A stretch of 64,000 nucleotides of DNA, from NCBI GenBank assembly GCA_963693055.1, contig OY843751.1, positions 864,001 to 928,000 of the forward strand, written 5' to 3'. The notes beneath the pieces were generated by a model that worked only from the letters and a program-made list of their open reading frames with translations, had not been told where the DNA came from and did not search any database. The position numbers and the translations under genes are program-made. Shown here one piece after another: positions 1 to 64,000 of this stretch. The stretch comes from a bacterium (lineage in GTDB: Bacteria; Zhuqueibacterota; Zhuqueibacteria; Residuimicrobiales; Krinioviventaceae). The first letter of the stretch is position 1. Every line of letters begins with the position of its first letter.

Positions 1-2
1 GT

Positions 3-605
3 AAAAGTGAATCTGTACCCTTTAAAGAAGAAGATGACCGTGTGTTGGGACCCACAACCAAAAGCCGTTGGAGCTATTCAAGCTCTAAGGCAATTGATGA
101 GTTTTTGGCACTTGCTTACCATAAAGAGAAAAATCTTCAGACTGTTATTATGCGTTTGTTCAATACAGTGGGGCCACGTCAAACCGGTCAATATGGAATG
201 GTAATTCCACGGTTTGTAAAACAAGCGCTGACCAACCAGCCATTAACCGTTTATGGTGACGGATTACAGTATCGCTGCTTTACCTATGTTGATGATGTTG
301 TTGCCGCTTCTATTAAATTGATGGAAACACCTGAAGCTATTGGTGAAGTCTTAAACATTGGTAATGATATTGGTATCTCAATTCATGATCTTGCGGTTAA
401 GATTATTGAAATGACAGGCTCCAAATCGGTAATCAATAATATCCCATATGATCAGGCATATGAGCAGGGATTTGAGGATATGAAAATCCGCAGACCCGAT
501 TTGAGCAAAGCCAACAAGTATATCGGATACACCCCCAAGGTGCAGTTGGATGAAATTCTTGAAAATGTGATCAAATATTTCCGAGAAAACGAGAATATAC
601 TGTAA
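3..605 (+). CDS. NAD-dependent epimerase/dehydratase (extended SDR, nucleotide-sugar), 5'-truncated by window edge
   Basis: Frame open to window start (KSESVPFKEEDDRVLGP); YxxxK motif (YSSSK), RLFNTVGPRQ and RCFTYVDD typical of extended SDRs. Confidence 0.9.
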   Translation, partial: KSESVPFKEEDDRVLGPTTKSRWSYSSSKAIDEFLALAYHKEKNLQTVIMRLFNTVGPRQTGQYGMVIPRFVKQALTNQPLTVYGDGLQYRCFTYVDDVVAASIKLMETPEAIGEVLNIGNDIGISIHDLAVKIIEMTGSKSVINNIPYDQAYEQGFEDMKIRRPDLSKANKYIGYTPKVQLDEILENVIKYFRENENIL

Positions 606-639
606 ATTTGAAAAAACATGCCGAAATATGCAATAGCGC

Positions 640-950
640 AATGTGGATAACTTGTCAATAAATTGATTTTTTTAAAGTCAAGAGTTTTTGTCAGAAAAAT
701 TACCAATCATTTTTTAAATTACAGGCCGTTAAACCTGTGTTAAGTGATTGTTAATATTGGATAACCTTGTAAGGTGTTGTTAAATATCGACTTGCGATAC
801 CGAACGTTTGTTCGGATTACATTTTTGTTGCAAAATTTTGAAAAAGTACTTGAATACGCTTGATTTTATTATAAATGTTACAATTTGGAACTTAAAAGTT
901 TCGTAAAATGCTTGCTAAAAATGTGGATAACTTGGGGATATCGTGGATGA
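640..950. promoter_or_regulatory. Cluster of DnaA boxes in AT-rich intergenic region (candidate oriC or DnaA-binding locus)
   Basis: Perfect TGTGGATAA (reverse complement of TTATCCACA) at 642-650 and 922-930; co-oriented degenerate boxes TGTCAATAA, ATTGGATAA, TGGGGATAT, CGTGGATGA. Confidence 0.55.
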
Positions 951-993
951 GTTGGTTGATGGTTGCATCTGTTTATCATAATTTGAACGCAGA

Positions 994-2514
994 TTGGATG
1001 ATTTTATTATGGTTATGAGCGATTTGATCTATCTTTTTGTTTTTTTTATGATTTTATTCGGCCTGGTAATGACTGCAGATTTTATTAGAAAACGGCTTGG
1101 CTGGCCTCCGGAATCGACACGCAAGTTTGTTCATATTTTTGTGGGAATTGTGGTTGTTTATACTCCATTTGTTTTAAGCAGTATGTGGCCCATGATTATA
1201 CTTGGCAGCTTGTTTGCGGTACTTGATTTGATTGCAGTGAATAAAACCTGGTTCACAGGTATGCATGGCACCAAGCGGCATTCATACGGAACTGTTTTTT
1301 ATCCTGTTTCTTTTGTTGTGTTGGTTTACTTTTTTTGGGAACGCGACCAACTCGTATTGATAACGGCGATGATGATCATGGCGGTTGCGGATGCTCTGGC
1401 CGCAATTGTGGGAGAGCGTTTAGGAAAATCAACATTGATGGATATTGGGCTCGAAAAAAAGTCATGGGCCGGAACCATTACCATGATGCTAACTTCAGCA
1501 GCAATTACCTGGTTGTGTATCCATTTTGTTGGTTATCTGAGTCCGGCTGTTGTTTTACCAATGCAAATGATCTGGATCGCTTTAATGGTCGGAACAGTGG
1601 CTGCAGCTTGTGAAATGATTTCTTTGAACGGTTCTGATAATCTTACCGTACCTTTAGGCACAGCGTTTGTGCTTGAATACCTGCTGTACAATAGTCAATC
1701 TTATATGATGCATTTTGCATTAGGAATGGTGCTGGCGTTGATAGTCGCGCTGTTGTCTTTTCGGTTCAAATTTCTTGATGCGGGTGGTTCTGTAGGTACT
1801 TTTCTTTTGGGAACACTGGTTTTTGGAATTGGTGGGTGGAGTTTTACTTTACCTATATTAACATTTTTTGTATTATCCAGTTTAATTTCAAAAATAGGCA
1901 AACGCAGAAAACAAAAGCTGTTACAGGTTTTTGAAAAAAGCGGTCAAAGAGATATATGGCAGGTGCTAGCCAATGGAGGTGTGCCGGGACTGCTGGTTAT
2001 CGTGTGGAGTTATTATCCGCACGATCTGGTATATCTGTTTTATGTCGGTGCACTGGCTGCGGTAATGGCAGACACCTGGAGTACGGAAATTGGTGTTTTG
2101 TCAAAACAGGAACCTGTCTCTGTTATAACGTTTAAAAAAGTAGATATGGGAACTTCGGGCGGAATTACCCTGTTAGGCACAGTGGGAGGATTGCTGGGTG
2201 CGTCGATCCTGGTGTTTACAGGTTGGCTTAGCGGACCGCATTCATCACCAGCTATTGTAGGTGGACGAGAAGTTGTTATTCTGGTTGCAGCAGGTCTGCT
2301 GGCTGGTTTGATTGACAGCGTTTTGGGTGCAACGGTTCAGGCTAAATTCAAGTGTGTCGAATGCAAAAAGATTACTGAAAAAAAAGTGCATTGTAATAAT
2401 ATAGCCACTCAACACGACAGTGGATACAGATGGATCAACAATGATGTTGTAAATTTATTCTGCGCAATCAGCAGTTCAGGATTTATCCTGCTCTTTTGGT
2501 TGTTACTATATTGA
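994..2514 (+). CDS. Membrane protein: phytol/dolichol-kinase-like (cytidylyltransferase family) domain fused to DUF92/TMEM19 domain
   Basis: RKFVH, ADALAAIVG, KKSWAG and DNLTVP (polyprenol kinase) followed by RDIWQVLANGG, ADTWSTEIG, GTSGGITLLG and NNDVVN (DUF92). Confidence 0.85.
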   Translation: MDDFIMVMSDLIYLFVFFMILFGLVMTADFIRKRLGWPPESTRKFVHIFVGIVVVYTPFVLSSMWPMIILGSLFAVLDLIAVNKTWFTGMHGTKRHSYGTVFYPVSFVVLVYFFWERDQLVLITAMMIMAVADALAAIVGERLGKSTLMDIGLEKKSWAGTITMMLTSAAITWLCIHFVGYLSPAVVLPMQMIWIALMVGTVAAACEMISLNGSDNLTVPLGTAFVLEYLLYNSQSYMMHFALGMVLALIVALLSFRFKFLDAGGSVGTFLLGTLVFGIGGWSFTLPILTFFVLSSLISKIGKRRKQKLLQVFEKSGQRDIWQVLANGGVPGLLVIVWSYYPHDLVYLFYVGALAAVMADTWSTEIGVLSKQEPVSVITFKKVDMGTSGGITLLGTVGGLLGASILVFTGWLSGPHSSPAIVGGREVVILVAAGLLAGLIDSVLGATVQAKFKCVECKKITEKKVHCNNIATQHDSGYRWINNDVVNLFCAISSSGFILLFWLLLY

Positions 2515-2608
2515 AATAATGTGACAATTTTTTCTCTTTTTCTTTTCATAAAAACATGTTATATTAGATTTTTAATATATTTTAGATATATGAATAATAA
2601 AATAATGA

Positions 2609-3922
<1,314 letters not shown>

Positions 3923-3936
3923 TATTTGTTATTTAT

Positions 3937-3967
3937 GGCCCTGGGAATTTCCCAGGGCTTTTAATTT
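3937..3967 (+). terminator. Rho-independent terminator after eno
   Basis: GCCCTGGGA-ATT-TCCCAGGGC stem followed by TTTTAATTT. Confidence 0.75.
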
Positions 3968-3982
3968 AAACGATAAAGTGAT

Positions 3983-4285
3983 ATGAGAGTACCGTATTCA
4001 GACAAATTGCAAGCTATTCTCAAACCTTCAGTGTTATATTGGGGTATAATACTGACAATCGTTTATTCTTTTGTTTTTGGTAACACCGGGTTTATAAAGC
4101 TCTATCGATTATGGAATGAAAGCAAACGTTTGGAAAAAGAAATTACTGTTGCTCAAAAACAAAATGAATTTTTAAAGCAGGAGGTTGAGCAGCTATCCGA
4201 TCCTAACGATTTATCACGTATTGAGCTTGAGGCCAGAAAACTGGGGATGGCAGCAAAAGATGAAGTGGTCATTATGGTAAGATAA
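3983..4285 (+). CDS. ftsB: Septum formation initiator FtsB/DivIC family
   Basis: TM helix + FGNTG + coiled coil + IELEARKLGM; conserved eno-ftsB adjacency. Confidence 0.8.
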   Translation: MRVPYSDKLQAILKPSVLYWGIILTIVYSFVFGNTGFIKLYRLWNESKRLEKEITVAQKQNEFLKQEVEQLSDPNDLSRIELEARKLGMAAKDEVVIMVR

Positions 4286-4312
4286 GACAGTCTGTCGATT
4301 GCAAAGGTCATC

Positions 4313-6235
4313 ATGAAAGGAATTGCCGCATCTAACGTCAAGCCAGTGCATTCTGTTGCTATCGGCTTATTTTTCAAGTGTATGATTGCGGTTTTTTGGT
4401 TTATAGCGGTATCCCCCAATTCAAATTTATTTCCCCAAACAGTTGGTTTACTATATCCCACAGGTAATGGCAGTAGCATCCGTTTTAAGCAGGAATTTAA
4501 TACTTATATCTGGAATTTTAATGTCAATGCTTTTCAAATTGTTCACAATCGATGGCAGTTTAAAATTAGTGAGAATTTTAGAACGTCTCTTTTAAACACC
4601 AGTTCAACCGTGGATAAATGGAAGGACGATCAGACTTTGGATGTAAGGTTGAACTATTTGTTATCTTCTCAATTTACCTTGAATTCACGTGTTAATTCTG
4701 TCGTTTTTATGGACAAACAATCCGGATTTACCAATGATATTCGTACCCATTATGGAAATATCGGATTAACTTATACTCCCACTAATAATATTATGGCTTC
4801 TATCGCTGCCGGTCCCAAATGGGACAAACGCTATGAACAAAATGATCAGGGTTATAATTATTCTATCCACACCCAGGCCATTGATCTCGATTGGGACGAA
4901 TATCAGAACAGTCTTGATTTTGTTTTGGAAAATGAAAAATATGAAAAACGACAAAATTATGACGTGAATTTAAATTATACAGCGTTCCGCGAATTCTCTC
5001 CCGGTACCCGGGATTCTTTGACTGTATTTACCAATAATCAGCGCAGGGACAATTACACTTCTTTTTCAGGTGATATAGAAAGTTTGCGAGAGCAGGTTAG
5101 GGGTATCAATAATACATTAGGTTATAAAATTGGTGACCATGTGACCATGACTTTGAACAGTGGTCTCTATTTTAAAAATGTAGAAATTTTATCTTTTTTG
5201 AATCAAAATGAGGAAAAACGACGTAAAAGGAATGATCAGAGAATCAGTCAGGATGTTTACTGGCATCTCAATTATCCTGGTTTGACAAACTATTTACAGT
5301 TTTCATACTGGACACAGAACCAATCGTATGATATTGAGTTGACAAATACCAATGTGCCTTTTTCACAACGCACGGCTTTTGTAACGCCTGACAATGAGAG
5401 CAGCCGGATTATGATGGTTGGTGGTTTAGGTAAAAGTATAACTAAAAAGGATTCTTTATATTCATATGTATCTATAAGTAAATACCAATATGATACACCA
5501 GATACATCAAATTTTGATGACCGTGATGAATTGCGCATAAACTCAAGAATTATTGCATTTCACAATTTTAATGCTATATTGAGTATGGAACTTCAGGCCA
5601 GTTTAAACTTGTATCATATGGTTTATATCTTTGGTGAAAGAAGTGCAGATAATAATTGGAACCGGATTTTTATGTTAAGACCAGTTTTTCATGTAACGCC
5701 CAATAATAGGTTTAGACTGCGTCAGTCATTTGAAGTACTTGCGAATTATGTGGATTATGATTTTGATGACATGTATACACAAACAAAAAGTTTTGTGTTC
5801 CGCAAGTTTTCTGTTGATGATTCGTTGCAGTACCAGGTATCTCAACGTACGGTGTTCCAAATGGATTATCGTTTGCAGCTGGAAGAAAATGGACAGCTCT
5901 CATGGGATGACTGGACAGAAAGAGTACTGGTTACCCGTAATAAGCAGTGGTTACATGCATTATATGGTTATGAACCCAAAGAGTATTTTACGATAAGCTC
6001 GGGTTACAGCTATTATATTCGGGAAGAATGGCGTCATAATACTACTGTTGAAGGTATAGAAGAAAAGGAAAAATTTGGAGTATATACAAGCCAGGGCCCC
6101 ATTTTAAGGTTCCTATATGCCCCGTCAAAAAGGACCCGGTTAATTCTCGATGCAGTGAGATATAAAGTAAATCCCCCGGATCAGACGGAATATTACATTA
6201 ATAATATAGAGTTACAATTAAACTGGATCTTTTGA
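4313..6235 (+). CDS. Hypothetical outer-membrane beta-barrel protein
   Basis: Alternating amphipathic beta-strands rich in Y/N/S/D, C-terminal aromatic residue (LQLNWIF); start uncertain. Confidence 0.65.
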   Translation: MKGIAASNVKPVHSVAIGLFFKCMIAVFWFIAVSPNSNLFPQTVGLLYPTGNGSSIRFKQEFNTYIWNFNVNAFQIVHNRWQFKISENFRTSLLNTSSTVDKWKDDQTLDVRLNYLLSSQFTLNSRVNSVVFMDKQSGFTNDIRTHYGNIGLTYTPTNNIMASIAAGPKWDKRYEQNDQGYNYSIHTQAIDLDWDEYQNSLDFVLENEKYEKRQNYDVNLNYTAFREFSPGTRDSLTVFTNNQRRDNYTSFSGDIESLREQVRGINNTLGYKIGDHVTMTLNSGLYFKNVEILSFLNQNEEKRRKRNDQRISQDVYWHLNYPGLTNYLQFSYWTQNQSYDIELTNTNVPFSQRTAFVTPDNESSRIMMVGGLGKSITKKDSLYSYVSISKYQYDTPDTSNFDDRDELRINSRIIAFHNFNAILSMELQASLNLYHMVYIFGERSADNNWNRIFMLRPVFHVTPNNRFRLRQSFEVLANYVDYDFDDMYTQTKSFVFRKFSVDDSLQYQVSQRTVFQMDYRLQLEENGQLSWDDWTERVLVTRNKQWLHALYGYEPKEYFTISSGYSYYIREEWRHNTTVEGIEEKEKFGVYTSQGPILRFLYAPSKRTRLILDAVRYKVNPPDQTEYYINNIELQLNWIF

Positions 6236-6263
6236 TCTGGTATTTTGACTTGGAGAAACGGGA

Positions 6264-6698
6264 TTGAACAGGAAAAAGGAAAATATTGAGCTGATGGAAA
6301 TCGTCAGTAAACCTGAAAATATTAATCAGGTTGAAGCAAGAACCGAACATCTGGCTAAAGAATTGGGCTTTAATGAAGATGATTGTGTAAGCTTGGGGAT
6401 TGCTGTAACCGAAGTCGTTGCAAATGCAATAACGCATGGCAATAAAAGGGATCAAAACAAAAAAGTTAAAGTTAAATTTGTTTTTACTGACAAGGTTTTC
6501 GAAATACACATCAGAGATCAGGGACCCGGCTTTAAACCGGATTCCATAGATGATCCTTTAAAACCTGAAAATTTGTTAAAAGAAAGTGGACGAGGTATTT
6601 TTATTGTTAGATCTTTGATGGACAAGGTTGAATATAACTTTTTTAAAGATGGTAGTGAAGTTGTCCTAATTAAAAACATTCCTTCCCCCAAAAAGTGA
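6264..6698 (+). CDS. Anti-sigma factor / Ser kinase RsbW (HATPase_c_2)
   Basis: EVVANAITHGN, DQGPGF and ESGRGIFIVRSLMD motifs; GGAG RBS before TTG. Confidence 0.9.
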   Translation: MNRKKENIELMEIVSKPENINQVEARTEHLAKELGFNEDDCVSLGIAVTEVVANAITHGNKRDQNKKVKVKFVFTDKVFEIHIRDQGPGFKPDSIDDPLKPENLLKESGRGIFIVRSLMDKVEYNFFKDGSEVVLIKNIPSPKK

Positions 6699-7900
6699 TT
6701 GGTAACATATTGAAAAATTTGGTGCAAACTTTTTACCTGAATATATTTTTTCTGTTTGTATTGTGTATTGGTCAGGTTTTTGGTCAATTTGGATATGAAA
6801 AATTTGATGATGACCCTTATACAGAATACAAGCCTATTGATTTTTTCTCCCAACCCTATTACAATCGGGTAGAGGGAGTTGTATTACATGGCGGTGTTTT
6901 TTTACGCCAGGTACCCGTTTTACCCATCGTTACCAGTGTAGAACTTGCATTTGCAACCCGAACAAACAGCTGGCATTACAATTTTGGCTTGCAGCAATGG
7001 TTGTTTACCAATAGACGGCGTATGTTGTTGCGTTTGAATTTTTTTCAAGAAACACGCACAAATGACTCCTGGAAAATTGGGCGTATGGAAAATTCTCTTG
7101 CAGGTGTGTTCATGCATGAAGATTTTCATAATCATTATGCTGTAAAGGGATTTAGTATTGCCGCGGATCAAAAAGTGTTTCGCAGGAATTTATTAAGAAT
7201 TATTTATTCTCAGCATCGATACTCTAGTATGCCTGTTAATACCAGTTTTGCCGGTTCTTTGTTTGACTGGTCAAAATCTTATGCACCTAATCCTGCAATT
7301 ACGGAAGGGGATGAGCATAGTGTTCAGGTGAGGATGCTGATTGATGAACGTGATAATGCGTTTTTCCCAACAAGTGGATTTTATTTTGAAGGAGTTTATG
7401 AACGTACTTTTGGAGATTTTGAAACCAATGGTATCTTTATAAATTCTGTAATTTATTATCCTACAATCAATACACAGAAATTTATTCTGGTGGGTAACCT
7501 GGGTTTACGTAAAGGCAGCTTGGCTCGTCAACATTTGATGACAATTGGAGGGATAGGTAGTCTGCGTGCTTTTCCGGACAATTACCACATTGGTCAAAAT
7601 CTGGTCATGTACCGAATTGTGTACCACTTTGGCGGGTATTTTTTTCAAAAATCTCCGTTCAAATACATGCCTACCAGTGATGCTGCTTCTTTTGCTGTTT
7701 TTTGGGAAAGCGGAAATGCCTGGTATGCCGACAAGCCCAAAAGACGAATATATCATGGTATTTTTAAACCCCAACTTTTAGGTGACGCGGGAATGTCATT
7801 GTTGTTAGCTGATGGTATTTTACGTGTGGATATTGCTCGCCAATTACTGAATGGTGATGGAGACTGGCGTTTAACTTTTAGACTTTTTAACAAACTTTAG
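6695..7900 (+). CDS. Omp85/BamA-TamA family outer-membrane protein (no clear POTRA domain)
   Basis: YNRVEG, IDERDNAFFPTSG, IGGIGSLRAF and GILRVDIA barrel motifs. Confidence 0.75.
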   Translation: MIGNILKNLVQTFYLNIFFLFVLCIGQVFGQFGYEKFDDDPYTEYKPIDFFSQPYYNRVEGVVLHGGVFLRQVPVLPIVTSVELAFATRTNSWHYNFGLQQWLFTNRRRMLLRLNFFQETRTNDSWKIGRMENSLAGVFMHEDFHNHYAVKGFSIAADQKVFRRNLLRIIYSQHRYSSMPVNTSFAGSLFDWSKSYAPNPAITEGDEHSVQVRMLIDERDNAFFPTSGFYFEGVYERTFGDFETNGIFINSVIYYPTINTQKFILVGNLGLRKGSLARQHLMTIGGIGSLRAFPDNYHIGQNLVMYRIVYHFGGYFFQKSPFKYMPTSDAASFAVFWESGNAWYADKPKRRIYHGIFKPQLLGDAGMSLLLADGILRVDIARQLLNGDGDWRLTFRLFNKL

Positions 7901-7906
7901 GCATTT

Positions 7907-9223
7907 ATGCGTTTTACCTTTTTCTCAATAATTTTGTTTCTCTTGCTCGTTAGCTGTACTTATTCTCAGGATTCTCAGCTTGATGATTTGGATGAAGAAT
8001 TTGAATCATTAATGATCTTGGGATTTGATGTGATTGGAAATACCTATACCAAAGACATTGTGATTACCCGCGAGTTGAAAATGCAGATAGGTGAACTTTA
8101 TGAAGAGGATCGTCTAATTGAAGACCAGAAGCGTATTCAAAATCTTAATCTTTTCAGTCGGGTCGAAATAGTTCCGGTATTTAATCCGGATGGTGTCATT
8201 ATACAGATCCTGGTATCTGAACGCTGGCATATTTTCCCATACCCTATTTTGTACAGAAACGAAAGGGATTGGAGTAAACTTTCTTATGGGGCCGGAATTT
8301 TTCATGATAATTTTAGAGGTTTGCGTAACTTTGTCAATACTTCTTTTTGGTTTGGCTACAACCCCGGTATGGATGTTTATTACTCGAATCCCTGGTTTGG
8401 CGGCAAGCACAAGCTGAATTACAAGTTTTCGGCATATTCCAGAACCATTCGAAGCAAGGGGCTGGCCTATGATCGTTTTGATGAAAAACATCATGGAGCT
8501 ACATTAACCTTGGGCAAGCGATGGGGATACCATCTTTATTTATCCATGTCTCTGGGGTACAGACAGGTATCTTTGCCGACCGAGTACCGGTTTTTAAATT
8601 ATTCCAATAGTAAAACAGATAGACTACCTTCCGTTGGTTTTGCTATCAAATACGATAAACGTGATTTGTGGGAATATCCTAAAAGTGGATTCTTTGCTGA
8701 GTTATATGTTAATAAAATTTCAAACGCATCATATATTGATTATTTAAGATATGGAGCCGATTTACGGAAATATTTTAATGTGTTCAAAGATGTTTCTATT
8801 GGTTTTTATGGACGTGCTGATTTGTCAACCGGCAGTGTTCCGTATTATGACAAGATTTATCTGGGTTACGCCTACCGCATTCGCGGCGAGTTTGATACCC
8901 GTATGGAAGGAGATAACAGAGCCATTGGGCGAGTAGAGTTGCGTTTCCCCATTATTCCTATAAAATATTTTGATTTATCAGAGCAGGGTTATGATTTTGG
9001 ATCTTACAGTAATAATTTACCATTTGGCTTAAGCGGAGGTTTGTTTGTTGATTCTGGTACAACTTGGTTTAAAAGTCAAAGCATTACTGATCAAGCCCGT
9101 TTAAAGGGTTTTGGCCTGGGTCTGCATTTTCATGTTCCATATGTACAATTGCTGCGAGTAGAATATGCATGGAATTCAGATTTTGAACCGCAGTTTATTA
9201 CTGATATAGGAGTTGCATTTTGA
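7907..9223 (+). CDS. Omp85/BamA-TamA family protein with one POTRA domain
   Basis: GNTYTKDIVITRELK POTRA, NFRG, YDKRD...PKSG, IRG loop and C-terminal IGVAF. Confidence 0.85.
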   Translation: MRFTFFSIILFLLLVSCTYSQDSQLDDLDEEFESLMILGFDVIGNTYTKDIVITRELKMQIGELYEEDRLIEDQKRIQNLNLFSRVEIVPVFNPDGVIIQILVSERWHIFPYPILYRNERDWSKLSYGAGIFHDNFRGLRNFVNTSFWFGYNPGMDVYYSNPWFGGKHKLNYKFSAYSRTIRSKGLAYDRFDEKHHGATLTLGKRWGYHLYLSMSLGYRQVSLPTEYRFLNYSNSKTDRLPSVGFAIKYDKRDLWEYPKSGFFAELYVNKISNASYIDYLRYGADLRKYFNVFKDVSIGFYGRADLSTGSVPYYDKIYLGYAYRIRGEFDTRMEGDNRAIGRVELRFPIIPIKYFDLSEQGYDFGSYSNNLPFGLSGGLFVDSGTTWFKSQSITDQARLKGFGLGLHFHVPYVQLLRVEYAWNSDFEPQFITDIGVAF

Positions 9224-9951
9224 GCCGGATGCATTTTCAACAGTACTTTGTGGAACCCCAAAATGTTTCTCAAAATACCCTTGTTCTTGATGGTGATGAA
9301 TTTTATCATGCTATCAGGGTTATGCGTATGCAGGTGGGAGATTTTATCTCTTTGACTGACGGTCAGGGACATATCTATGAAGGTGCAATATCTGCGATTG
9401 AAAAAAGATCATTAACCGTCGATATCCAAAATATTTTGCATAACGAGGGAGAACCTGCTTTGCAATTGGTACTTGCAGAGGCTGTATCAAAAGGAAGCGG
9501 ATTCGATTGGGTTGTAGAAAAAGGGACCGAAATAGGAATCAGTGTTTTTCAACCCATTCTAACTGAAAGATCGGTTGCCAAGCCGGAAAAAATAGACAGA
9601 TGGCAAAAAAAGGCCCTTGCCGCACTAAAGCAATGCGGCAGAAGCAAGTATCCAGAGGTTAAGCAACCTGTAGCTTTTAAAGAATGTTTAAACCAATATC
9701 AAAACAGTTTGTTATTTATTGCCCATGAAAGTCATCGGGGTGCGCCTGTTGATGATATTCGTCAAGCTGTAGCTGACAATCAACAGGTAGTATTATTTAT
9801 AGGTCCGGAAGGTGGTTTTTCCAAAGCAGAATTTGATATGGCAATTCAGTATGATGCTATTCCACTAAATTTAGGCTCCAGGCGGTTACGCAGTGAAACA
9901 GCAGCACTAGTCGCCGCGATTAAACTTTTAGAATATGCTGGCGATTTATAA
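9220..9951 (+). CDS. rsmE: 16S rRNA m3U1498 methyltransferase
   Basis: HAIRVMR, EKGTEIG, QCGRS, IGPEGGFS and LGSRRLRSETA motifs. Confidence 0.96.
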   Translation: MSRMHFQQYFVEPQNVSQNTLVLDGDEFYHAIRVMRMQVGDFISLTDGQGHIYEGAISAIEKRSLTVDIQNILHNEGEPALQLVLAEAVSKGSGFDWVVEKGTEIGISVFQPILTERSVAKPEKIDRWQKKALAALKQCGRSKYPEVKQPVAFKECLNQYQNSLLFIAHESHRGAPVDDIRQAVADNQQVVLFIGPEGGFSKAEFDMAIQYDAIPLNLGSRRLRSETAALVAAIKLLEYAGDL

Positions 9952-9978
9952 TAGACTCGTAAAAATACAGGAGGATAT

Positions 9979-10320
9979 ATGGATTGTATTTTTTGTAAAA
10001 TTGCTCAAAAAGAAATTCCCGCAACCATTGTTTATGAAGACGATGATGTAGTTGCGTTCAAAGATTTAAATCCTCAGGCACCCACACATACGTTGGTAAT
10101 TCCTAAAACACATATTGAAACTCTTAATGATCTTGAAGCCGAAAACGCAGAGTTGGTTGGTAAAATGGTACTTGCGGCAAAAACAATAGCTGCTGAATAT
10201 GGTCATGCAGACGCCGGTTACCGACTGGTATTGAATTGCAATGATGATGGCGGACAAACTGTTTTTCATATCCACTGTCATATTTTAGGTGGAAGAGTAA
10301 TGCAATGGCCTCCAGGTTAA
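9979..10320 (+). CDS. hinT: Histidine triad nucleotide-binding protein
   Basis: CIFCKI, GQTVFHIHCH (HxHxH) and WPPG C-terminus. Confidence 0.95.
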   Translation: MDCIFCKIAQKEIPATIVYEDDDVVAFKDLNPQAPTHTLVIPKTHIETLNDLEAENAELVGKMVLAAKTIAAEYGHADAGYRLVLNCNDDGGQTVFHIHCHILGGRVMQWPPG

Positions 10321-10417
10321 TTTAAGTCAAAAATACCTTGATTTTAACCTGAATTTTTTATAATTTACAAGTTGAATATAAACATTCAAAAACTTAGGAA
10401 AGGAGGTCGAGTACTTT

Positions 10418-10612
10418 ATGCCTGGAATCAGGGTAAGAGAAGGTGAACCCTTTGAGAGAGCGTTAAAACGTTTTACCAAATCTTGTGAAAAAGCGGGTCT
10501 GATGTCTGATATAAAAAAACATCAGCAATATGAAAAACCCAGCGAATCTAAACGTCGTAAGGCTAATGTTGCCCGTCGAAAGATGCGCAAATTGCAAATG
10601 ATGGAAAGATAA
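10418..10612 (+). CDS. rpsU: 30S ribosomal protein S21
   Basis: ALKRF...YEKPS motif; GGAGG RBS. Confidence 0.97.
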   Translation: MPGIRVREGEPFERALKRFTKSCEKAGLMSDIKKHQQYEKPSESKRRKANVARRKMRKLQMMER

Positions 10613-10651
10613 TTTTTTGGTAATGATGTTGCCGTTTTAATTGGAGAAAAC

Positions 10652-11098
10652 ATGAGTTTTTTAACTCAGTTAACTGAAGATATGAAAGCCGCAATGAAGT
10701 CAGGCGATAAAGAACGTCTGGGTACAATACGTCTATTGCGGGGACAAATTAAAGATGCTTCTATTGACAAGCGCAAAGAGCTTGATAAAGATGAAGAATT
10801 GGCTGTTTTAACCAGTGCCGCTAAAAAAAGACGCGAGTCTATTGAGGCATATAAAGCAGCAGGCCGCGATGACTTGGCTGACAAGGAACTAGTTGAATTA
10901 AAGATCATTGAAACCTATTTACCTGAACAGTTGTCTGAGCAGGATGTCGAAAAAATTGTGGATGAAGCAATTCAAGAGACGGGTGCGCAGACCATCAAAG
11001 ATTTAGGCAAGGTCATGCCGGTAATTATGTCCAAAGTCAAAGGACGTGCAGATGGAAAATTGGTTAGTGAGCTTGTTAGAAAAAAACTGAGTATATAA
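10652..11098 (+). CDS. GatB/YqeY domain protein
   Basis: DMKAAMKSGDK, KRRESI, YLPEQLS and GRADGK; rpsU-yqeY synteny. Confidence 0.95.
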   Translation: MSFLTQLTEDMKAAMKSGDKERLGTIRLLRGQIKDASIDKRKELDKDEELAVLTSAAKKRRESIEAYKAAGRDDLADKELVELKIIETYLPEQLSEQDVEKIVDEAIQETGAQTIKDLGKVMPVIMSKVKGRADGKLVSELVRKKLSI

Positions 11099-11197
11099 GT
11101 TGAAACGACAAATTTTGAAAGTGGATAGAGTTGGGTTTTTGGCCTATATTCTTTATTCACTTTTTTTTATTTAATATCATGCTAGCGGATTAAAATT

Positions 11198-11875
11198 ATG
11201 AACATTTTGGACTTTATTGTCATTGGAATATTGACCTTGTTTGTATTTCTTGGTGCCCGGCGTGGTTTTATGGATGAAATTCTGGGTATTACCGGTTGGA
11301 TCATTGCCATTATTTGTGCTGTGAAATTTGGGGGTACACTTGCTGTAATTATCACCCGTCAGGTTCCCCAACTTCATATGGTCAGCTCTGTTTTAGCGGG
11401 TTTATTGTTGTTATTTGGAATTCGCTATGCGTTTTTGTTGCTGATTGGAATGATAAAAAAAACAGCACCTGCCTTGACAGAGAACAGCCTGAACAAAATT
11501 GCCGGAGCTATATTGGGTTTTGTTCAAGGTATTCTTTTAATTAGTATACTGATCCTTTTATTGTGGGTGATACCTTTTGGAAATAATGTAAACCGAGTGC
11601 AAAAGAAATCTGTTCTTTTGCCGCATATGGAAAAAGTTACAGTTTTTCTGGTAAATTCTGTTGGTAATTTTATCCCCTATACTCAGCCCATGATCGATAA
11701 ATTGTATGATAGAATAGATAACAATAAATTTGATAAAGATGGGCTTGAACCAAAAGACATTAAAGATCTGGGGAAAAAAGTTAACAAAATTGCAGATGAA
11801 GATCTTGTGGATAAAGATAAACGAAATGAAATGAAAAAAGCTGCCAGAAAGCTGGAAGAGGAGTTACGGAGATAG
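11198..11875 (+). CDS. cvpA: CvpA (colicin V production) family membrane protein
   Basis: MNILD...GARRGF, LNKIAGAILG; precedes mutS2. Confidence 0.85.
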   Translation: MNILDFIVIGILTLFVFLGARRGFMDEILGITGWIIAIICAVKFGGTLAVIITRQVPQLHMVSSVLAGLLLLFGIRYAFLLLIGMIKKTAPALTENSLNKIAGAILGFVQGILLISILILLLWVIPFGNNVNRVQKKSVLLPHMEKVTVFLVNSVGNFIPYTQPMIDKLYDRIDNNKFDKDGLEPKDIKDLGKKVNKIADEDLVDKDKRNEMKKAARKLEEELRR

Positions 11876-11879
11876 ACTT

Positions 11880-14237
11880 TTGGAATCCTGCTATGAAACA
11901 TTAGAGTTCCTTAAAATACGAGAGAAAATTGCTGTATGTGCAGCTTCTGTTTTAGGTGAAAAACTCGCCCTTGAAATCCAACCCATTCAAGATACTCAAG
12001 AATTAACCATCATACAAACCCAGGTTACGGAACTTCGTGATTTGAATGATTACGATCATGCTGTGCCAATGGAAGGAATACAGGATGTTGAAGCCATTCT
12101 TAAAAAAGCAGGGATGGCCGGCAGTATTTTGGGTGTTCACGAATTGCTTGCTGTTTTTCAACAGGCAAATACATCGAGACGCTTGAGTGGTTATTTTTAT
12201 CAACGAAAAGAAAAAATACCCCATTTTAAAAAAATATCAGACAGACTGATTGTATTACCAGAATTGGAAAAAGAGATTAGCCGTTGTATAGATATTAAAA
12301 GCGCTGAAATTCTGGATAATGCAAGTCCTGAACTGGCCCATGTCCGAAGCCAGATCAACCGGGTTCGTAACTCTATTAGACGAAAAATTGAGACCAAATT
12401 AAAATCCTTTGGCGAGCAAGGCATGCTGCAAGAGAATGTTATCAGTGTTCGAGATGGTCGTTTTGTGCTTATGGTAAAAGACGAGTATAAACGCAAGGTC
12501 AAGGGATTGATACATGGTCAGTCTTCAAGCGGATCCAGTTATTTTATAGAGCCCATGGATGTATTTGAAGAGAATAATCGTATCCGTGAATTGCTGAATG
12601 AAGAAACTCGTGAAATTGAACGTGTTTTAACACAATTAACAATACGTGTACATGAGGTTGTTGGCGAGCTGAAAAGAAATGAAAAGGTGCTTGCGCAAAT
12701 TGATCTTTTTTATGCCAAAGCTGTCTTTTCAAAATCCATTAATGGATTTCAACCCGAACTGGTTGATAACCCTGAAATAATGATAGCAGGAGGCAGGCAT
12801 CCTTTGCTTATCCTGCGTTTAGGTGAATCAAATGTAGTACCTCTTGATATAGAGTTGGGTAAAGTTTCTACTTTGATCATTAGCGGCCCCAATGCTGGTG
12901 GTAAAACTGTGGCTTTGAAAACCGTAGGGTTGTTAACACTTTTGGCCCGTTGTGGATTGCACATTCCTGCCAAGCCCCATTCACGTATTGGTAAAATAAC
13001 AAAAATTTATGCAAATATTGGTGATCAGCAATCTATAGAGAATGATCTTTCAACATTTTCGTCACACGTTCAATCGCTTGCAGATATTGCTTCGAATGCG
13101 GATGAAAATAGTCTGGTGCTGGTTGATGAAATAGGAACCGGTACTGATCCTGAAGAGGGTATAGCACTTGCCATTACACTATTGCAACGACTCACTGACA
13201 GACACGCTTTAACCATAGTTACCACCCACTTGGGTGCATTAAAGGCGTTTGCCTACCAAACTGACCGTGTTGAGAATGCATCTATGGAGTTTGATCGGGA
13301 AACCTTACAGGCAACTTATAAATTCAGAACCGGTATCCCCGGTTCAAGTTATGCGTTTGAAATTGCACGTCGCATGGGTTTTCCTCCTGAATTGATTGAG
13401 GCTTCCCGCGAGCTGATTGGTTCGCACAAAGATCAGCTTGAAGGATTGATTGAAGATCTTGAAGAAAAGATACAATCTTATAATACATTGCTGTCGGAAA
13501 TAAGGATTAAAGACTCTGGCTTGAGCAGCCTTCAAAAGTTGTACACTGAGCGAAATGAAGCCTTGAAACGTGACGAGAAAAAAATTAAGCGTGAAGCTGT
13601 TAAAGAAGCTGAACAAATTATTGCACAGGCTAACGCTTTGATTGAAAAAACTGTCAAAGAGATTAAAGAAAAAGAAGCTCGTCGTGAAGCTATACAAAAT
13701 GCCAAGTCAGTAATGAACGAACAGCAGCAAAAGATTAAAGTTATTAAAAAGCAGGTCAGCGAACCAGAGCCTGAAGCCTTGATCTCAGTAGAGCCAGGAG
13801 ATTATGTGAAATGGAAACACAGCACCAGTGTGGGTGAGGTTATTACTCGTGTAGATAAAAAGGGTAAAGTCATGGTACAGTTGGATGGTGTAAAAATGCA
13901 ACTGCCGTTGGTTGATCTTGAAAAAGCGAGTAAAAAGAAGAAAAAGCGAACCTCGGTAACCCATATAAACGTTTCTCAAAAAGAGATTATTACTCACGAG
14001 GTTGACCTTCGTGGCATGCGAGCAGAAGAGGCAAGATCCATAGTTGACCGGTTTATTGATGAAGCATTAATGACCGGGTTGAATGAGATTCGCATTATTC
14101 ATGGAAAAGGTACCGGTCGTTTAAGACAGGATATTACAAATTTTCTTGGCTCTCATCCGCAGGTAAATCAATTTAGATTAGGAAACTGGAACGAAGGTGA
14201 TTCTGGTGTTACTATCGCTACTTTGAAAACAAAATGA
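11880..14237 (+). CDS. mutS2: Endonuclease MutS2 (ribosome collision rescue factor)
   Basis: GPNAGGKT Walker A, LSTFSSH, DEIGTGTDP and C-terminal Smr domain (IIHGKGTG). Confidence 0.96.
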   Translation: MESCYETLEFLKIREKIAVCAASVLGEKLALEIQPIQDTQELTIIQTQVTELRDLNDYDHAVPMEGIQDVEAILKKAGMAGSILGVHELLAVFQQANTSRRLSGYFYQRKEKIPHFKKISDRLIVLPELEKEISRCIDIKSAEILDNASPELAHVRSQINRVRNSIRRKIETKLKSFGEQGMLQENVISVRDGRFVLMVKDEYKRKVKGLIHGQSSSGSSYFIEPMDVFEENNRIRELLNEETREIERVLTQLTIRVHEVVGELKRNEKVLAQIDLFYAKAVFSKSINGFQPELVDNPEIMIAGGRHPLLILRLGESNVVPLDIELGKVSTLIISGPNAGGKTVALKTVGLLTLLARCGLHIPAKPHSRIGKITKIYANIGDQQSIENDLSTFSSHVQSLADIASNADENSLVLVDEIGTGTDPEEGIALAITLLQRLTDRHALTIVTTHLGALKAFAYQTDRVENASMEFDRETLQATYKFRTGIPGSSYAFEIARRMGFPPELIEASRELIGSHKDQLEGLIEDLEEKIQSYNTLLSEIRIKDSGLSSLQKLYTERNEALKRDEKKIKREAVKEAEQIIAQANALIEKTVKEIKEKEARREAIQNAKSVMNEQQQKIKVIKKQVSEPEPEALISVEPGDYVKWKHSTSVGEVITRVDKKGKVMVQLDGVKMQLPLVDLEKASKKKKKRTSVTHINVSQKEIITHEVDLRGMRAEEARSIVDRFIDEALMTGLNEIRIIHGKGTGRLRQDITNFLGSHPQVNQFRLGNWNEGDSGVTIATLKTK

Positions 14238-14256
14238 TAAAATTACAGGATATATT

Positions 14257-15045
14257 ATGTTAAATACCGCTATACGTGCCGCAAAAGCGGCCAGTAAAAT
14301 TCAATTAGAAAATCTGGGCAAGATTACATCCTCCCATATCGATACAAAAAAACAATTTGATTTTGTGACCTTTGTTGATAAAACTTCAGAAGCTGCAATT
14401 ATTGAAACTATACAGAAAGAGTATCCTGCCCACAGCTTTTACGGAGAAGAATCTCACAAGCATGATGGCGGCGGACACCGATGGATTATTGATCCCCTTG
14501 ATGGCACTACAAATTATATTCATGGAATACCTGTATTTGCTGTCTCCATTGCGTTAGAGGTTAATCATGAAATTGTACTCGGCGTTATTTATGACCCTAC
14601 CCGTGACGAGTTATTTACTGCTGAAAAGGGCAAAGGCGCTTTTTTAAATGGTGATGCGATACAGGTGTCTGATATTGATGATCTGGGCCTGGGTTTAATA
14701 ACAACCGGTTTTCCTTTTCGGGCTAAAGAATATATTGATATTTATTTACGTTCATTCAAAGAAGTATTGTTCAAAGCAAGCGGAGTAAGACGACTCGGTG
14801 CCGCTGCTTTGGACTTTTGTTACATTGCATGCGGACGTTGTGAAGGCTTTTGGGAAATTAATTTAGGACCCTGGGATGTTGCTGCAGGATCAATCATCAT
14901 AAAGGAAGCTGGTGGGAAAATAACAGATTTCTCCGGTGGTAATAATCCCGTTTGGACAGGCAATGTGGTTGCATCCAACACCATTTTACATCATGAATTA
15001 TTACAGACAGTTCAAAATGTTTTCAAAGGACAGATTGACAAATAA
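14257..15045 (+). CDS. suhB: Inositol monophosphatase family protein
   Basis: WIIDPLDGTTNY, WDVAAG and EAGG motifs. Confidence 0.92.
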   Translation: MLNTAIRAAKAASKIQLENLGKITSSHIDTKKQFDFVTFVDKTSEAAIIETIQKEYPAHSFYGEESHKHDGGGHRWIIDPLDGTTNYIHGIPVFAVSIALEVNHEIVLGVIYDPTRDELFTAEKGKGAFLNGDAIQVSDIDDLGLGLITTGFPFRAKEYIDIYLRSFKEVLFKASGVRRLGAAALDFCYIACGRCEGFWEINLGPWDVAAGSIIIKEAGGKITDFSGGNNPVWTGNVVASNTILHHELLQTVQNVFKGQIDK

Positions 15046-15478
15046 TATTACTCGAAGCATCCGGGTCACGCTATACCTGATCATTTTATGTTTTCTGGTA
15101 TTTTATGGGAAATATAACAATCCTACAATTACCCTCACTATGTGTGATTCTGACCCTGAAAAGTTTGATAATTCGTTTCTGGAAATAGGAAATGAGATCA
15201 CTGTAAAAACAATTTATCAGGATTCTTTTTTTGTTCACCAAAACGGAAATTTTTACAAAGTTGTTGGCCAATCTGAGAACCTGATTCCCAACCAGTTTAT
15301 CTCTTTAAAGGCAATTTATCACCAGGATGGATGGCTCGAGCTGGTGGATTACCATGTGTCTGAAAAACGACGAGTTAAAATTTGGGTATCGGTTTTTCCA
15401 GTTTTAATTGTACTCGTCTTGTTTTTTAAACGATATACTTTTTCTTTTAAAAACTTTTATTTTGCGAGCAAGGTGTAA
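15035..15478 (+). CDS. Hypothetical membrane protein (two TM helices flanking a small beta-rich domain)
   Basis: Within ORF 14936-15478; in-frame TTG at 15035 with AAGGA upstream avoids a long suhB overlap; stop overlaps the next ATG. Confidence 0.6.
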   Translation: MTNNITRSIRVTLYLIILCFLVFYGKYNNPTITLTMCDSDPEKFDNSFLEIGNEITVKTIYQDSFFVHQNGNFYKVVGQSENLIPNQFISLKAIYHQDGWLELVDYHVSEKRRVKIWVSVFPVLIVLVLFFKRYTFSFKNFYFASKV

Positions 15479-15936
15479 TGGCAGATCTGCTGACACATTT
15501 TGCACTGGGTTATGCTACCAGCAGACATCGTTCATTTGCTGATATGCGTGCCATTTATTATCTCGGAATCATTTTGCCCGATGTCATTACCCGCCCTATT
15601 TATATCTTGTTTCCCGGTTTGTATGATTACACAATTGCCATGCATACACCGATATTTCTGGTGATATTTTGTCTGTTTCTATCAGAATTTTTTCAGCCTC
15701 AATCAAGAGCACTTGTATTTAAATATTTATTTGCCGGTGTTTTAGTACATTTACTATTAGATTCACTACAACGCCACTTTATTGGTGGATATTATTGGCT
15801 GTTTCCGTTTTCATGGAAGACGTATGAATGGGGACTGTATTGGGCAGATGCCCCGTTGAGATGGATTCCGCTTTGGCTGGTTTTAATAGCAGGCTATGAA
15901 TTGCTTATTCGCCTGCATCACCATAATCACGATTGA
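15478..15936 (+). CDS. Membrane-bound metal-dependent hydrolase (YdjM/DUF457-like)
   Basis: LTH, LPD, HTP, HLLLD and LFPFS motifs. Confidence 0.8.
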   Translation: MADLLTHFALGYATSRHRSFADMRAIYYLGIILPDVITRPIYILFPGLYDYTIAMHTPIFLVIFCLFLSEFFQPQSRALVFKYLFAGVLVHLLLDSLQRHFIGGYYWLFPFSWKTYEWGLYWADAPLRWIPLWLVLIAGYELLIRLHHHNHD

Positions 15937-16930
15937 TTTCCCCTAAAATCTTGGCTGCCTTTTCTTTTTTCTCTCTAGCTCTATCTTTAATCTCTTCATC
16001 AGCTTCTAGATCAATTGCCCTGTTAAGAAAGGATATTGCTGTCGAATCCTGATCCAGTGCTTTATAGCATTGGCCCAGCTTGAGGTTTAATACAATTTCA
16101 TTGTAATGATTATTTATAGACTCGGAAGAAACAGAGGCAAGCAGTTTTTTGTATGAATCAATGGCCTGGTTATATTTTTCTGCTTTTAAAGAAGCATCGC
16201 CCAGGGGCCATAAAAAGAACCTGCTGTCAGGAAACTGGTCAAGACCTTTTTGAGAAATATCGATAGCTTTTTCAAACTCTTTTTCTTCTATGTAAATCCA
16301 TGCCAGATTTGATAAAGCTGCCCACCGCGTAAAAGTACCTTTGTCCTGCACACATAATAAATTTTCTATACCTTGTTCTCTTTTATCGGAAAAGAAAGGC
16401 AGCCAGGTGAATTTTCGCGTAAGGTAGCTTCGCCAGTATTTATAACTGCCAATTCCCAAATATGCGTCATACCAGGTTTCATCCAATTGCAGGCATTTCT
16501 CAAGTTCATCAATAGAGCTGGAGGCTTTACGAATTGCAGAAAAGTATTTCTTGTCTCGTGCAAGCTGATAACTGTGATACGAACGGGCCGCACCCAGAAA
16601 GAAATGCGCCTCAGCAGATTCAGGATAGTTTTTAAGCATGTGTTCAGAGAGTTCAGTGGCTTTTTCTATGTTATCATAAAATTCATCTTTGCCATCCTCT
16701 GTTTCAAAATCCATCATTTTAGATTGATAGGCTGCTGCTTTGAAAAAATATCCTGCAGGGTGTGAGGGCGTCAGTTGAATGAGACTATCGAAAAGAGCCA
16801 GAGATGTTTCGTATTCTTCTTCAATGCTTTTATCAATTCCCAATTGAATGAGCTCTAAATGCTTCATTCCAGTATTTGCGTATCCCAAAGATATGAATAA
16901 AAGAATGTATGTGATCAGTTTTTTTAGCAC
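15905..16930 (-). CDS. Secreted tetratricopeptide-repeat protein
   Basis: Signal peptide (SLGYA) and TPR-like helices (AHFFLGA, DAYLGIG). Confidence 0.8.
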   Translation of the reverse strand: MLKKLITYILLFISLGYANTGMKHLELIQLGIDKSIEEEYETSLALFDSLIQLTPSHPAGYFFKAAAYQSKMMDFETEDGKDEFYDNIEKATELSEHMLKNYPESAEAHFFLGAARSYHSYQLARDKKYFSAIRKASSSIDELEKCLQLDETWYDAYLGIGSYKYWRSYLTRKFTWLPFFSDKREQGIENLLCVQDKGTFTRWAALSNLAWIYIEEKEFEKAIDISQKGLDQFPDSRFFLWPLGDASLKAEKYNQAIDSYKKLLASVSSESINNHYNEIVLNLKLGQCYKALDQDSTAISFLNRAIDLEADEEIKDRAREKKEKAAKILGEINRDYGDAGE

Positions 16931-16943
16931 AAGTGTCCTACAT

Positions 16944-16972
16944 AAAAAAAAGCCCGCTAAATTTTAGCGGGC
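16944..16972 (-). terminator. Rho-independent terminator after M23 peptidase gene
   Basis: GCCCGCTAA/TTAGCGGGC stem with an A8 tract (U8 on minus strand). Confidence 0.75.
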
Positions 16973-17000
16973 CTGAAAATACAATATTTAAATATAGATA

Positions 17001-17927
17001 TTATTCTTCAATAATATACTTCATTGGATCCACCTTTTTATTGCTTACGCGTACTTCGTAATGCAAGTGAGGACCGGTAGAACGACCGGTATCACCCACT
17101 TTACCAATAATGTCGTAGCGTTTTACACGTTGACCGGGTTTAACCAGTGTACGGTGCAAGTGACCATAAACGGTTCTAAAGCCGTAACCATGATCAACAA
17201 TGATATATTTTCCCAGACCTTTGTTGGCTGTATATTTTGCGACAACTTCAACAACACGGCCATCAGCAGAAACATGAACATCGGTACCACGAGGGGCGCT
17301 GATATCAATACCGTCATGAGATCTGTATTGTTCAACAAAAGGGTCAAGACGAAGTCCAAAACCTGCAGAAATACGACCAATAGTAACAGGACGAATAGAA
17401 GGGGTGTGTTTCAACAGTTGTAAATCTTCATTGTATTTGTTCATGATCTCATTACGACTGCCGGTAGCCAGATCAACACGTTGTTCCATGTTGTCAACCA
17501 TTCGCTGGATCTTTATTGCTTTATTCAGCTCGTCATCATCAATGGATGTGAAATTGGCATAGGTGTCCAAGTCATGACCACCAACACCCAGGTTACGGGT
17601 ATCACCGTCAATAGCAGGTAAATCAACAAAAACCCTCAAGTCATCGTCTTCTTTTTCAAGGACTTTGACTTTGGTTTCGATTTGATCTATTTTTTGCCCC
17701 ATATCAGCTAGTAAATGTTTTAGCTGAACATTTGATTTTTCAAGCCTGGCATTTTCGATATGATGAAAAAAATCAGTAAATGTTTGCAGGATAAAAAATA
17801 CACAAACCAGTACAAGGGTAAACGTGACGAAAGATAATCCTACAATTTTTTTCCATCCTAAACTAATTTGCCTAACCTCTGATCCCCCCATCGAGAAATA
17901 GATAAGCTTAATTCGTTTATCTTGCAT
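17001..17927 (-). CDS. M23 family metallopeptidase (membrane-anchored, coiled coil)
   Basis: HDGID, YGHL and GRSTGPHLHYEV motifs. Confidence 0.93.
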   Translation of the reverse strand: MQDKRIKLIYFSMGGSEVRQISLGWKKIVGLSFVTFTLVLVCVFFILQTFTDFFHHIENARLEKSNVQLKHLLADMGQKIDQIETKVKVLEKEDDDLRVFVDLPAIDGDTRNLGVGGHDLDTYANFTSIDDDELNKAIKIQRMVDNMEQRVDLATGSRNEIMNKYNEDLQLLKHTPSIRPVTIGRISAGFGLRLDPFVEQYRSHDGIDISAPRGTDVHVSADGRVVEVVAKYTANKGLGKYIIVDHGYGFRTVYGHLHRTLVKPGQRVKRYDIIGKVGDTGRSTGPHLHYEVRVSNKKVDPMKYIIEE

Positions 17928-18029
17928 ATTAATCCTTAAATTTCAATTCCATTAACCCATAAACATACATACTATTATCACACTCTTCCCCGGCAGGAAT
18001 ATAGATAAGATAAGACAATTAGTCGAGTA

Positions 18030-18058
18030 AATATAATGATTTCAAGTGCTTTTGTCAA
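18030..18058 (-). promoter_or_regulatory. sigma70-type promoter for M23 peptidase gene
   Basis: Minus strand TTGACA-17 nt-TATATT. Confidence 0.6.
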
Positions 18059-18087
18059 GAAAAAAGTCTGATTTTCAAGCGCTTTGC

Positions 18088-18945
18088 TTATTCCAGGTAT
18101 TTGCGGAGCAATTTGCTTCTGGAGACATGCCTGAGGCGTTTTAAAGCTTTTTCCTTAATTTGTCGTACTCTTTCACGTGTCAGATTGAATTTTTCACCAA
18201 TTTCTTCCAACGTAAAAGAATTCTCATAGCCAATACCAAAATAGAGCCGGATAACTTGTGCTTCACGTTTGTTTAACGTATCCAAAGCCCGTTCTATTTC
18301 AATCATCAGGCTTTCTGATATTAATAATTTGTCAGGAGAGGGGAGGTCCTTGTTTTCCAATAGATCTATGAGACGATTGTCTTCTTCAAGATTTAGAGGC
18401 GCATCAAGTGACAAGTACGCTCCGGGAGAGTTGAGTGCATCCAGCACTTCAGTTGGTTTTAGGTTTAATTCTTTGGCGATTTCATTGGCAGAGGGTTCGC
18501 GTTCAAATTCCTGTTCCAAAATCGTGAAAATTTTTTCAATTTTGTTTAAAACACCAATTCTGTTTAAAGGGAGTCTAACAATGCGGGCTTGTTCTGCAAG
18601 TGCCTGCAGAATGGATTGACGTATCCACCATACTGCGTATGATATGAATTTAAAACCTCGGGTTTCATCGAACCTACCGGCAGCTTTGAGCAGACCAAGA
18701 TTACCGGCATTGATCAAATCACCCAGAGAGAGCCCCTGATTCTGATATTGCTTTGCCACACTAACAACAAAACGAAGATTGGCCTTGGTGAGTTTTTCCA
18801 AAGCTTCATGATCTCCGTCTTTGATTCGCTTTGCACACTCGATCTCTTCGTCTGGTGTCAATAGTTTAACCTGACTGATTTCACGAAGATATCTGTCTAG
18901 CGAATCTTCCGAATAACTGTTGGATGCTGAACCTTTACCTGCCAC
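18088..18945 (-). CDS. RNA polymerase sigma-70 factor, RpoD/SigA family (short, lacks region 1.1)
   Basis: [32 protein letters not shown] and [13 protein letters not shown] motifs. Confidence 0.95.
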
Positions 18946-18993
18946 GATAGAACTCCATCATTCGCCAGGGACAAATCGTACCAACGTTTTTCC

Positions 18994-19021
18994 AATTTAA
19001 TAAAAAAATCTTTAATGTCAA
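18994..19021 (-). promoter_or_regulatory. Possible sigma70-type promoter for the sigma factor gene
   Basis: Minus strand TTGACA-16 nt-TAAATT. Confidence 0.4.
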
Positions 19022-19153
19022 CAAAAAGAATTTCTATTTCTTAAATAAAAACAGGAACTTTTAATTGTATATTTCAATTAAATATTAAAAAAAGTACTTG
19101 ATTTTTTTAGGTAATTTGTTGATATTTACTTGATTGCTGTAATAAAGGAAAAT

Positions 19154-19567
19154 ATGCAAAACAAATTAATTACATTTATTTTAATCTCCTTGATTGTAAC
19201 CACTGTGGGAATGGGTGGTGTTGTTGTTAAAGAATTCCGTGCAGAGCCAGGACTCAACAAGGTTGAAGTTAAATGGCGCGTTGGTGCAGAGACCGGAGTA
19301 AAAGGTTATAATTTGTTCCGAAGTCTTGATGGTGTCTCTTTTACAAAATTATCTTTTATCATGTGTAAAAGTTCTTCTGAAGACGAAATTACCTATACTT
19401 TTACTGATAATTCCGTTTTCAAGGCAGATGACAGGGTCTATTATTACAAGCTAGAATTTGTAAATAATGACAATTCAACTTCTGCTTATGAAGAAGTTAT
19501 ACAAAGTACACCACAAATTTCGTCTGCACGACACACTTGGGGAAGTATTAAGGCAATGTTCAGGTAA
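19154..19567 (+). CDS. Secreted Fn3/Ig-like protein with C-terminal TWGSIKAMFR motif
   Basis: Signal peptide; W...E...GYNLFRS...YTFTD...YYYKL pattern of Fn3-like beta-sandwiches; ATG at 19154 preceded by AAGGA. Confidence 0.7.
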   Translation: MQNKLITFILISLIVTTVGMGGVVVKEFRAEPGLNKVEVKWRVGAETGVKGYNLFRSLDGVSFTKLSFIMCKSSSEDEITYTFTDNSVFKADDRVYYYKLEFVNNDNSTSAYEEVIQSTPQISSARHTWGSIKAMFR

Positions 19568-19573
19568 CAAGCC

Positions 19574-20560
19574 TTAATCTTTAATAAATCTCAATTCCTG
19601 CAATCTGTTTGATAGATTTTCAAATTTCAGAAAAAGTTTGTCTGAACTGTTTTTTGCATTATTGATATGTGTTGATAATGTAGATAAATCTGTACGCATT
19701 GTGTTGACTTGATTTTCAAGCGTATAAATGGATTGTAATACTTTTTGTGCGGTTTCTTCTATCTTTTGGCCTTCAAGCCCCATTAAAATAATTCTCAGAA
19801 AATAATAAAACTGATTGGGTGAACTGGGCATTATTTTTTTGTCCTGGGCATATTTAAGCAGTTCTTCATTGACAGCCAGTTGATAATAGATCGATTCTGA
19901 TGGGATATACAATATGGCAAAGTCTAGTGTGCCTTCACCGGGTTTGATATATTTCTTTGCAATGGTATCAATATGGCGTTTTACATCTCTGTTAAATTCT
20001 TTTCGGTATACGGATTTTTGTTGTTCATCTGTTGTTTTTTCTGCTTTTAAATAATTTTCCATAGGAAATTTGGCATCAATGGGGATCATACCCTTTTGTA
20101 ACAGAACCACTGCGTCTACAGTATCACCAGACTGAAATCTGTATTGCAGCTTTACATTTGTTTTGGGTAATATTTGGTAAAGCAGATCTGTAAGCAATTG
20201 TTCACCTAAAACACCACGGAGCTTGGGTGTTCGGAACAGTTGTTGGAAATCTCGCATTTGCTGACCAATCTCGTGCACTTTGCCCAGATCATGATTCAAG
20301 AGTCTCAACAATTGTGCTGTATTGTCCAGTCGGTTATTTATAGATTCATTGTTGGTGTGGAGCTGACGGTTGATTCTGTCAGATGTATGACTGATATCAT
20401 CACTAATTTCTCTGAGCCATGTACTGAATAGTTGTGAAGGATTCTCTTTGTCTGCAAGTAAGCGTTCAAACCGTTTTTCCTGCCAGAACATAATTAGTAC
20501 AATCAGCAAGATGAAAATAAGTGGGAATATATAAAGTATAATTGTTGGTATAGTTGTCAT
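19574..20560 (-). CDS. rmuC: DNA recombination protein RmuC
   Basis: RGVLGEQLL, PIDAKFP, HIDTIAKKYI and DFAILYIPSE motifs. Confidence 0.92.
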   Translation of the reverse strand: MTTIPTIILYIFPLIFILLIVLIMFWQEKRFERLLADKENPSQLFSTWLREISDDISHTSDRINRQLHTNNESINNRLDNTAQLLRLLNHDLGKVHEIGQQMRDFQQLFRTPKLRGVLGEQLLTDLLYQILPKTNVKLQYRFQSGDTVDAVVLLQKGMIPIDAKFPMENYLKAEKTTDEQQKSVYRKEFNRDVKRHIDTIAKKYIKPGEGTLDFAILYIPSESIYYQLAVNEELLKYAQDKKIMPSSPNQFYYFLRIILMGLEGQKIEETAQKVLQSIYTLENQVNTMRTDLSTLSTHINNAKNSSDKLFLKFENLSNRLQELRFIKD

Positions 20561-20561
20561 A

Positions 20562-22124
20562 TTATAATTCTATATTTATGGTTGTACCTTTGCCTTTTTC
20601 GCTATCTATAATAAATTTCCCACCATGTTCTGATATGATGCGATTCACTATAAAAAGTCCCAAGCCTGAGCCTTCTTTTTTTGTAGTATAATAGGGCTTT
20701 AATATTTTTTTTAACAATGCTTTTTCAATGCCTGTACCCTGATCCTGAATAATGATGCGAACTGAATGATCAGATGATTCTGCATTTGTTAATTCTAACC
20801 GAATGGGCGATTTATCTGGTGATGCTTCAATTGCATTTTTTAAAAGATTGTTGATAGCGCGTCTAATTTGCTCTCTGTCCAGATGAAGCGTTTGGTTAAC
20901 TGCATTGTTTTCATAATGTATAGGATAATCCTGATATAGTGCCACACAGTCTTTAATCAGCTCATCGATGTTTTCTTTTAGAAGCTCAAGCTGCGGCATT
21001 CTGGCAAACTCGGAAAAAGATGAGGCCAATCTTCTCATGGAGGCAATTTCTTCTTCAATAATTCGTACAGATGCAATCATATCAGGATACCCTTCACTAC
21101 CTTCAGGGATTGCGGTTTTAAGCCGGTAGAGAGACAATTCAATAGGAGTTAATGGGTTTTTAATCTCGTGCGAGATTTGCCTTGCTACATCACGCCAGGC
21201 TGCAGCGCGTTCTGCTTTTTTCAAATTCTCGCGGCTTATCTGCAATTCACTTGTCATATTGTTAAAGGATTCGATTAAAAATCCTATTTCATCTTTGGCT
21301 TTAATAATTACCCGATGCTCCAAATCGCCTTCACCTACTTGTTCCATGCCTTTTGCCAATCCCCGAATGGGTTCACTGATTCCTCCCGAGATTGCTTTTG
21401 CAAGCTGAAAAGATATAAGCGCCAGAATGATCATGAGTGCCAATGCAAGAAACCAAACCAGATGATTTTGCACAACCGTATCTCTGAAAAAGCTAAATGA
21501 AGTATAATTTTTTAGCAGTTGATTGATCTGTTGTATTGATAGCAGGGTTTGGGAATCAATTTTGTACCCAATAAACGCTATGATTGAATCTGGTAAATGG
21601 ATATAACTTTCGAAATAGTTTTCATTATTAAATTCTACAATTCGGGAGGTATTAGACCCAGAATGCGTTAATGTTTTTGCTATAGCTCTGCTTTGAATTA
21701 GCGGTTTATCAATTTGAGGATTATTGGATAAAAATTGATTTAATACCAAGCCTGAATCTGAAGGAGAATAGCTTCCAAAATAATCAATTTGATTGTTGTT
21801 GAGATTGTTCTGTTGTATGTCATGAAGATTTTGAATTGATTGAAAATATGTATTTCCTTTTTGTTCAAGGTTCTGCCTGAGGATTTCGAGAGACCTATTC
21901 AGCGCCTGATCAATTTCTGGTGGAGCTATAAGATTTGAACTGTTGATGATGAGAGAACTGAACAAAAATAAAAGCGGAATGATGGGCAATAGCATGAATA
22001 AATAGAAATAGACAGCCAGCCTTGCCTGAAATCTTGACTTTTTTCGGGTTTTAATTAAAGCCTGTGTGCTGTAACCCAAAATTATTATCAGCAGTAAAGT
22101 TATCCATATGAAGATGCTGTTCAT
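20562..22124 (-). CDS. HAMP-domain sensor histidine kinase (NtrY-like)
   Basis: HAMP (DEIGFLIESFNNM), AAWRDVARQISHEIKNPLTPI and GSGLGL. Confidence 0.9.
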   Translation of the reverse strand: MNSIFIWITLLLIIILGYSTQALIKTRKKSRFQARLAVYFYLFMLLPIIPLLFLFSSLIINSSNLIAPPEIDQALNRSLEILRQNLEQKGNTYFQSIQNLHDIQQNNLNNNQIDYFGSYSPSDSGLVLNQFLSNNPQIDKPLIQSRAIAKTLTHSGSNTSRIVEFNNENYFESYIHLPDSIIAFIGYKIDSQTLLSIQQINQLLKNYTSFSFFRDTVVQNHLVWFLALALMIILALISFQLAKAISGGISEPIRGLAKGMEQVGEGDLEHRVIIKAKDEIGFLIESFNNMTSELQISRENLKKAERAAAWRDVARQISHEIKNPLTPIELSLYRLKTAIPEGSEGYPDMIASVRIIEEEIASMRRLASSFSEFARMPQLELLKENIDELIKDCVALYQDYPIHYENNAVNQTLHLDREQIRRAINNLLKNAIEASPDKSPIRLELTNAESSDHSVRIIIQDQGTGIEKALLKKILKPYYTTKKEGSGLGLFIVNRIISEHGGKFIIDSEKGKGTTINIEL

Positions 22125-22145
22125 AGGGGCGCTGCCTTTTGTGGA

Positions 22146-23051
22146 TTAACCACCAATACGTTTACGCTTGATCAAATATTGCATTAAAGCGGTGTCAAAG
22201 GATTCATGTGTATCCATTAACGCGTAATCAATTCTGTTTGCCAGGCACTGGTCTTTATATGTTTTTAAAAAATCTGCCATAAGGGATTGATAATCTTCAC
22301 GTATATGCCAGGGTTGCGTTGCCATTTTTTCCCCGGTTTCCATATCTTCAAAGGTTGCATTGTGTTTAAATTGAAATGAACGTTCCATGGGATCCAAAAT
22401 TTGAAAGACGATAACCTCGTGTTTTTTATGCCTGAAATGTTTCAAGCCCGACAATACCCGTTCTGGGTTGTCGAGCATGTCTGACAGGATGATAATCAAA
22501 CCGCGGCGCTGTATGCGTTCCGCAAGTTGGTGAAAGGTTTCAGAGAGGTTTGTTTGCTTGCCAGTCTGGGTAGTTTGTAATTGTTGAAGAATCACATTCA
22601 GATACGTATGGACCGAACGTGGTGGAACATAATTGCGAATGCCTTGATCAAAAGTAACCAGCCCTACCGAATCTCTTTGCTTTAACATTAAATAAGTGAG
22701 TGATGCGGCCAGATATGATGCATATTGAAATTTGGTGATCTTTTGCGAAGTATAAGACATGGATGCGGAGGCATCCAGTAGAATATAGGCTTTGAGATTT
22801 GTTTCTTCTTCAAATTGTTTTACATAATATCTGTCAGTTTTACCGTATACCTTCCAATCCACATGACGGATATCATCCCCCGGCATGTATTGACGATGTT
22901 CTGCAAATTCAACACTGAATCCATGATACGGACTCTTGTGCAGACCGGTCATAAATCCTTCAACAACCAGACGTGCGATAAGGTTCATGTTTCCTAGACG
23001 AGATAACGCTTCAGGATTAAGATAGTTTATTGTTTCCTGGTTCTGGGCCAT
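22146..23051 (-). CDS. DUF58 (vWA-like) protein, MoxR partner
   Basis: GLHKSPYHGFSVEFAEHRQY, DWKVYG and LDASASM. Confidence 0.93.
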   Translation of the reverse strand: MAQNQETINYLNPEALSRLGNMNLIARLVVEGFMTGLHKSPYHGFSVEFAEHRQYMPGDDIRHVDWKVYGKTDRYYVKQFEEETNLKAYILLDASASMSYTSQKITKFQYASYLAASLTYLMLKQRDSVGLVTFDQGIRNYVPPRSVHTYLNVILQQLQTTQTGKQTNLSETFHQLAERIQRRGLIIILSDMLDNPERVLSGLKHFRHKKHEVIVFQILDPMERSFQFKHNATFEDMETGEKMATQPWHIREDYQSLMADFLKTYKDQCLANRIDYALMDTHESFDTALMQYLIKRKRIGG

Positions 23052-23054
23052 ATA

Positions 23055-24056
23055 TTATATCTGCTGTAAGAGTTTGTCAATTACATCTGTTGAAGAGATT
23101 CCCTCTGCTTCGGCGTTAAAAGTGGTTACCAGCCTATGACGTAAAACCGGTTTTGCAACAGCTTTAACATCTTCAATGTTAGGTGTTGGGCGTCCGTCAA
23201 GTACTGCACGTGTTTTTGCTCCTAATACCAGGAATTGAGACGCACGCGGACCGGCTCCCCAGTTGATCCATTCTTTGATGAATTTGGGGGCTTCGTCACT
23301 GTTTGGACGTGTCTGCCTGGACAATTTAACCGCAAAGCTTACCACATTGTCTGCTACCGGTACCCGTCTAACCAATGACTGTAATTGCGTAATATCTTGT
23401 GCGTTGAGGACTGTATTCAGTTCCGGAGTGTAGCCACTGGTTGTAGAGTGAACAATCTGTTCTTCTTCTTCAAGTGTGGGGTAATCAACCCAAAGATTAA
23501 ACATGAAACGGTCAAGTTGTGCTTCAGGAAGGGGATAAGTACCTTCCTGTTCAATGGGGTTTTGTGTTGCCAGCACGAAAAAAGGTTCATCCAGTTTCAG
23601 TGTTTCGCCTGCGGCGCTTACTTCGTGTTCCTGCATGGCTTGTAGTAAAGCCGACTGGGTTTTGGGCGGAGTTCGGTTAATTTCGTCTGCCAATACAATA
23701 TTTGCAAATACAGGGCCTTTTACAAATTTGAATGTTTTATGGCCGGTTGTCATGTCTTCTTCTATAACTTCTGTACCGGTTATGTCTGAAGGCATCAAAT
23801 CCGGAGTAAATTGAATACGGCTGAATTTTAAATCCAGTACTTTTGATAATGTACTGATTAATAAAGTTTTAGCCAGACCGGGCACGCCCACCAAAAGGCA
23901 GTGACCGCGGGATAATAACGAAATAAGCATTTCGTCTATGATCTGGTTTTGCCCAATGATTACTTTGCCAATTTCATTAACAATATCATCATGAGATTTT
24001 TTTAACGCTTTAACAATTTCAACATCATCATTATGATTAAAAGACGGTTTATGCAT
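23055..24056 (-). CDS. MoxR family AAA+ ATPase
   Basis: GVPGLAKT, RIQFTPDLMPSD, ADEINR and TYPLPEAQLDRF. Confidence 0.96.
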   Translation of the reverse strand: MHKPSFNHNDDVEIVKALKKSHDDIVNEIGKVIIGQNQIIDEMLISLLSRGHCLLVGVPGLAKTLLISTLSKVLDLKFSRIQFTPDLMPSDITGTEVIEEDMTTGHKTFKFVKGPVFANIVLADEINRTPPKTQSALLQAMQEHEVSAAGETLKLDEPFFVLATQNPIEQEGTYPLPEAQLDRFMFNLWVDYPTLEEEEQIVHSTTSGYTPELNTVLNAQDITQLQSLVRRVPVADNVVSFAVKLSRQTRPNSDEAPKFIKEWINWGAGPRASQFLVLGAKTRAVLDGRPTPNIEDVKAVAKPVLRHRLVTTFNAEAEGISSTDVIDKLLQQI

Positions 24057-24235
24057 TACGCCTCCGGATAGTCTTGATCACATTATATTATAGTCATGTA
24101 ACTATAGTCTTTACTTGTAGTTCCTTACAAATTATCAATTTTTTAGCCCAAAGTCAATGATGGAATAATTGAATAATATTTTTCATGAATTAAACTTTTT
24201 CTTGTAGCAGTAGCATAAAAACAGTAAATTCTGTT

Positions 24236-25270
24236 ATGGAAAATTTAAATTTAACAGGTATGTCTCTGCATGAACTGGAACGTTTTGCAGAATCTCTTGG
24301 AGAGAAAAAATTCAGGGGGCGCCAACTGTTCAGTTGGATATATGAAAAAAGGGCCAATTCTTTTTCTGAAATGACCAATCTGGCCAAGCCGTTGCGGGAG
24401 AAATTGGAACGCGATGCGGCTGTAGGGCATTTAGAGTTGGTTGAAAAAACAGAGTCTAAACAATCAGGCACACACAAGTTCTTATTCAAGCTTAAAGACG
24501 AGCATCTTGTAGAGAGTGTATACATACCCGATGAAGATCGTCGGACTTTGTGTATATCATCTCAAGTTGGATGTGCTTTGAATTGTGCTTTTTGTGCAAC
24601 TGCCAAGTTAAAGTTTAAACGGAATCTTGATACCGGGGAAATAGTAGATCAGGTATTGTTTGTAGAGCGGGATCTTGGAATTGAATTAACCAATATAGTG
24701 TTTATGGGAATGGGTGAACCGTTTATGAATTATGAAAATGTAATTCACGCAGCCCATTTGATCAATCATCCGGATGGAATTGGTATAGGTACCAGACATA
24801 TTGTGATCTCTACTGCTGGTGTTGTTAAAAACATATACCGCTATGCGGATGAAGGACACAAATATCGGCTTGCAGTTTCACTCAATTCACCGTATGATGA
24901 TGAACGGCAATCCATTATGCCTGTTGCAAAAAAATGGAATATGGAAGAATTGATTAACGCTGTTAGATACTATACCAAACGTTCAAAACAAATGTTGACC
25001 TTTGAATATGTTTTGTTTGATGGATTAAATGATTCCGCTGAACACGCAAGTGCATTAAAAAAGCTGGTTTCGCCATTGAATTGTAAACTGAATTTAATCC
25101 CTTATAATTCTGTACTGGACCAATTTAAACGGCCTTCTGCAAAGCGCATGGAGCTTTTTATGCAGCAATTGCATCCCCTGAATGCACCTGTATCTGTAAG
25201 ATGGAGCAAGGGGGATGATATTAGCGCAGCATGCGGGCAGTTGGCAGGGAAATACAAAAAATCCGGCTAG
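24236..25270 (+). CDS. rlmN: 23S rRNA m2A2503 methyltransferase (radical SAM)
   Basis: CISSQVGCALNCAFC, FMGMGEP and AACGQL. Confidence 0.96.
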   Translation: MENLNLTGMSLHELERFAESLGEKKFRGRQLFSWIYEKRANSFSEMTNLAKPLREKLERDAAVGHLELVEKTESKQSGTHKFLFKLKDEHLVESVYIPDEDRRTLCISSQVGCALNCAFCATAKLKFKRNLDTGEIVDQVLFVERDLGIELTNIVFMGMGEPFMNYENVIHAAHLINHPDGIGIGTRHIVISTAGVVKNIYRYADEGHKYRLAVSLNSPYDDERQSIMPVAKKWNMEELINAVRYYTKRSKQMLTFEYVLFDGLNDSAEHASALKKLVSPLNCKLNLIPYNSVLDQFKRPSAKRMELFMQQLHPLNAPVSVRWSKGDDISAACGQLAGKYKKSG

Positions 25271-25288
25271 TATTAAAAAGGGGCCATT

Positions 25289-25789
25289 ATGGAAAGATCC
25301 AGAAAAAAACTCGTTATTGGGGTAATGGGGGGCGGCCATATCTCAAAGAATAACTTTGAAATGGCAAGAGAACTTGGTGGCCTGATTGCGGAAAATGGAT
25401 GGATTTTACTGAATGGCGGTCGAGACGCGGGAATTATGAGAGCTTCGGCTGAAGGGGCAAAAAGCAAAGGCGGTTTGACAATTGGAATCTTGCCGGGTAT
25501 CAGCAAAGAACAAAGCAATCCATATATTGATATTCCAATTATAACCGGCATGTCTGATGCGCGTAACCTGATCAATGTTTTGAGTAGTGATATTATTGTT
25601 GCTTGTCCTGGGTCAGCGGGGACAATATCTGAAGTTGCGCTTGCCCTAAAAAATGGGAAACATGTGATTTTGTTGCAATTTGATTTACGAAACACATTTC
25701 CTGAATTTGTTTCAAATGGCCTGCTGACATATGCAGGTTCTCCACATGAGTGCATTTATTTGATCCATAGTCTTTATGAAAATGTTTAG
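25289..25789 (+). CDS. TIGR00725 family LOG/SLOG-like nucleotide-binding protein
   Basis: GGRDAGIM, TIGILPG, ARNLIN and GTISEVALAL. Confidence 0.88.
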   Translation: MERSRKKLVIGVMGGGHISKNNFEMARELGGLIAENGWILLNGGRDAGIMRASAEGAKSKGGLTIGILPGISKEQSNPYIDIPIITGMSDARNLINVLSSDIIVACPGSAGTISEVALALKNGKHVILLQFDLRNTFPEFVSNGLLTYAGSPHECIYLIHSLYENV

Positions 25790-25825
25790 CTCTTTTATTG
25801 GCTACTGTAATTTAATGTTACAACT

Positions 25826-26734
25826 ATGTTAACCATGATCTTAAAAAAGAGGGAAAGACAAATGAAAAGGTCTTGTAGTATTATTTTGTTTTTGTTGTTA
25901 ATTTTTTTCATGTCATGTGCCGGCGCATTATCAGGATTTCGTTCCAGTTCTACAAAGAATATAAGCAAGGCTCCTTACTATACCGGTAGTTCCAAAGCAA
26001 TTGTAGGAACAGTAGGGCATTTGCCTGTTGAAATGGATGTTCGTTTATACAACGATTTTTTTGAAAATAATCGTCGTGAAGAACTCGCACCCATAATAAA
26101 TGCAATGAACGAATATGTAGATTCGTTTAATGTGAGCAAACCTCTGGTTTACATTGATCTTGATCCTGACCAGGCGCCTGATATCTATGTGGGAAACCGT
26201 AATGCATTCAATTCACCTGCAACGGGTTCTGATCTTGGAGATATTTCCGAAACCCAGGAAATGATCATTTACCAGCTTGATCCGTCAAAAGCCTGGAAAG
26301 ACAGTCTGCTTGCAGTATCCGCCAAAGAGGATGTAAATGCTTTTATTTATATTACTATAGGATTCAGCGAGTATTTCTTGCGGATGAAAAATCTGTTGGG
26401 TAAAAAAGAGTTACAGATTGGTACCGGCTATACCCAGGATGCACCCTGGTTAAGTGATCTGGATACACCTGCAGAAGTGCTGCATGTTACCGGGGTTTTA
26501 CTGGATAAAAACGGTAAAATACTACGCTGTGGCTCAGAAGGATTAATAGCAAAACGAACCGGATTTTGGTCTTCTGTTTTTGATTTACAGGATTCGATAG
26601 ATGAAACAGAATTGAAAAATGTGCTTGAAAACGAAAAACGACAGGACCTTGATGGAGAACCTCTGGCATGGCAGGTAGCGCTCAATAATTTGGTAGCACA
26701 ATTACTTGAAAAAGAAGATATGATTATTCAATAA
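25826..26734 (+). CDS. Hypothetical lipoprotein
   Basis: Basic N-terminus + hydrophobic stretch + FMSC lipobox; start may be 25862. Confidence 0.6.
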   Translation: MLTMILKKRERQMKRSCSIILFLLLIFFMSCAGALSGFRSSSTKNISKAPYYTGSSKAIVGTVGHLPVEMDVRLYNDFFENNRREELAPIINAMNEYVDSFNVSKPLVYIDLDPDQAPDIYVGNRNAFNSPATGSDLGDISETQEMIIYQLDPSKAWKDSLLAVSAKEDVNAFIYITIGFSEYFLRMKNLLGKKELQIGTGYTQDAPWLSDLDTPAEVLHVTGVLLDKNGKILRCGSEGLIAKRTGFWSSVFDLQDSIDETELKNVLENEKRQDLDGEPLAWQVALNNLVAQLLEKEDMIIQ

Positions 26735-26746
26735 ATTAAACTTTTT

Positions 26747-27283
26747 TTATTTGAGTATTTTGATCAAAATTCCTGCAAGAAAAAAGGCAAATGCACCGCC
26801 AATAACAGCGGTAATAAATTGTGGCAGCGCCATCATTGCCAGAAATTGTGGTGAAAAGTTTTTACCAAACATTAATGGTACTAAAGTTTTTGCCGAATAA
26901 TAGAGAAACAGGAATTTGACAGTTGAACCCGCTAAAAGTCCGATCCAGTGTGCGGGGGATAGCAGCGGTGTTTTGTTGTGTAATTTGGTGGTTTTGAATG
27001 TTTTAATGAGAATGCCAAATATTGAAACCAACAATATATTTGCTGCTACAATAAAAGGCACCATGGGCAAAAAGACTGGGGGCAGTTGCCCTCTTATAAC
27101 TGCGGTCAAAGGTGTAATAATTCCCAATACAATACCGGCGGTAACATTTAACAATAATGTTGTCAATAACAACATGGTATTAACCAGAGGACCGGTTATG
27201 GGTTGTGGCAGTCCAACCATTTCAATTGCCAAAGTCAGAGATATTAGAATTACCAGACGTGTAATCGTTTTTGTACGGTTCAT
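26747..27283 (-). CDS. ECF transporter S component (substrate unknown)
   Basis: QPITGPLVN, PFIVAAN and PQFITAVIGG; six TM helices. Confidence 0.85.
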   Translation of the reverse strand: MNRTKTITRLVILISLTLAIEMVGLPQPITGPLVNTMLLLTTLLLNVTAGIVLGIITPLTAVIRGQLPPVFLPMVPFIVAANILLVSIFGILIKTFKTTKLHNKTPLLSPAHWIGLLAGSTVKFLFLYYSAKTLVPLMFGKNFSPQFLAMMALPQFITAVIGGAFAFFLAGILIKILK

Positions 27284-27518
27284 AGCTTTCTTCCACTTGT
27301 TGTTTTGAAAATAATACTAAAATTCACTCTGAAAAACAAATTTAATTTTACCTTGATTTCCATTTAAAAAAAAATTATTATATTAAAACGTTAAGGTACA
27401 ATTCTGCTTAACCTTGTTTTGTTAAATAAACTTTAATCTTTTCTGTATTCCTGTTGGGAGAATAAGCGCGGACAATCTGAATTCAAAACGCATACGGCCT
27501 GCTTATCCGGGTGTTTCA

Positions 27519-28226
27519 ATGGCTCATAAAGATACTAGTGTAGGAACCCTGGGGGCAGTAGTCAAAGACAATGAAACCGGCGAACTATTGTTGCTATCCA
27601 ACAACCATGTCTTTGCTAATTGTAATCGGGCAATGCCAGGAGATATTATTATTCAACCCTGTAAAGCAGATGGTGGAAATATTAAAGCTGATGCATTTGG
27701 TCGATTAGAAAGATTTATACCTTTAAAGATATCTAATTCAAACCATTCAGGTATATTGGAATCCTTTGGATGCAAAACAAGGGACTATATAACACTTTTT
27801 TTAGGACTTTGGAATACGGAATATTTTAGAACAAAGTATGGCAACAAAGTTGACGCAGCCGTAGTAATACCTAAAGATAAAAGTGAGATCTCTTTCCATA
27901 TTCCTGAAATTGGGCCGGTTAAGGGCGTATCAGAGCCAGCGACAGGTATGCAGGTGCAAAAATATGGCAGATCTACAGGATTAACAATGGGAGCTGTTAA
28001 ATATACCCATATGGATATACGCGTTAATTACCCCGATGGTACATCTGTATGGCTTGTGGATCAGATCGTAACCTCTAAAATGTCTGAATTTGGAGATTCC
28101 GGTGCGTTATTGCTGGATATGCAAAACCGCGCATTAGGCTTGTTGTGCGGAGGATCTGAAAAAGTCTCTGTTTTTAGTCCTATACAAACGGTTCTCGAAT
28201 TATTGAATATTAGTCTGGTGATATAA
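27519..28226 (+). CDS. Trypsin-like (S1, NAL1-like) serine protease; homology appears to extend upstream of the ATG
   Basis: Triad motifs LSNNHV, VDAA and GDSG; KYGRSTGLT; upstream in-frame RIRPAYPGVS. Confidence 0.8.
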   Translation: MAHKDTSVGTLGAVVKDNETGELLLLSNNHVFANCNRAMPGDIIIQPCKADGGNIKADAFGRLERFIPLKISNSNHSGILESFGCKTRDYITLFLGLWNTEYFRTKYGNKVDAAVVIPKDKSEISFHIPEIGPVKGVSEPATGMQVQKYGRSTGLTMGAVKYTHMDIRVNYPDGTSVWLVDQIVTSKMSEFGDSGALLLDMQNRALGLLCGGSEKVSVFSPIQTVLELLNISLVI

Positions 28227-30383
28227 ATGTCAGTTTTTAATTTAATACATCTTTTGGGATTTGGATTCGGTGCAACGCTGACCATAATTATTATTGTGCT
28301 GACTATGCAAAAAACGCCAAAGTTCTATGATGATTACTTGCTAGGTATTGTTTTAAGCATGTGTTTATTGTGGCTGGGTGGTAATTTTATTGCACTGCTG
28401 GGTGGTTTTTTATTCGGAAGTGTGCTTATGGTGGAGATCAATGCGTTACTTTTGGTTTCATACCTCGGCTTGTTATGTATACCTTCGGCATTAATACATG
28501 GATTAACCGGTATTCTGCTTAGGGTTAAAGACAATCTGTCTTCTTTTTCCAAATTATACCAGGTGATCTTTGTTCTGGTTGTTTATGCACCCGTTGTTGT
28601 ATTTATTGTATTAGCCCTGCAATTTTATCTTAATCCCTATCTCAGGCTGCAACTTGATGATGTTTTAAGGACCCCGTTTTATTTGTGGGTATTGTTTTCA
28701 TTGGTTGTAGCAGTTATTATTTGTGAAAATCTTGCGCGCAGTCACCCCATGAAATCTGATCGATATTTTTTCAGAGACCTTTCAATATCACTTGCCGCTT
28801 TGGGAATTGGTATAATTGTTGTTTATATAATACCTTCTTATCGCATTTCATATGTTGGCAGATATTTAAATATGACGATGCGCATCTCTCCATCATATCC
28901 GCTTGCGATAATGGCATATTACGTTTATCGATACAATTTCTATCGGTTGGTAATCAAGCCTAGCCTTGTGTATTCTATTATTTATGGTACGGTGATGGCC
29001 ATCTATTTACTCGGAATCAGAAGGTTGGGAGAATATTTAAAACAATATCCCGAGGTGAATTCCGAGTTTATTGAAGGTATTCTTTTAATTGCCCTTGTTT
29101 TTGCGTTTCAGCCTTTCCGGCAATTGATACAAAATCGTCTAGACCGGATATTTTTCAGAGACCGGCATTTTTATCAGCAGGTATTGCGCGAATTGTCTGA
29201 TGCGATAATTGGTATTGTTGATCTGGAAAAACTGTTAACAACTATTAGTGATTCTTTATCAAAAGCTTTTAAATCAAGATCTATAACCATTGTTGTTTTT
29301 CAATATCAGGGTAAAAAACCTGAAATTTATAAAACTGTTGGACATCAGAATTTTAATGATTTTTTCGGGCTAGTACGTGCGTTTATGGCCACCCGAAAAA
29401 TGCGTCTCAGACAACAAATTAAGGATATGCGGGTAGTTAGAGAGCTAGAGGTAAACAATCTTGAACTGGCTGTGCCGGTTTTTTATCAAAAAGAAATGAT
29501 GGGAATGATCTGTTTAGAAGAAAAGCAGACAGGTATTCCGTATTCTGAGAATGAAATCGATATGCTTCAAACTTTTGCAAATCAAATTGGTCTTGCTGTG
29601 GAAAACGCACGTCTGGTACAGGAACGGTTAAATCTGGAAGCCAGAATTTATCAGGCAGAAAAATTGAATTCATTGGGCCAGTTGGCAACAACCATGTCTC
29701 ATGAAATTAAAAATCCATTATCTTCAATAAACAGTATTATTCAGGTACTATTCGAAAGTGCACAAGGTGAGGAACAAAAAGACCTTGAAATCGTTTTGAA
29801 CGAGATACAGCGTTTAAATAATATATTGAAAAAATTATTAACATTTTCAAAACCAACAGATGGTACTTTGGACAGAGTTTCATTGCGTGAAATGGTGCAG
29901 GATGTTATCTCTTTATTGAAATTTCAAGCAAACAAATACAATATTTTAATCAGGGTAAATGATTTTCCCGATCATGCATTTATATATGCCAACAATCAGT
30001 CTGTGCGTGAAATTATATTTAATTTGGTGTTAAACGCTATGCAATCCATTGACAATGAGGGGCATATTGAATTGGAACTGGAGGGACTGGAAAACGTAAA
30101 ACCGTTGAGGAAAATTTCAAAACGTGTTGATATATCTGATGTTAAAAAATGGTATTGCTTGACGGTTTTGGATGATGGGCCTGGTATTACAAAAGCAAAT
30201 TTAAGGCATATTTTTGATCCCTTTTTTACAACCAAAAGTTCGGGAAGTGGATTAGGGCTTTCTATTGTTAAAAAGAATGTAGAAGATTTTGGTGGTTTTA
30301 TACAGGTTAAAAGTCAGATAAAAAAGGGAACGGCGTTTAGTGTCTACTTTCCCGTACACGAACAAGAGTTGCAAAATGGATGA
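28227..30383 (+). CDS. Multi-TM GAF sensor histidine kinase (PrsK-like architecture)
   Basis: About 8-9 TM helices, GAF (FANQIGLAVENARL), HEIKNPL and FDPFFTTK..GSGLGL. Confidence 0.9.
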   Translation: MSVFNLIHLLGFGFGATLTIIIIVLTMQKTPKFYDDYLLGIVLSMCLLWLGGNFIALLGGFLFGSVLMVEINALLLVSYLGLLCIPSALIHGLTGILLRVKDNLSSFSKLYQVIFVLVVYAPVVVFIVLALQFYLNPYLRLQLDDVLRTPFYLWVLFSLVVAVIICENLARSHPMKSDRYFFRDLSISLAALGIGIIVVYIIPSYRISYVGRYLNMTMRISPSYPLAIMAYYVYRYNFYRLVIKPSLVYSIIYGTVMAIYLLGIRRLGEYLKQYPEVNSEFIEGILLIALVFAFQPFRQLIQNRLDRIFFRDRHFYQQVLRELSDAIIGIVDLEKLLTTISDSLSKAFKSRSITIVVFQYQGKKPEIYKTVGHQNFNDFFGLVRAFMATRKMRLRQQIKDMRVVRELEVNNLELAVPVFYQKEMMGMICLEEKQTGIPYSENEIDMLQTFANQIGLAVENARLVQERLNLEARIYQAEKLNSLGQLATTMSHEIKNPLSSINSIIQVLFESAQGEEQKDLEIVLNEIQRLNNILKKLLTFSKPTDGTLDRVSLREMVQDVISLLKFQANKYNILIRVNDFPDHAFIYANNQSVREIIFNLVLNAMQSIDNEGHIELELEGLENVKPLRKISKRVDISDVKKWYCLTVLDDGPGITKANLRHIFDPFFTTKSSGSGLGLSIVKKNVEDFGGFIQVKSQIKKGTAFSVYFPVHEQELQNG

Positions 30384-31782
30384 GAAATTGAAAGAAAAGA
30401 TTTTAATAGTAGATGATGAGCCAACAGCCCGCTATGGAATACGCAAGGCCCTTGCAAAATTAGATTACGAGTTGAGTGAAGCTGGTAATGGCAAAGAAGC
30501 TCTTGAGAGCATTAAAGAAAATCTGCCGGATGTAGTTCTGAGTGATATATACATGCCGGAAATGGATGGCCTTGAGCTATTGAAAACGGTACAAAAACTA
30601 GAGTTTGAAGAAGGCAAAAGACCGTTAATTATCATGTTAACCGCTTTTGGCTCTGAAAAGCTCGCAGTAGAAGCTATGAAATCCGGGGCATATAATTATC
30701 TATCCAAACCATTTAATATTGACGAGTTGCGCTTGACTATTGAAAAAGCTCTCGAGAAAATCAGTTTGGGAAGAGAAAATGTATTATTAAAAAGACAACT
30801 GGGTCAGCACAAGAAAACTGCAATTGTAGGCCAAAGTCCGCAAATTTCAAATATCATTAAACTTGTAGATAAAGTTGCACCAACGGATGTAACCGTGTTG
30901 TTGACAGGAGAGAGTGGAACTGGTAAAGAGCTTGCAGCCCAAACCATACATAATACCAGCCTTAGACATGACGGTCCCTTTGTTACCATGAATTGTGCCG
31001 CTATTCCCAAAGATCTGGTGGAAAGTGAATTGTTTGGTCATGAAAAAGGTGCGTTTACAGGTGCTTCAAATCAACGTGAAGGTAAATTTGAGATTGCCAA
31101 TAATGGAACATTGTTTCTGGATGAAGTTGCGGATATGAGTCTGGAAACTCAGGCTAAAATATTACGTATTCTTGAGGAAAAATCTTTTTCCAGATTAGGC
31201 GGGAAAAAGATCATCCATACGGATGTGAGGCTCATTAGCGCAACCAATAAGGATTTGCAAACGGAGATAGCAGCTGGTCGGTTTCGGGAAGATCTTTTTT
31301 ACCGGATCAAAGTAGTCGAGATTCAATTACCTCCTTTGATTCAAAGAACTGGGGATATTGCATTGCTTGCTGATCATTTTGTGAAATTGTATGCGGTTAA
31401 ACATACTAAAGATGTTTCTGTAATTGATACAAAAACCATGCAGATGTTGTTAAAGTACAATTGGCCGGGAAATGTCAGGCAGTTAATGCATGTAATTGAG
31501 CAAAGTGTTGTTCTCTCTGAAGGTAAAGTTCTACTGCCAGATGTTTTGCCTCCTGAACTTTTGGCTGATAATACTTCAGGTAGCTTGACACTAACAGGAG
31601 ATGAGTCTTTTGCTGAAGCCAAAGAACGTTTTGTTCAGCAATTTGAAAAAGATATCATTCAAAAAGCATTGGTTAAAAGCAATGGGAATGTAAGTCAGGC
31701 GGCAAGAGAATTGAAAATGAAACGGCAGTTTTTACAACAAAAGATGAAAAGTCTCGATTTGAACGTACAGGATTATAAATAA
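30376..31782 (+). CDS. Sigma-54-dependent response regulator (REC-AAA-HTH, NtrC/PrsR-like)
   Basis: ILIVDDE receiver, GESGTGKE, ELFGHEKGAFTGA, WPGNVR and Fis-type HTH; ATG at 30376 overlaps the kinase stop. Confidence 0.95.
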   Translation: MDEKLKEKILIVDDEPTARYGIRKALAKLDYELSEAGNGKEALESIKENLPDVVLSDIYMPEMDGLELLKTVQKLEFEEGKRPLIIMLTAFGSEKLAVEAMKSGAYNYLSKPFNIDELRLTIEKALEKISLGRENVLLKRQLGQHKKTAIVGQSPQISNIIKLVDKVAPTDVTVLLTGESGTGKELAAQTIHNTSLRHDGPFVTMNCAAIPKDLVESELFGHEKGAFTGASNQREGKFEIANNGTLFLDEVADMSLETQAKILRILEEKSFSRLGGKKIIHTDVRLISATNKDLQTEIAAGRFREDLFYRIKVVEIQLPPLIQRTGDIALLADHFVKLYAVKHTKDVSVIDTKTMQMLLKYNWPGNVRQLMHVIEQSVVLSEGKVLLPDVLPPELLADNTSGSLTLTGDESFAEAKERFVQQFEKDIIQKALVKSNGNVSQAARELKMKRQFLQQKMKSLDLNVQDYK

Positions 31783-31810
31783 AAAAAACCCGCTTATTAG
31801 CGGGTTTTTT
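31781..31810. terminator. Bidirectional rho-independent terminator
   Basis: A8-CCCGCT-TATT-AGCGGG-T6 between convergent genes. Confidence 0.85.
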
Positions 31811-31818
31811 ATTATATA

Positions 31819-33201
31819 CTAATTAACCCTGTTGAAAACAAAGGGCAAGTTAACTGTAATTGAACCTTCTTTGATGGGTGGGAACTTTAGTCGTCTTACA
31901 ATATTCATCAACTCTCTTACAAAATCCTGGTTGTCAATTGTTGATTCAAGAATCTGAATATTGGATACACTACCATTGGCTTCAATAGTTACATCAAAAC
32001 TCACTTTACCTCTCAAATCAGGATTTGTGCGCAGGTACTTGTTATAAGTATACATAACACGACCCTGTTGTGAGTTAATGATTGACATAACAGATTCGGA
32101 TGTTCTTTGAGCTCTTGCCTCCTGAGATCCTCTCATACGTTGGGGTTGCTGAATGTTGACTTTGCCTTGTTTTTTCAAGTCAACAGTTTCAACGCCTTCT
32201 ACTTCAGAGAGCAGGTCATCAACACCGCCTGAAAGTCCAAAAGCCATTAGTTCATCAATTCCGTCACCGTCACCGGTGCCACCGCCATCTCCGGTACCAT
32301 TGCCTTTACCAATTTTGTTGCTCTTGGTCAAAGGTTTACTTCCAATAAGCTGGTCAAGTTCCTGAACAAAACCTTGCTCTATTAGAAAGTCAGCCGCAGA
32401 ACTAGAACTGCCAGAACTACCGGTACCCCCAATAAGTCCCAAAAGACCTTGAGCGTTAACCGGTTTAGGAGCGGGTTTGTCTGAACCGCCACTGCCACCT
32501 GGTTTGGGTTGTTCCTGTTGTTGTTCCTGTTCCTGCGTTGTTTCTTCTTCAGCTTCACCTTCTCCTGAACTTGTTGTAGCTACCATTTCGGTTTCAGGTG
32601 GTTGAGTTGGTTTCTTGATCATGAATCTTGCAAATCGTTCCGGAACCTTGGTTACATCGGGTGGTTCCTCTGGTGGAAGTTCATATCCTTTAAGTGAAAA
32701 ACCAATTATAATTTCAATACTGAAAAGGATAAGGAACAAAGATTTATATAATAAATCTTTGGTAAAAGTTTTGCCAATCGCCTTGTTCCAGGTGTAAAGA
32801 GGAAGCCCTTTCAGGGTTTCCGGCTGGTGGCCATCATAATTAAAAAAGATATCTGTATCTGATATTCTGAGAGAACCTGATCTGCCGTGTGTGAATTCTA
32901 AATTATAAAAATTACCTTTTTGAGGTAAAAGGTTGTGTACAAACAGATCATTAAAAGTAACTTTGGAACCTTTAAATTCAATTTCACCAGTCATTGTAGG
33001 TGAAATTTTCATGCTACAGGTGTTTTTTTTACATTCAATCAGAACATGCTTTTTGGGATAGGCATCGTCATATACTATGATATCATTATCCGGACTTCGA
33101 CCTATGGTAAGCTTGTCATTTGGCCCAAAATAACGCTGAGTAACGCGACCACCCTGAACAATTTTGGCTTCTAATATAGAACTATTTCGTTTTATTGTCA
33201 T
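31819..33201 (-). CDS. GltG/AgmX-PglI-like protein: FHA-like N-terminus, TM helix, Gly-rich linker, TonB-C-like domain
   Basis: LTIGRSPDND (FHA-like), single TM, PERFARF, GLLGLIG and YNKYLRTNPDLRGKV...LKFP...NLPFVF. Confidence 0.8.
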   Translation of the reverse strand: MTIKRNSSILEAKIVQGGRVTQRYFGPNDKLTIGRSPDNDIIVYDDAYPKKHVLIECKKNTCSMKISPTMTGEIEFKGSKVTFNDLFVHNLLPQKGNFYNLEFTHGRSGSLRISDTDIFFNYDGHQPETLKGLPLYTWNKAIGKTFTKDLLYKSLFLILFSIEIIIGFSLKGYELPPEEPPDVTKVPERFARFMIKKPTQPPETEMVATTSSGEGEAEEETTQEQEQQQEQPKPGGSGGSDKPAPKPVNAQGLLGLIGGTGSSGSSSSAADFLIEQGFVQELDQLIGSKPLTKSNKIGKGNGTGDGGGTGDGDGIDELMAFGLSGGVDDLLSEVEGVETVDLKKQGKVNIQQPQRMRGSQEARAQRTSESVMSIINSQQGRVMYTYNKYLRTNPDLRGKVSFDVTIEANGSVSNIQILESTIDNQDFVRELMNIVRRLKFPPIKEGSITVNLPFVFNRVN

Positions 33202-33249
33202 GTATAATATCTATTTTATTTATATCGGGTTTCAACGAATTTGGGTTTA

Positions 33250-33762
33250 CTATTCTATTTGGTTCACTGCAAGCAGCATATTGTTGTAACCAACACTACC
33301 GCAAGTCAACATGATACGTTTGACCAGTTCAAATGTAAGATCACGGTCGCCCTGGATCGTAATATTACCAGTAAAACCGCCCTGGTCTGAAATTGAACCT
33401 ATACCTTCAGAAATTGTACGAAGTTTGGTCAATTCATCTTTTAAGGGATTGATGACGAGTAATTCATCATTTATAATGTTTTCAAGTTTTTCTATTGGAC
33501 GTCCATCAACCAGTATCCATTCCTGAGTAATTGCTATAACGGATGTGACTTTGGGTTGCATTTGTGATGTAGATTCAGGCAATTTCAGATCTTTGGTAAC
33601 AGTCATGATCTGACCTTCTGCACTGTAGCTCTTTAATAAAAACACCAATAGAATGGTAAACATGTCTATCATTGAAGTCAATTTCAAATTGAATGTACCA
33701 CGCTTGGTCCGTTTTGTACCGGTTGCAAGCAATGGTATTGTTTCATGTTCTTCTATCTTCAT
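33250..33762 (-). CDS. ExbD/TolR family protein (AglS-like)
   Basis: LTSMIDMFTILLVFLLKSY TM with conserved Asp; LKLPES; IQGDR. Confidence 0.88.
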   Translation of the reverse strand: MKIEEHETIPLLATGTKRTKRGTFNLKLTSMIDMFTILLVFLLKSYSAEGQIMTVTKDLKLPESTSQMQPKVTSVIAITQEWILVDGRPIEKLENIINDELLVINPLKDELTKLRTISEGIGSISDQGGFTGNITIQGDRDLTFELVKRIMLTCGSVGYNNMLLAVNQIE

Positions 33763-33778
33763 GGTATTATTCTCTTTC

Positions 33779-34246
33779 TTAGCCGGAAATAGAAATATTG
33801 GGAAAACCGGATTCCCTGCATCTGTCCATCACCTGAATAATTATGTGATACAGGATTGCGTCTTCTGGTGAGATTAATATATCTTCAGAATCCGGATATT
33901 TTTCTTTAATTGTGTTCAACTGGGTGGTTAATCCCTGCCAGTTGAAATCATTATTGCTTTTTTCTAATTTATCAAGTTTAAGATCAGGACTATTGAGCTC
34001 AAAACCGGTTTCACTGATCTTTAATATATTTAAAACCGTACTTTTGGGTTTCTCTGCCGTTGCAGTCTGGCCGGGTTTATCTAAACTCGGTAAAGACAAT
34101 TCCATAACGGCAATACGAACAAATACTGCCGTTAACAACATGAACGGAATCAGTATCAAAAAGATGTTCATTACAGCCGTCAGGTTTAATTCTGTTTCTT
34201 CAGCATGACCTTTAAGACGACTGCCCATGGATTGTTTTAAATTCAT
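33779..34246 (-). CDS. ExbD/TolR family protein (AglQ-like, TM Asp replaced by Asn)
   Basis: ELNLTAVMNIFLILIPFMLLTAVF; IKEKYP; IIQVMD. Confidence 0.85.
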   Translation of the reverse strand: MNLKQSMGSRLKGHAEETELNLTAVMNIFLILIPFMLLTAVFVRIAVMELSLPSLDKPGQTATAEKPKSTVLNILKISETGFELNSPDLKLDKLEKSNNDFNWQGLTTQLNTIKEKYPDSEDILISPEDAILYHIIIQVMDRCRESGFPNISISG

Positions 34247-34249
34247 ATA

Positions 34250-34870
34250 TTATTTCTCCGCTGTCATGAACCTGAACAAACGGGCGACATTTTCATTAAT
34301 TTCATCAATTAATTCATTGGTTTTTTCTTGAAGATAGGTAAAACCAATCAAACAGGGGATAGCTGAGATGATACCAAATGCTGTGGTATTCATCGCGATA
34401 GCAATACCAGAAGTAAGCAATGCTGCTTTGTCAGCTGCGTCAGCGTGAGCAACCGCGGCAAACGCACTGATCAATCCAAAAATTGTTCCCAACAAACCTA
34501 GCAGTGTAGATACGTTTGCAATCATTGCCAAATAGTGGGTACGTTTTTCTAATTTAGGTATTTCTACCATTGCCGCAAGTTCCATAGCATTTTGAATGCT
34601 TTTTGGCGAGTTGTTAATTTCATTTAAACCTGCTTTTGCAATGTTTGGAAGTGCTGCGTTAGAGATGTTGCAATATTCTATAGCCCGGTTAACATTACCG
34701 CTTTTAATTAGTTCTGCAATTTTATTTACAAACAATTCTGAATCAATACGATTTTTGAATTGTATAAAAATTACACGTTCAATAATGGTAACCAGCCCGA
34801 GAAGCAGCGCGAACAAGATTACAAACATAACCGGTCCACCACCCATAAAAAATCTAATAATACTGTCCAA
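34250..34870 (-). CDS. MotA/TolQ/ExbB proton channel (AglR-like)
   Basis: NVSTLLGLLGTIFGLI and GIAIAMNTTAFG; AGGAGG before TTG start. Confidence 0.92.
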   Translation of the reverse strand: MDSIIRFFMGGGPVMFVILFALLLGLVTIIERVIFIQFKNRIDSELFVNKIAELIKSGNVNRAIEYCNISNAALPNIAKAGLNEINNSPKSIQNAMELAAMVEIPKLEKRTHYLAMIANVSTLLGLLGTIFGLISAFAAVAHADAADKAALLTSGIAIAMNTTAFGIISAIPCLIGFTYLQEKTNELIDEINENVARLFRFMTAEK

Positions 34871-34954
34871 GGAAACCTCCTTAATGTTATTTAGAAGCGC
34901 GAAAAATTATCTTGAGAAATATAAAAAAAAAGGAAAATAATTTCAACTTTTTTA

Positions 34955-35356
34955 CTACCAGGGAATATAATCTTTTCTATCAACTGTAGGATCTGTAGTG
35001 ATCTTTGTTTGTATACGCCCCCTTTTTTCTACCGTTCGAAAGATTTCTTTAAAAAATGAATGTTCTATTTGAATATCGTCAATATCAGGAGTGGAGCCAG
35101 GTAAAATAAACATGGCTTGTGGTTTTTCCAATTGACCAACGACTTCAATTTTGTCTATAAAAAGTTTTACATCTGAATCATCTAGTGTGGGGGCACTATC
35201 ATTTATTAAATTTTGTGCATTTTGTGCCTGTAATGTAGAATCATTTGAAAATTCCTGCAATAGTAACTCGTTGGAATTTTGTGCGAATAACAATACGGGA
35301 AGTGTTATTGATGCAATTACAATATTGTATTTGATAAATGATTTAATATTCTTCAT
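34955..35356 (-). CDS. Small secreted protein, GltF/CglF-like
   Basis: Signal peptide + IEVVGQLEKPQAMFIL...SFFKEI motif; position immediately upstream of the exbB-like gene. Confidence 0.6.
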   Translation of the reverse strand: MKNIKSFIKYNIVIASITLPVLLFAQNSNELLLQEFSNDSTLQAQNAQNLINDSAPTLDDSDVKLFIDKIEVVGQLEKPQAMFILPGSTPDIDDIQIEHSFFKEIFRTVEKRGRIQTKITTDPTVDRKDYIPW

Positions 35357-35358
35357 GG

Positions 35359-38283
35359 TTAACCTGCTGTTTCCTGTGCTACACTTAATTCTTTATTAGG
35401 TTCGGCTTGAACTTTTTGAGAATCGGCGCTCTGTGTTAAAGATTCAATTCTTTTTTTACTTTCCGTAACCCAAATATTATCAATACTATTTGCCTCAGCT
35501 TGTTCAATATTTCTTTTGTATGTTTCTAATGCCTGGGTTTTGTAAGGCTCTGCTTTTTCCCGAAGCATGTCTGCATACATTGTTAGCTGTTCCTCTGTCA
35601 ATTCATCAGGAGGTGGCGACTCTACAAATGCTCTAAAAAACTCTTCAAAAGCCATGCCAATTTTATGAGTAGATGCTGTACTCCAGTCAGCCACCTGATA
35701 TTCTAGTGCGCTCTTGTAAGCACCCAAAACTTTTTGAAGGTTTTTGACTTTTAACTGTAAATTGGTTTTAAGTGGTGGAACCAGTTCAATTTTTTGAAAC
35801 GGTGTATAATAAATTTCACCAATCATAAATTGAGCTTGTGCAGCAAAATAATTGTCTGCAAATTCACCACTGTTTGATATGGTTTGATAATTTTCAATTG
35901 TTTTTTTAAAATATTCTTCTGCTGCTGTAAAATCTTTGACCTTGTAATTCATGTCGCCAATCTTATACAAACATTCAAGCAACTCATCACCTGGTTCAGG
36001 ATATGTAGTTATATACCGCTCATAATACGATCTTGCGGAATACCAATCTTCAAGTGTTTCATAATTATAAGCTGCATTTCTAATGGCATTTTTGTGATAT
36101 TCAGAGTCAGAATAATTATCTGCCAGCAGGATATAATCATTTGCTGCAAGTGTCCAGTTTTGTGTGCTTTCACGAATGCCTGCGGCTTTGTAAAGTGCTT
36201 CATCAGCCATTTCAGATTCCGGGAACAATTTAAAGAATTGTTCCAGAGCCAGAGCTGCTTTATCCGGTTGTTCACCTTGCTGGAATTGGATAGCAGATTC
36301 GAATAGTGCTCTTTCTCTAAATTCCGGGTTTGATGAAGTAGTTACTATTGATGCCAGCAGATTAGCAGCTTCAAGAGGTTTACCTTCCTGATTCAATGCT
36401 TCGGCAATTTTAAAATTTGACGAAGAAGCCATCATTTCCGCTTTTTGTAAATAACGTGTAGAATCTGGAAAGGATTGTACAATATTATCGAACCAAATTT
36501 CTGCTTCATGATAGAGTTCAGCATCATAGTAACATTGTCCTGCATTCATTGCAGAGAGCAGTCTGTATGGCCTCTTGTCACCCAATTCAATAACTTTTTT
36601 ATAAATTTCTATGGCGGGTAGATAATATTTCAAAGAGTGCATGATCTCGCCATATTTCATATACACCTGATCCAGTAAATTACTTTCAGGGAACATGAGA
36701 ACAAAATCATTACTCGAAATTAACAGATTTTTCTCTACACCTGTATTGGTGTTAAATGTCAATGTGTCAGGTGAATTCAAAAAGTTGGCTATATCAACTG
36801 ATCCACCGGCAGTTGTAGAGTCGGTAAGTAATTGATAATAACTTAAAATTCTATTATAAGCGGCTTGTTCCTTGTATTCTGTTTTCGATAAAGAATCCCG
36901 CTTTACTACGCTGTAATAAGATTCAGCGGCATTATAATAATCGTTAATTTCGTAATAGCATTCAGCAAGATAATAGTTGATCTTGACAGCATCATCTGCT
37001 GTGGAAAATTTTTCAAGGTATTCTTTGTATTTATCAATCGCGGTTTGAAAGCTGTTAATATCAGCAGATTGCTGAGCTTCCGCCTGGTAAAATGTACCTA
37101 AATAAACCAAAGATTTTTTTGTTATATCAAGACCAGTGTTTTGTACGGTATCGGCCTGATTTGTTTGCCATTCACTACCCGGCCCAAGATACGTTACCAG
37201 CTTCTCTCGGGTTTTGTTGGCACCTTCAATATCCTCATCCAGTTCATAACTTTCGATAATTTTTTGATATATGTTTGGTGCGTCACTATAGTAGGGATAA
37301 ATATCAAGCAGAACGTTCAAGATCGCAATGGATTCTGCATAATAGTTACGTTCGTGGTACAAGTCATAGATTTTTAAAAGAATAGGGAGTGTATAATCTT
37401 TATCTTTGTGATTGATCAGAAAATTATGTGCAGCAGAGGGGCCGCCAAACTCGGTAAAGCAGCTTGAAATATAATATATAGCTTCTGTTCTAAGGTCTGC
37501 CTTACTTTTGGTAAATACCTGGGTTTTTGCTTTATCAATAAGTGAAATATCTTCAATGAGGTAGAGGAATGTGCTGATGGCATCGGAATAGTTGTTTAAA
37601 TTATAATAAGACCAACCCAGTTTATAAAGGCTCATATCAAAATAAGGATTGCTCCACTCATCCAGCAGTTCTTTGTAATGGGATATAGCGGTTTTGTAAT
37701 CTCTTTGAGAAAAATAGTATTCACCAATTCTAAAGTGTGCTTCAAAGGAAATGGGAGATTCCGGATGATTGGCTATAATGCTTTCAAAATAATCTTTAGC
37801 CCGAAGTTTATCTCCCTGCTGAAAATAGGAAATTCCCAGCTTGTATAAAATTTTATCTTTAAACTTGGAAGCAGGGAACTCTGTTAAAAGCCGGTTACAG
37901 TACTCTATGGTTTTATTCATGTCCAACTGGGGCAATGAGGGCTCGGTAGCAAGTTCACCATTGTCAAACCTTCCCAGATCAGTTTCGTATTGCTGCATTT
38001 GAAGCTGATAATTGATCTGAGATCTTTGTGTGTACAATTCCGCAAGCTGAAACATGATGGTTGATGCAAACGGACCCTGTGGGTATTTCTTTAGCAAGGT
38101 CTCGTGCTCAGAAATGATAGCATCCAATTTGCCTATATCTTCACCCGTATCCTCGATGATGGCATTTACATAGGCGCTTTCCTGGGCAATAACATTGATT
38201 GACACCCCAAGAACGAGCAAACCCACTATGAATGCAACTAGATAGTTTTTATATAAATTTGAAATTTTCATAATTTTTAACAT
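35359..38283 (-). CDS. Large periplasmic TPR protein, GltD/AgmU-like
   Basis: Signal peptide, many TPRs (EAHFRIGEYYF, LYKLGWSYY) and C-terminal PLKTNL..K..AY..A..Y.VADWSTASTHKIG..PDELTEEQ..Y...L.EKAEP. Confidence 0.8.
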   Translation of the reverse strand: MLKIMKISNLYKNYLVAFIVGLLVLGVSINVIAQESAYVNAIIEDTGEDIGKLDAIISEHETLLKKYPQGPFASTIMFQLAELYTQRSQINYQLQMQQYETDLGRFDNGELATEPSLPQLDMNKTIEYCNRLLTEFPASKFKDKILYKLGISYFQQGDKLRAKDYFESIIANHPESPISFEAHFRIGEYYFSQRDYKTAISHYKELLDEWSNPYFDMSLYKLGWSYYNLNNYSDAISTFLYLIEDISLIDKAKTQVFTKSKADLRTEAIYYISSCFTEFGGPSAAHNFLINHKDKDYTLPILLKIYDLYHERNYYAESIAILNVLLDIYPYYSDAPNIYQKIIESYELDEDIEGANKTREKLVTYLGPGSEWQTNQADTVQNTGLDITKKSLVYLGTFYQAEAQQSADINSFQTAIDKYKEYLEKFSTADDAVKINYYLAECYYEINDYYNAAESYYSVVKRDSLSKTEYKEQAAYNRILSYYQLLTDSTTAGGSVDIANFLNSPDTLTFNTNTGVEKNLLISSNDFVLMFPESNLLDQVYMKYGEIMHSLKYYLPAIEIYKKVIELGDKRPYRLLSAMNAGQCYYDAELYHEAEIWFDNIVQSFPDSTRYLQKAEMMASSSNFKIAEALNQEGKPLEAANLLASIVTTSSNPEFRERALFESAIQFQQGEQPDKAALALEQFFKLFPESEMADEALYKAAGIRESTQNWTLAANDYILLADNYSDSEYHKNAIRNAAYNYETLEDWYSARSYYERYITTYPEPGDELLECLYKIGDMNYKVKDFTAAEEYFKKTIENYQTISNSGEFADNYFAAQAQFMIGEIYYTPFQKIELVPPLKTNLQLKVKNLQKVLGAYKSALEYQVADWSTASTHKIGMAFEEFFRAFVESPPPDELTEEQLTMYADMLREKAEPYKTQALETYKRNIEQAEANSIDNIWVTESKKRIESLTQSADSQKVQAEPNKELSVAQETAG

Positions 38284-38294
38284 TATTAATGATA

Positions 38295-39743
38295 CTAGTT
38301 ATGTATTTCTGTGCGTTTCAAAAATAATGCCCTTGATTTACCATATTCGGCAAATGCTCTCCAATCCTGTCTTTCTTCTTTCACTTTGATCATTTTTTTC
38401 ATAGTGTCCATTTCAGCCAGCATACTTGAGAAATTCTGACGTTCTGTTTGAATTTGTTTCATCAATTCATTACGTGTCTGATTGATCTCGTGTTTTTCAA
38501 GCTGCAAATAATCTGGCGCTTCTGTATCAGGAGTTAACTGGATAAGGTTGAGCAATTTTGTTTCAAGCACCAGTAAATCCATTTTAATTGATTCCAGTCT
38601 TCTTTCCTGAATATGTATACTGGATTCAACTTCATTGACTATCATGGGTACAAGCTCACGTTTTGGCAAGCTGTTTACCAAATATTCGTACACTTTAAGG
38701 GCTTCATCATATAACCCTAATTTTAAATAACATCTTCCCAGCAAAAAGAAACCTTCCTGGGTATTTTCGTCTTCTTTCGGCATTGATACAAGATCCGTTA
38801 ATGGATCAACCGCAAGTTGATATTGTTTCATCTTGGTAGCAGCCCAACCCGCAGCTAATAGCGCACTTTTGTAATGGTTGTGTTTTGAGGAAACCGCTCT
38901 AAAATTTCCCAAAGCCCTCTGGTAATACCCCAATTCATAATAGATATAGCCAAGTGTTAGATAGGTTTCATCTACAATGTTCCTGAAATCATCATTCACA
39001 ATTGGTATACGAAGAATTGAATTGAGTGAATTAACGGCTTCGCGAACCTGGCGCAAGCGCAGGTACGAAAGTGCTGCTGTATATTGTGCATATGGAGAAT
39101 AGGGGTTACCTTTATCAATCTCGGTTAATATTTCAATAGCTTTGTCATAATCGAACAGGTTGTAATAAGAAAGACCTGCGTAATATCTTGAAGCATCAAG
39201 AATATCTCTTGAGGGATTACCTTTGGTAATGACTTTATAAAACTCGATACATTTTTCAAGATTGCCCTTGTCATACTCGATACGTTGTAAACCCAACAAT
39301 GCTCTGGGCAAATGAGGACTGGCAATATATTTTTTTACAAGGAATTTGAAAATCTTTTTCGATCCATCTAGCAACCCTATTTCAAATAAACAATCACCCA
39401 ATGTAAATACAACCTGATCGATCTTGGAATAGCTGGGATAAAAGTCCATAAGGATAATCAGATTTCGAGAGCTTTCCCAATAATCTCCATCCATGAATAA
39501 TTTTTCAGCCTCAAGATAAAGCTTTTCAGCCGCACGCTCAAGCTCTTCTTTTTCTGCTCTTTGCAGCCGGGCTTCTTTATCTTCAGTTTGAGAATATACA
39601 GCGGTTGGGAGAAACATTCCCCCAAGGATAATAGCTATTATTACTGCAATCCATATTATGGACTGTTTGGGTTTATCTAAAAGAGTCATTCGATTCTTGC
39701 TCAAGTTGTTTATTATATAAATATATGCCTGTTTTTGCAGCAT
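38295..39743 (-). CDS. TPR protein with C-terminal coiled coil (GltC-like position)
   Basis: Signal/TM segment, TPRs (YLTLGYIYY, ALLAAGWA); start may be 39689. Confidence 0.75.
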   Translation of the reverse strand: MLQKQAYIYIINNLSKNRMTLLDKPKQSIIWIAVIIAIILGGMFLPTAVYSQTEDKEARLQRAEKEELERAAEKLYLEAEKLFMDGDYWESSRNLIILMDFYPSYSKIDQVVFTLGDCLFEIGLLDGSKKIFKFLVKKYIASPHLPRALLGLQRIEYDKGNLEKCIEFYKVITKGNPSRDILDASRYYAGLSYYNLFDYDKAIEILTEIDKGNPYSPYAQYTAALSYLRLRQVREAVNSLNSILRIPIVNDDFRNIVDETYLTLGYIYYELGYYQRALGNFRAVSSKHNHYKSALLAAGWAATKMKQYQLAVDPLTDLVSMPKEDENTQEGFFLLGRCYLKLGLYDEALKVYEYLVNSLPKRELVPMIVNEVESSIHIQERRLESIKMDLLVLETKLLNLIQLTPDTEAPDYLQLEKHEINQTRNELMKQIQTERQNFSSMLAEMDTMKKMIKVKEERQDWRAFAEYGKSRALFLKRTEIHN

Positions 39744-39807
39744 TATTTAGAGTTATAATGTATGAATATACTCACATTAAACATTATATACGTAAATATT
39801 TTTTCAT

Positions 39808-40842
39808 TTATTCAGTTTTGGGTTTCTTTTCTTCTTCAAGTTGTTTTCTCAGTTCTTCAAGATCTTTGACAACTTTTTTACGCTTTTGTTGTATCTGGTC
39901 AAGTTCTTTACGTTCTTCCTGGCGTTGATCTTCAATTTCTCTTTCTTTACGGGTTTTGCCGGCAAAGATATTGGTACGGTATGTCACACCAAACATGACT
40001 TTCCAATTCGCATAATCTTTAAGAAACGGATTTGCACCCAGGTTTTCATTTTCGGGAGTGAATCTACCCAATTCAAAATCAGCTGCCAGATCACAAATCA
40101 AATGCCAGGGACCAACAAATCTAAAACCCTGGGTGAAGCGGATAAAGTTTTGACTTGGAGTTATATCTGCATTATTGATAAACATTTCACCTGTAAATTC
40201 AGAGTAAAACAGAGATGATCTTACCGGGAATTTGAAGCCGAGACCGCCAATGATTTGATCTTTTTCCGAAGAAAAATAAGCATCGGACCAGTTATTGTCT
40301 AGGTATCCCAAATTGATTGAAAGCTTCATTGGAAATGTTTTGATATAATCTTTGAAATCCAAAGTTGATAACAACATCAAACCCCAACCCATCGCATCGT
40401 CAGTATAAGATTCAAATTGAACATTGTGATTCAATGCAGTTGGAAATTTCACAAAACCAGCAAGCCCCAATTGTACCATAGAACCGTAACGGGGAATATG
40501 ATATTTTACATATAATCTTGAATCACCAATGGGTCCCCAGGTATGCTTTTGATCATCCTGATAGGGAGTAAGTTGTGCAAATACTTCAAATTGTTCAGAA
40601 AGGCTTGTTGTAATTCCCAAATGTAAAGCATGGTCTTCACTAAAACTTTCATTATCACCGGAACCATAAAAAGAATACACAGGATTAATCGCCAAAACTC
40701 CCGGGTGTATTGTCTCAGCTTCTATGATTCTGAATAAACCTTTGCCGCCAAAATAAGATACTTGAGCAAAACTATTCATTGAAAAAAGTATAATGAAAAC
40801 AACAAATAAGGTTCTGATATTTGTCAATTTATTCCTGTTCAT
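39808..40842 (-). CDS. Outer-membrane beta-barrel-like protein with C-terminal coiled coil
   Basis: Signal peptide (SFA-Q), GKGLFRIIEAETI, GDSRL, amphipathic strands and charged helical tail. Confidence 0.65.
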   Translation of the reverse strand: MNRNKLTNIRTLFVVFIILFSMNSFAQVSYFGGKGLFRIIEAETIHPGVLAINPVYSFYGSGDNESFSEDHALHLGITTSLSEQFEVFAQLTPYQDDQKHTWGPIGDSRLYVKYHIPRYGSMVQLGLAGFVKFPTALNHNVQFESYTDDAMGWGLMLLSTLDFKDYIKTFPMKLSINLGYLDNNWSDAYFSSEKDQIIGGLGFKFPVRSSLFYSEFTGEMFINNADITPSQNFIRFTQGFRFVGPWHLICDLAADFELGRFTPENENLGANPFLKDYANWKVMFGVTYRTNIFAGKTRKEREIEDQRQEERKELDQIQQKRKKVVKDLEELRKQLEEEKKPKTE

Positions 40843-40964
40843 TCTCTATTCTCCCTTGTTCGGAGTTAATTAATATAACTGTATTACTTGACTAAACATA
40901 TAATTTAAAATTTGTATTGCAAAATTCCAATAATAAATTTGAAATCGGGATTTTTTAAATAGCC

Positions 40965-43121
40965 CTACAACATCCCAAACTTTTTGCGCAAAAACCATTC
41001 CAATGAAAGCAAAGTTACAATTGTTATCAGAATTATTTTATGGTTCCAAACATCAACTTGAAATGTATTTGAAATTTCCCGGGTTTGCCCTTTGATTTCA
41101 GAAAAGAGTATATTTAATGAATCCGGGGGTATATATTTTCCGCCACTTTTTAGCGCTAGTTCTTTTAAAACAGGAATTTGGAGACGTGTGTTTGCCAACT
41201 CTGAATTATAGTTGCCCATACTAAACAGAGCAATGTTTTGCTTGTCAGGGGGCAAGATTGGTGTTTTAAGCTTTAGCTGATAATCACCAGATTCGTCCAG
41301 GTATATCGTTTTTGTAAATTGGTTTTCTTTATTTGGATCCAGTTGCATGTATTCGGTTTCATTTTTGTGATCGAGCTGTAGGGTAATTTCATTTTTGTAA
41401 TTGCCTATTGCGTCAGGATTAATAATGCTGGCATGTATGTGTACAGGATCTCCAAAATTGTAATTCTTTTTATCGGTAGAGATTTGCACCCAATTGGTTT
41501 CTTTTTTTACTTCAAGCCATTGTAAAGAGTTTAGAATAAAGTTTTCGTAAACCTTGTCTTCATTCTCCACACCTCTCATCATCAAGTCCCATCGCCATGT
41601 ATCATATGCCATTAGCGCTTCGGATTTATGATTGTTTTCGCTTCTTACAAGGACTAGCGGAACGACTAGTTTTTCTGAGGAGCCTGTAGCCGCTTGCGCC
41701 AGTACCTGTGTTCCCGGCCACATATTGGTTATACTTACATCTGAAAAGGCCGGTGGTAGCTTTTGCCAGTTGTAATAATTATCTCCCGATGCGTTTGTGC
41801 CAAGCATGATTGGGTGGCTTTTACCATTGGCTGTTAAGGTTGGTGAAACCTGGGTGAACTTTATTTGGTTTACAGGTAATTTAAAAGGTAGAAATTCTTG
41901 AAAATTGCTCAATTGATTAAAATCTATTTTGGGACCAGTTATGAGTAAGAGTGGCTTTTTATCTGTTCTTAACCGTTCAGCTATCTGATTGGTTATTGAT
42001 TTGCTGCTGCTGGTAACAGGATAATTTAACAAAATAAATAGATCTGTTTCTTTCAAGATTGTGGATACATCTTGATCAGTTTTATAAAAGCTGCCTTCTT
42101 TTTTTTGTACGAGTTTGGTTATTTGATAACGATCTGTATTTTGAATATATCTGCTGATAAAAGAGATATCTGTAGTTGGCCCGCCTGCAACAAGGGTTAC
42201 GTTTTGTTTTGCTTTTAATACTTCATGATAAAGTGTATATGTATTGTTTTGATGTAATAGTTCATCTGACTGCTGAGGGATTGATACCATTACTTTGTGT
42301 TGCCCTTCTTTTTCCGGAGTATAACTCATTTCAAGATTAATTTCGGAAGGAGAGGAGGGAATTGTTATGGTTTGGGTTTGTTGTGATTTCTCATCAATGT
42401 ACAAGGTTACTGGAATTACCAGATTGCTAAATCCTGTGGTACGGATAGTGATAATAAATTCTGCCGGCTCATTTATATATGTAAAGGGATTGGTTTGTAC
42501 ATAGTCTATACTAATATCCCGAATGGGATTAGCAGAACCAATACCCACAGGATATACAGGGATTGATGATTCTGTGGAAAATCGGGCAGGGCTGCCGCCT
42601 TGATTGTAATTACCATCGGTATAAATTACAATTGCAGACAGGTTATTATTTTCCTGATCTTGCTTGATATAGTTTAAAGCCTTGCTGATATTTGTAACAT
42701 CCCCCGAGAAATCTTGAATGATTGCTTTATTCCCTTCGACAGGTTGAATATCACCAGAGAATGTATAATATTTTAACTGGAATTTTTCTAACAGTTGATC
42801 AAAAACAGGATTGTTTGCAGTTTTTTCTAAAAGGCTAACGCGACTACCATTGGCATCTTTTATTGACATACTTTTACTGTTATCAATTGCAATACCAATA
42901 ACCGGTTCAAGCTGTTTGTTTGTATTGTAAAACAGTTGACCTTGAAAAAGCACAACAAATAATAAGAAAAAAACAAGCCCGCGTAAGAATGCCAATACAA
43001 GTTTAGAGTACAGAGGAATAGCCGGAACTGTTTTACGATAAACATATAGCGTAAATGCTAAAGAGATTATAAGGGTAATGATAAAAATTTCAATGTGTTG
43101 TATAAACAAGCTATAATGCAT
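40965..43121 (-). CDS. Membrane-anchored vWA-domain protein (vWA + Ig-like + GATase-like)
   Basis: Two N-terminal TMs, IDNSKSM (MIDAS-like), TDG, TWRW and C-terminal EWFLRKKFGML. Confidence 0.8.
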   Translation of the reverse strand: MHYSLFIQHIEIFIITLIISLAFTLYVYRKTVPAIPLYSKLVLAFLRGLVFFLLFVVLFQGQLFYNTNKQLEPVIGIAIDNSKSMSIKDANGSRVSLLEKTANNPVFDQLLEKFQLKYYTFSGDIQPVEGNKAIIQDFSGDVTNISKALNYIKQDQENNNLSAIVIYTDGNYNQGGSPARFSTESSIPVYPVGIGSANPIRDISIDYVQTNPFTYINEPAEFIITIRTTGFSNLVIPVTLYIDEKSQQTQTITIPSSPSEINLEMSYTPEKEGQHKVMVSIPQQSDELLHQNNTYTLYHEVLKAKQNVTLVAGGPTTDISFISRYIQNTDRYQITKLVQKKEGSFYKTDQDVSTILKETDLFILLNYPVTSSSKSITNQIAERLRTDKKPLLLITGPKIDFNQLSNFQEFLPFKLPVNQIKFTQVSPTLTANGKSHPIMLGTNASGDNYYNWQKLPPAFSDVSITNMWPGTQVLAQAATGSSEKLVVPLVLVRSENNHKSEALMAYDTWRWDLMMRGVENEDKVYENFILNSLQWLEVKKETNWVQISTDKKNYNFGDPVHIHASIINPDAIGNYKNEITLQLDHKNETEYMQLDPNKENQFTKTIYLDESGDYQLKLKTPILPPDKQNIALFSMGNYNSELANTRLQIPVLKELALKSGGKYIPPDSLNILFSEIKGQTREISNTFQVDVWNHKIILITIVTLLSLEWFLRKKFGML

Positions 43122-43142
43122 AATTTATCTATATCCTTAATC

Positions 43143-44147
43143 TCAATAACCAGCTAGTGCAAGGTTGGGTACAGCATCCAGTTCAAAATCTGATAATTCT
43201 CCATTTTTCAAATGATAGTAACCGGCACGTGCAATCATTGCTGCGTTGTCTGTACACAGCTCTGGGTCGGGTACATAGAAATTAACTTTGGAATTTTCAC
43301 AATGTTCCTTAAATGTTTTGCGAAGCGTATTGTTTCTTACAACACCTCCGGCAAGAATGAGTGTTGAACAATTGAACTGTTCAAGCGCCTGAATGCTTTT
43401 TTTCAAGAGAACATCTATCACTGCGTTTTGAAAACTTGCACATATATTTGGAATGGATAACGTGTTGTTTTTTCTTTTTTCAGATTCAATATAATATAGA
43501 ACAGATGTTTTTAAACCACTAAAGCTAAAATTAAAATTATTCTTTTCCAGCAAGGCACGAGGAAAATAAATAGCATTGGGATCACCCTGATTTGCTGAAT
43601 TTTCAACTGCCGGGCCGCCCGGGTATCCCAGACCGATGATCTTGGCGACTTTGTCAAACGCTTCACCTGCTGCATCATCAATGGTTTGCCCAATAATTTT
43701 ATACTCCAGGGGACTTTTAATATGTACCAATATGGTATGGCCGCCAGAAGCAACCAATCCTATAGCAGGGTATTGGATATCTTGTTCATTTGCATGTACT
43801 GCCAGCAAGTGTCCTTCAATATGGTTCACGCCAATAAAAGGTATGTTTAAGCGTAGAGCAAGGCTTTTCGCAAAGCACATTCCTACCAGTAAAGAGCCTG
43901 CTAGTCCCGGTCCATGGGTTACAGCAATAGAATCAATTTCCTGATACGAGATGCCGGCATTTTTTACAGCAAGTTGAACAATGGGGACTATTTTTTGAAT
44001 ATGTGCTCGTGATGCAAACTCGGGCACTACACCGCCATATTGCTCGTGGATATGTTGAGTTGCTATAATATTGCTTTTTATAAGAGTATCATCAACCAGT
44101 GACGCACTTGTTTCGTCACAAGATGTTTCTATTCCTAGAACGATCAT
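43143..44147 (-). CDS. tsaD: tRNA t6A37 threonylcarbamoyltransferase
   Basis: GIETSCDET, GGVVPE, HIEGH, SGGHT and CTDNAAMI. Confidence 0.97.
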   Translation of the reverse strand: MIVLGIETSCDETSASLVDDTLIKSNIIATQHIHEQYGGVVPEFASRAHIQKIVPIVQLAVKNAGISYQEIDSIAVTHGPGLAGSLLVGMCFAKSLALRLNIPFIGVNHIEGHLLAVHANEQDIQYPAIGLVASGGHTILVHIKSPLEYKIIGQTIDDAAGEAFDKVAKIIGLGYPGGPAVENSANQGDPNAIYFPRALLEKNNFNFSFSGLKTSVLYYIESEKRKNNTLSIPNICASFQNAVIDVLLKKSIQALEQFNCSTLILAGGVVRNNTLRKTFKEHCENSKVNFYVPDPELCTDNAAMIARAGYYHLKNGELSDFELDAVPNLALAGY

Positions 44148-44150
44148 TTA

Positions 44151-45116
44151 CTAATCTCTTTTTAAAATAATTTTAAATCGTTGTGGTTCAATATTTGTAT
44201 AGCGAACACCGGGTAACGGTTTTATATACGCGGGGAAATTTTGTTGACTGTTTGGGCGTTGTTTTTGATAATCAATATAAGCATCTATATCTGCCTCATT
44301 GATAGGAAATACCACATTAACACCTCCCTGAACAACCAGAGAGAGGTTTGAGGGAATTACCAAAGCTGTTACATTCGGTGGCAGGTTCTTAACTTTGACT
44401 GGAATATTATTGATCTGTTTCTCCATTAATTTTTGAACATCAGCAGTAACAGTTACTTTGGTGGTTAACAAATCCAGATGATGAATTTGCGGGTCAATCA
44501 GTTCAAGTTGCCTTTCAATAGGGTATTTCAGGTCGCTCAGTTCAAGACGTTTTGATTGGATTGTATCAATGGAATCAATCAAAGATTTAGGAGCGCGAAT
44601 TAAAACTTCTTCCGGCTCTATTTTGATGTCATCAACAATTGTGAAACCATTTTGAGGTTTTAAAAAGATTTCTGTTTTTACCTTTACAGATTTTGTTTCC
44701 AATTTTTCAATGTAAAGCTGTAAAGTATCAGGCTCAAGATATTTTAAAACAGAGATTTTTTTAGCATTCCCCGATAATGAAATGTTTTCCAGAGTTGGGT
44801 GGATTGTGTGTAAACCGGGTTCCCAATTGGGCTCAATGCGGAGTTTACCTTCATTAAATAGGAGGTAGGTCAATAAATGAATACCTTGACCACGCAACAA
44901 TACCTTGCCGGTTTTTTGGTAATTGTTTGTAACAATATAATCGTTACGAGTACCCGGACACGTGATCTGAATAGGGGCTTCATAATCAAATGTTCCACCG
45001 GTAACAATAAAAAACCATACAGTGGCAGCTATGAAAGTTGAGGCAATTTTAACCCGGTGTTTTTCCCAAAAATTATTGTTTCGAGAAAACAAGACATTTT
45101 TATTCAATAAATTCAA
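44151..45116 (-). CDS. YbbR/CdaR-like protein
   Basis: N-terminal TM (KIASTFIAATVWFFI) and repeated YbbR beta domains (IEPEEVLIRAP). Confidence 0.75.
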   Translation of the reverse strand: MNLLNKNVLFSRNNNFWEKHRVKIASTFIAATVWFFIVTGGTFDYEAPIQITCPGTRNDYIVTNNYQKTGKVLLRGQGIHLLTYLLFNEGKLRIEPNWEPGLHTIHPTLENISLSGNAKKISVLKYLEPDTLQLYIEKLETKSVKVKTEIFLKPQNGFTIVDDIKIEPEEVLIRAPKSLIDSIDTIQSKRLELSDLKYPIERQLELIDPQIHHLDLLTTKVTVTADVQKLMEKQINNIPVKVKNLPPNVTALVIPSNLSLVVQGGVNVVFPINEADIDAYIDYQKQRPNSQQNFPAYIKPLPGVRYTNIEPQRFKIILKRD

Positions 45117-45167
45117 TTTCGGCTAACCGATAATTATCCGCAAAAGCAACATATGCATAAAATGCTA

Positions 45168-45359
45168 TTATTTGGTTGATTCCTTAATACCTTTCCCCAA
45201 GCTGATTTCTCCATTGTCAATGCGGATATTGAAACCACAGTCTGGATTTGTGCAAACCCAGGCTTTATATTCAATGGTTGCTCCATCTCTTCCGTAATCT
45301 GAAAGCGGGACCAGAATGCCAACATTGCATTTTAAACATTTAGGATAACTGTTTTCCAC
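45168..45359 (-). CDS. Small zinc-ribbon protein
   Basis: CLKC...WVCTNPDC; AAGGA RBS before GTG. Confidence 0.7.
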   Translation of the reverse strand: MENSYPKCLKCNVGILVPLSDYGRDGATIEYKAWVCTNPDCGFNIRIDNGEISLGKGIKESTK

Positions 45360-45498
45360 GGTATTTTCCTTATATTGTGGTAAATTTTTACTTTAGGAAA
45401 CACTTAATTTAGTAAAATAATTCATCTGAATTATAAAATCAACTCTTTTTATTCAAAATATTAAAGTTTTTACCCGATAGTAAAATAAAGGAAAGGAT

Positions 45499-45521
45499 AA
45501 AAGGGGAAATTAGATTTCCCC
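45499..45521 (-). terminator. Probable terminator after rplI
   Basis: GGGGAAAT-TAG-ATTTCCCC stem with a short A tract on + strand. Confidence 0.5.
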
Positions 45522-45558
45522 TCGAATTTTCCAAAAAAATAGAAAAACTAAAAAGCAA

Positions 45559-46002
45559 TTAGGAGCGAACTACCCAAATTTTAATTTTAACTTCAACTTC
45601 GGGATGTAATTTTACAGGAACATCGTAAACACCCAAAGCTTTCAGAGGTTCTTCAAGAATGATTTTTTTACGATCGATATCGTAATTTTGTTCTTTGAGT
45701 AGATCAGCAATATTCTGATTTGTAATGGCGCCAAAAACTTTATCATCTTCACCAACCTGAACTGAAGCAGTAATAGATACTTTTTCAAGCTTGGCAGCCA
45801 GTTCTTCAGCTTCAAGTTTTCCCTTGAGAGCCTTTTTCTCTAGCAATTTAATTTCTTCTTTAAAAGCTTTCATATTAGATGGAGTGGCAGCAATTGCTTT
45901 TGAAGAAGGGATTAAATAATTTCTGGCATAACCGTTTTTAACTTCTACAATTTCTCCGGCTTTTCCCAGATTTTCGATATTTTCTTTTAATATTATTTTC
46001 AT
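45559..46002 (-). CDS. rplI: 50S ribosomal protein L9
   Basis: LGKAG..VEVKNGYARNYLIP motif. Confidence 0.98.
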   Translation of the reverse strand: MKIILKENIENLGKAGEIVEVKNGYARNYLIPSSKAIAATPSNMKAFKEEIKLLEKKALKGKLEAEELAAKLEKVSITASVQVGEDDKVFGAITNQNIADLLKEQNYDIDRKKIILEEPLKALGVYDVPVKLHPEVEVKIKIWVVRS

Positions 46003-46020
46003 GGTCCCTTTCCCAGTTTT

Positions 46021-46242
46021 TTATTTCGTCAAGTCTGCAACATACGGAACAAGTGCGAGCTCTCTTGCTAATTTGATAGCAGATACAAGTTGGCGTTGAT
46101 GTTTTGCACAAGTGCCGGAAGTTCTTCTGGGAATAATTTTTCCCTGTTCTGTGGTAAAGCGCTGTAAACGTTTTTCGTCTTTATAATCAATGTAAAGAAT
46201 TTTCTCTTCACAAAATCTGCACATTCGTTTCTTTTTGAGCAT
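46021..46242 (-). CDS. rpsR: 30S ribosomal protein S18 (Zn-binding C+ type)
   Basis: CRFC, IDYKD and [17 protein letters not shown]; ATG at 46242 with GGAG. Confidence 0.98.
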
Positions 46243-46257
46243 ATACACTCCTTTAAA

Positions 46258-46797
46258 TTATAGATTTAGATTTTTGTAGCCAAAATCAAAATCTGTAGGT
46301 TTTACTTTAATTTCATTTGTTTCTGAATCTGTACCTTCTTGAGGTTCCTCATGATTTAAATCATCAGCTTGAGGTTTGTCTTCAATAGTTTCTGTTTCAA
46401 TATCTTTGTAACTATTTTGATCAGGCATGGTTTCCTCAACTTCCGTCAGTACCTGTCTGTCTAGAAATTGTATTCTACGTGCTCTAATTTCTACTACATT
46501 TCGAGTTGTACCATCTTCGTTTTTCCAGCTTCTGCTTTGCAATTCGCCGTCAACAAGAATGGAACTGCCACGCTTTAAAACTTCGTTACAGGCATCGGCA
46601 AGTTTATGCCAGGCAACAATTCCGACGTAACATACGTTTTCACGCCAGATACCAGAATTATCACGATACTTTCGGTTTGAGGCAATATAGAAATTTGCAA
46701 CAGAAGTACCGTTGCTTGTTTTTCTGAACGTTGGATCACCTGTCAAGTTGCCTGCAATTAAGACATTATTAATGTCGGGCATTTTTAGTTCAGACAT
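46258..46797 (-). CDS. ssb: Single-stranded DNA-binding protein
   Basis: NNVLIAGNLTGDP, AWHKLA and VDGELQSRSW OB fold; rpsF-ssb-rpsR synteny. Confidence 0.92.
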   Translation of the reverse strand: MSELKMPDINNVLIAGNLTGDPTFRKTSNGTSVANFYIASNRKYRDNSGIWRENVCYVGIVAWHKLADACNEVLKRGSSILVDGELQSRSWKNEDGTTRNVVEIRARRIQFLDRQVLTEVEETMPDQNSYKDIETETIEDKPQADDLNHEEPQEGTDSETNEIKVKPTDFDFGYKNLNL

Positions 46798-46841
46798 AAT
46801 TGGCTCCTATAACCAGTTCATTTTCTGGTGTTGCTGAAAGT

Positions 46842-47306
46842 TTATTTTTCTTCAGTTTCTGATTCTTGAGCTTTTTCTTCAGCTGCCGGCTCTTCTGTAG
46901 CTTTTTCTTCTTCAACAACAGGTGTAGCAGGAGCTGCTTCTTTTTCTACTTTTGGCACTTCAGCTTTTTCAGGAGCTGCAGGTACTTGAGCTAATTTCTT
47001 CTCAAGAGCTTTTAACGCCATGGTAGTTAATTTGATAGTCTTGTAACGCAAGATCGATTCATTCAGGCGGTATTCGCGTTCAAGGGGTTTGATCATTGTC
47101 GGTAGTCCGTCAAAACGGATCAAGACATAATAACCATACTGACGTTTTTTAATTTCATAGCTGAGTCTTTTTTTACCCCAGCGTTCAATTGTTTCGATTT
47201 GTCCGCCATTTGCAGAAATGAATTTTTCGTATTTTGTAATAATATTATCAATTTCATCCGGCTTTAGAAGTGAATCGATGACAAATACAGTTTCGTATTT
47301 TCTCAA
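46842..47306 (-). CDS. rpsF: 30S ribosomal protein S6 with Ala/Glu-rich tail
   Basis: YETVF, WGKKRLSYEIKK and GYY motifs. Confidence 0.97.
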   Translation of the reverse strand: MRKYETVFVIDSLLKPDEIDNIITKYEKFISANGGQIETIERWGKKRLSYEIKKRQYGYYVLIRFDGLPTMIKPLEREYRLNESILRYKTIKLTTMALKALEKKLAQVPAAPEKAEVPKVEKEAAPATPVVEEEKATEEPAAEEKAQESETEEK

Positions 47307-47308
47307 GT

Positions 47309-47908
47309 TTATTCCTCCTGATAGGATTTGTGTTTTGGTTTGGCATTGAATATACTCATACTTTTTTCCAAACCATCGTTAATAAAACTGTTTACGGCAC
47401 TGTTAACGTGCTCTAAAATATCTGTCAGTTCTTTTCGTTCTGCCCGTGAAAACTTTGACAAAACAAAATGAACCATATTGTTTTTCAATTTTTCTGATCC
47501 AATACCTATGCGAAGTCTGGGAATGCCAGATGTATCCATTTCCTGAATTATTGATTCCAGGCCATTGTGTCCGCCTGAGCTCCCTTTGCCACGAATTCGA
47601 ATTCTACCAAATTCGAGTGAAACATCATCATAGATAATTAAGATATGATCAGGGTGTATATTGTAGTCCTTTGCTATGGCCGATACCGCAAGGCCACTGC
47701 GATTCATATATGTCAATGGTTTTACATAGACCAAGGTAGAATCACCATGATTAACAGTGTAAAGTGTTGACATGTATGCGTTGCTTTTCAAAGAACTGTT
47801 TATTGATTTTACAATAGTATCAATAGCCATAAAACCAATATTGTGTCGGGTTTTTTTGTACCGAAAACCGGGATTACCTAACCCAACTATAAGAAAATAA
47901 TCTGACAT
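47309..47908 (-). CDS. pth: Peptidyl-tRNA hydrolase
   Basis: VGLGNPG, TRHNIG, TYMNRSG, GGHNGL and RLRIGIG. Confidence 0.97.
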   Translation of the reverse strand: MSDYFLIVGLGNPGFRYKKTRHNIGFMAIDTIVKSINSSLKSNAYMSTLYTVNHGDSTLVYVKPLTYMNRSGLAVSAIAKDYNIHPDHILIIYDDVSLEFGRIRIRGKGSSGGHNGLESIIQEMDTSGIPRLRIGIGSEKLKNNMVHFVLSKFSRAERKELTDILEHVNSAVNSFINDGLEKSMSIFNAKPKHKSYQEE

Positions 47909-47922
47909 GAAATTCTGTGTTA

Positions 47923-48558
47923 TTAATCTTCATCTGAATCAGATTGTTTAAGAACTTCAGGTTCAGCTGAACCTTCTTCGCTTTCTTCAGATTCTACTGT
48001 TTCTTCAGCTATTCTTGGAGCTGTAACGGTAGCTACAACAGTATCATCTTCAGCGGAAAACGAGAATTTGTCGTCTTTTAATACATCCAGATACATTGTG
48101 TCACCAATATCCAGATCAGAAACATCAGCGCTAAAGTTTTCCGGAATGTCTGCAGGGAAACATTCGATTTCAACTTCACGAAGTACATGCTGTAAAACAC
48201 CGCCACTGTTTTTAACACCTACTGAAGATCCGGTAAGGTGTACAGGTACGGTAACTTTGATCTTTTCATCTAGTTTAATACCCAGCAAGTCGATGTGTAT
48301 TGGTTCCATGCGGATAGGATCGTACTGGATTTCGCGAACCACGCATTTTTTTTCTTCTTTACCATCAATTTTAATTGAAAGCATACCAGATTCATGGCCG
48401 GCAATGGCTTGAAGTGATTTGAGTTCAACTGAAAATGGAATGGGATCGGATCCATGGAAATAGTAAATTCCTGGAACTTTACCTTCTCTTTTCAGCTTTT
48501 TTGAATATTGTGTACCGGTTTCTGAACGGCGTTCAATATTTAATGAGATTTCAGACAT
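47923..48558 (-). CDS. rplY: 50S ribosomal protein L25/general stress protein Ctc
   Basis: GKVPGIYY, QYDP...HIDL and VGVKNSGG. Confidence 0.96.
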   Translation of the reverse strand: MSEISLNIERRSETGTQYSKKLKREGKVPGIYYFHGSDPIPFSVELKSLQAIAGHESGMLSIKIDGKEEKKCVVREIQYDPIRMEPIHIDLLGIKLDEKIKVTVPVHLTGSSVGVKNSGGVLQHVLREVEIECFPADIPENFSADVSDLDIGDTMYLDVLKDDKFSFSAEDDTVVATVTAPRIAEETVESEESEEGSAEPEVLKQSDSDED

Positions 48559-48613
48559 GAGTAAACTCCATTAATTATAGTCCGTTTGAAATGAATTGCA
48601 AAAAAAAAGTATA

Positions 48614-49582
48614 TTAGTGAATTGGTCCTTTTTGTGGAAACAAATCAGAAATGGACCGTTCTTCGTGAATTCTTGCAATGGCCTCTGCCAATAGTTTAGA
48701 TAAACAAACAATGTTCATGTTGCTCATTTTTTTCGATTTTGGCAGGTTAATTGAATTACTGACATAAAGTTGAGTTATTTCAGAATTTTCAATTTTTTCA
48801 ACAGCGTCTCCTGAAAGAAGAGCGTGGGTGCAGGCTACATAAATATTTTTTGCACCTTTATCTTTCAAAACTTTGACACCGCTTACAAGCGTACCTGCTG
48901 TATCGATGATATCATCAACAATAAGAACATTTTTATTGTTTACATCACCAATTAGTTCTGTTACATCGCAAACATTATGTTTAATGCGACGCTTATTCAG
49001 CATGGCCAAATCTGAGGATAGTCGGCTGGCGTATGCCCGAGCCAGGTGTATACCGCCAATATCAGGAGAGGCGACAACCAGGTCAGGAATTCCCATCGTT
49101 TTAAAGTGATCAATGAATATTGCAGCCGCATATAAATGATCCATAGGTATATCAAAAAATCCTTGAATCTGCGGTGCATGTAAATCCATGGTCAGCACAC
49201 GGTCCGCGCCGGCTTTGGTAATCAAATTAGTGACCAGTTTTGAACTGATGGAAACCCTGGGTTGGTCTTTCCGGTCTTGCCGGGCGTAACCAAAGTAAGG
49301 TATAACTGCTGTAATACGTGATGCGGAAGCTCGCTTTGCCGCATCAATCATAATTAGCAGTTCCAGCAGATTTTCTGATGGAGCATTTGTAGATTGGATT
49401 ATAAAGACATCTGTACCGCGAATGTTTTCCTGGTATTTTACCCAAAGCTCACCATCTGAAAAGTTTTTGATTGTGACCTTGCCCAGTTCTATCCCTAAAA
49501 CGTTGGCAATTTTTTGCGCAAGTTCGGGGTTCGACCGACCTGAAAACACCTGAATTTCGCGATTTGATTTGCTCTTTAGCAT
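48614..49582 (-). CDS. prs: Ribose-phosphate pyrophosphokinase
   Basis: FSDGE, PYFGYARQDRK, DLHAPQIQGFF and VDDIIDTAGT. Confidence 0.98.
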   Translation of the reverse strand: MLKSKSNREIQVFSGRSNPELAQKIANVLGIELGKVTIKNFSDGELWVKYQENIRGTDVFIIQSTNAPSENLLELLIMIDAAKRASASRITAVIPYFGYARQDRKDQPRVSISSKLVTNLITKAGADRVLTMDLHAPQIQGFFDIPMDHLYAAAIFIDHFKTMGIPDLVVASPDIGGIHLARAYASRLSSDLAMLNKRRIKHNVCDVTELIGDVNNKNVLIVDDIIDTAGTLVSGVKVLKDKGAKNIYVACTHALLSGDAVEKIENSEITQLYVSNSINLPKSKKMSNMNIVCLSKLLAEAIARIHEERSISDLFPQKGPIH

Positions 49583-49671
49583 ACCAAACTGGATTATTTA
49601 CGCTCCATAAAACGGGTACGTTGCTATTTGATTCTGGCCATGTTAAATTTATTAACATTGACTCACAGTAT

Positions 49672-49711
49672 AAAGAAAAAATGACGAAAGCTATATGGTT
49701 TTCGTCATTTT
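49672..49711 (-). terminator. Terminator-like hairpin after tRNA-Gln
   Basis: AAAATGACGAAA...TTTCGTCATTTT inverted repeat with a U-tract on the minus strand. Confidence 0.55.
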
Positions 49712-49725
49712 CACTGTGAGATTTG

Positions 49726-49797
49726 CTGGGGCGGGAGGATTCGAACCTCCGAATGCAGGAACCAAAATCCTGTGTCTTGCCGCTTGACGACGCCCCA
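49726..49797 (-). tRNA. tRNA-Gln (TTG), CCA not encoded
   Basis: Minus strand TGGGGCG acceptor stem, CAGGA-TTTTGGT-TCCTG anticodon arm, GGTTCGAATCC T-arm; ispE-tRNAGln-prs synteny. Confidence 0.97.
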
Positions 49798-49811
49798 AAT
49801 TTATATCTTAT

Positions 49812-50651
49812 TCAATTTTCAGGTTCAAACAAGAATGTTTTAAACCTGCTTTGTAAAATTGAAAAAGCTGCAAACGCCTCTTTTTGTGTTTCAAAAAGCC
49901 CAAACATTGAAGAGCCGCTGCCAGACATTTGCGCGTAAAATGCGCCAATGTCATACAATTCAGTTTTTATTTGTTCAAGAACAGGGTATTGCTTAAAGAC
50001 AATATCTTCGAAATCATTTTCAAGTAAATTTCTCCAATCTGCAATTGGAATATCCTTACTTGTAAAGACGCTAAATTTACTGTTTTTAAATGAATTTGTC
50101 AAGTTAAAATTGAATTGTTTATAAGCCCATGTTGTATCTATATGGTATTTAGGGCAAATAAGCACTCCAAACCAGTTATTTGCAATTGTAATGGGGTATA
50201 ATTTTTCTCCTCGGCCTGTTCCTAGTGCGCTATTTCCCAAAATGAAAAATGGCACATCTGAACCCAACTCTGCGGCAAGGGAGAAAAGATGTTCATTTTT
50301 CAGTCTTGTTTGCCAGAGACGGTTTAAGGCTATCAAGGTTGCAGCAGCATTACTGCTGCCGCCACCTAAACCCGCACCCGAGGGTATATTCTTTTCCAAA
50401 CGGATATGGCATCCTTTTGATGATTTGGTTGTTTGCTTGAGTAGCACAGCTGCTTTAACAACCAAATTTGAAGAATCTGATGGACACCAGGGAGAGCTGC
50501 ATTCAAAAGTAATTTTTTCGTTTTGAATGTTAAATTCCAAGCTATCTTTAACGGATATAGTTTGGAAAATGGTTTCTAGCTCATGAAAGCCATCGCTCCG
50601 CTTACCAAGAATTCGTAGACCCAGATTGATTTTTGCTAGAGAAGAAACCAC
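49812..50651 (-). CDS. ispE: 4-diphosphocytidyl-2-C-methyl-D-erythritol kinase
   Basis: AKINLGL, IPSGAGLGGGSSNAA, LGSDVPFF and MSGSGS. Confidence 0.97.
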   Translation of the reverse strand: MVSSLAKINLGLRILGKRSDGFHELETIFQTISVKDSLEFNIQNEKITFECSSPWCPSDSSNLVVKAAVLLKQTTKSSKGCHIRLEKNIPSGAGLGGGSSNAAATLIALNRLWQTRLKNEHLFSLAAELGSDVPFFILGNSALGTGRGEKLYPITIANNWFGVLICPKYHIDTTWAYKQFNFNLTNSFKNSKFSVFTSKDIPIADWRNLLENDFEDIVFKQYPVLEQIKTELYDIGAFYAQMSGSGSSMFGLFETQKEAFAAFSILQSRFKTFLFEPEN

Positions 50652-50719
50652 TGGTTACCGCTTGATAATTTTATAATCTATACAGAATTTATTGCTTTGG
50701 ATTTTCCCAATACACAGTC

Positions 50720-50992
50720 TTATTTGGTTTTGGGAAGAATAACCTCTACATCTGTATGGGGACGAGGAATTACATGTACTGAAACCAATTCGCCAACTTT
50801 TTCAGCAGCTGCAGCACCAGCGTCAGTAGCAGCTTTAACAGCACCAACGTCGCCACGAACGATAACAGTCATCAATCCACTTCCAACTCTTTCTGTGCCA
50901 AGCAATTTTACATTTGCCGCTTTAACCATTGCGTCGGCGGCTTCTATTGCAGGAATGAAACCTCTAGTTTCAACAAGTCCTAATGCTTCCAT
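50720..50992 (-). CDS. Bacterial microcompartment hexameric shell protein (BMC-H, EutM/PduA-like)
   Basis: [35 protein letters not shown] and HVIPRPH. Confidence 0.95.
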
Positions 50993-51051
50993 TGTGGGGT
51001 AACCCTCCAAAATTTTTCTGCTGTTTTATATTGATTATGTATATATTTTAC

Positions 51052-51080
51052 AAAGTAATAAACTTTTAATTGTTTGTCAA
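51052..51080 (-). promoter_or_regulatory. sigma70-type promoter upstream of BMC-H gene
   Basis: Minus strand TTGACA-17 nt-TACTTT. Confidence 0.45.
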
Positions 51081-51181
51081 CTCTTTTTAAGTTTTTTTGT
51101 TTGATAAACACATTCAGGAATACAGACTTGCATTTATCAACTGGTTTGGTTAATTTCTTTTGGTGAAAAATATAGGGAAAT

Positions 51182-51970
51182 ATGAAAAAAATTTTTATTT
51201 CTGATGCTCATTTTGGCGCTGAAAGTACGGAAAAAGAAAAGCACAAAGCAGAGTTGTTTTATTCTTTTTTAGAGTATTTTGAAAGTCAGGATGCCGAACT
51301 ATATATAGTTGGTGATTTGTTTGATTTCTGGTTTGAGTACAAGTATGCAATACCACGCAGGCATTTTAGAATAATTGCCCATTTGGCTGACTTGTGCCGC
51401 AGCGGCAGGAACATACATTATTTAGCCGGTAATCATGATTTTTGGCTGGGTTCTTTTATGGAAAAAGAAGTGGGTATGAAATTGCATACGGATGATTATA
51501 TTATCTCAGAGCCGGAATGCAAAATTTTTATTTGTCATGGTGATGGTTTATTGAAAAATGATTACGGTTATCGGTTCCTAAAAAGGGTGTTAAGAAGCAA
51601 GATGAATATTTGGTTGTATCGTTTGATGCATCCAGATTTTGGTATTCCATTCGCATTGTTTTTTTCTAATCTGAGCCGCAAGCATTCCAAGAATGATGAG
51701 AATTACACGGATATAGATTACAGACAATATGCTTTTGATAGAATAGATGAGGGATATGATTTTGTAATTTTGGGTCATACCCACTGGCCAGCTATGGATA
51801 AATATAAAAATGGCTGGTATTTAAATGCCGGGAATTGGATGGAAAAATTCACTTTTGCTGAAATTGACAACTGTAAACCCCATTTGTACAGGTGGGATGG
51901 ACAGAATGCAGTTGATGCGGAAATTGAATTCCCTCCCGGATACAAAAAACAATTTGAAGGTAAAGAGTGA
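51182..51970 (+). CDS. lpxH: UDP-2,3-diacylglucosamine diphosphatase (metallophosphoesterase)
   Basis: SDAHFG, GDLFDFW, GNHD, HGDG and GHTH motifs. Confidence 0.85.
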   Translation: MKKIFISDAHFGAESTEKEKHKAELFYSFLEYFESQDAELYIVGDLFDFWFEYKYAIPRRHFRIIAHLADLCRSGRNIHYLAGNHDFWLGSFMEKEVGMKLHTDDYIISEPECKIFICHGDGLLKNDYGYRFLKRVLRSKMNIWLYRLMHPDFGIPFALFFSNLSRKHSKNDENYTDIDYRQYAFDRIDEGYDFVILGHTHWPAMDKYKNGWYLNAGNWMEKFTFAEIDNCKPHLYRWDGQNAVDAEIEFPPGYKKQFEGKE

Positions 51971-52773
51971 TCAATTATCGTAAAAGCTGGATAGATTATT
52001 TTACCTTAATCGTTGCAATTGTAATCTCTTTGATTCTTATTGCCCGCAATGGTGACGCTTTTCGAAATTCTGCTATTCATACAATAACTCTGGAAATAAC
52101 ATCAACCCTTGCATCGCCTTTTACATTTTGGCATGACATTCTGGGAGTACGTAAAGAGAATCAACGTTTAAAACAAAGAAATATTCAATTACAGTTGGAG
52201 AATTCCCGCCTTTATCAAGACCGTTTAGAAAAAAATAGATTGATGAAATTGCTGGATCTTAGAGAAGACTTTGGTTTTAAAAGTATTCCCGCGCGGGTCG
52301 TAGGACTTGATGGGATGATGGGCATACACTCTTTTATTCTGGATAAAGGGAAAAAAGACGGTGTTAAAATAAATATGCCTGTTATTGCCACACAGGGGCT
52401 TGCCGGCAAAGTAATACAATTGTCTGAACATAATTCTGTAGTGCAGGCTGTAACAGATAAAAATTTTCGTGTGGCTGCAAGGTTGCAGGATGAGCGTTTT
52501 TCAGGTATTTTGAAAGGTACAGGCGGTGATAAGGCCGAATTGTGGGGGATACCCTTGTCTGCTAATGTAAATGTGGATGACAAGCTTATCACGCTTGGTA
52601 TGGATTCAATTTATCCACCTTATTTACAACTTGGTAAAGTTTTGCAAGTTAAAGATGGGCCCGAAGGTCTTTTTTATGTTATCAAAGTTGAACCGGCTGA
52701 AATCTATTCCAGAATTGAACAAGTTCTGATTTTAGCCCGAATGGACAGTACAAATGAAAACAGCAATTTTTAG
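51967..52773 (+). CDS. mreC: Rod shape-determining protein MreC
   Basis: TM + coiled coil (ENQRLK), LDKGKKDGV..MPV...GLAGKV and IYPP. Confidence 0.93.
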   Translation: MINYRKSWIDYFTLIVAIVISLILIARNGDAFRNSAIHTITLEITSTLASPFTFWHDILGVRKENQRLKQRNIQLQLENSRLYQDRLEKNRLMKLLDLREDFGFKSIPARVVGLDGMMGIHSFILDKGKKDGVKINMPVIATQGLAGKVIQLSEHNSVVQAVTDKNFRVAARLQDERFSGILKGTGGDKAELWGIPLSANVNVDDKLITLGMDSIYPPYLQLGKVLQVKDGPEGLFYVIKVEPAEIYSRIEQVLILARMDSTNENSNF

Positions 52774-53254
52774 TATACTTTTATTTATATCAATATTGAT
52801 TCAGATAGCTCTAAAGCCCATGCTGACTTTTTGGGGGATGGGCCCGGATTTATCCATTCTGGTTCTTTGTTTTGCGGCTTTTGCCTTGCCAAGAAATTCA
52901 GTTACTATTATGGGGTTTGCTACGGGATTTATACGTGACAGTTTAGGGTTTAGTATGTTGGGCGTAGGCTCGTTATTGTTTACAATTGTTGCGTTTGCTG
53001 CTGCTTCTTTGCTGCGTAAACGTTCATTTCAGTCTTTGTTTGAAGTTACTCTATATTTCTCAATTGTTATCTTGGGCTTTTTTTTCCTGTACCATGTTTT
53101 TATAAACTTGTTCTCTGATGGATTTGGGGTAATGATTGTAACGCAAGTATTGCCATCTACACTATTATCTGTTTTAATTTTAGTGATAATCTTTATTCTT
53201 GTACCAAAAATGTTCTGGTACCGTATCAACCTTTATGGACAAACGAGATATTGA
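52754..53254 (+). CDS. mreD: Rod shape-determining protein MreD
   Basis: GPDL, GFATGFIRDSL; position between mreC and mrdA. Confidence 0.85.
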   Translation: MKTAIFSILLFISILIQIALKPMLTFWGMGPDLSILVLCFAAFALPRNSVTIMGFATGFIRDSLGFSMLGVGSLLFTIVAFAAASLLRKRSFQSLFEVTLYFSIVILGFFFLYHVFINLFSDGFGVMIVTQVLPSTLLSVLILVIIFILVPKMFWYRINLYGQTRY

Positions 53255-55031
53255 TATGCCAGATTTTGAAGACAAGAAAATTATTTTCTCCATAGCCATT
53301 TATTTTTTATTCCTGATTTTATTTTTTCAATTGTTCAGGCTGCAGGTGTATGATCGAAAAAAATATCAGCAGCATTCTTTTAAAAATCGAATAAAGCAGG
53401 TTAGGTTAATGCCCTCGCGGGGTGTCATTTATGACAGAAATGGTGAAAAGATAGTAGAGAACCAACCTGTTTATAATGTATATGTTGTTCCGTTCGAGTG
53501 TAAGAATGACACGGCCTTGATATTATTGTCTCGCTTACTGGGCGATTCTACACAAATCATTCAAGATCGGATTAAACAATCGGGGCGGCTTTTTAGTGCT
53601 GTCAAAGTGTGGGATGATATCTCTTTTGCGCAATTGGTAGCGATTGAAGAGCGCAAGTTTGAATTACCTGGAACAAGTGTTCAAGTTGATACGCGAAGAA
53701 AATACACGTCAAGAGCTGATCTTGCTCATGTATTGGGTTATTTATCTGAGGCTTCTGAAGCAGATATAGAGCAGGATTTGCAAAAACAGACAAAATTGGG
53801 CGACTGGGTAGGTAAAAAGGGTGTTGAGAAAAAATATCAAAAAGAACTCTTGGGTATGGTTGGCGTTAATTTTATTGAAGTGAATGCCCTTGGAAGAGAG
53901 ATTAATGATAAAGATTTTGCTGGCGAAATGGCTCCCAAGCGGGGTAAAGATATGTATTTAACTGTTGATCTGGATTTGCAGGTCATGGCTGAATCTTTAT
54001 TTGTGGACAAGCAGGGTGGAGTGGTTATGCTGGATGCCCGCAATGGAGATGCTTTGGTCTTGTGTAGCAAGCCAGACTATGACCCCAGAATTTTTTCTAA
54101 ACGTATTTCCAATACAGATTGGAGAACTTTGGTGAATGATCCTGCAAAACCCATGTTTGACAGGGTTGTGCAGGGTGAGTTTCCGCCGGGTTCAACTTAC
54201 AAGCTGGTTGTGCTAGCGGCAGCGTTGGAAACCGGTATTGCAGTTCCTGATGACAAGTACAACTGTACTGGTTTGTATCGTTTTGGCAGGGGAAGGTTTC
54301 ACTGCTGGAACCATAGCGGACATGGAACGCTTGATATGTATGGAGCGATAAAAAATTCCTGTAATGTTTACATGTATAATGTTAGTCTTGATATGGATGT
54401 GAATGTTTGGGCAGAGTACTCTAAACGTTTTGGATTTGGGCAGGCAACAGGAATTGATCTGTATGCTGAAGGTAAAGGAAATGTGCCGGATAAAGCATAT
54501 CTGGATAAGGCCTATGGCGAAAACGGTTGGACCAAAGCCATGATGTTGAACCTGGGAATTGGGCAGGGAGATTTGTTGGTAACACCCTTGCAAATGGCGC
54601 AATTTGCCATGATAATGGCAAACAAGGGCTATTATTTTGCTCCACATATGATGCAGAAATTTGTTGATCCTATTGATGGTTCTTTTGTGTTATATAATGC
54701 ACCTAGAAAAACGGTTGAAGGTATATCTGAAACTACCTTTGATGTGCTTCGCAAGGGTATGGATATGGTCGTTAATGATGTTGGAGGCACGGGAAGGGCG
54801 AGTTTTAATCGGGATTATAAAGTAGCTGGTAAAACAGGTACAGCTCAGAATCCACATGGAGAATCGCACGCCTGGTTTATCGGTTTTGCGCCATTTGAAG
54901 AGCCTCAGGTTGCGTTTTGTGTGTTTGTAGAAAATGGCGGAAGTGGTGGAGGAAACGCCGCTCCCATTGCCGGCAAGTTGTTGAAAAAATATTTTGAAAT
55001 GCAAACAATGGTAGCAGACTTTGATTCTTAA
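53235..55031 (+). CDS. mrdA: Penicillin-binding protein 2
   Basis: RGVIYDRNG, PGSTYK (SxxK), SCN (SxN) and KTGTAQ; start at 53235 or 53256. Confidence 0.96.
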   Translation: MDKRDIDMPDFEDKKIIFSIAIYFLFLILFFQLFRLQVYDRKKYQQHSFKNRIKQVRLMPSRGVIYDRNGEKIVENQPVYNVYVVPFECKNDTALILLSRLLGDSTQIIQDRIKQSGRLFSAVKVWDDISFAQLVAIEERKFELPGTSVQVDTRRKYTSRADLAHVLGYLSEASEADIEQDLQKQTKLGDWVGKKGVEKKYQKELLGMVGVNFIEVNALGREINDKDFAGEMAPKRGKDMYLTVDLDLQVMAESLFVDKQGGVVMLDARNGDALVLCSKPDYDPRIFSKRISNTDWRTLVNDPAKPMFDRVVQGEFPPGSTYKLVVLAAALETGIAVPDDKYNCTGLYRFGRGRFHCWNHSGHGTLDMYGAIKNSCNVYMYNVSLDMDVNVWAEYSKRFGFGQATGIDLYAEGKGNVPDKAYLDKAYGENGWTKAMMLNLGIGQGDLLVTPLQMAQFAMIMANKGYYFAPHMMQKFVDPIDGSFVLYNAPRKTVEGISETTFDVLRKGMDMVVNDVGGTGRASFNRDYKVAGKTGTAQNPHGESHAWFIGFAPFEEPQVAFCVFVENGGSGGGNAAPIAGKLLKKYFEMQTMVADFDS

Positions 55032-56235
55032 TAACCGTAAATATGAATGGAGCATTTTAATTGCTGTTTTATTGCTCTGCACTTATGGCCTGGTTGCTAT
55101 TTACAGTGCAACACATGGAGAATTGAGTTCTCAATCTGAGCATATGTTTTTTATAAAGCAATTGGTTTGGATTGGTATAGGGCTTTTTATGTTTTTCGTT
55201 GTTTCCATGCTACCCAGTAATTGGCTGTCCATGTCTGCACCATTTTTATATAGCCTGTTATTATTGATCCTCATGGGATTACTGGTTTTGGGACGAGGCG
55301 GTGGGCCAAGCCGTTGGATCGGATTCGGTGGATTACAATTGCAGCCATCAGAGTTTATGAAGCCGGTGCTGGTTATGACTCTTGCTGCATATTTCAGCTC
55401 TGGTTTTTCACTTGTTCGAAAAATGGATATTTTGCTTGTCTTTGTTATGATACTGGTCCCCTTTGCATTGGTACTGAAACAACCGGATCTAGGAACTTCT
55501 CTGACTTTTTTGGTGATTATTGTTCCCATGTTGTATTGGCGGGGAGTTAGTTTATTTGTTTTGTTTGTTATCTGCGCTCCAATTGTTACATTTATAGCTT
55601 CGTTTCAGTTTTGGTCTTTTTTTGTGACAATTTTAGTGATTTGCGCTATTCTGGTTATATCAAGAAGAGGTGCATTGACCTTTTGGACAGTGTTCTTTTT
55701 CAATATTATAGTAGGTATTGCGGCCCCCTCATTCTGGAATCATTTGCATGAATATCAGCAAAAACGTGTTTTAAATTTTCTAGGTATTGTGTCTGACCCC
55801 CAGGGTTCAGGGTATCAAATTATACAGTCCAAGGTGGCCATTGGATCCGGAGGATTTTGGGGAAAGGGCTTTATGGAAGGGTCTCAAACACAGTTGAGCT
55901 TTTTACCAGAGCAGCATACCGACTTTATTTTTTCCGTAATTGCGGAAGAGTGGGGTTTTATTGGTTCAATGGTACTGATTGCTACGTTTATAATATTACT
56001 ATCAAGAGGCATACATATTGCCTCTACTGCAAAAAGTGATTTTGAAGGGCTGTTAACAATAGGCCTCGTTTCCATGTTCATGTTTCAAATACTTGTAAAT
56101 ATGGGAATGACTATGGGTATAATGCCGGTTACAGGTATGACATTACCCTTTATTAGTTACGGCGGATCGTCTATGATGTCATCGATGATCATGGCTGGTT
56201 TAATTATGAATTCTGCATTAAATCGTTTCAAGTAA
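55021..56235 (+). CDS. rodA: Rod shape-determining protein RodA (SEDS)
   Basis: QPSEFMK, QPDLGT, FLPEQHTDFIF and LPFISYGGSS. Confidence 0.96.
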   Translation: MILNNRKYEWSILIAVLLLCTYGLVAIYSATHGELSSQSEHMFFIKQLVWIGIGLFMFFVVSMLPSNWLSMSAPFLYSLLLLILMGLLVLGRGGGPSRWIGFGGLQLQPSEFMKPVLVMTLAAYFSSGFSLVRKMDILLVFVMILVPFALVLKQPDLGTSLTFLVIIVPMLYWRGVSLFVLFVICAPIVTFIASFQFWSFFVTILVICAILVISRRGALTFWTVFFFNIIVGIAAPSFWNHLHEYQQKRVLNFLGIVSDPQGSGYQIIQSKVAIGSGGFWGKGFMEGSQTQLSFLPEQHTDFIFSVIAEEWGFIGSMVLIATFIILLSRGIHIASTAKSDFEGLLTIGLVSMFMFQILVNMGMTMGIMPVTGMTLPFISYGGSSMMSSMIMAGLIMNSALNRFK

Positions 56236-56253
56236 GCGAAGAGGAGGTTTATA

Positions 56254-57075
56254 TTGCATCCGATATTGTTTCGACTTGGCGCTTTTGAAGTTCGTTCTTA
56301 TGGCGTTATGTTGGCGTTGTCTTTTTTGTTTGGTATTATGATAGCGGTAAAAAGAGCAAAAAAGCGTGGAGTTGATCCCAATCATATTATGGATTTATCA
56401 GTCATTCTTATTATCAGTGCAATAGTGGGATCACGTTTGTTGTATGTTGCATATCATCCGGAAGAATTTTCCGGACATTGGTTGGATGCCATAAGTCCTT
56501 TTCAGAGTGATGGTACCATTGGTCTGGGTGGTTTGACTGTATTGGGAGGGGTTGTATTGTGTTTCATTTCTGCTTTTATTTTTCTAAGGGTTAAAAAACT
56601 CTCTTTTCTCGTATTTGCAGACATTATGATTCCAATGGTGGGATTGGGGATTTTTCTTACACGTATTGGTTGTTTTCTAAATGGTTGTTGTTATGGGCTG
56701 CCTTGTGGTGAGCACGGTCATTTGTGTGTAACCTTTCCATACAACAGTGCTGCCGGACATATGTTCCCGGATACGCCCCTGGTACCAGCACAGCTTTATT
56801 CTTCACTTTATGGATTAATGATTCTGGGTGTTTTGTTATTCATTGAAAGATGGCAGAAATTTGACGGTTTTCTATTTTACGTGTTTTTAATTCTTTATGG
56901 TTTGTCTCGCTTTACTGTAGATTTTTTCAGATATTATGAAAACAGTATGGTAATTATGCAATTGGCAGGCAAAGATATTAGCCTGAACCAGGGAATCAGT
57001 TTTTTGTTTATTGTAATTGGAACTTTAATGCTGATTTTAGGTTATTTACGTAATAAAAAGAAAGATGTTGTATAG
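56254..57075 (+). CDS. lgt: Prolipoprotein diacylglyceryl transferase
   Basis: YGVM, GSRLLYV, RIGCFLNGCCYG, PAQLY and RFTVDFFR. Confidence 0.93.
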   Translation: MHPILFRLGAFEVRSYGVMLALSFLFGIMIAVKRAKKRGVDPNHIMDLSVILIISAIVGSRLLYVAYHPEEFSGHWLDAISPFQSDGTIGLGGLTVLGGVVLCFISAFIFLRVKKLSFLVFADIMIPMVGLGIFLTRIGCFLNGCCYGLPCGEHGHLCVTFPYNSAAGHMFPDTPLVPAQLYSSLYGLMILGVLLFIERWQKFDGFLFYVFLILYGLSRFTVDFFRYYENSMVIMQLAGKDISLNQGISFLFIVIGTLMLILGYLRNKKKDVV

Positions 57076-57099
57076 ATTTCGTTAAAAATTAAAATTCTC

Positions 57100-57128
57100 T
57101 TGACTTTTTTTGTTAAGTTCAATAAATT
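57100..57128 (+). promoter_or_regulatory. Possible sigma70-type promoter
   Basis: TTGACT-17 nt-TAAATT upstream of 57152. Confidence 0.4.
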
Positions 57129-57151
57129 TAATTAAATAACTTGAAAAGCGA

Positions 57152-58327
57152 ATGGTGAAAAATCAATTGATAAAACGACTGTGGTTTTTGCTCCTTGTGT
57201 ATATCATTTCAATTGTCCCTAGTGGTGCATTTGCACTTGATGACAAAATTGGTGTAGGCATTAAAGCTGGAATGGGTCGCCTAGAGGGGGATTGGAGCAG
57301 CCCCGGACTTTCATTCAATGGTTCTGTTTTTGCAAGTTACAGCCCGTTTCCATACTTTGCAATTAGTGGCGAGTTGGGTACCGGTTTTCTCAGAACCTCG
57401 GAAATATCAGACATCAGCAGGATTGATGCCGGCTTTGACAATGTAGATGATTACAATACAACATTTGTACCCTATGAATTGCAGGTACAGGTCAATCCTT
57501 TTCCATATTTTAAAATCAAGCCCTTTGCATTATTGGGGGTTGGTGGATTGTGGTTTAATTCAACCTATCAGGATGCTACAATTAATCTGGATGGTGTTGA
57601 ACAGAATTTAATGGATTCATATTTCAAGTTTGGTGGAGGTATTGAATATCCAATTGAGCCACAGATTTCGGTTATACTTGGCGCGGATTTTAGGCAAACC
57701 ATGACAGACCGACTTGAGCAATGGAAAAGTGGTGATGAGAACGATGGTATTATCTCTGTTTGGGCCGGAGTTACATATTATTTTCCATTAAAGAATAAGG
57801 ATGATCGTGATTTTGATAATATTCCATTATCTTTAGATGTGGACCCCATATATGCTGAAGATTTTAATGGATATCAGGACCACGATGGAAGACCCGAAAA
57901 TGGAGTGCCTGAAAATTTTGACTACAAAAAGCCCTTAGTAAAGCATAACCCTGTATTTAGAGCGCTTGAGGGCAGCAATCTGGAAATTAAAGCTGAAATT
58001 TATTCTACCACGCCTTTGAAAAGTATTTCTATTATGCACCGGGCAATAGGCAGTAAAAAATGGCAAGTAGTAGAGATGAGTCCGGAACCTAACAATATAT
58101 ATGTAGGTGAAATAGATAAATCATATTTAACCGGTGATGGGCTAGAATATTTTGTTGTTGCAGTAACCCGAGATTTACAAGGCATGGGGTATTCAGGATT
58201 ACCGAAGCGCCCTATCCAGGTTAAAATAGTAAAAAATGCTTCAAAATGGCGACTAGCCACCGGGGCGCTATCAGCGTTGAGCTGGGCAAGCGCTTTGTAT
58301 ATTATTCTAAGAAAACAAACCAATTAG
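57152..58327 (+). CDS. OmpA-like beta-barrel + TSP3-like linker + Ig-like domain + C-terminal hydrophobic anchor
   Basis: Signal peptide, about 8 strands ending AGVTYYF, DRDFDNIP..D.DP..AEDFNGYQDHDGRPE, VKHNP...LEYFVVA and TM+RK tail. Confidence 0.7.
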   Translation: MVKNQLIKRLWFLLLVYIISIVPSGAFALDDKIGVGIKAGMGRLEGDWSSPGLSFNGSVFASYSPFPYFAISGELGTGFLRTSEISDISRIDAGFDNVDDYNTTFVPYELQVQVNPFPYFKIKPFALLGVGGLWFNSTYQDATINLDGVEQNLMDSYFKFGGGIEYPIEPQISVILGADFRQTMTDRLEQWKSGDENDGIISVWAGVTYYFPLKNKDDRDFDNIPLSLDVDPIYAEDFNGYQDHDGRPENGVPENFDYKKPLVKHNPVFRALEGSNLEIKAEIYSTTPLKSISIMHRAIGSKKWQVVEMSPEPNNIYVGEIDKSYLTGDGLEYFVVAVTRDLQGMGYSGLPKRPIQVKIVKNASKWRLATGALSALSWASALYIILRKQTN

Positions 58328-58336
58328 GAGAGCGAA

Positions 58337-59167
58337 ATGAAGGCAAAGCAATATATTATTTTACTCGTGATGATGCTGAGTTTTTTCAGTGTACTGTTTC
58401 TGAGTTCATGTGCCGGTACTCGCCAGGAAGACAGCAGCTTTGAAAATGAGCTGTTTGGTGAAGATGAATTAGAAGGTATTGACGATATGGTCCTGAGCGA
58501 TTTAGACGCTTCTTCTGATGAAGATGAGGTTTTGCGTTTATTGGGTATATCTGAAGACAATAATGACAATACCCAATCGTTTTCACAATCGGAATACGCA
58601 GAAAGTACCAATGTTTCTACAAGACCCAGCGGTAATCTTGAAGAACAGGTCAATTATCTGGAAGATGAAGCGCAGCGTAAAGATATTGAAATGTCAAATC
58701 TGAAAGCAGACATTGCCGAACGTGAACGCCGTATTCAGGAACTGCAAACTCAACTTGCGCAAAATGGTGGTACATTGCCAAGTTCTGGTTCTGCAACCGG
58801 TAGTTTTAAAGGTCAGTATGAACAGGCTTTGAACAATTATCGTACAAGAAATTACCGTACAGCGATACAACAGTTTGATGTCATGTTGGCACAAAATGCT
58901 ACAAATACTCTGGTTGACAATTGCCAGTATTGGAAAGGTGAATGTTATTACGCGTTAAGCGATTATAACCAGGCTATTCTTGAATTCCAAAAAGTATTCA
59001 TGTATGGAGAATCCAACAAGATTGATGATGCACAATTGAAACTGGGATTATGTTATTTGCGATTGGGTGACAAGCAAAGATCAAGAACTGAATTTGAGAA
59101 ATTGATCTCAAATTATCCTGACAGTGAATTTGTTTCACGGGCACAAACCTATATGTCACGTTTATAA
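58337..59167 (+). CDS. CpoB/YbgF-like TPR lipoprotein
   Basis: LSSC lipobox, coiled coil, DNCQYWKGECYY and DDAQLKLG. Confidence 0.8.
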   Translation: MKAKQYIILLVMMLSFFSVLFLSSCAGTRQEDSSFENELFGEDELEGIDDMVLSDLDASSDEDEVLRLLGISEDNNDNTQSFSQSEYAESTNVSTRPSGNLEEQVNYLEDEAQRKDIEMSNLKADIAERERRIQELQTQLAQNGGTLPSSGSATGSFKGQYEQALNNYRTRNYRTAIQQFDVMLAQNATNTLVDNCQYWKGECYYALSDYNQAILEFQKVFMYGESNKIDDAQLKLGLCYLRLGDKQRSRTEFEKLISNYPDSEFVSRAQTYMSRL

Positions 59168-59203
59168 AAAAATAAAATATTTTTATCATTAATCTGGAAT
59201 TAC

Positions 59204-59231
59204 AAAAGGGTAACTTTGGTTACCCTTTTTT
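59204..59231 (+). terminator. Rho-independent terminator
   Basis: AAAAGGGTAAC-TTTG-GTTACCCTTTTTT. Confidence 0.8.
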
Positions 59232-59328
59232 ATTGATTTTGTTACAAATTTTTTTAAATTAGTAGATGCGGAAGTGTTCCGTTTCTTGTTTTTGAATTTC
59301 CATTCATTGATAAACAATAGGTAATCTC

Positions 59329-60816
59329 ATGAAAAAACGGCTAAGAATATTATACTTGTCTTCTGAAGTAGCACCATTTGCTAAAACCGGTGGGCTTGCA
59401 GATGTTTCGAGCGCGTTACCCAAGGCACTATTGGAAATGGGGCATGATATCCGTGTAATGATGCCAAAATACGGAACTATTAGTGATCGCCGTTATGTGT
59501 TAAGAGAAGTTATTCGGTTAAAACAAATTAAAATTCAGATGGGAGAGACTGAGCATATAGCAAGTGCAAAATCTGCATTTATTCCGGATTCTAAAGTGCA
59601 GGTATATTTTATAGAGTATCCCCCGTATTATAATCGTGATGATTTGTATGTAGATCCCAAAACGAATAAAGATTTTCCCGATAATCCCGAGCGCTTTGCG
59701 TTATTTTGCAAGTCTGTATTGGAAACAATAAAGCTGCTGCATTGGGAGCCTCAAATTATACATTGTAATGACTGGCAGACGGCATTGATTCCCTGGTATT
59801 TAAAAAACGAATATAGTTCTGAATCTTTTGCGTCATCATGCCGCACAGTTTTATCAATCCATAATATGGCGTATCAGGGTGGTTTTTCAATGGATGCTCT
59901 GGAGCAGATGGGCGAATCTGGCATCACTGATGGTGCATTAGAAGATATTAAATATTTTGATGGTATCAATTTTCTCAAAGCCGGTATTTTAACAGCTGAT
60001 CGTATTACTACTGTTAGCCCGACTTATGCAAATGAAGTGTTGACAGATCCTGAGATTGGCGCGGGTATGCAGGAATTTCTGGAAAAACGCAAAGACAGTT
60101 TTGAAGGCATTTTGAACGGTGTAGATTATTCCGAATGGGATCCTGAAAAAGATGCTACTCTTGAACAAAAGTATACCAAAGAAGATCTTGATGGCAAGTT
60201 AGAAAATAAAAAATTATTGCTTGATAAATGTGAATTTAAAGGTGATCCTGAAAAACCACTTATTGGCATTGTGTCTCGTATTGCTGAGCAAAAAGGATTT
60301 GACCTTATTATTGATGCGGTAAAAGATATTGTTTCCGCAGATGCAAGAATGGTGATTCTGGGTACTGGCGATGAAAATTATCAAAAGCAACTTTCAGATA
60401 TTGCTTCAAAATATAAAAAGAATGTAGCGTTGTTTCTGACGTTTGATAATGATTTGGCACACCTGATAGAAGCTGGTAGTGATATTTTCCTCATGCCGTC
60501 ACGTTATGAGCCAAGTGGTTTGAACCAGATGTATAGCCTGAAATATGGCACCATTCCCGTAGTTAGAAAAACGGGTGGTTTGGCTGATAGTATTTCGGAT
60601 TATCAGAGTGATCCTGAAAATGGTAACGGATTTGTTTTCGAGTCTTATGATTCAGACGAGATGGTTAAGGCAATCAAAAGTGCTCTAGACGTTTATAAAG
60701 ACCAGAAGAAATGGAAAGATTTGATGGTACGTGCAATGAGTGCGGATTTCTCATGGCAGATAGCAGCAGATAAGTATATGAATTCGTATTCTCAGATCAT
60801 TCAATCCAAAAAATAA
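59329..60816 (+). CDS. glgA: Glycogen synthase (GT5)
   Basis: KTGGLADV, HCNDWQ, MPSRYEP and TGGLAD. Confidence 0.96.
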   Translation: MKKRLRILYLSSEVAPFAKTGGLADVSSALPKALLEMGHDIRVMMPKYGTISDRRYVLREVIRLKQIKIQMGETEHIASAKSAFIPDSKVQVYFIEYPPYYNRDDLYVDPKTNKDFPDNPERFALFCKSVLETIKLLHWEPQIIHCNDWQTALIPWYLKNEYSSESFASSCRTVLSIHNMAYQGGFSMDALEQMGESGITDGALEDIKYFDGINFLKAGILTADRITTVSPTYANEVLTDPEIGAGMQEFLEKRKDSFEGILNGVDYSEWDPEKDATLEQKYTKEDLDGKLENKKLLLDKCEFKGDPEKPLIGIVSRIAEQKGFDLIIDAVKDIVSADARMVILGTGDENYQKQLSDIASKYKKNVALFLTFDNDLAHLIEAGSDIFLMPSRYEPSGLNQMYSLKYGTIPVVRKTGGLADSISDYQSDPENGNGFVFESYDSDEMVKAIKSALDVYKDQKKWKDLMVRAMSADFSWQIAADKYMNSYSQIIQSKK

Positions 60817-60825
60817 TATAAATGA

Positions 60826-60918
60826 GCCGTTCCTATGACGAGTTTTCGTCTGTCTGTTATTGTTACAACTTGGGACACCTTGTTTCGAGCTTTAACAAAG
60901 ATTTCGATGTGGAGCGGC
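60826..60918 (+). ncRNA. Candidate structured RNA of unknown family
   Basis: Nested stems GCCGTTCC/GGAGCGGC, TTGTTA/TAACAA and CTTGGGAC/GTTTCGAG plus GACGA/TCGTC; G-U pairs valid only on + strand; GC-richer than flanks. Confidence 0.5.
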
Positions 60919-61038
60919 ATTTTTATGCCTAAAGAATTTTTGATAATTTTTAGTTGTTCTAATAGGACATAAGTTTATTATAAACAATATGATTTTTATT
61001 TAAAAACAAAATAAACATATTGTAATATTGTACGTTAT

Positions 61039-61054
61039 TGGCACCAACTTTGCA
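61039..61054 (+). promoter_or_regulatory. sigma-54 (-24/-12) promoter
   Basis: TGGCAC-CAACT-TTGCA matches TGGCAC-N5-TTGC, 48 nt upstream of the ATG at 61103. Confidence 0.8.
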
Positions 61055-61102
61055 AAATTAAAGCAAGTTTGGAATGTTAAGAGAATAATTTAAAGGTTTT
61101 GC

Positions 61103-61804
61103 ATGGAAGGCATTGAAAAAAGTGTACATAAAATTGGTGCGTTAAAAGATATTACACTTTTACGTGTTAAAGGGTATATTGACACAACCACATCACCTGA
61201 CTTGCAAAAAGCCATTGCAGAAGAAATGAGCCGTGGCAGCAATCAGTTTATTGTAGATTTGGGTGGAGTGCACTATGTCAGCAGCGCCGGTTGGGGTGTC
61301 TTTGTTGGTGAAATAAGGGGATTACGAGAGAGCGGTGGGGATTTAAAAATCACCCAGATGACTCCCGATGTGTATGAAGTATTTGAAATGCTCGAGTTTA
61401 ACCGCATTCTAACCAGTTATGATTCTCTGGAAGAGGCAATTGATGATTTTGATTTCTGCAGGGGTATTGCAATAAATGCTTCCTTTAATGGTGCGCAAGA
61501 CCAGGCTGAAGAAGCTCTGGTTGAAGAGTATCAGCCCAAGGCAGAAATGAATTCCGTTAACAAAAAGGTACCTTCATTTGCCAAACGCCAGCAGGAAGTG
61601 AACGATGCGGAACTTCCCGTTTCTGAAAAGATTAAAAAAATCATTGTTGATGACCCTATGATTGGATTTTGGGGTATTAAAAAACAACTGAACTCAGATC
61701 GGTTTGGATTTACAAAAATTGGTGCTTTTAAACTCAAAAGTATGCTAAAACGAATGGGACTGCAAAATAAATCGAAACGATATCGTTATTACCGTTCCAG
61801 ATAA
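61103..61804 (+). CDS. STAS anti-sigma-factor antagonist with extra C-terminal basic HTH-like domain
   Basis: GYIDT, VDLGGVHYVSSAGWG and GGDLKI; C-terminal helical basic extension. Confidence 0.85.
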   Translation: MEGIEKSVHKIGALKDITLLRVKGYIDTTTSPDLQKAIAEEMSRGSNQFIVDLGGVHYVSSAGWGVFVGEIRGLRESGGDLKITQMTPDVYEVFEMLEFNRILTSYDSLEEAIDDFDFCRGIAINASFNGAQDQAEEALVEEYQPKAEMNSVNKKVPSFAKRQQEVNDAELPVSEKIKKIIVDDPMIGFWGIKKQLNSDRFGFTKIGAFKLKSMLKRMGLQNKSKRYRYYRSR

Positions 61805-61832
61805 ATCTTGGTATTCAACAAATGGTGGAGAA

Positions 61833-62579
61833 ATGACAACAGTGTTAAAAAAAATTATTCCTGTTTTATTCACGGTTTTCTTTTTGTCAACGACTTTACA
61901 CGCCCAGGAAGCTGAATTAGAGCCTTTTACCGGGCCGGATACTGATACAGAAGTGCAAATTGATCCTGAAGTTCGGTTTAATATTGATAATTATATTCTG
62001 GGTCCTGGTGATGCTATCCATTTGTATGTATATGACCGTGGAGCAGCTCCATCAAGAGATCAGTTTATTTCAAATTTTCACGACAAGATTTTTGTTATCA
62101 ACGGTTTTGGAGAAGTCGATTTCTTCACACTAGGTAAATTAAAAATTGCAGATTTGAGTAATGCTGAAATTACTTCACTAATGAATGAAACATTAAAGCC
62201 CTATGTGCATGAACCGATGATCATCGTTCGTCCGTTAATTCGTGTAACCATGCGTGGCGAGTTTTCACATCCGGGTATGTATCGCTTTAGCCTTGATACA
62301 ACAATTTGGGATATGATCCGGAAAACCGGTGGTCTTGTAGGCGGGTTAGATGGTGTATCTGCTCTTGAAAATATGTTTATCTTGCGTAAAGATGAAATTA
62401 TTTTCAAAGATTTTATTGACGCTGTTTACAGTGGAACTTCTATATATGAATTGGGTGTACAATCAGGAGATGAAATTGTTGTTCCACGTTCTAACAGGCC
62501 AACATTTAGAAGTATGCTTCAATATTTTCAATTTGGTATGAATTTGATCGTATTGTACTTGTCACTCATCAATCAATAA
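61833..62579 (+). CDS. Polysaccharide export protein (Poly_export/SLBB, Wza-like)
   Basis: YILGPGDAI, G.V..LGKLK, GEFSHPGMY and SGDEIVVP. Confidence 0.85.
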   Translation: MTTVLKKIIPVLFTVFFLSTTLHAQEAELEPFTGPDTDTEVQIDPEVRFNIDNYILGPGDAIHLYVYDRGAAPSRDQFISNFHDKIFVINGFGEVDFFTLGKLKIADLSNAEITSLMNETLKPYVHEPMIIVRPLIRVTMRGEFSHPGMYRFSLDTTIWDMIRKTGGLVGGLDGVSALENMFILRKDEIIFKDFIDAVYSGTSIYELGVQSGDEIVVPRSNRPTFRSMLQYFQFGMNLIVLYLSLINQ

Positions 62580-62597
62580 TATAATATAGAAATTATT

Positions 62598-64000
62598 ATG
62601 GAAGAATTTGATAATATACAACCGCTATTAGACCAGGAAGATGGGTCGCAAATTGATTTTCAAAAATACCTAAAAGGTGTTTGGAAAAGAAAATGGATTA
62701 TTGTTTTGTTGACCATTATTGTGTCCGTTCCTTTTTATTGGAATGCACTGAATCAGGTACCTATTTATAGAGCACGCGTTTTACTTCAGGTGCGTGATTT
62801 AGAGATGAATGACGGTCCTTTTTGGAATGACGAACGGTTAGGTGAAGTGAATAGCCGTGCTTTCAGAATCCGTCTGGCTTCCCGGTTAGGTATGGCAATT
62901 GTTTTGGAAGACAAGTCGATAAAAAATTATGATAAAGTTTTTAATCAGTATTCAACTTCCAATTCACCCCAAATGGGTAGATATGAAATTGCCATAAATG
63001 AGACAGGTGCCTATAACCTGGTATTTCAGGATTCTTTGGGAACAAGCATTGTAGATAGTGCTAATGTTTGGGATCTGGTAGCGGCATCGCGCTCTGTTAA
63101 TGGTATTACTTTTCAGTTGCAGCCCGATGTTGTTGAACTCCCCAAATCCATTCGATTCAAAGTGATCGGTATGGACATGGCAGTTCGAGAGTTGACAAGG
63201 GAGCTCAAGGTGTCTACATACAAAAAAGGTACCATTATGCAGCTCCAAATGGAAGGTGCTGATCCTGAAGCATTGCCATATAGATTGAACAGAATAGCCG
63301 CAGGTTATGTTGAAGAGAGTTTACGTCTTAAATCAAGAGGGGTAAATACAAAGCAGGATGTTTATGAGAAGCAGCTTGCAGCCGCAGAAGCCAAAGTAAA
63401 CCAGATTGAAGCGCAGTTACGAAGTTTTACTTCCAAATACCCCTTTTCTCTGGATCGTGAAGAGCAGCGCTTATTGGACAAGCTGACTGAATACGATCGT
63501 GCAGTTGATGAACTGCCACGTATTCGTACCCAATTGTCTGATTATCTTGATCGTTTGAATAAATCAGACCAGGAACCTGACCCTGAGCAATATCGTCGTT
63601 TTGTAATTAATGAAATTTTAAATAATGAAATTTTTGCTAATGAAACCAAAATGGCGTTACTGCGGCAGCAATTGCAAACCGAGCAAAGTCAATATGCCCG
63701 TTTACTTGATCAGTATTCTCCCAGCCATCCCGAAATTGCAGATATCAAAGAAAAAATAACTGATACACAGGAAGAGATTATAGAATTTACTTCCAATTAT
63801 CGCAATACTTTGGCAAAACGTGAATCCCGATATAGAACCGAACGTGAAGCTATACAGGCACAATTACAATCACTGCCGGCTGACCGTTATCGTTATATGG
63901 AGCTTGAGCGTAAAAAGAAAATTAATGAAGAACTTTATTCCTATCTGTTCCAGGAATTGCAGAAAATTGATATTTCAAATGCTGTTGAAGAAAGCGAAAT
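62598..64000 (+). CDS. Polysaccharide co-polymerase / chain-length regulator (Wzc/GumC family), 3'-truncated by window edge
   Basis: Not in ORF track; ATG at 62598 gives MEEFDNIQ...IDFQKYLKGVWKRKWII..TM..PIYRA (Wzz N-terminus), coiled coils and YSPSHPEI. Confidence 0.88.
   Translation, partial: MEEFDNIQPLLDQEDGSQIDFQKYLKGVWKRKWIIVLLTIIVSVPFYWNALNQVPIYRARVLLQVRDLEMNDGPFWNDERLGEVNSRAFRIRLASRLGMAIVLEDKSIKNYDKVFNQYSTSNSPQMGRYEIAINETGAYNLVFQDSLGTSIVDSANVWDLVAASRSVNGITFQLQPDVVELPKSIRFKVIGMDMAVRELTRELKVSTYKKGTIMQLQMEGADPEALPYRLNRIAAGYVEESLRLKSRGVNTKQDVYEKQLAAAEAKVNQIEAQLRSFTSKYPFSLDREEQRLLDKLTEYDRAVDELPRIRTQLSDYLDRLNKSDQEPDPEQYRRFVINEILNNEIFANETKMALLRQQLQTEQSQYARLLDQYSPSHPEIADIKEKITDTQEEIIEFTSNYRNTLAKRESRYRTEREAIQAQLQSLPADRYRYMELERKKKINEELYSYLFQELQKIDISNAVEESE

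Follow-up and report, generated by a model that had tools for sequence, protein, structure and literature searches.

An Agl-Glt-type operon with its own predicted outer-membrane barrel in an uncultured bacterium of the KSB1 phylum

The closest described counterparts of the operon reported here are the Agl-Glt and Agl-Nfs machines of Myxococcus and the Agl-Glt 'core complex' described in 2011. As set out by Luciano et al. (PMC3169522), the core comprises aglR, aglQ, aglS, gltC, gltD, gltE and gltG with one extra gene, is carried by some Gammaproteobacteria, Geobacter and Fibrobacter, and is argued there to be insufficient for motility on its own; that survey reports GltF only from Myxococcales and Bdellovibrionales. 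The contacts predicted for the Myxococcus machine in PMC11761067 are AglR5QS-GltG, GltG-GltD, GltF-GltG-GltC and GltC-barrels. A sister system moves surface polymer, and the substitution D28N in AglQ of M. xanthus abolishes motor function, both according to PMC3858216. A compact version that brings a barrel of its own reduces the range of roles that the ancestral Agl-Glt core could have.

The window, a 64,000-nucleotide stretch of genomic DNA, contains eight open reading frames between 31819 and 40842, all on the minus strand, whose coordinates agree with the initial annotation's claim of eight co-oriented genes. In transcription order they encode a barrel, TPR proteins of 482 and 974 aa, a 133-aa protein, a MotA/ExbB protein, two ExbD proteins and an FHA-like/TM/TonB_C protein (Table 1), with intergenic gaps of 64, 11, 2, 84, 3, 16 and 48 bp; all genes lie in one locus, as in the Agl-Glt core. 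The operon had been said to end at a bidirectional terminator; the hairpin was called on the minus strand alone, but it lies between convergent genes and is flanked by an A-run and, opposite, a T-run, so that it could plausibly act in both directions. Among the window proteins scanned (batches of 16, 25 and 2 proteins, part of the ORFs), none was a TonB-dependent receptor, TolB or Pal, as had been stated for the immediate surroundings. A CpoB/YbgF-like gene lies on the opposite strand, 17 kb from the operon. An upstream 718-aa vWA-like gene was considered as a fixed part and set aside, as it adjoins the barrel in 15/20 loci of the order and in 2/17 beyond it. Plasmid searches with AglS and GltD gave no matches.

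Table 1. Features of the operon and its 3' flank in the window
Feature	Position	Strand	Basis
Intrinsic terminator hairpin, probably bidirectional	31783..31810	.	between convergent genes
GltG: FHA-like N-terminus, TM helix ~149-167, Gly/Glu-rich linker, AgmX/PglI TonB_C 368-457	31819..33201	-	profile matches
AglS, ExbD-type, 170 aa, Asp33 kept	33250..33762	-	sequence alignments
AglQ, ExbD-type, 155 aa, Asn27 in place of the essential Asp	33779..34246	-	sequence alignments
AglR, ExbB/TolQ-type stator, 206 aa, TTG start	34250..34870	-	MotA/ExbB match 2e-28; tree
GltF (CglF) orthologue, 133 aa, secreted, core DKIEVxGxLEKPQAxF conserved	34955..35356	-	hhalign 97.4%, 1.4e-11
GltD orthologue, 974-aa secreted TPR scaffold	35359..38283	-	hhalign 100%, 3.4e-80, 881 columns
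GltC-like secreted TPR, 482 aa as listed, intact here	38295..39743	-	hhalign to myxobacterial GltC paralogues
Outer-membrane barrel, 344 aa	39808..40842	-	AlphaFold pLDDT 78; VIA-align

Six of the genes match myxobacterial AglR, AglQ, AglS, GltD, GltF and GltG, where the myxobacterial comparison sets are the paralogous cluster of Archangium and its kin, not M. xanthus G1 itself. In a tree of 34 rows, AglR of KSB1 types I and II groups with deltaproteobacterial AglR apart from seven ordinary ExbB/TolQ sequences (support 100/99; the outgroup is these seven rows and holds no E. coli sequence). A topology that joins type I with ordinary ExbB as one side is not rejected (p-AU 0.37), which affects the root of the Agl clade alone. 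A Myxococcus AglR query finds the window AglR as its best match in the genome, and AglQ and AglS queries each match the corresponding gene alone (7e-15 and 6e-28), these two genes having ExbD family matches of 7e-18 and 2e-11. GltG scores 7.8e-29 against the NCBIfam model gliding_GltG, which is under the model cut-off, with the AgmX/PglI tail above cut-off, and it matches an Archangium protein over its full length; the FHA phosphothreonine motif is not kept. With Archangium GltD as query the 974-aa protein is the best match in the genome. The 133-aa protein, which has a hydrophobic N-terminus, is the genome's sole match to the myxobacterial GltF profile, and the NCBIfam CglF model recognises its Archangium partner (8e-9), although NCBIfam gave no relevant matches for the small protein itself (20 members). 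On the strength of these similarities, among them the AglR grouping and the hhalign matches of GltD (3e-80) and GltF (1.4e-11), the parts of the operon almost certainly belong to the Agl-Glt family, as the initial annotation had proposed. It had named the outcomes that would speak against this, an ExbB within the ordinary TonB-ExbBD or Tol-Pal clades and TPR and small proteins without similarity to GltD or GltF, and neither was seen (for AglR, in the tree with its seven-row outgroup).

The 482-aa TPR protein is probably GltC, with a true start probably slightly later than listed. It aligns to the myxobacterial GltC paralogues at 99.1% and 6e-19 in hhalign, compared with 1e-4 for GltD and GltE, and it precedes gltD in the position of gltC; the alignment covers the TPR part alone, and an unrelated 1002-aa TPR protein of the same genome outscores it against the GltC profile. 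GltE is without a gene between gltD and gltF, where the gap is 2 bp, and the GltE profile finds general TPR proteins elsewhere alone.

Because GltE is missing, we regard the operon as a variant of the 2011 core complex rather than as the seven-gene core itself. The two have in common a single locus with AglRQS, GltD, GltG and, here probably, GltC that is probably not enough for gliding, but the KSB1 operon adds GltF and a FapF/COG4313-like barrel of its own, and it is near-universal in its phylum whereas the 2011 core is patchily distributed. The idea of a compact machine new to description is not supported, since a single-locus core was already in print (PMC3169522), and the operon by itself adds one more member to a family that is described but unexplained. 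What it adds to the known core is a motor whose AglQ carries Asn and whose AglR lacks the ExbB-type Glu, the splits of gltC at an A-run, and the presence of SprA without a GldM match in the phylum. With the Myxococcus machines (PMC11761067 and PMC3858216) it shares orthologous motor and periplasmic parts and, elsewhere in the genome, MglA and MglB; it differs in the Asn at the position of AglQ Asp28, an AglR TM3 without Glu, a single FHA-like domain, the absence of GltE, GltI and GltJ (none found) and the gathering of everything in one operon, with one 12-stranded barrel in place of GltA/B/H. None of the eight genes matched GltA, GltB, GltH, GltK or CglB-type models in NCBIfam. Compared with TonB-ExbB-ExbD and Tol-Pal, the MotA/ExbB and ExbD folds and the TonB_C arm are common, but the motor forms a separate clade (100/99), has two unlike ExbD chains that share one Asp, and lacks a neighbouring receptor, TolB or Pal. 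The presence of two ExbD genes is not in itself diagnostic of Agl-Glt, because an ordinary ExbB-ExbD-ExbD-TonB locus of the same genome also has two.

Among 40 loci of relatives, picked from GltG matches on long contigs, 32 (15/20 and 17/20) keep all eight genes in the same order, which is more than chance. A GltG-like gene occurs in 131/133 genomes of the phylum (105 at E<=1e-71), which looks like a housekeeping role. Two genera of one family (f2) keep barrel-GltC-D-F-G with AglQ in 0/7 and AglS in 0/5, and type II clusters of the same phylum are operons without the barrel. Outside KSB1 and Myxococcota the range rests on few names, Calditrichaeota and Fibrobacter, with Atlas taxa in addition for the barrel. 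In one relative (L149), coverage by two RNA libraries spans the operon and falls off near its ends, where DNA runs go on, a weak hint that comes from contigs only.

The motor subunits are well conserved, with mean column identities of 74% for AglR, 55% for AglQ and 69% for AglS in the alignments, which speaks against decay. Asn27 of AglQ shares an alignment column with Asp28 of the 162-aa Myxococcus AglQ, and every KSB1 copy read has Asn there. AglR keeps Thr129 and Thr163 and has Ile158 at the position of ExbB Glu176, so the membrane would hold a single carboxylate, Asp33 of AglS, which is invariant in the alignments together with two channel threonines. A deltaproteobacterial locus (L121) is the mirror case, in which AglQ has the Asp and AglS carries Ala, which suggests that one Asp is held by selection. 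The description of the machine as PMF-driven is thus less safe than assumed, and because D28N kills the M. xanthus motor in PMC3858216 the KSB1 stator might not conduct at all. The natural AglQ(Asn)/AglS(Asp) pair, present across the phylum, is a direct test of whether ExbBD/MotAB-type motors need two aspartates. Sodium coupling was considered and is unsupported: AglR has Thr129, Thr162 and Thr163, candidates for the three Na+-site threonines of PomAB-type stators, but the three ordinary ExbB of the genome share the TT, and the c-subunit lacks the Na+ motif.

The barrel has a signal peptide, a conserved N-terminal segment, 12 strands and a C-terminal helix of ~42 residues in its AlphaFold model, and its fold appears closest to the FapF secretion pore (VIA-align Z 21.0, rmsd 3.0, 226 aligned) and to COG4313 (Z 19.9, rmsd 3.3), with KdgM at Z 19.5, all from one VIA-align search. 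The N-terminal segment is likely a plug, in a region modelled with low confidence, and the C-terminal helix is likely a periplasmic coiled coil. FapF and COG4313 share the 12-stranded barrel with an N-terminal segment, but at 10-13% identity, and the long C-terminal helix and the encoding together with a motor set the KSB1 protein apart. A PDB sequence search gave no matches; an Atlas lead placed PF13557 on 10% of one barrel cluster, and PF13557 matched 0/34 barrel members. The barrel gene opens the operon in 35/36 other type I loci read (19/20 and 17/17 add up to 36/37 with L021 counted) and is missing from one relative (L036). Its sole paralogue in the genome lies directly 3' of PorU-like and PorV-like genes. 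Modelling the barrel together with GltC returned a score of 0.17 (mark 0.32), which we count neither for nor against an association.

We favor, with a probability of about one half, a model in which this Agl-Glt variant likely uses an ion-driven motor to pull, by way of a periplasmic scaffold, on its own barrel and thereby likely releases or moves surface cargo, and does not drive gliding. In its favor we count the gene-by-gene orthology, the contacts predicted for the Myxococcus machine, the insufficiency of the core for motility, the polymer moved by the sister system, the near-universal GltG, the conservation of the motor subunits, the RNA coverage in L149, and the barrel's place at the head of the operon, its nearness to FapF and its paralogue beside PorU-like and PorV-like genes. 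The family identity of the parts is very nearly certain; the steps by which they would work we infer. A 5:1:1 stator of AglR, AglQ and AglS is likely, if the published AlphaFold model of the Myxococcus motor is taken as a guide, and the lone carboxylate of AglS would give a one-sided or reciprocating stroke in place of the two-site alternation of 5:2 rotors. GltG is likely an arm of TonB/TolA type whose linker winds along GltD, and GltF, following the Myxococcus model, may act as a detachable TonB-box that adds a strand to the TonB_C domain and clips GltG to GltC. On the periplasmic side GltC would grip the barrel, one FapF-like barrel replacing GltA/B/H, and pulling would either unplug the pore or draw the barrel and its cargo sideways, much as Nfs spreads spore coat. 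We count against this model the loss of motor function with D28N in M. xanthus, the f2 genera without AglQ and AglS, the type II clusters and L036, which have no barrel, and also the uptake channels COG4313 and KdgM, whose fold scores within 1.5 Z of FapF make import possible.

The functions first suggested for the locus included surface motility and contact-dependent predation, the work of such motors in Myxococcus and Bdellovibrio, and six or seven orthologous parts point that way, as do MglA and MglB, which a genome search found at G000 C1:5143902-5145011, unlinked to the operon. However, the reading has little support because no GltI, GltJ or GltE was found: no giant cytoplasmic TPR protein was found (the largest TPR match is 1225 aa), and the genome has one strong AgmX/PglI-type tail and no second AgmX/PglI protein (GltI and GltJ were judged by these proxies). 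The paralysing residue in AglQ, a flagellin in the genome and the insufficiency of the core argued in PMC3169522 add to the case against it, and we consider it improbable. To much the same degree we doubt that the machine serves uptake, as a dedicated TonB-like system by which the COG4313-like barrel is unplugged and a hydrophobic or polymeric substrate enters; the nearness of the barrel to COG4313 and KdgM, the Atlas lead to Phenol_MetA_deg and the TonB_C domain of GltG favor it, but the operon has no conserved neighbours for catabolism or transport, two large TPR scaffolds would be hard to account for with a 12-stranded pore, and three ordinary ExbB/ExbD sets are already at hand. Very improbable is a complex that joins the two membranes without moving, its stator anchored to peptidoglycan as a tether and not conducting. 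Asn in AglQ, the missing Glu in AglR and the loss of motor genes in two genera are in keeping with such a tether, but AglS Asp33 and the two channel threonines are invariant, and the mirror case in L121 suggests selection for one Asp.

An alternative that we rate as unlikely has the machine as a substitute energiser of an orphan T9SS, pulling cargo-loaded PorV-type carriers off SprA in a phylum without GldLM. A search for T9SS genes, also suggested at the outset, found SprA, PorU-like and PorV-like genes in the genome, together with 150 or more CTD-bearing matches (of 264 candidates, 150 were scored), and no match to GldL, GldM or GldN in searches that had no positive control; across the phylum SprA occurs in 132/133 genomes and GldM in 0/133, the latter again from a search without a positive control. 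The barrel paralogue in the porU-porV run and the translocon-only genera reported in PMC11705866 also fit. Against this, five genomes that are >=90% complete retain SprA without AglS or AglQ, an ordinary TolA-like/ExbB/ExbD set with Asp 5 kb from sprA offers an alternative motor, and the core is present in Myxococcota and gammaproteobacteria without known T9SS; the co-occurrence of SprA and the Glt core tells little because both are near-universal in the phylum. If true, an energiser of this kind would account for the export of a hundred or more CTD proteins by FCB lineages that lack GldLM. Linkage of a type II cluster to sprA at ~20 kb in three genomes was set aside as likely a chance of neighbourhood, with ATP synthase and translation genes between. 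The fuller proposal, that the phylum runs its T9SS translocon via a single-Asp Myxococcus-type motor with no GldLM and sets the amount of full-length GltC by programmed slippage in ~1/3 of genomes, is rather unlikely.

The gltC gene, intact in the window, is split in 36/109 genomes, and 27/27 of the splits read sit at a run of A10-11. In these relatives the splits look like programmed slippage, on which RNA reads from one contig bear, and the A-run is a clean candidate for such slippage in an envelope machine. In Citrobacter tssM1, a case of transcriptional slippage (PMC4256274), an envelope-machine gene is likewise broken after a run of ~11 A, which could yield a short and a full-length protein, although there the protein and the system are different, and in KSB1 slippage is a candidate for the relatives' gltC rather than for the intact gene of the window.

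The eight co-oriented genes described in the initial annotation are borne out in the order claimed, separated by intergenic gaps of 2-84 bp, and encode an outer membrane barrel, a GltC-like TPR protein, GltD, GltF, AglR (ExbB-type), AglQ and AglS (both ExbD-type), and GltG. A hairpin at the operon 3' end is common to a convergent response-regulator gene. The host genome is a single 6.5-Mb contig, and those GltG homologues that bear names belong mostly to candidate division KSB1, now Zhuqueibacterota.

Membership of the Agl-Glt family, proposed on inspection of the sequence, is upheld by several comparisons. Eighty Myxococcota-type loci were fetched, and profiles built from up to 28 of them were compared with KSB1 profiles; in the one locus examined with NCBIfam the GltC, CglF/GltF and GltG matches all fall below the cut-offs, and we therefore regard the comparison cluster as a paralogous Glt cluster and not M. 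xanthus G1. The 974-aa TPR protein is identified as GltD (3.4e-80 over 881 columns) and the 133-aa protein as GltF (1.4e-11), being the sole match of the GltF profile in the genome, while the 482-aa TPR protein is nearest to GltC (6e-19, versus 1e-4 for GltD and GltE) in an alignment that covers the TPR part only. Queries with Myxococcus AglR, AglQ and AglS return the three motor genes as the best or only matches in the genome, and the ExbB groups with AglR, separate from seven ordinary ExbB/TolQ proteins, with support of 100/99 in a 34-row tree. The profile comparison found no GltE, which is part of the seven-gene core of Luciano 2011, and the operon is therefore classed as a variant of that core. 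The compact version of the machine is thus real and its family identified, albeit with one core component missing, and we infer that it works like the Agl-Glt/Nfs class. Our literature search found no account of the operon in KSB1; a term search of the main text of the paper naming the phylum (PMC11683472) turned up nothing on motility, gliding or secretion, and PMC9946355 sampled one FCB genome.

The operon is widespread in the phylum. Among 133 genomes at least 85% complete (two of them, G132 and G135, unpublished, with the conclusions the same without both), 131 have a GltG-like gene, 105 at E<=1e-71, and 119 have AglQ at E<=1e-14, at least one of the misses (G059) in fact carrying the gene. 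Of 40 loci fetched, 32 have all eight genes in order, including one from the host's own genus (L021) in which gltD and gltF are frameshifted; one lacks the barrel, four belong to a single family (f2), and three are of a second type. The f2 loci (L037-L040) keep barrel, GltC, GltD, GltF and GltG, but the motor genes are gone from the operon and the FHA-like domain is replaced; two f2 genera are entirely without AglQ and AglS (f2 genomes noted: G019, G023, G029, G031 and G037). The second type of cluster has larger GltC and GltD proteins, no barrel, and a GltG without the FHA-like domain. It often lies immediately after the ATP synthase operon and occurs alongside the window-like type in many genomes (13 clusters examined, three being repeats of an earlier set), although it was not found in the window's genome.

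Features and their positions (window, the 64,000-nt stretch; C1, the contig of its genome, G000; L numbers, fetched loci)
Feature	Position	Details
Agl-Glt operon	window 31819-40842 (-)	eight genes
718-aa membrane protein	window 40965-43121	vWA-like DxSxS motif; directly upstream of operon in most loci of the order, few beyond
Omp85-family tandem pair	window 4313-9223	preceded by 640-aa protein without Pfam match
Nal1-like trypsin-family protease	window 27519-28226	followed by sensor kinase and sigma-54 regulator
OmpA-type barrel, then CpoB/YbgF-like TPR	window 57152-59167	both after mreC-pbp2-rodA-lgt run
mglB-mglA pair	C1:5143902-5145011 (L180)	third roadblock-like gene follows
Barrel paralogue after porU- and porV-like genes	C1:5654765-5680656 (L178, L179)	sprA close by; nearby TolA-like/ExbB/ExbD set has normal Asp
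gltC paralogue	C1:6512992-6514374	stands alone; 43% identical; also in some close relatives
Archangium Glt paralogue cluster	L042:872-11353	immediately after mglB-mglA; gltC preceded by gene for 247-aa secreted protein that fits no known family
Single-Asp Agl loci, one deltaproteobacterial MAG	L121, L135	Ala in AglS / Asn in AglQ
Second-type clusters	L155-L157, L211-L223, L226, L228-L230	GltC 830-1020 aa, GltD 1430-1557 aa, AglQ Asn
Split gltC loci examined	L139, L141, L148, L149, L150, L153, L154, L158-L177	

The motor itself is unusual in that, judged by alignment, it has one membrane acid. Asp25 of ExbD (E. coli, Serratia) falls in the same alignment column as Asn27 in AglQ and as Asp33 in AglS, and the AglR residue aligned to ExbB Glu176 is non-acidic. 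Every one of the 15 aligned copies has the AglQ Asn, as do all 20 operon copies sampled through the phylum, 12 further second-type copies and the best 120 of 569 homologues, a set biased towards the query; the AglS Asp is equally constant (15/15 and 20/20). As controls, all four ordinary ExbD proteins of the genome have Asp, as do 10 of 11 distinct deltaproteobacterial AglQ proteins, one of these being a Myxococcus protein of 162 aa with the Asp at position 28; PMC3858216 reports that the D28N change in AglQ abolishes gliding and prevents sporulation. As in the window, AglQ carries Asn in one deltaproteobacterial locus, and another locus is a mirror case with Ala in AglS; stators with a single Asp thus occur more than once in the family. 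Gammaproteobacterial cores may carry Asn too. Our literature search, with most subscription papers outside its coverage, found nothing relevant on this AglQ residue.

The barrel gave no Pfam or PDB match by sequence, and its predicted model of 12 strands and a long C-terminal helix is nearest to FapF (Z 21.0), followed by COG4313 (19.9) and KdgM (19.5). In 24 of 26 copies the FHA-like domain of GltG shows Pro at the position where the phosphothreonine motif carries Ser, and a role as a phosphothreonine reader is therefore unlikely. The AlphaFold model of the Myxococcus machine, as set out in PMC11761067, has the GltG helix bound by AglR5-Q-S, the GltG linker wrapped on GltD, the GltG TonB_C domain gaining a strand from GltF, and the tail of GltF seated in GltC, which lies beneath the barrels. 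Every link of this chain has a counterpart in the operon, although there are three barrels there and one here, and we suggest that the motor chain would pull on the barrel so that it opens, or moves along with cargo. Of the gliding partners sought in the genome, MglA and MglB are both encoded, and there is no GltE, no TPR protein of GltI size and no GltJ-like tail; flagellin is present. According to PMC3169522, motility is not driven by the core on its own.

A different view is that the operon encodes the energiser of an orphan type IX secretion system (T9SS). SprA is encoded in the genome together with PorU-like and PorV-like proteins, CTD matches number at least 150, and it is the porU and porV genes that precede the barrel's paralogue. 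In Bacteroidota, taking the carrier off SprA requires energy (PMC10994853, PMC12635249). GldL, GldM and GldN have no match in this genome, and across the phylum SprA is present in 132 of 133 genomes and GldM in 0 of 133. The Gld models were equally silent in all 14 control genomes, so these counts fall short of proving absence. Ignavibacterium and Melioribacter are reported to have only translocon parts (PMC11705866). Against this, two genera retain SprA even though AglQ (0/7) and AglS (0/5) are missing, and an ordinary TolA-like/ExbB/ExbD set, itself another candidate T9SS energiser, lies 5 kb from sprA.

In relatives, gltC has a further peculiarity, being split at about model position 200 in 36 of the 109 genomes with a match (two of the 36 unpublished). 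Each of the 27 split sites examined, GC-rich loci included, has 10-11 consecutive A after a codon for Leu, Phe or Ile, with the rest of the gene in the -1 frame. Of 32 in-frame copies, 31 have runs of at most 7 A, the window and its paralogue among them, and one has an in-frame A10; A/T runs of 10 or more are rare nearby (9 per 303 kb), and eight of the nine are the gltC site. At one split locus (L149) the A10 form is seen in DNA reads (one run, depth 161) and in one RNA run, which rules out an assembly error there, while one contig of a second RNA run has one extra A, giving the in-frame form. Because this second library comes from another strain, without DNA from the same sample, it suggests slippage rather than showing it, and phase variation is the rival explanation. 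We suggest that the A-run is a candidate for programmed slippage, for which PMC4256274 provides a precedent in Citrobacter tssM1.
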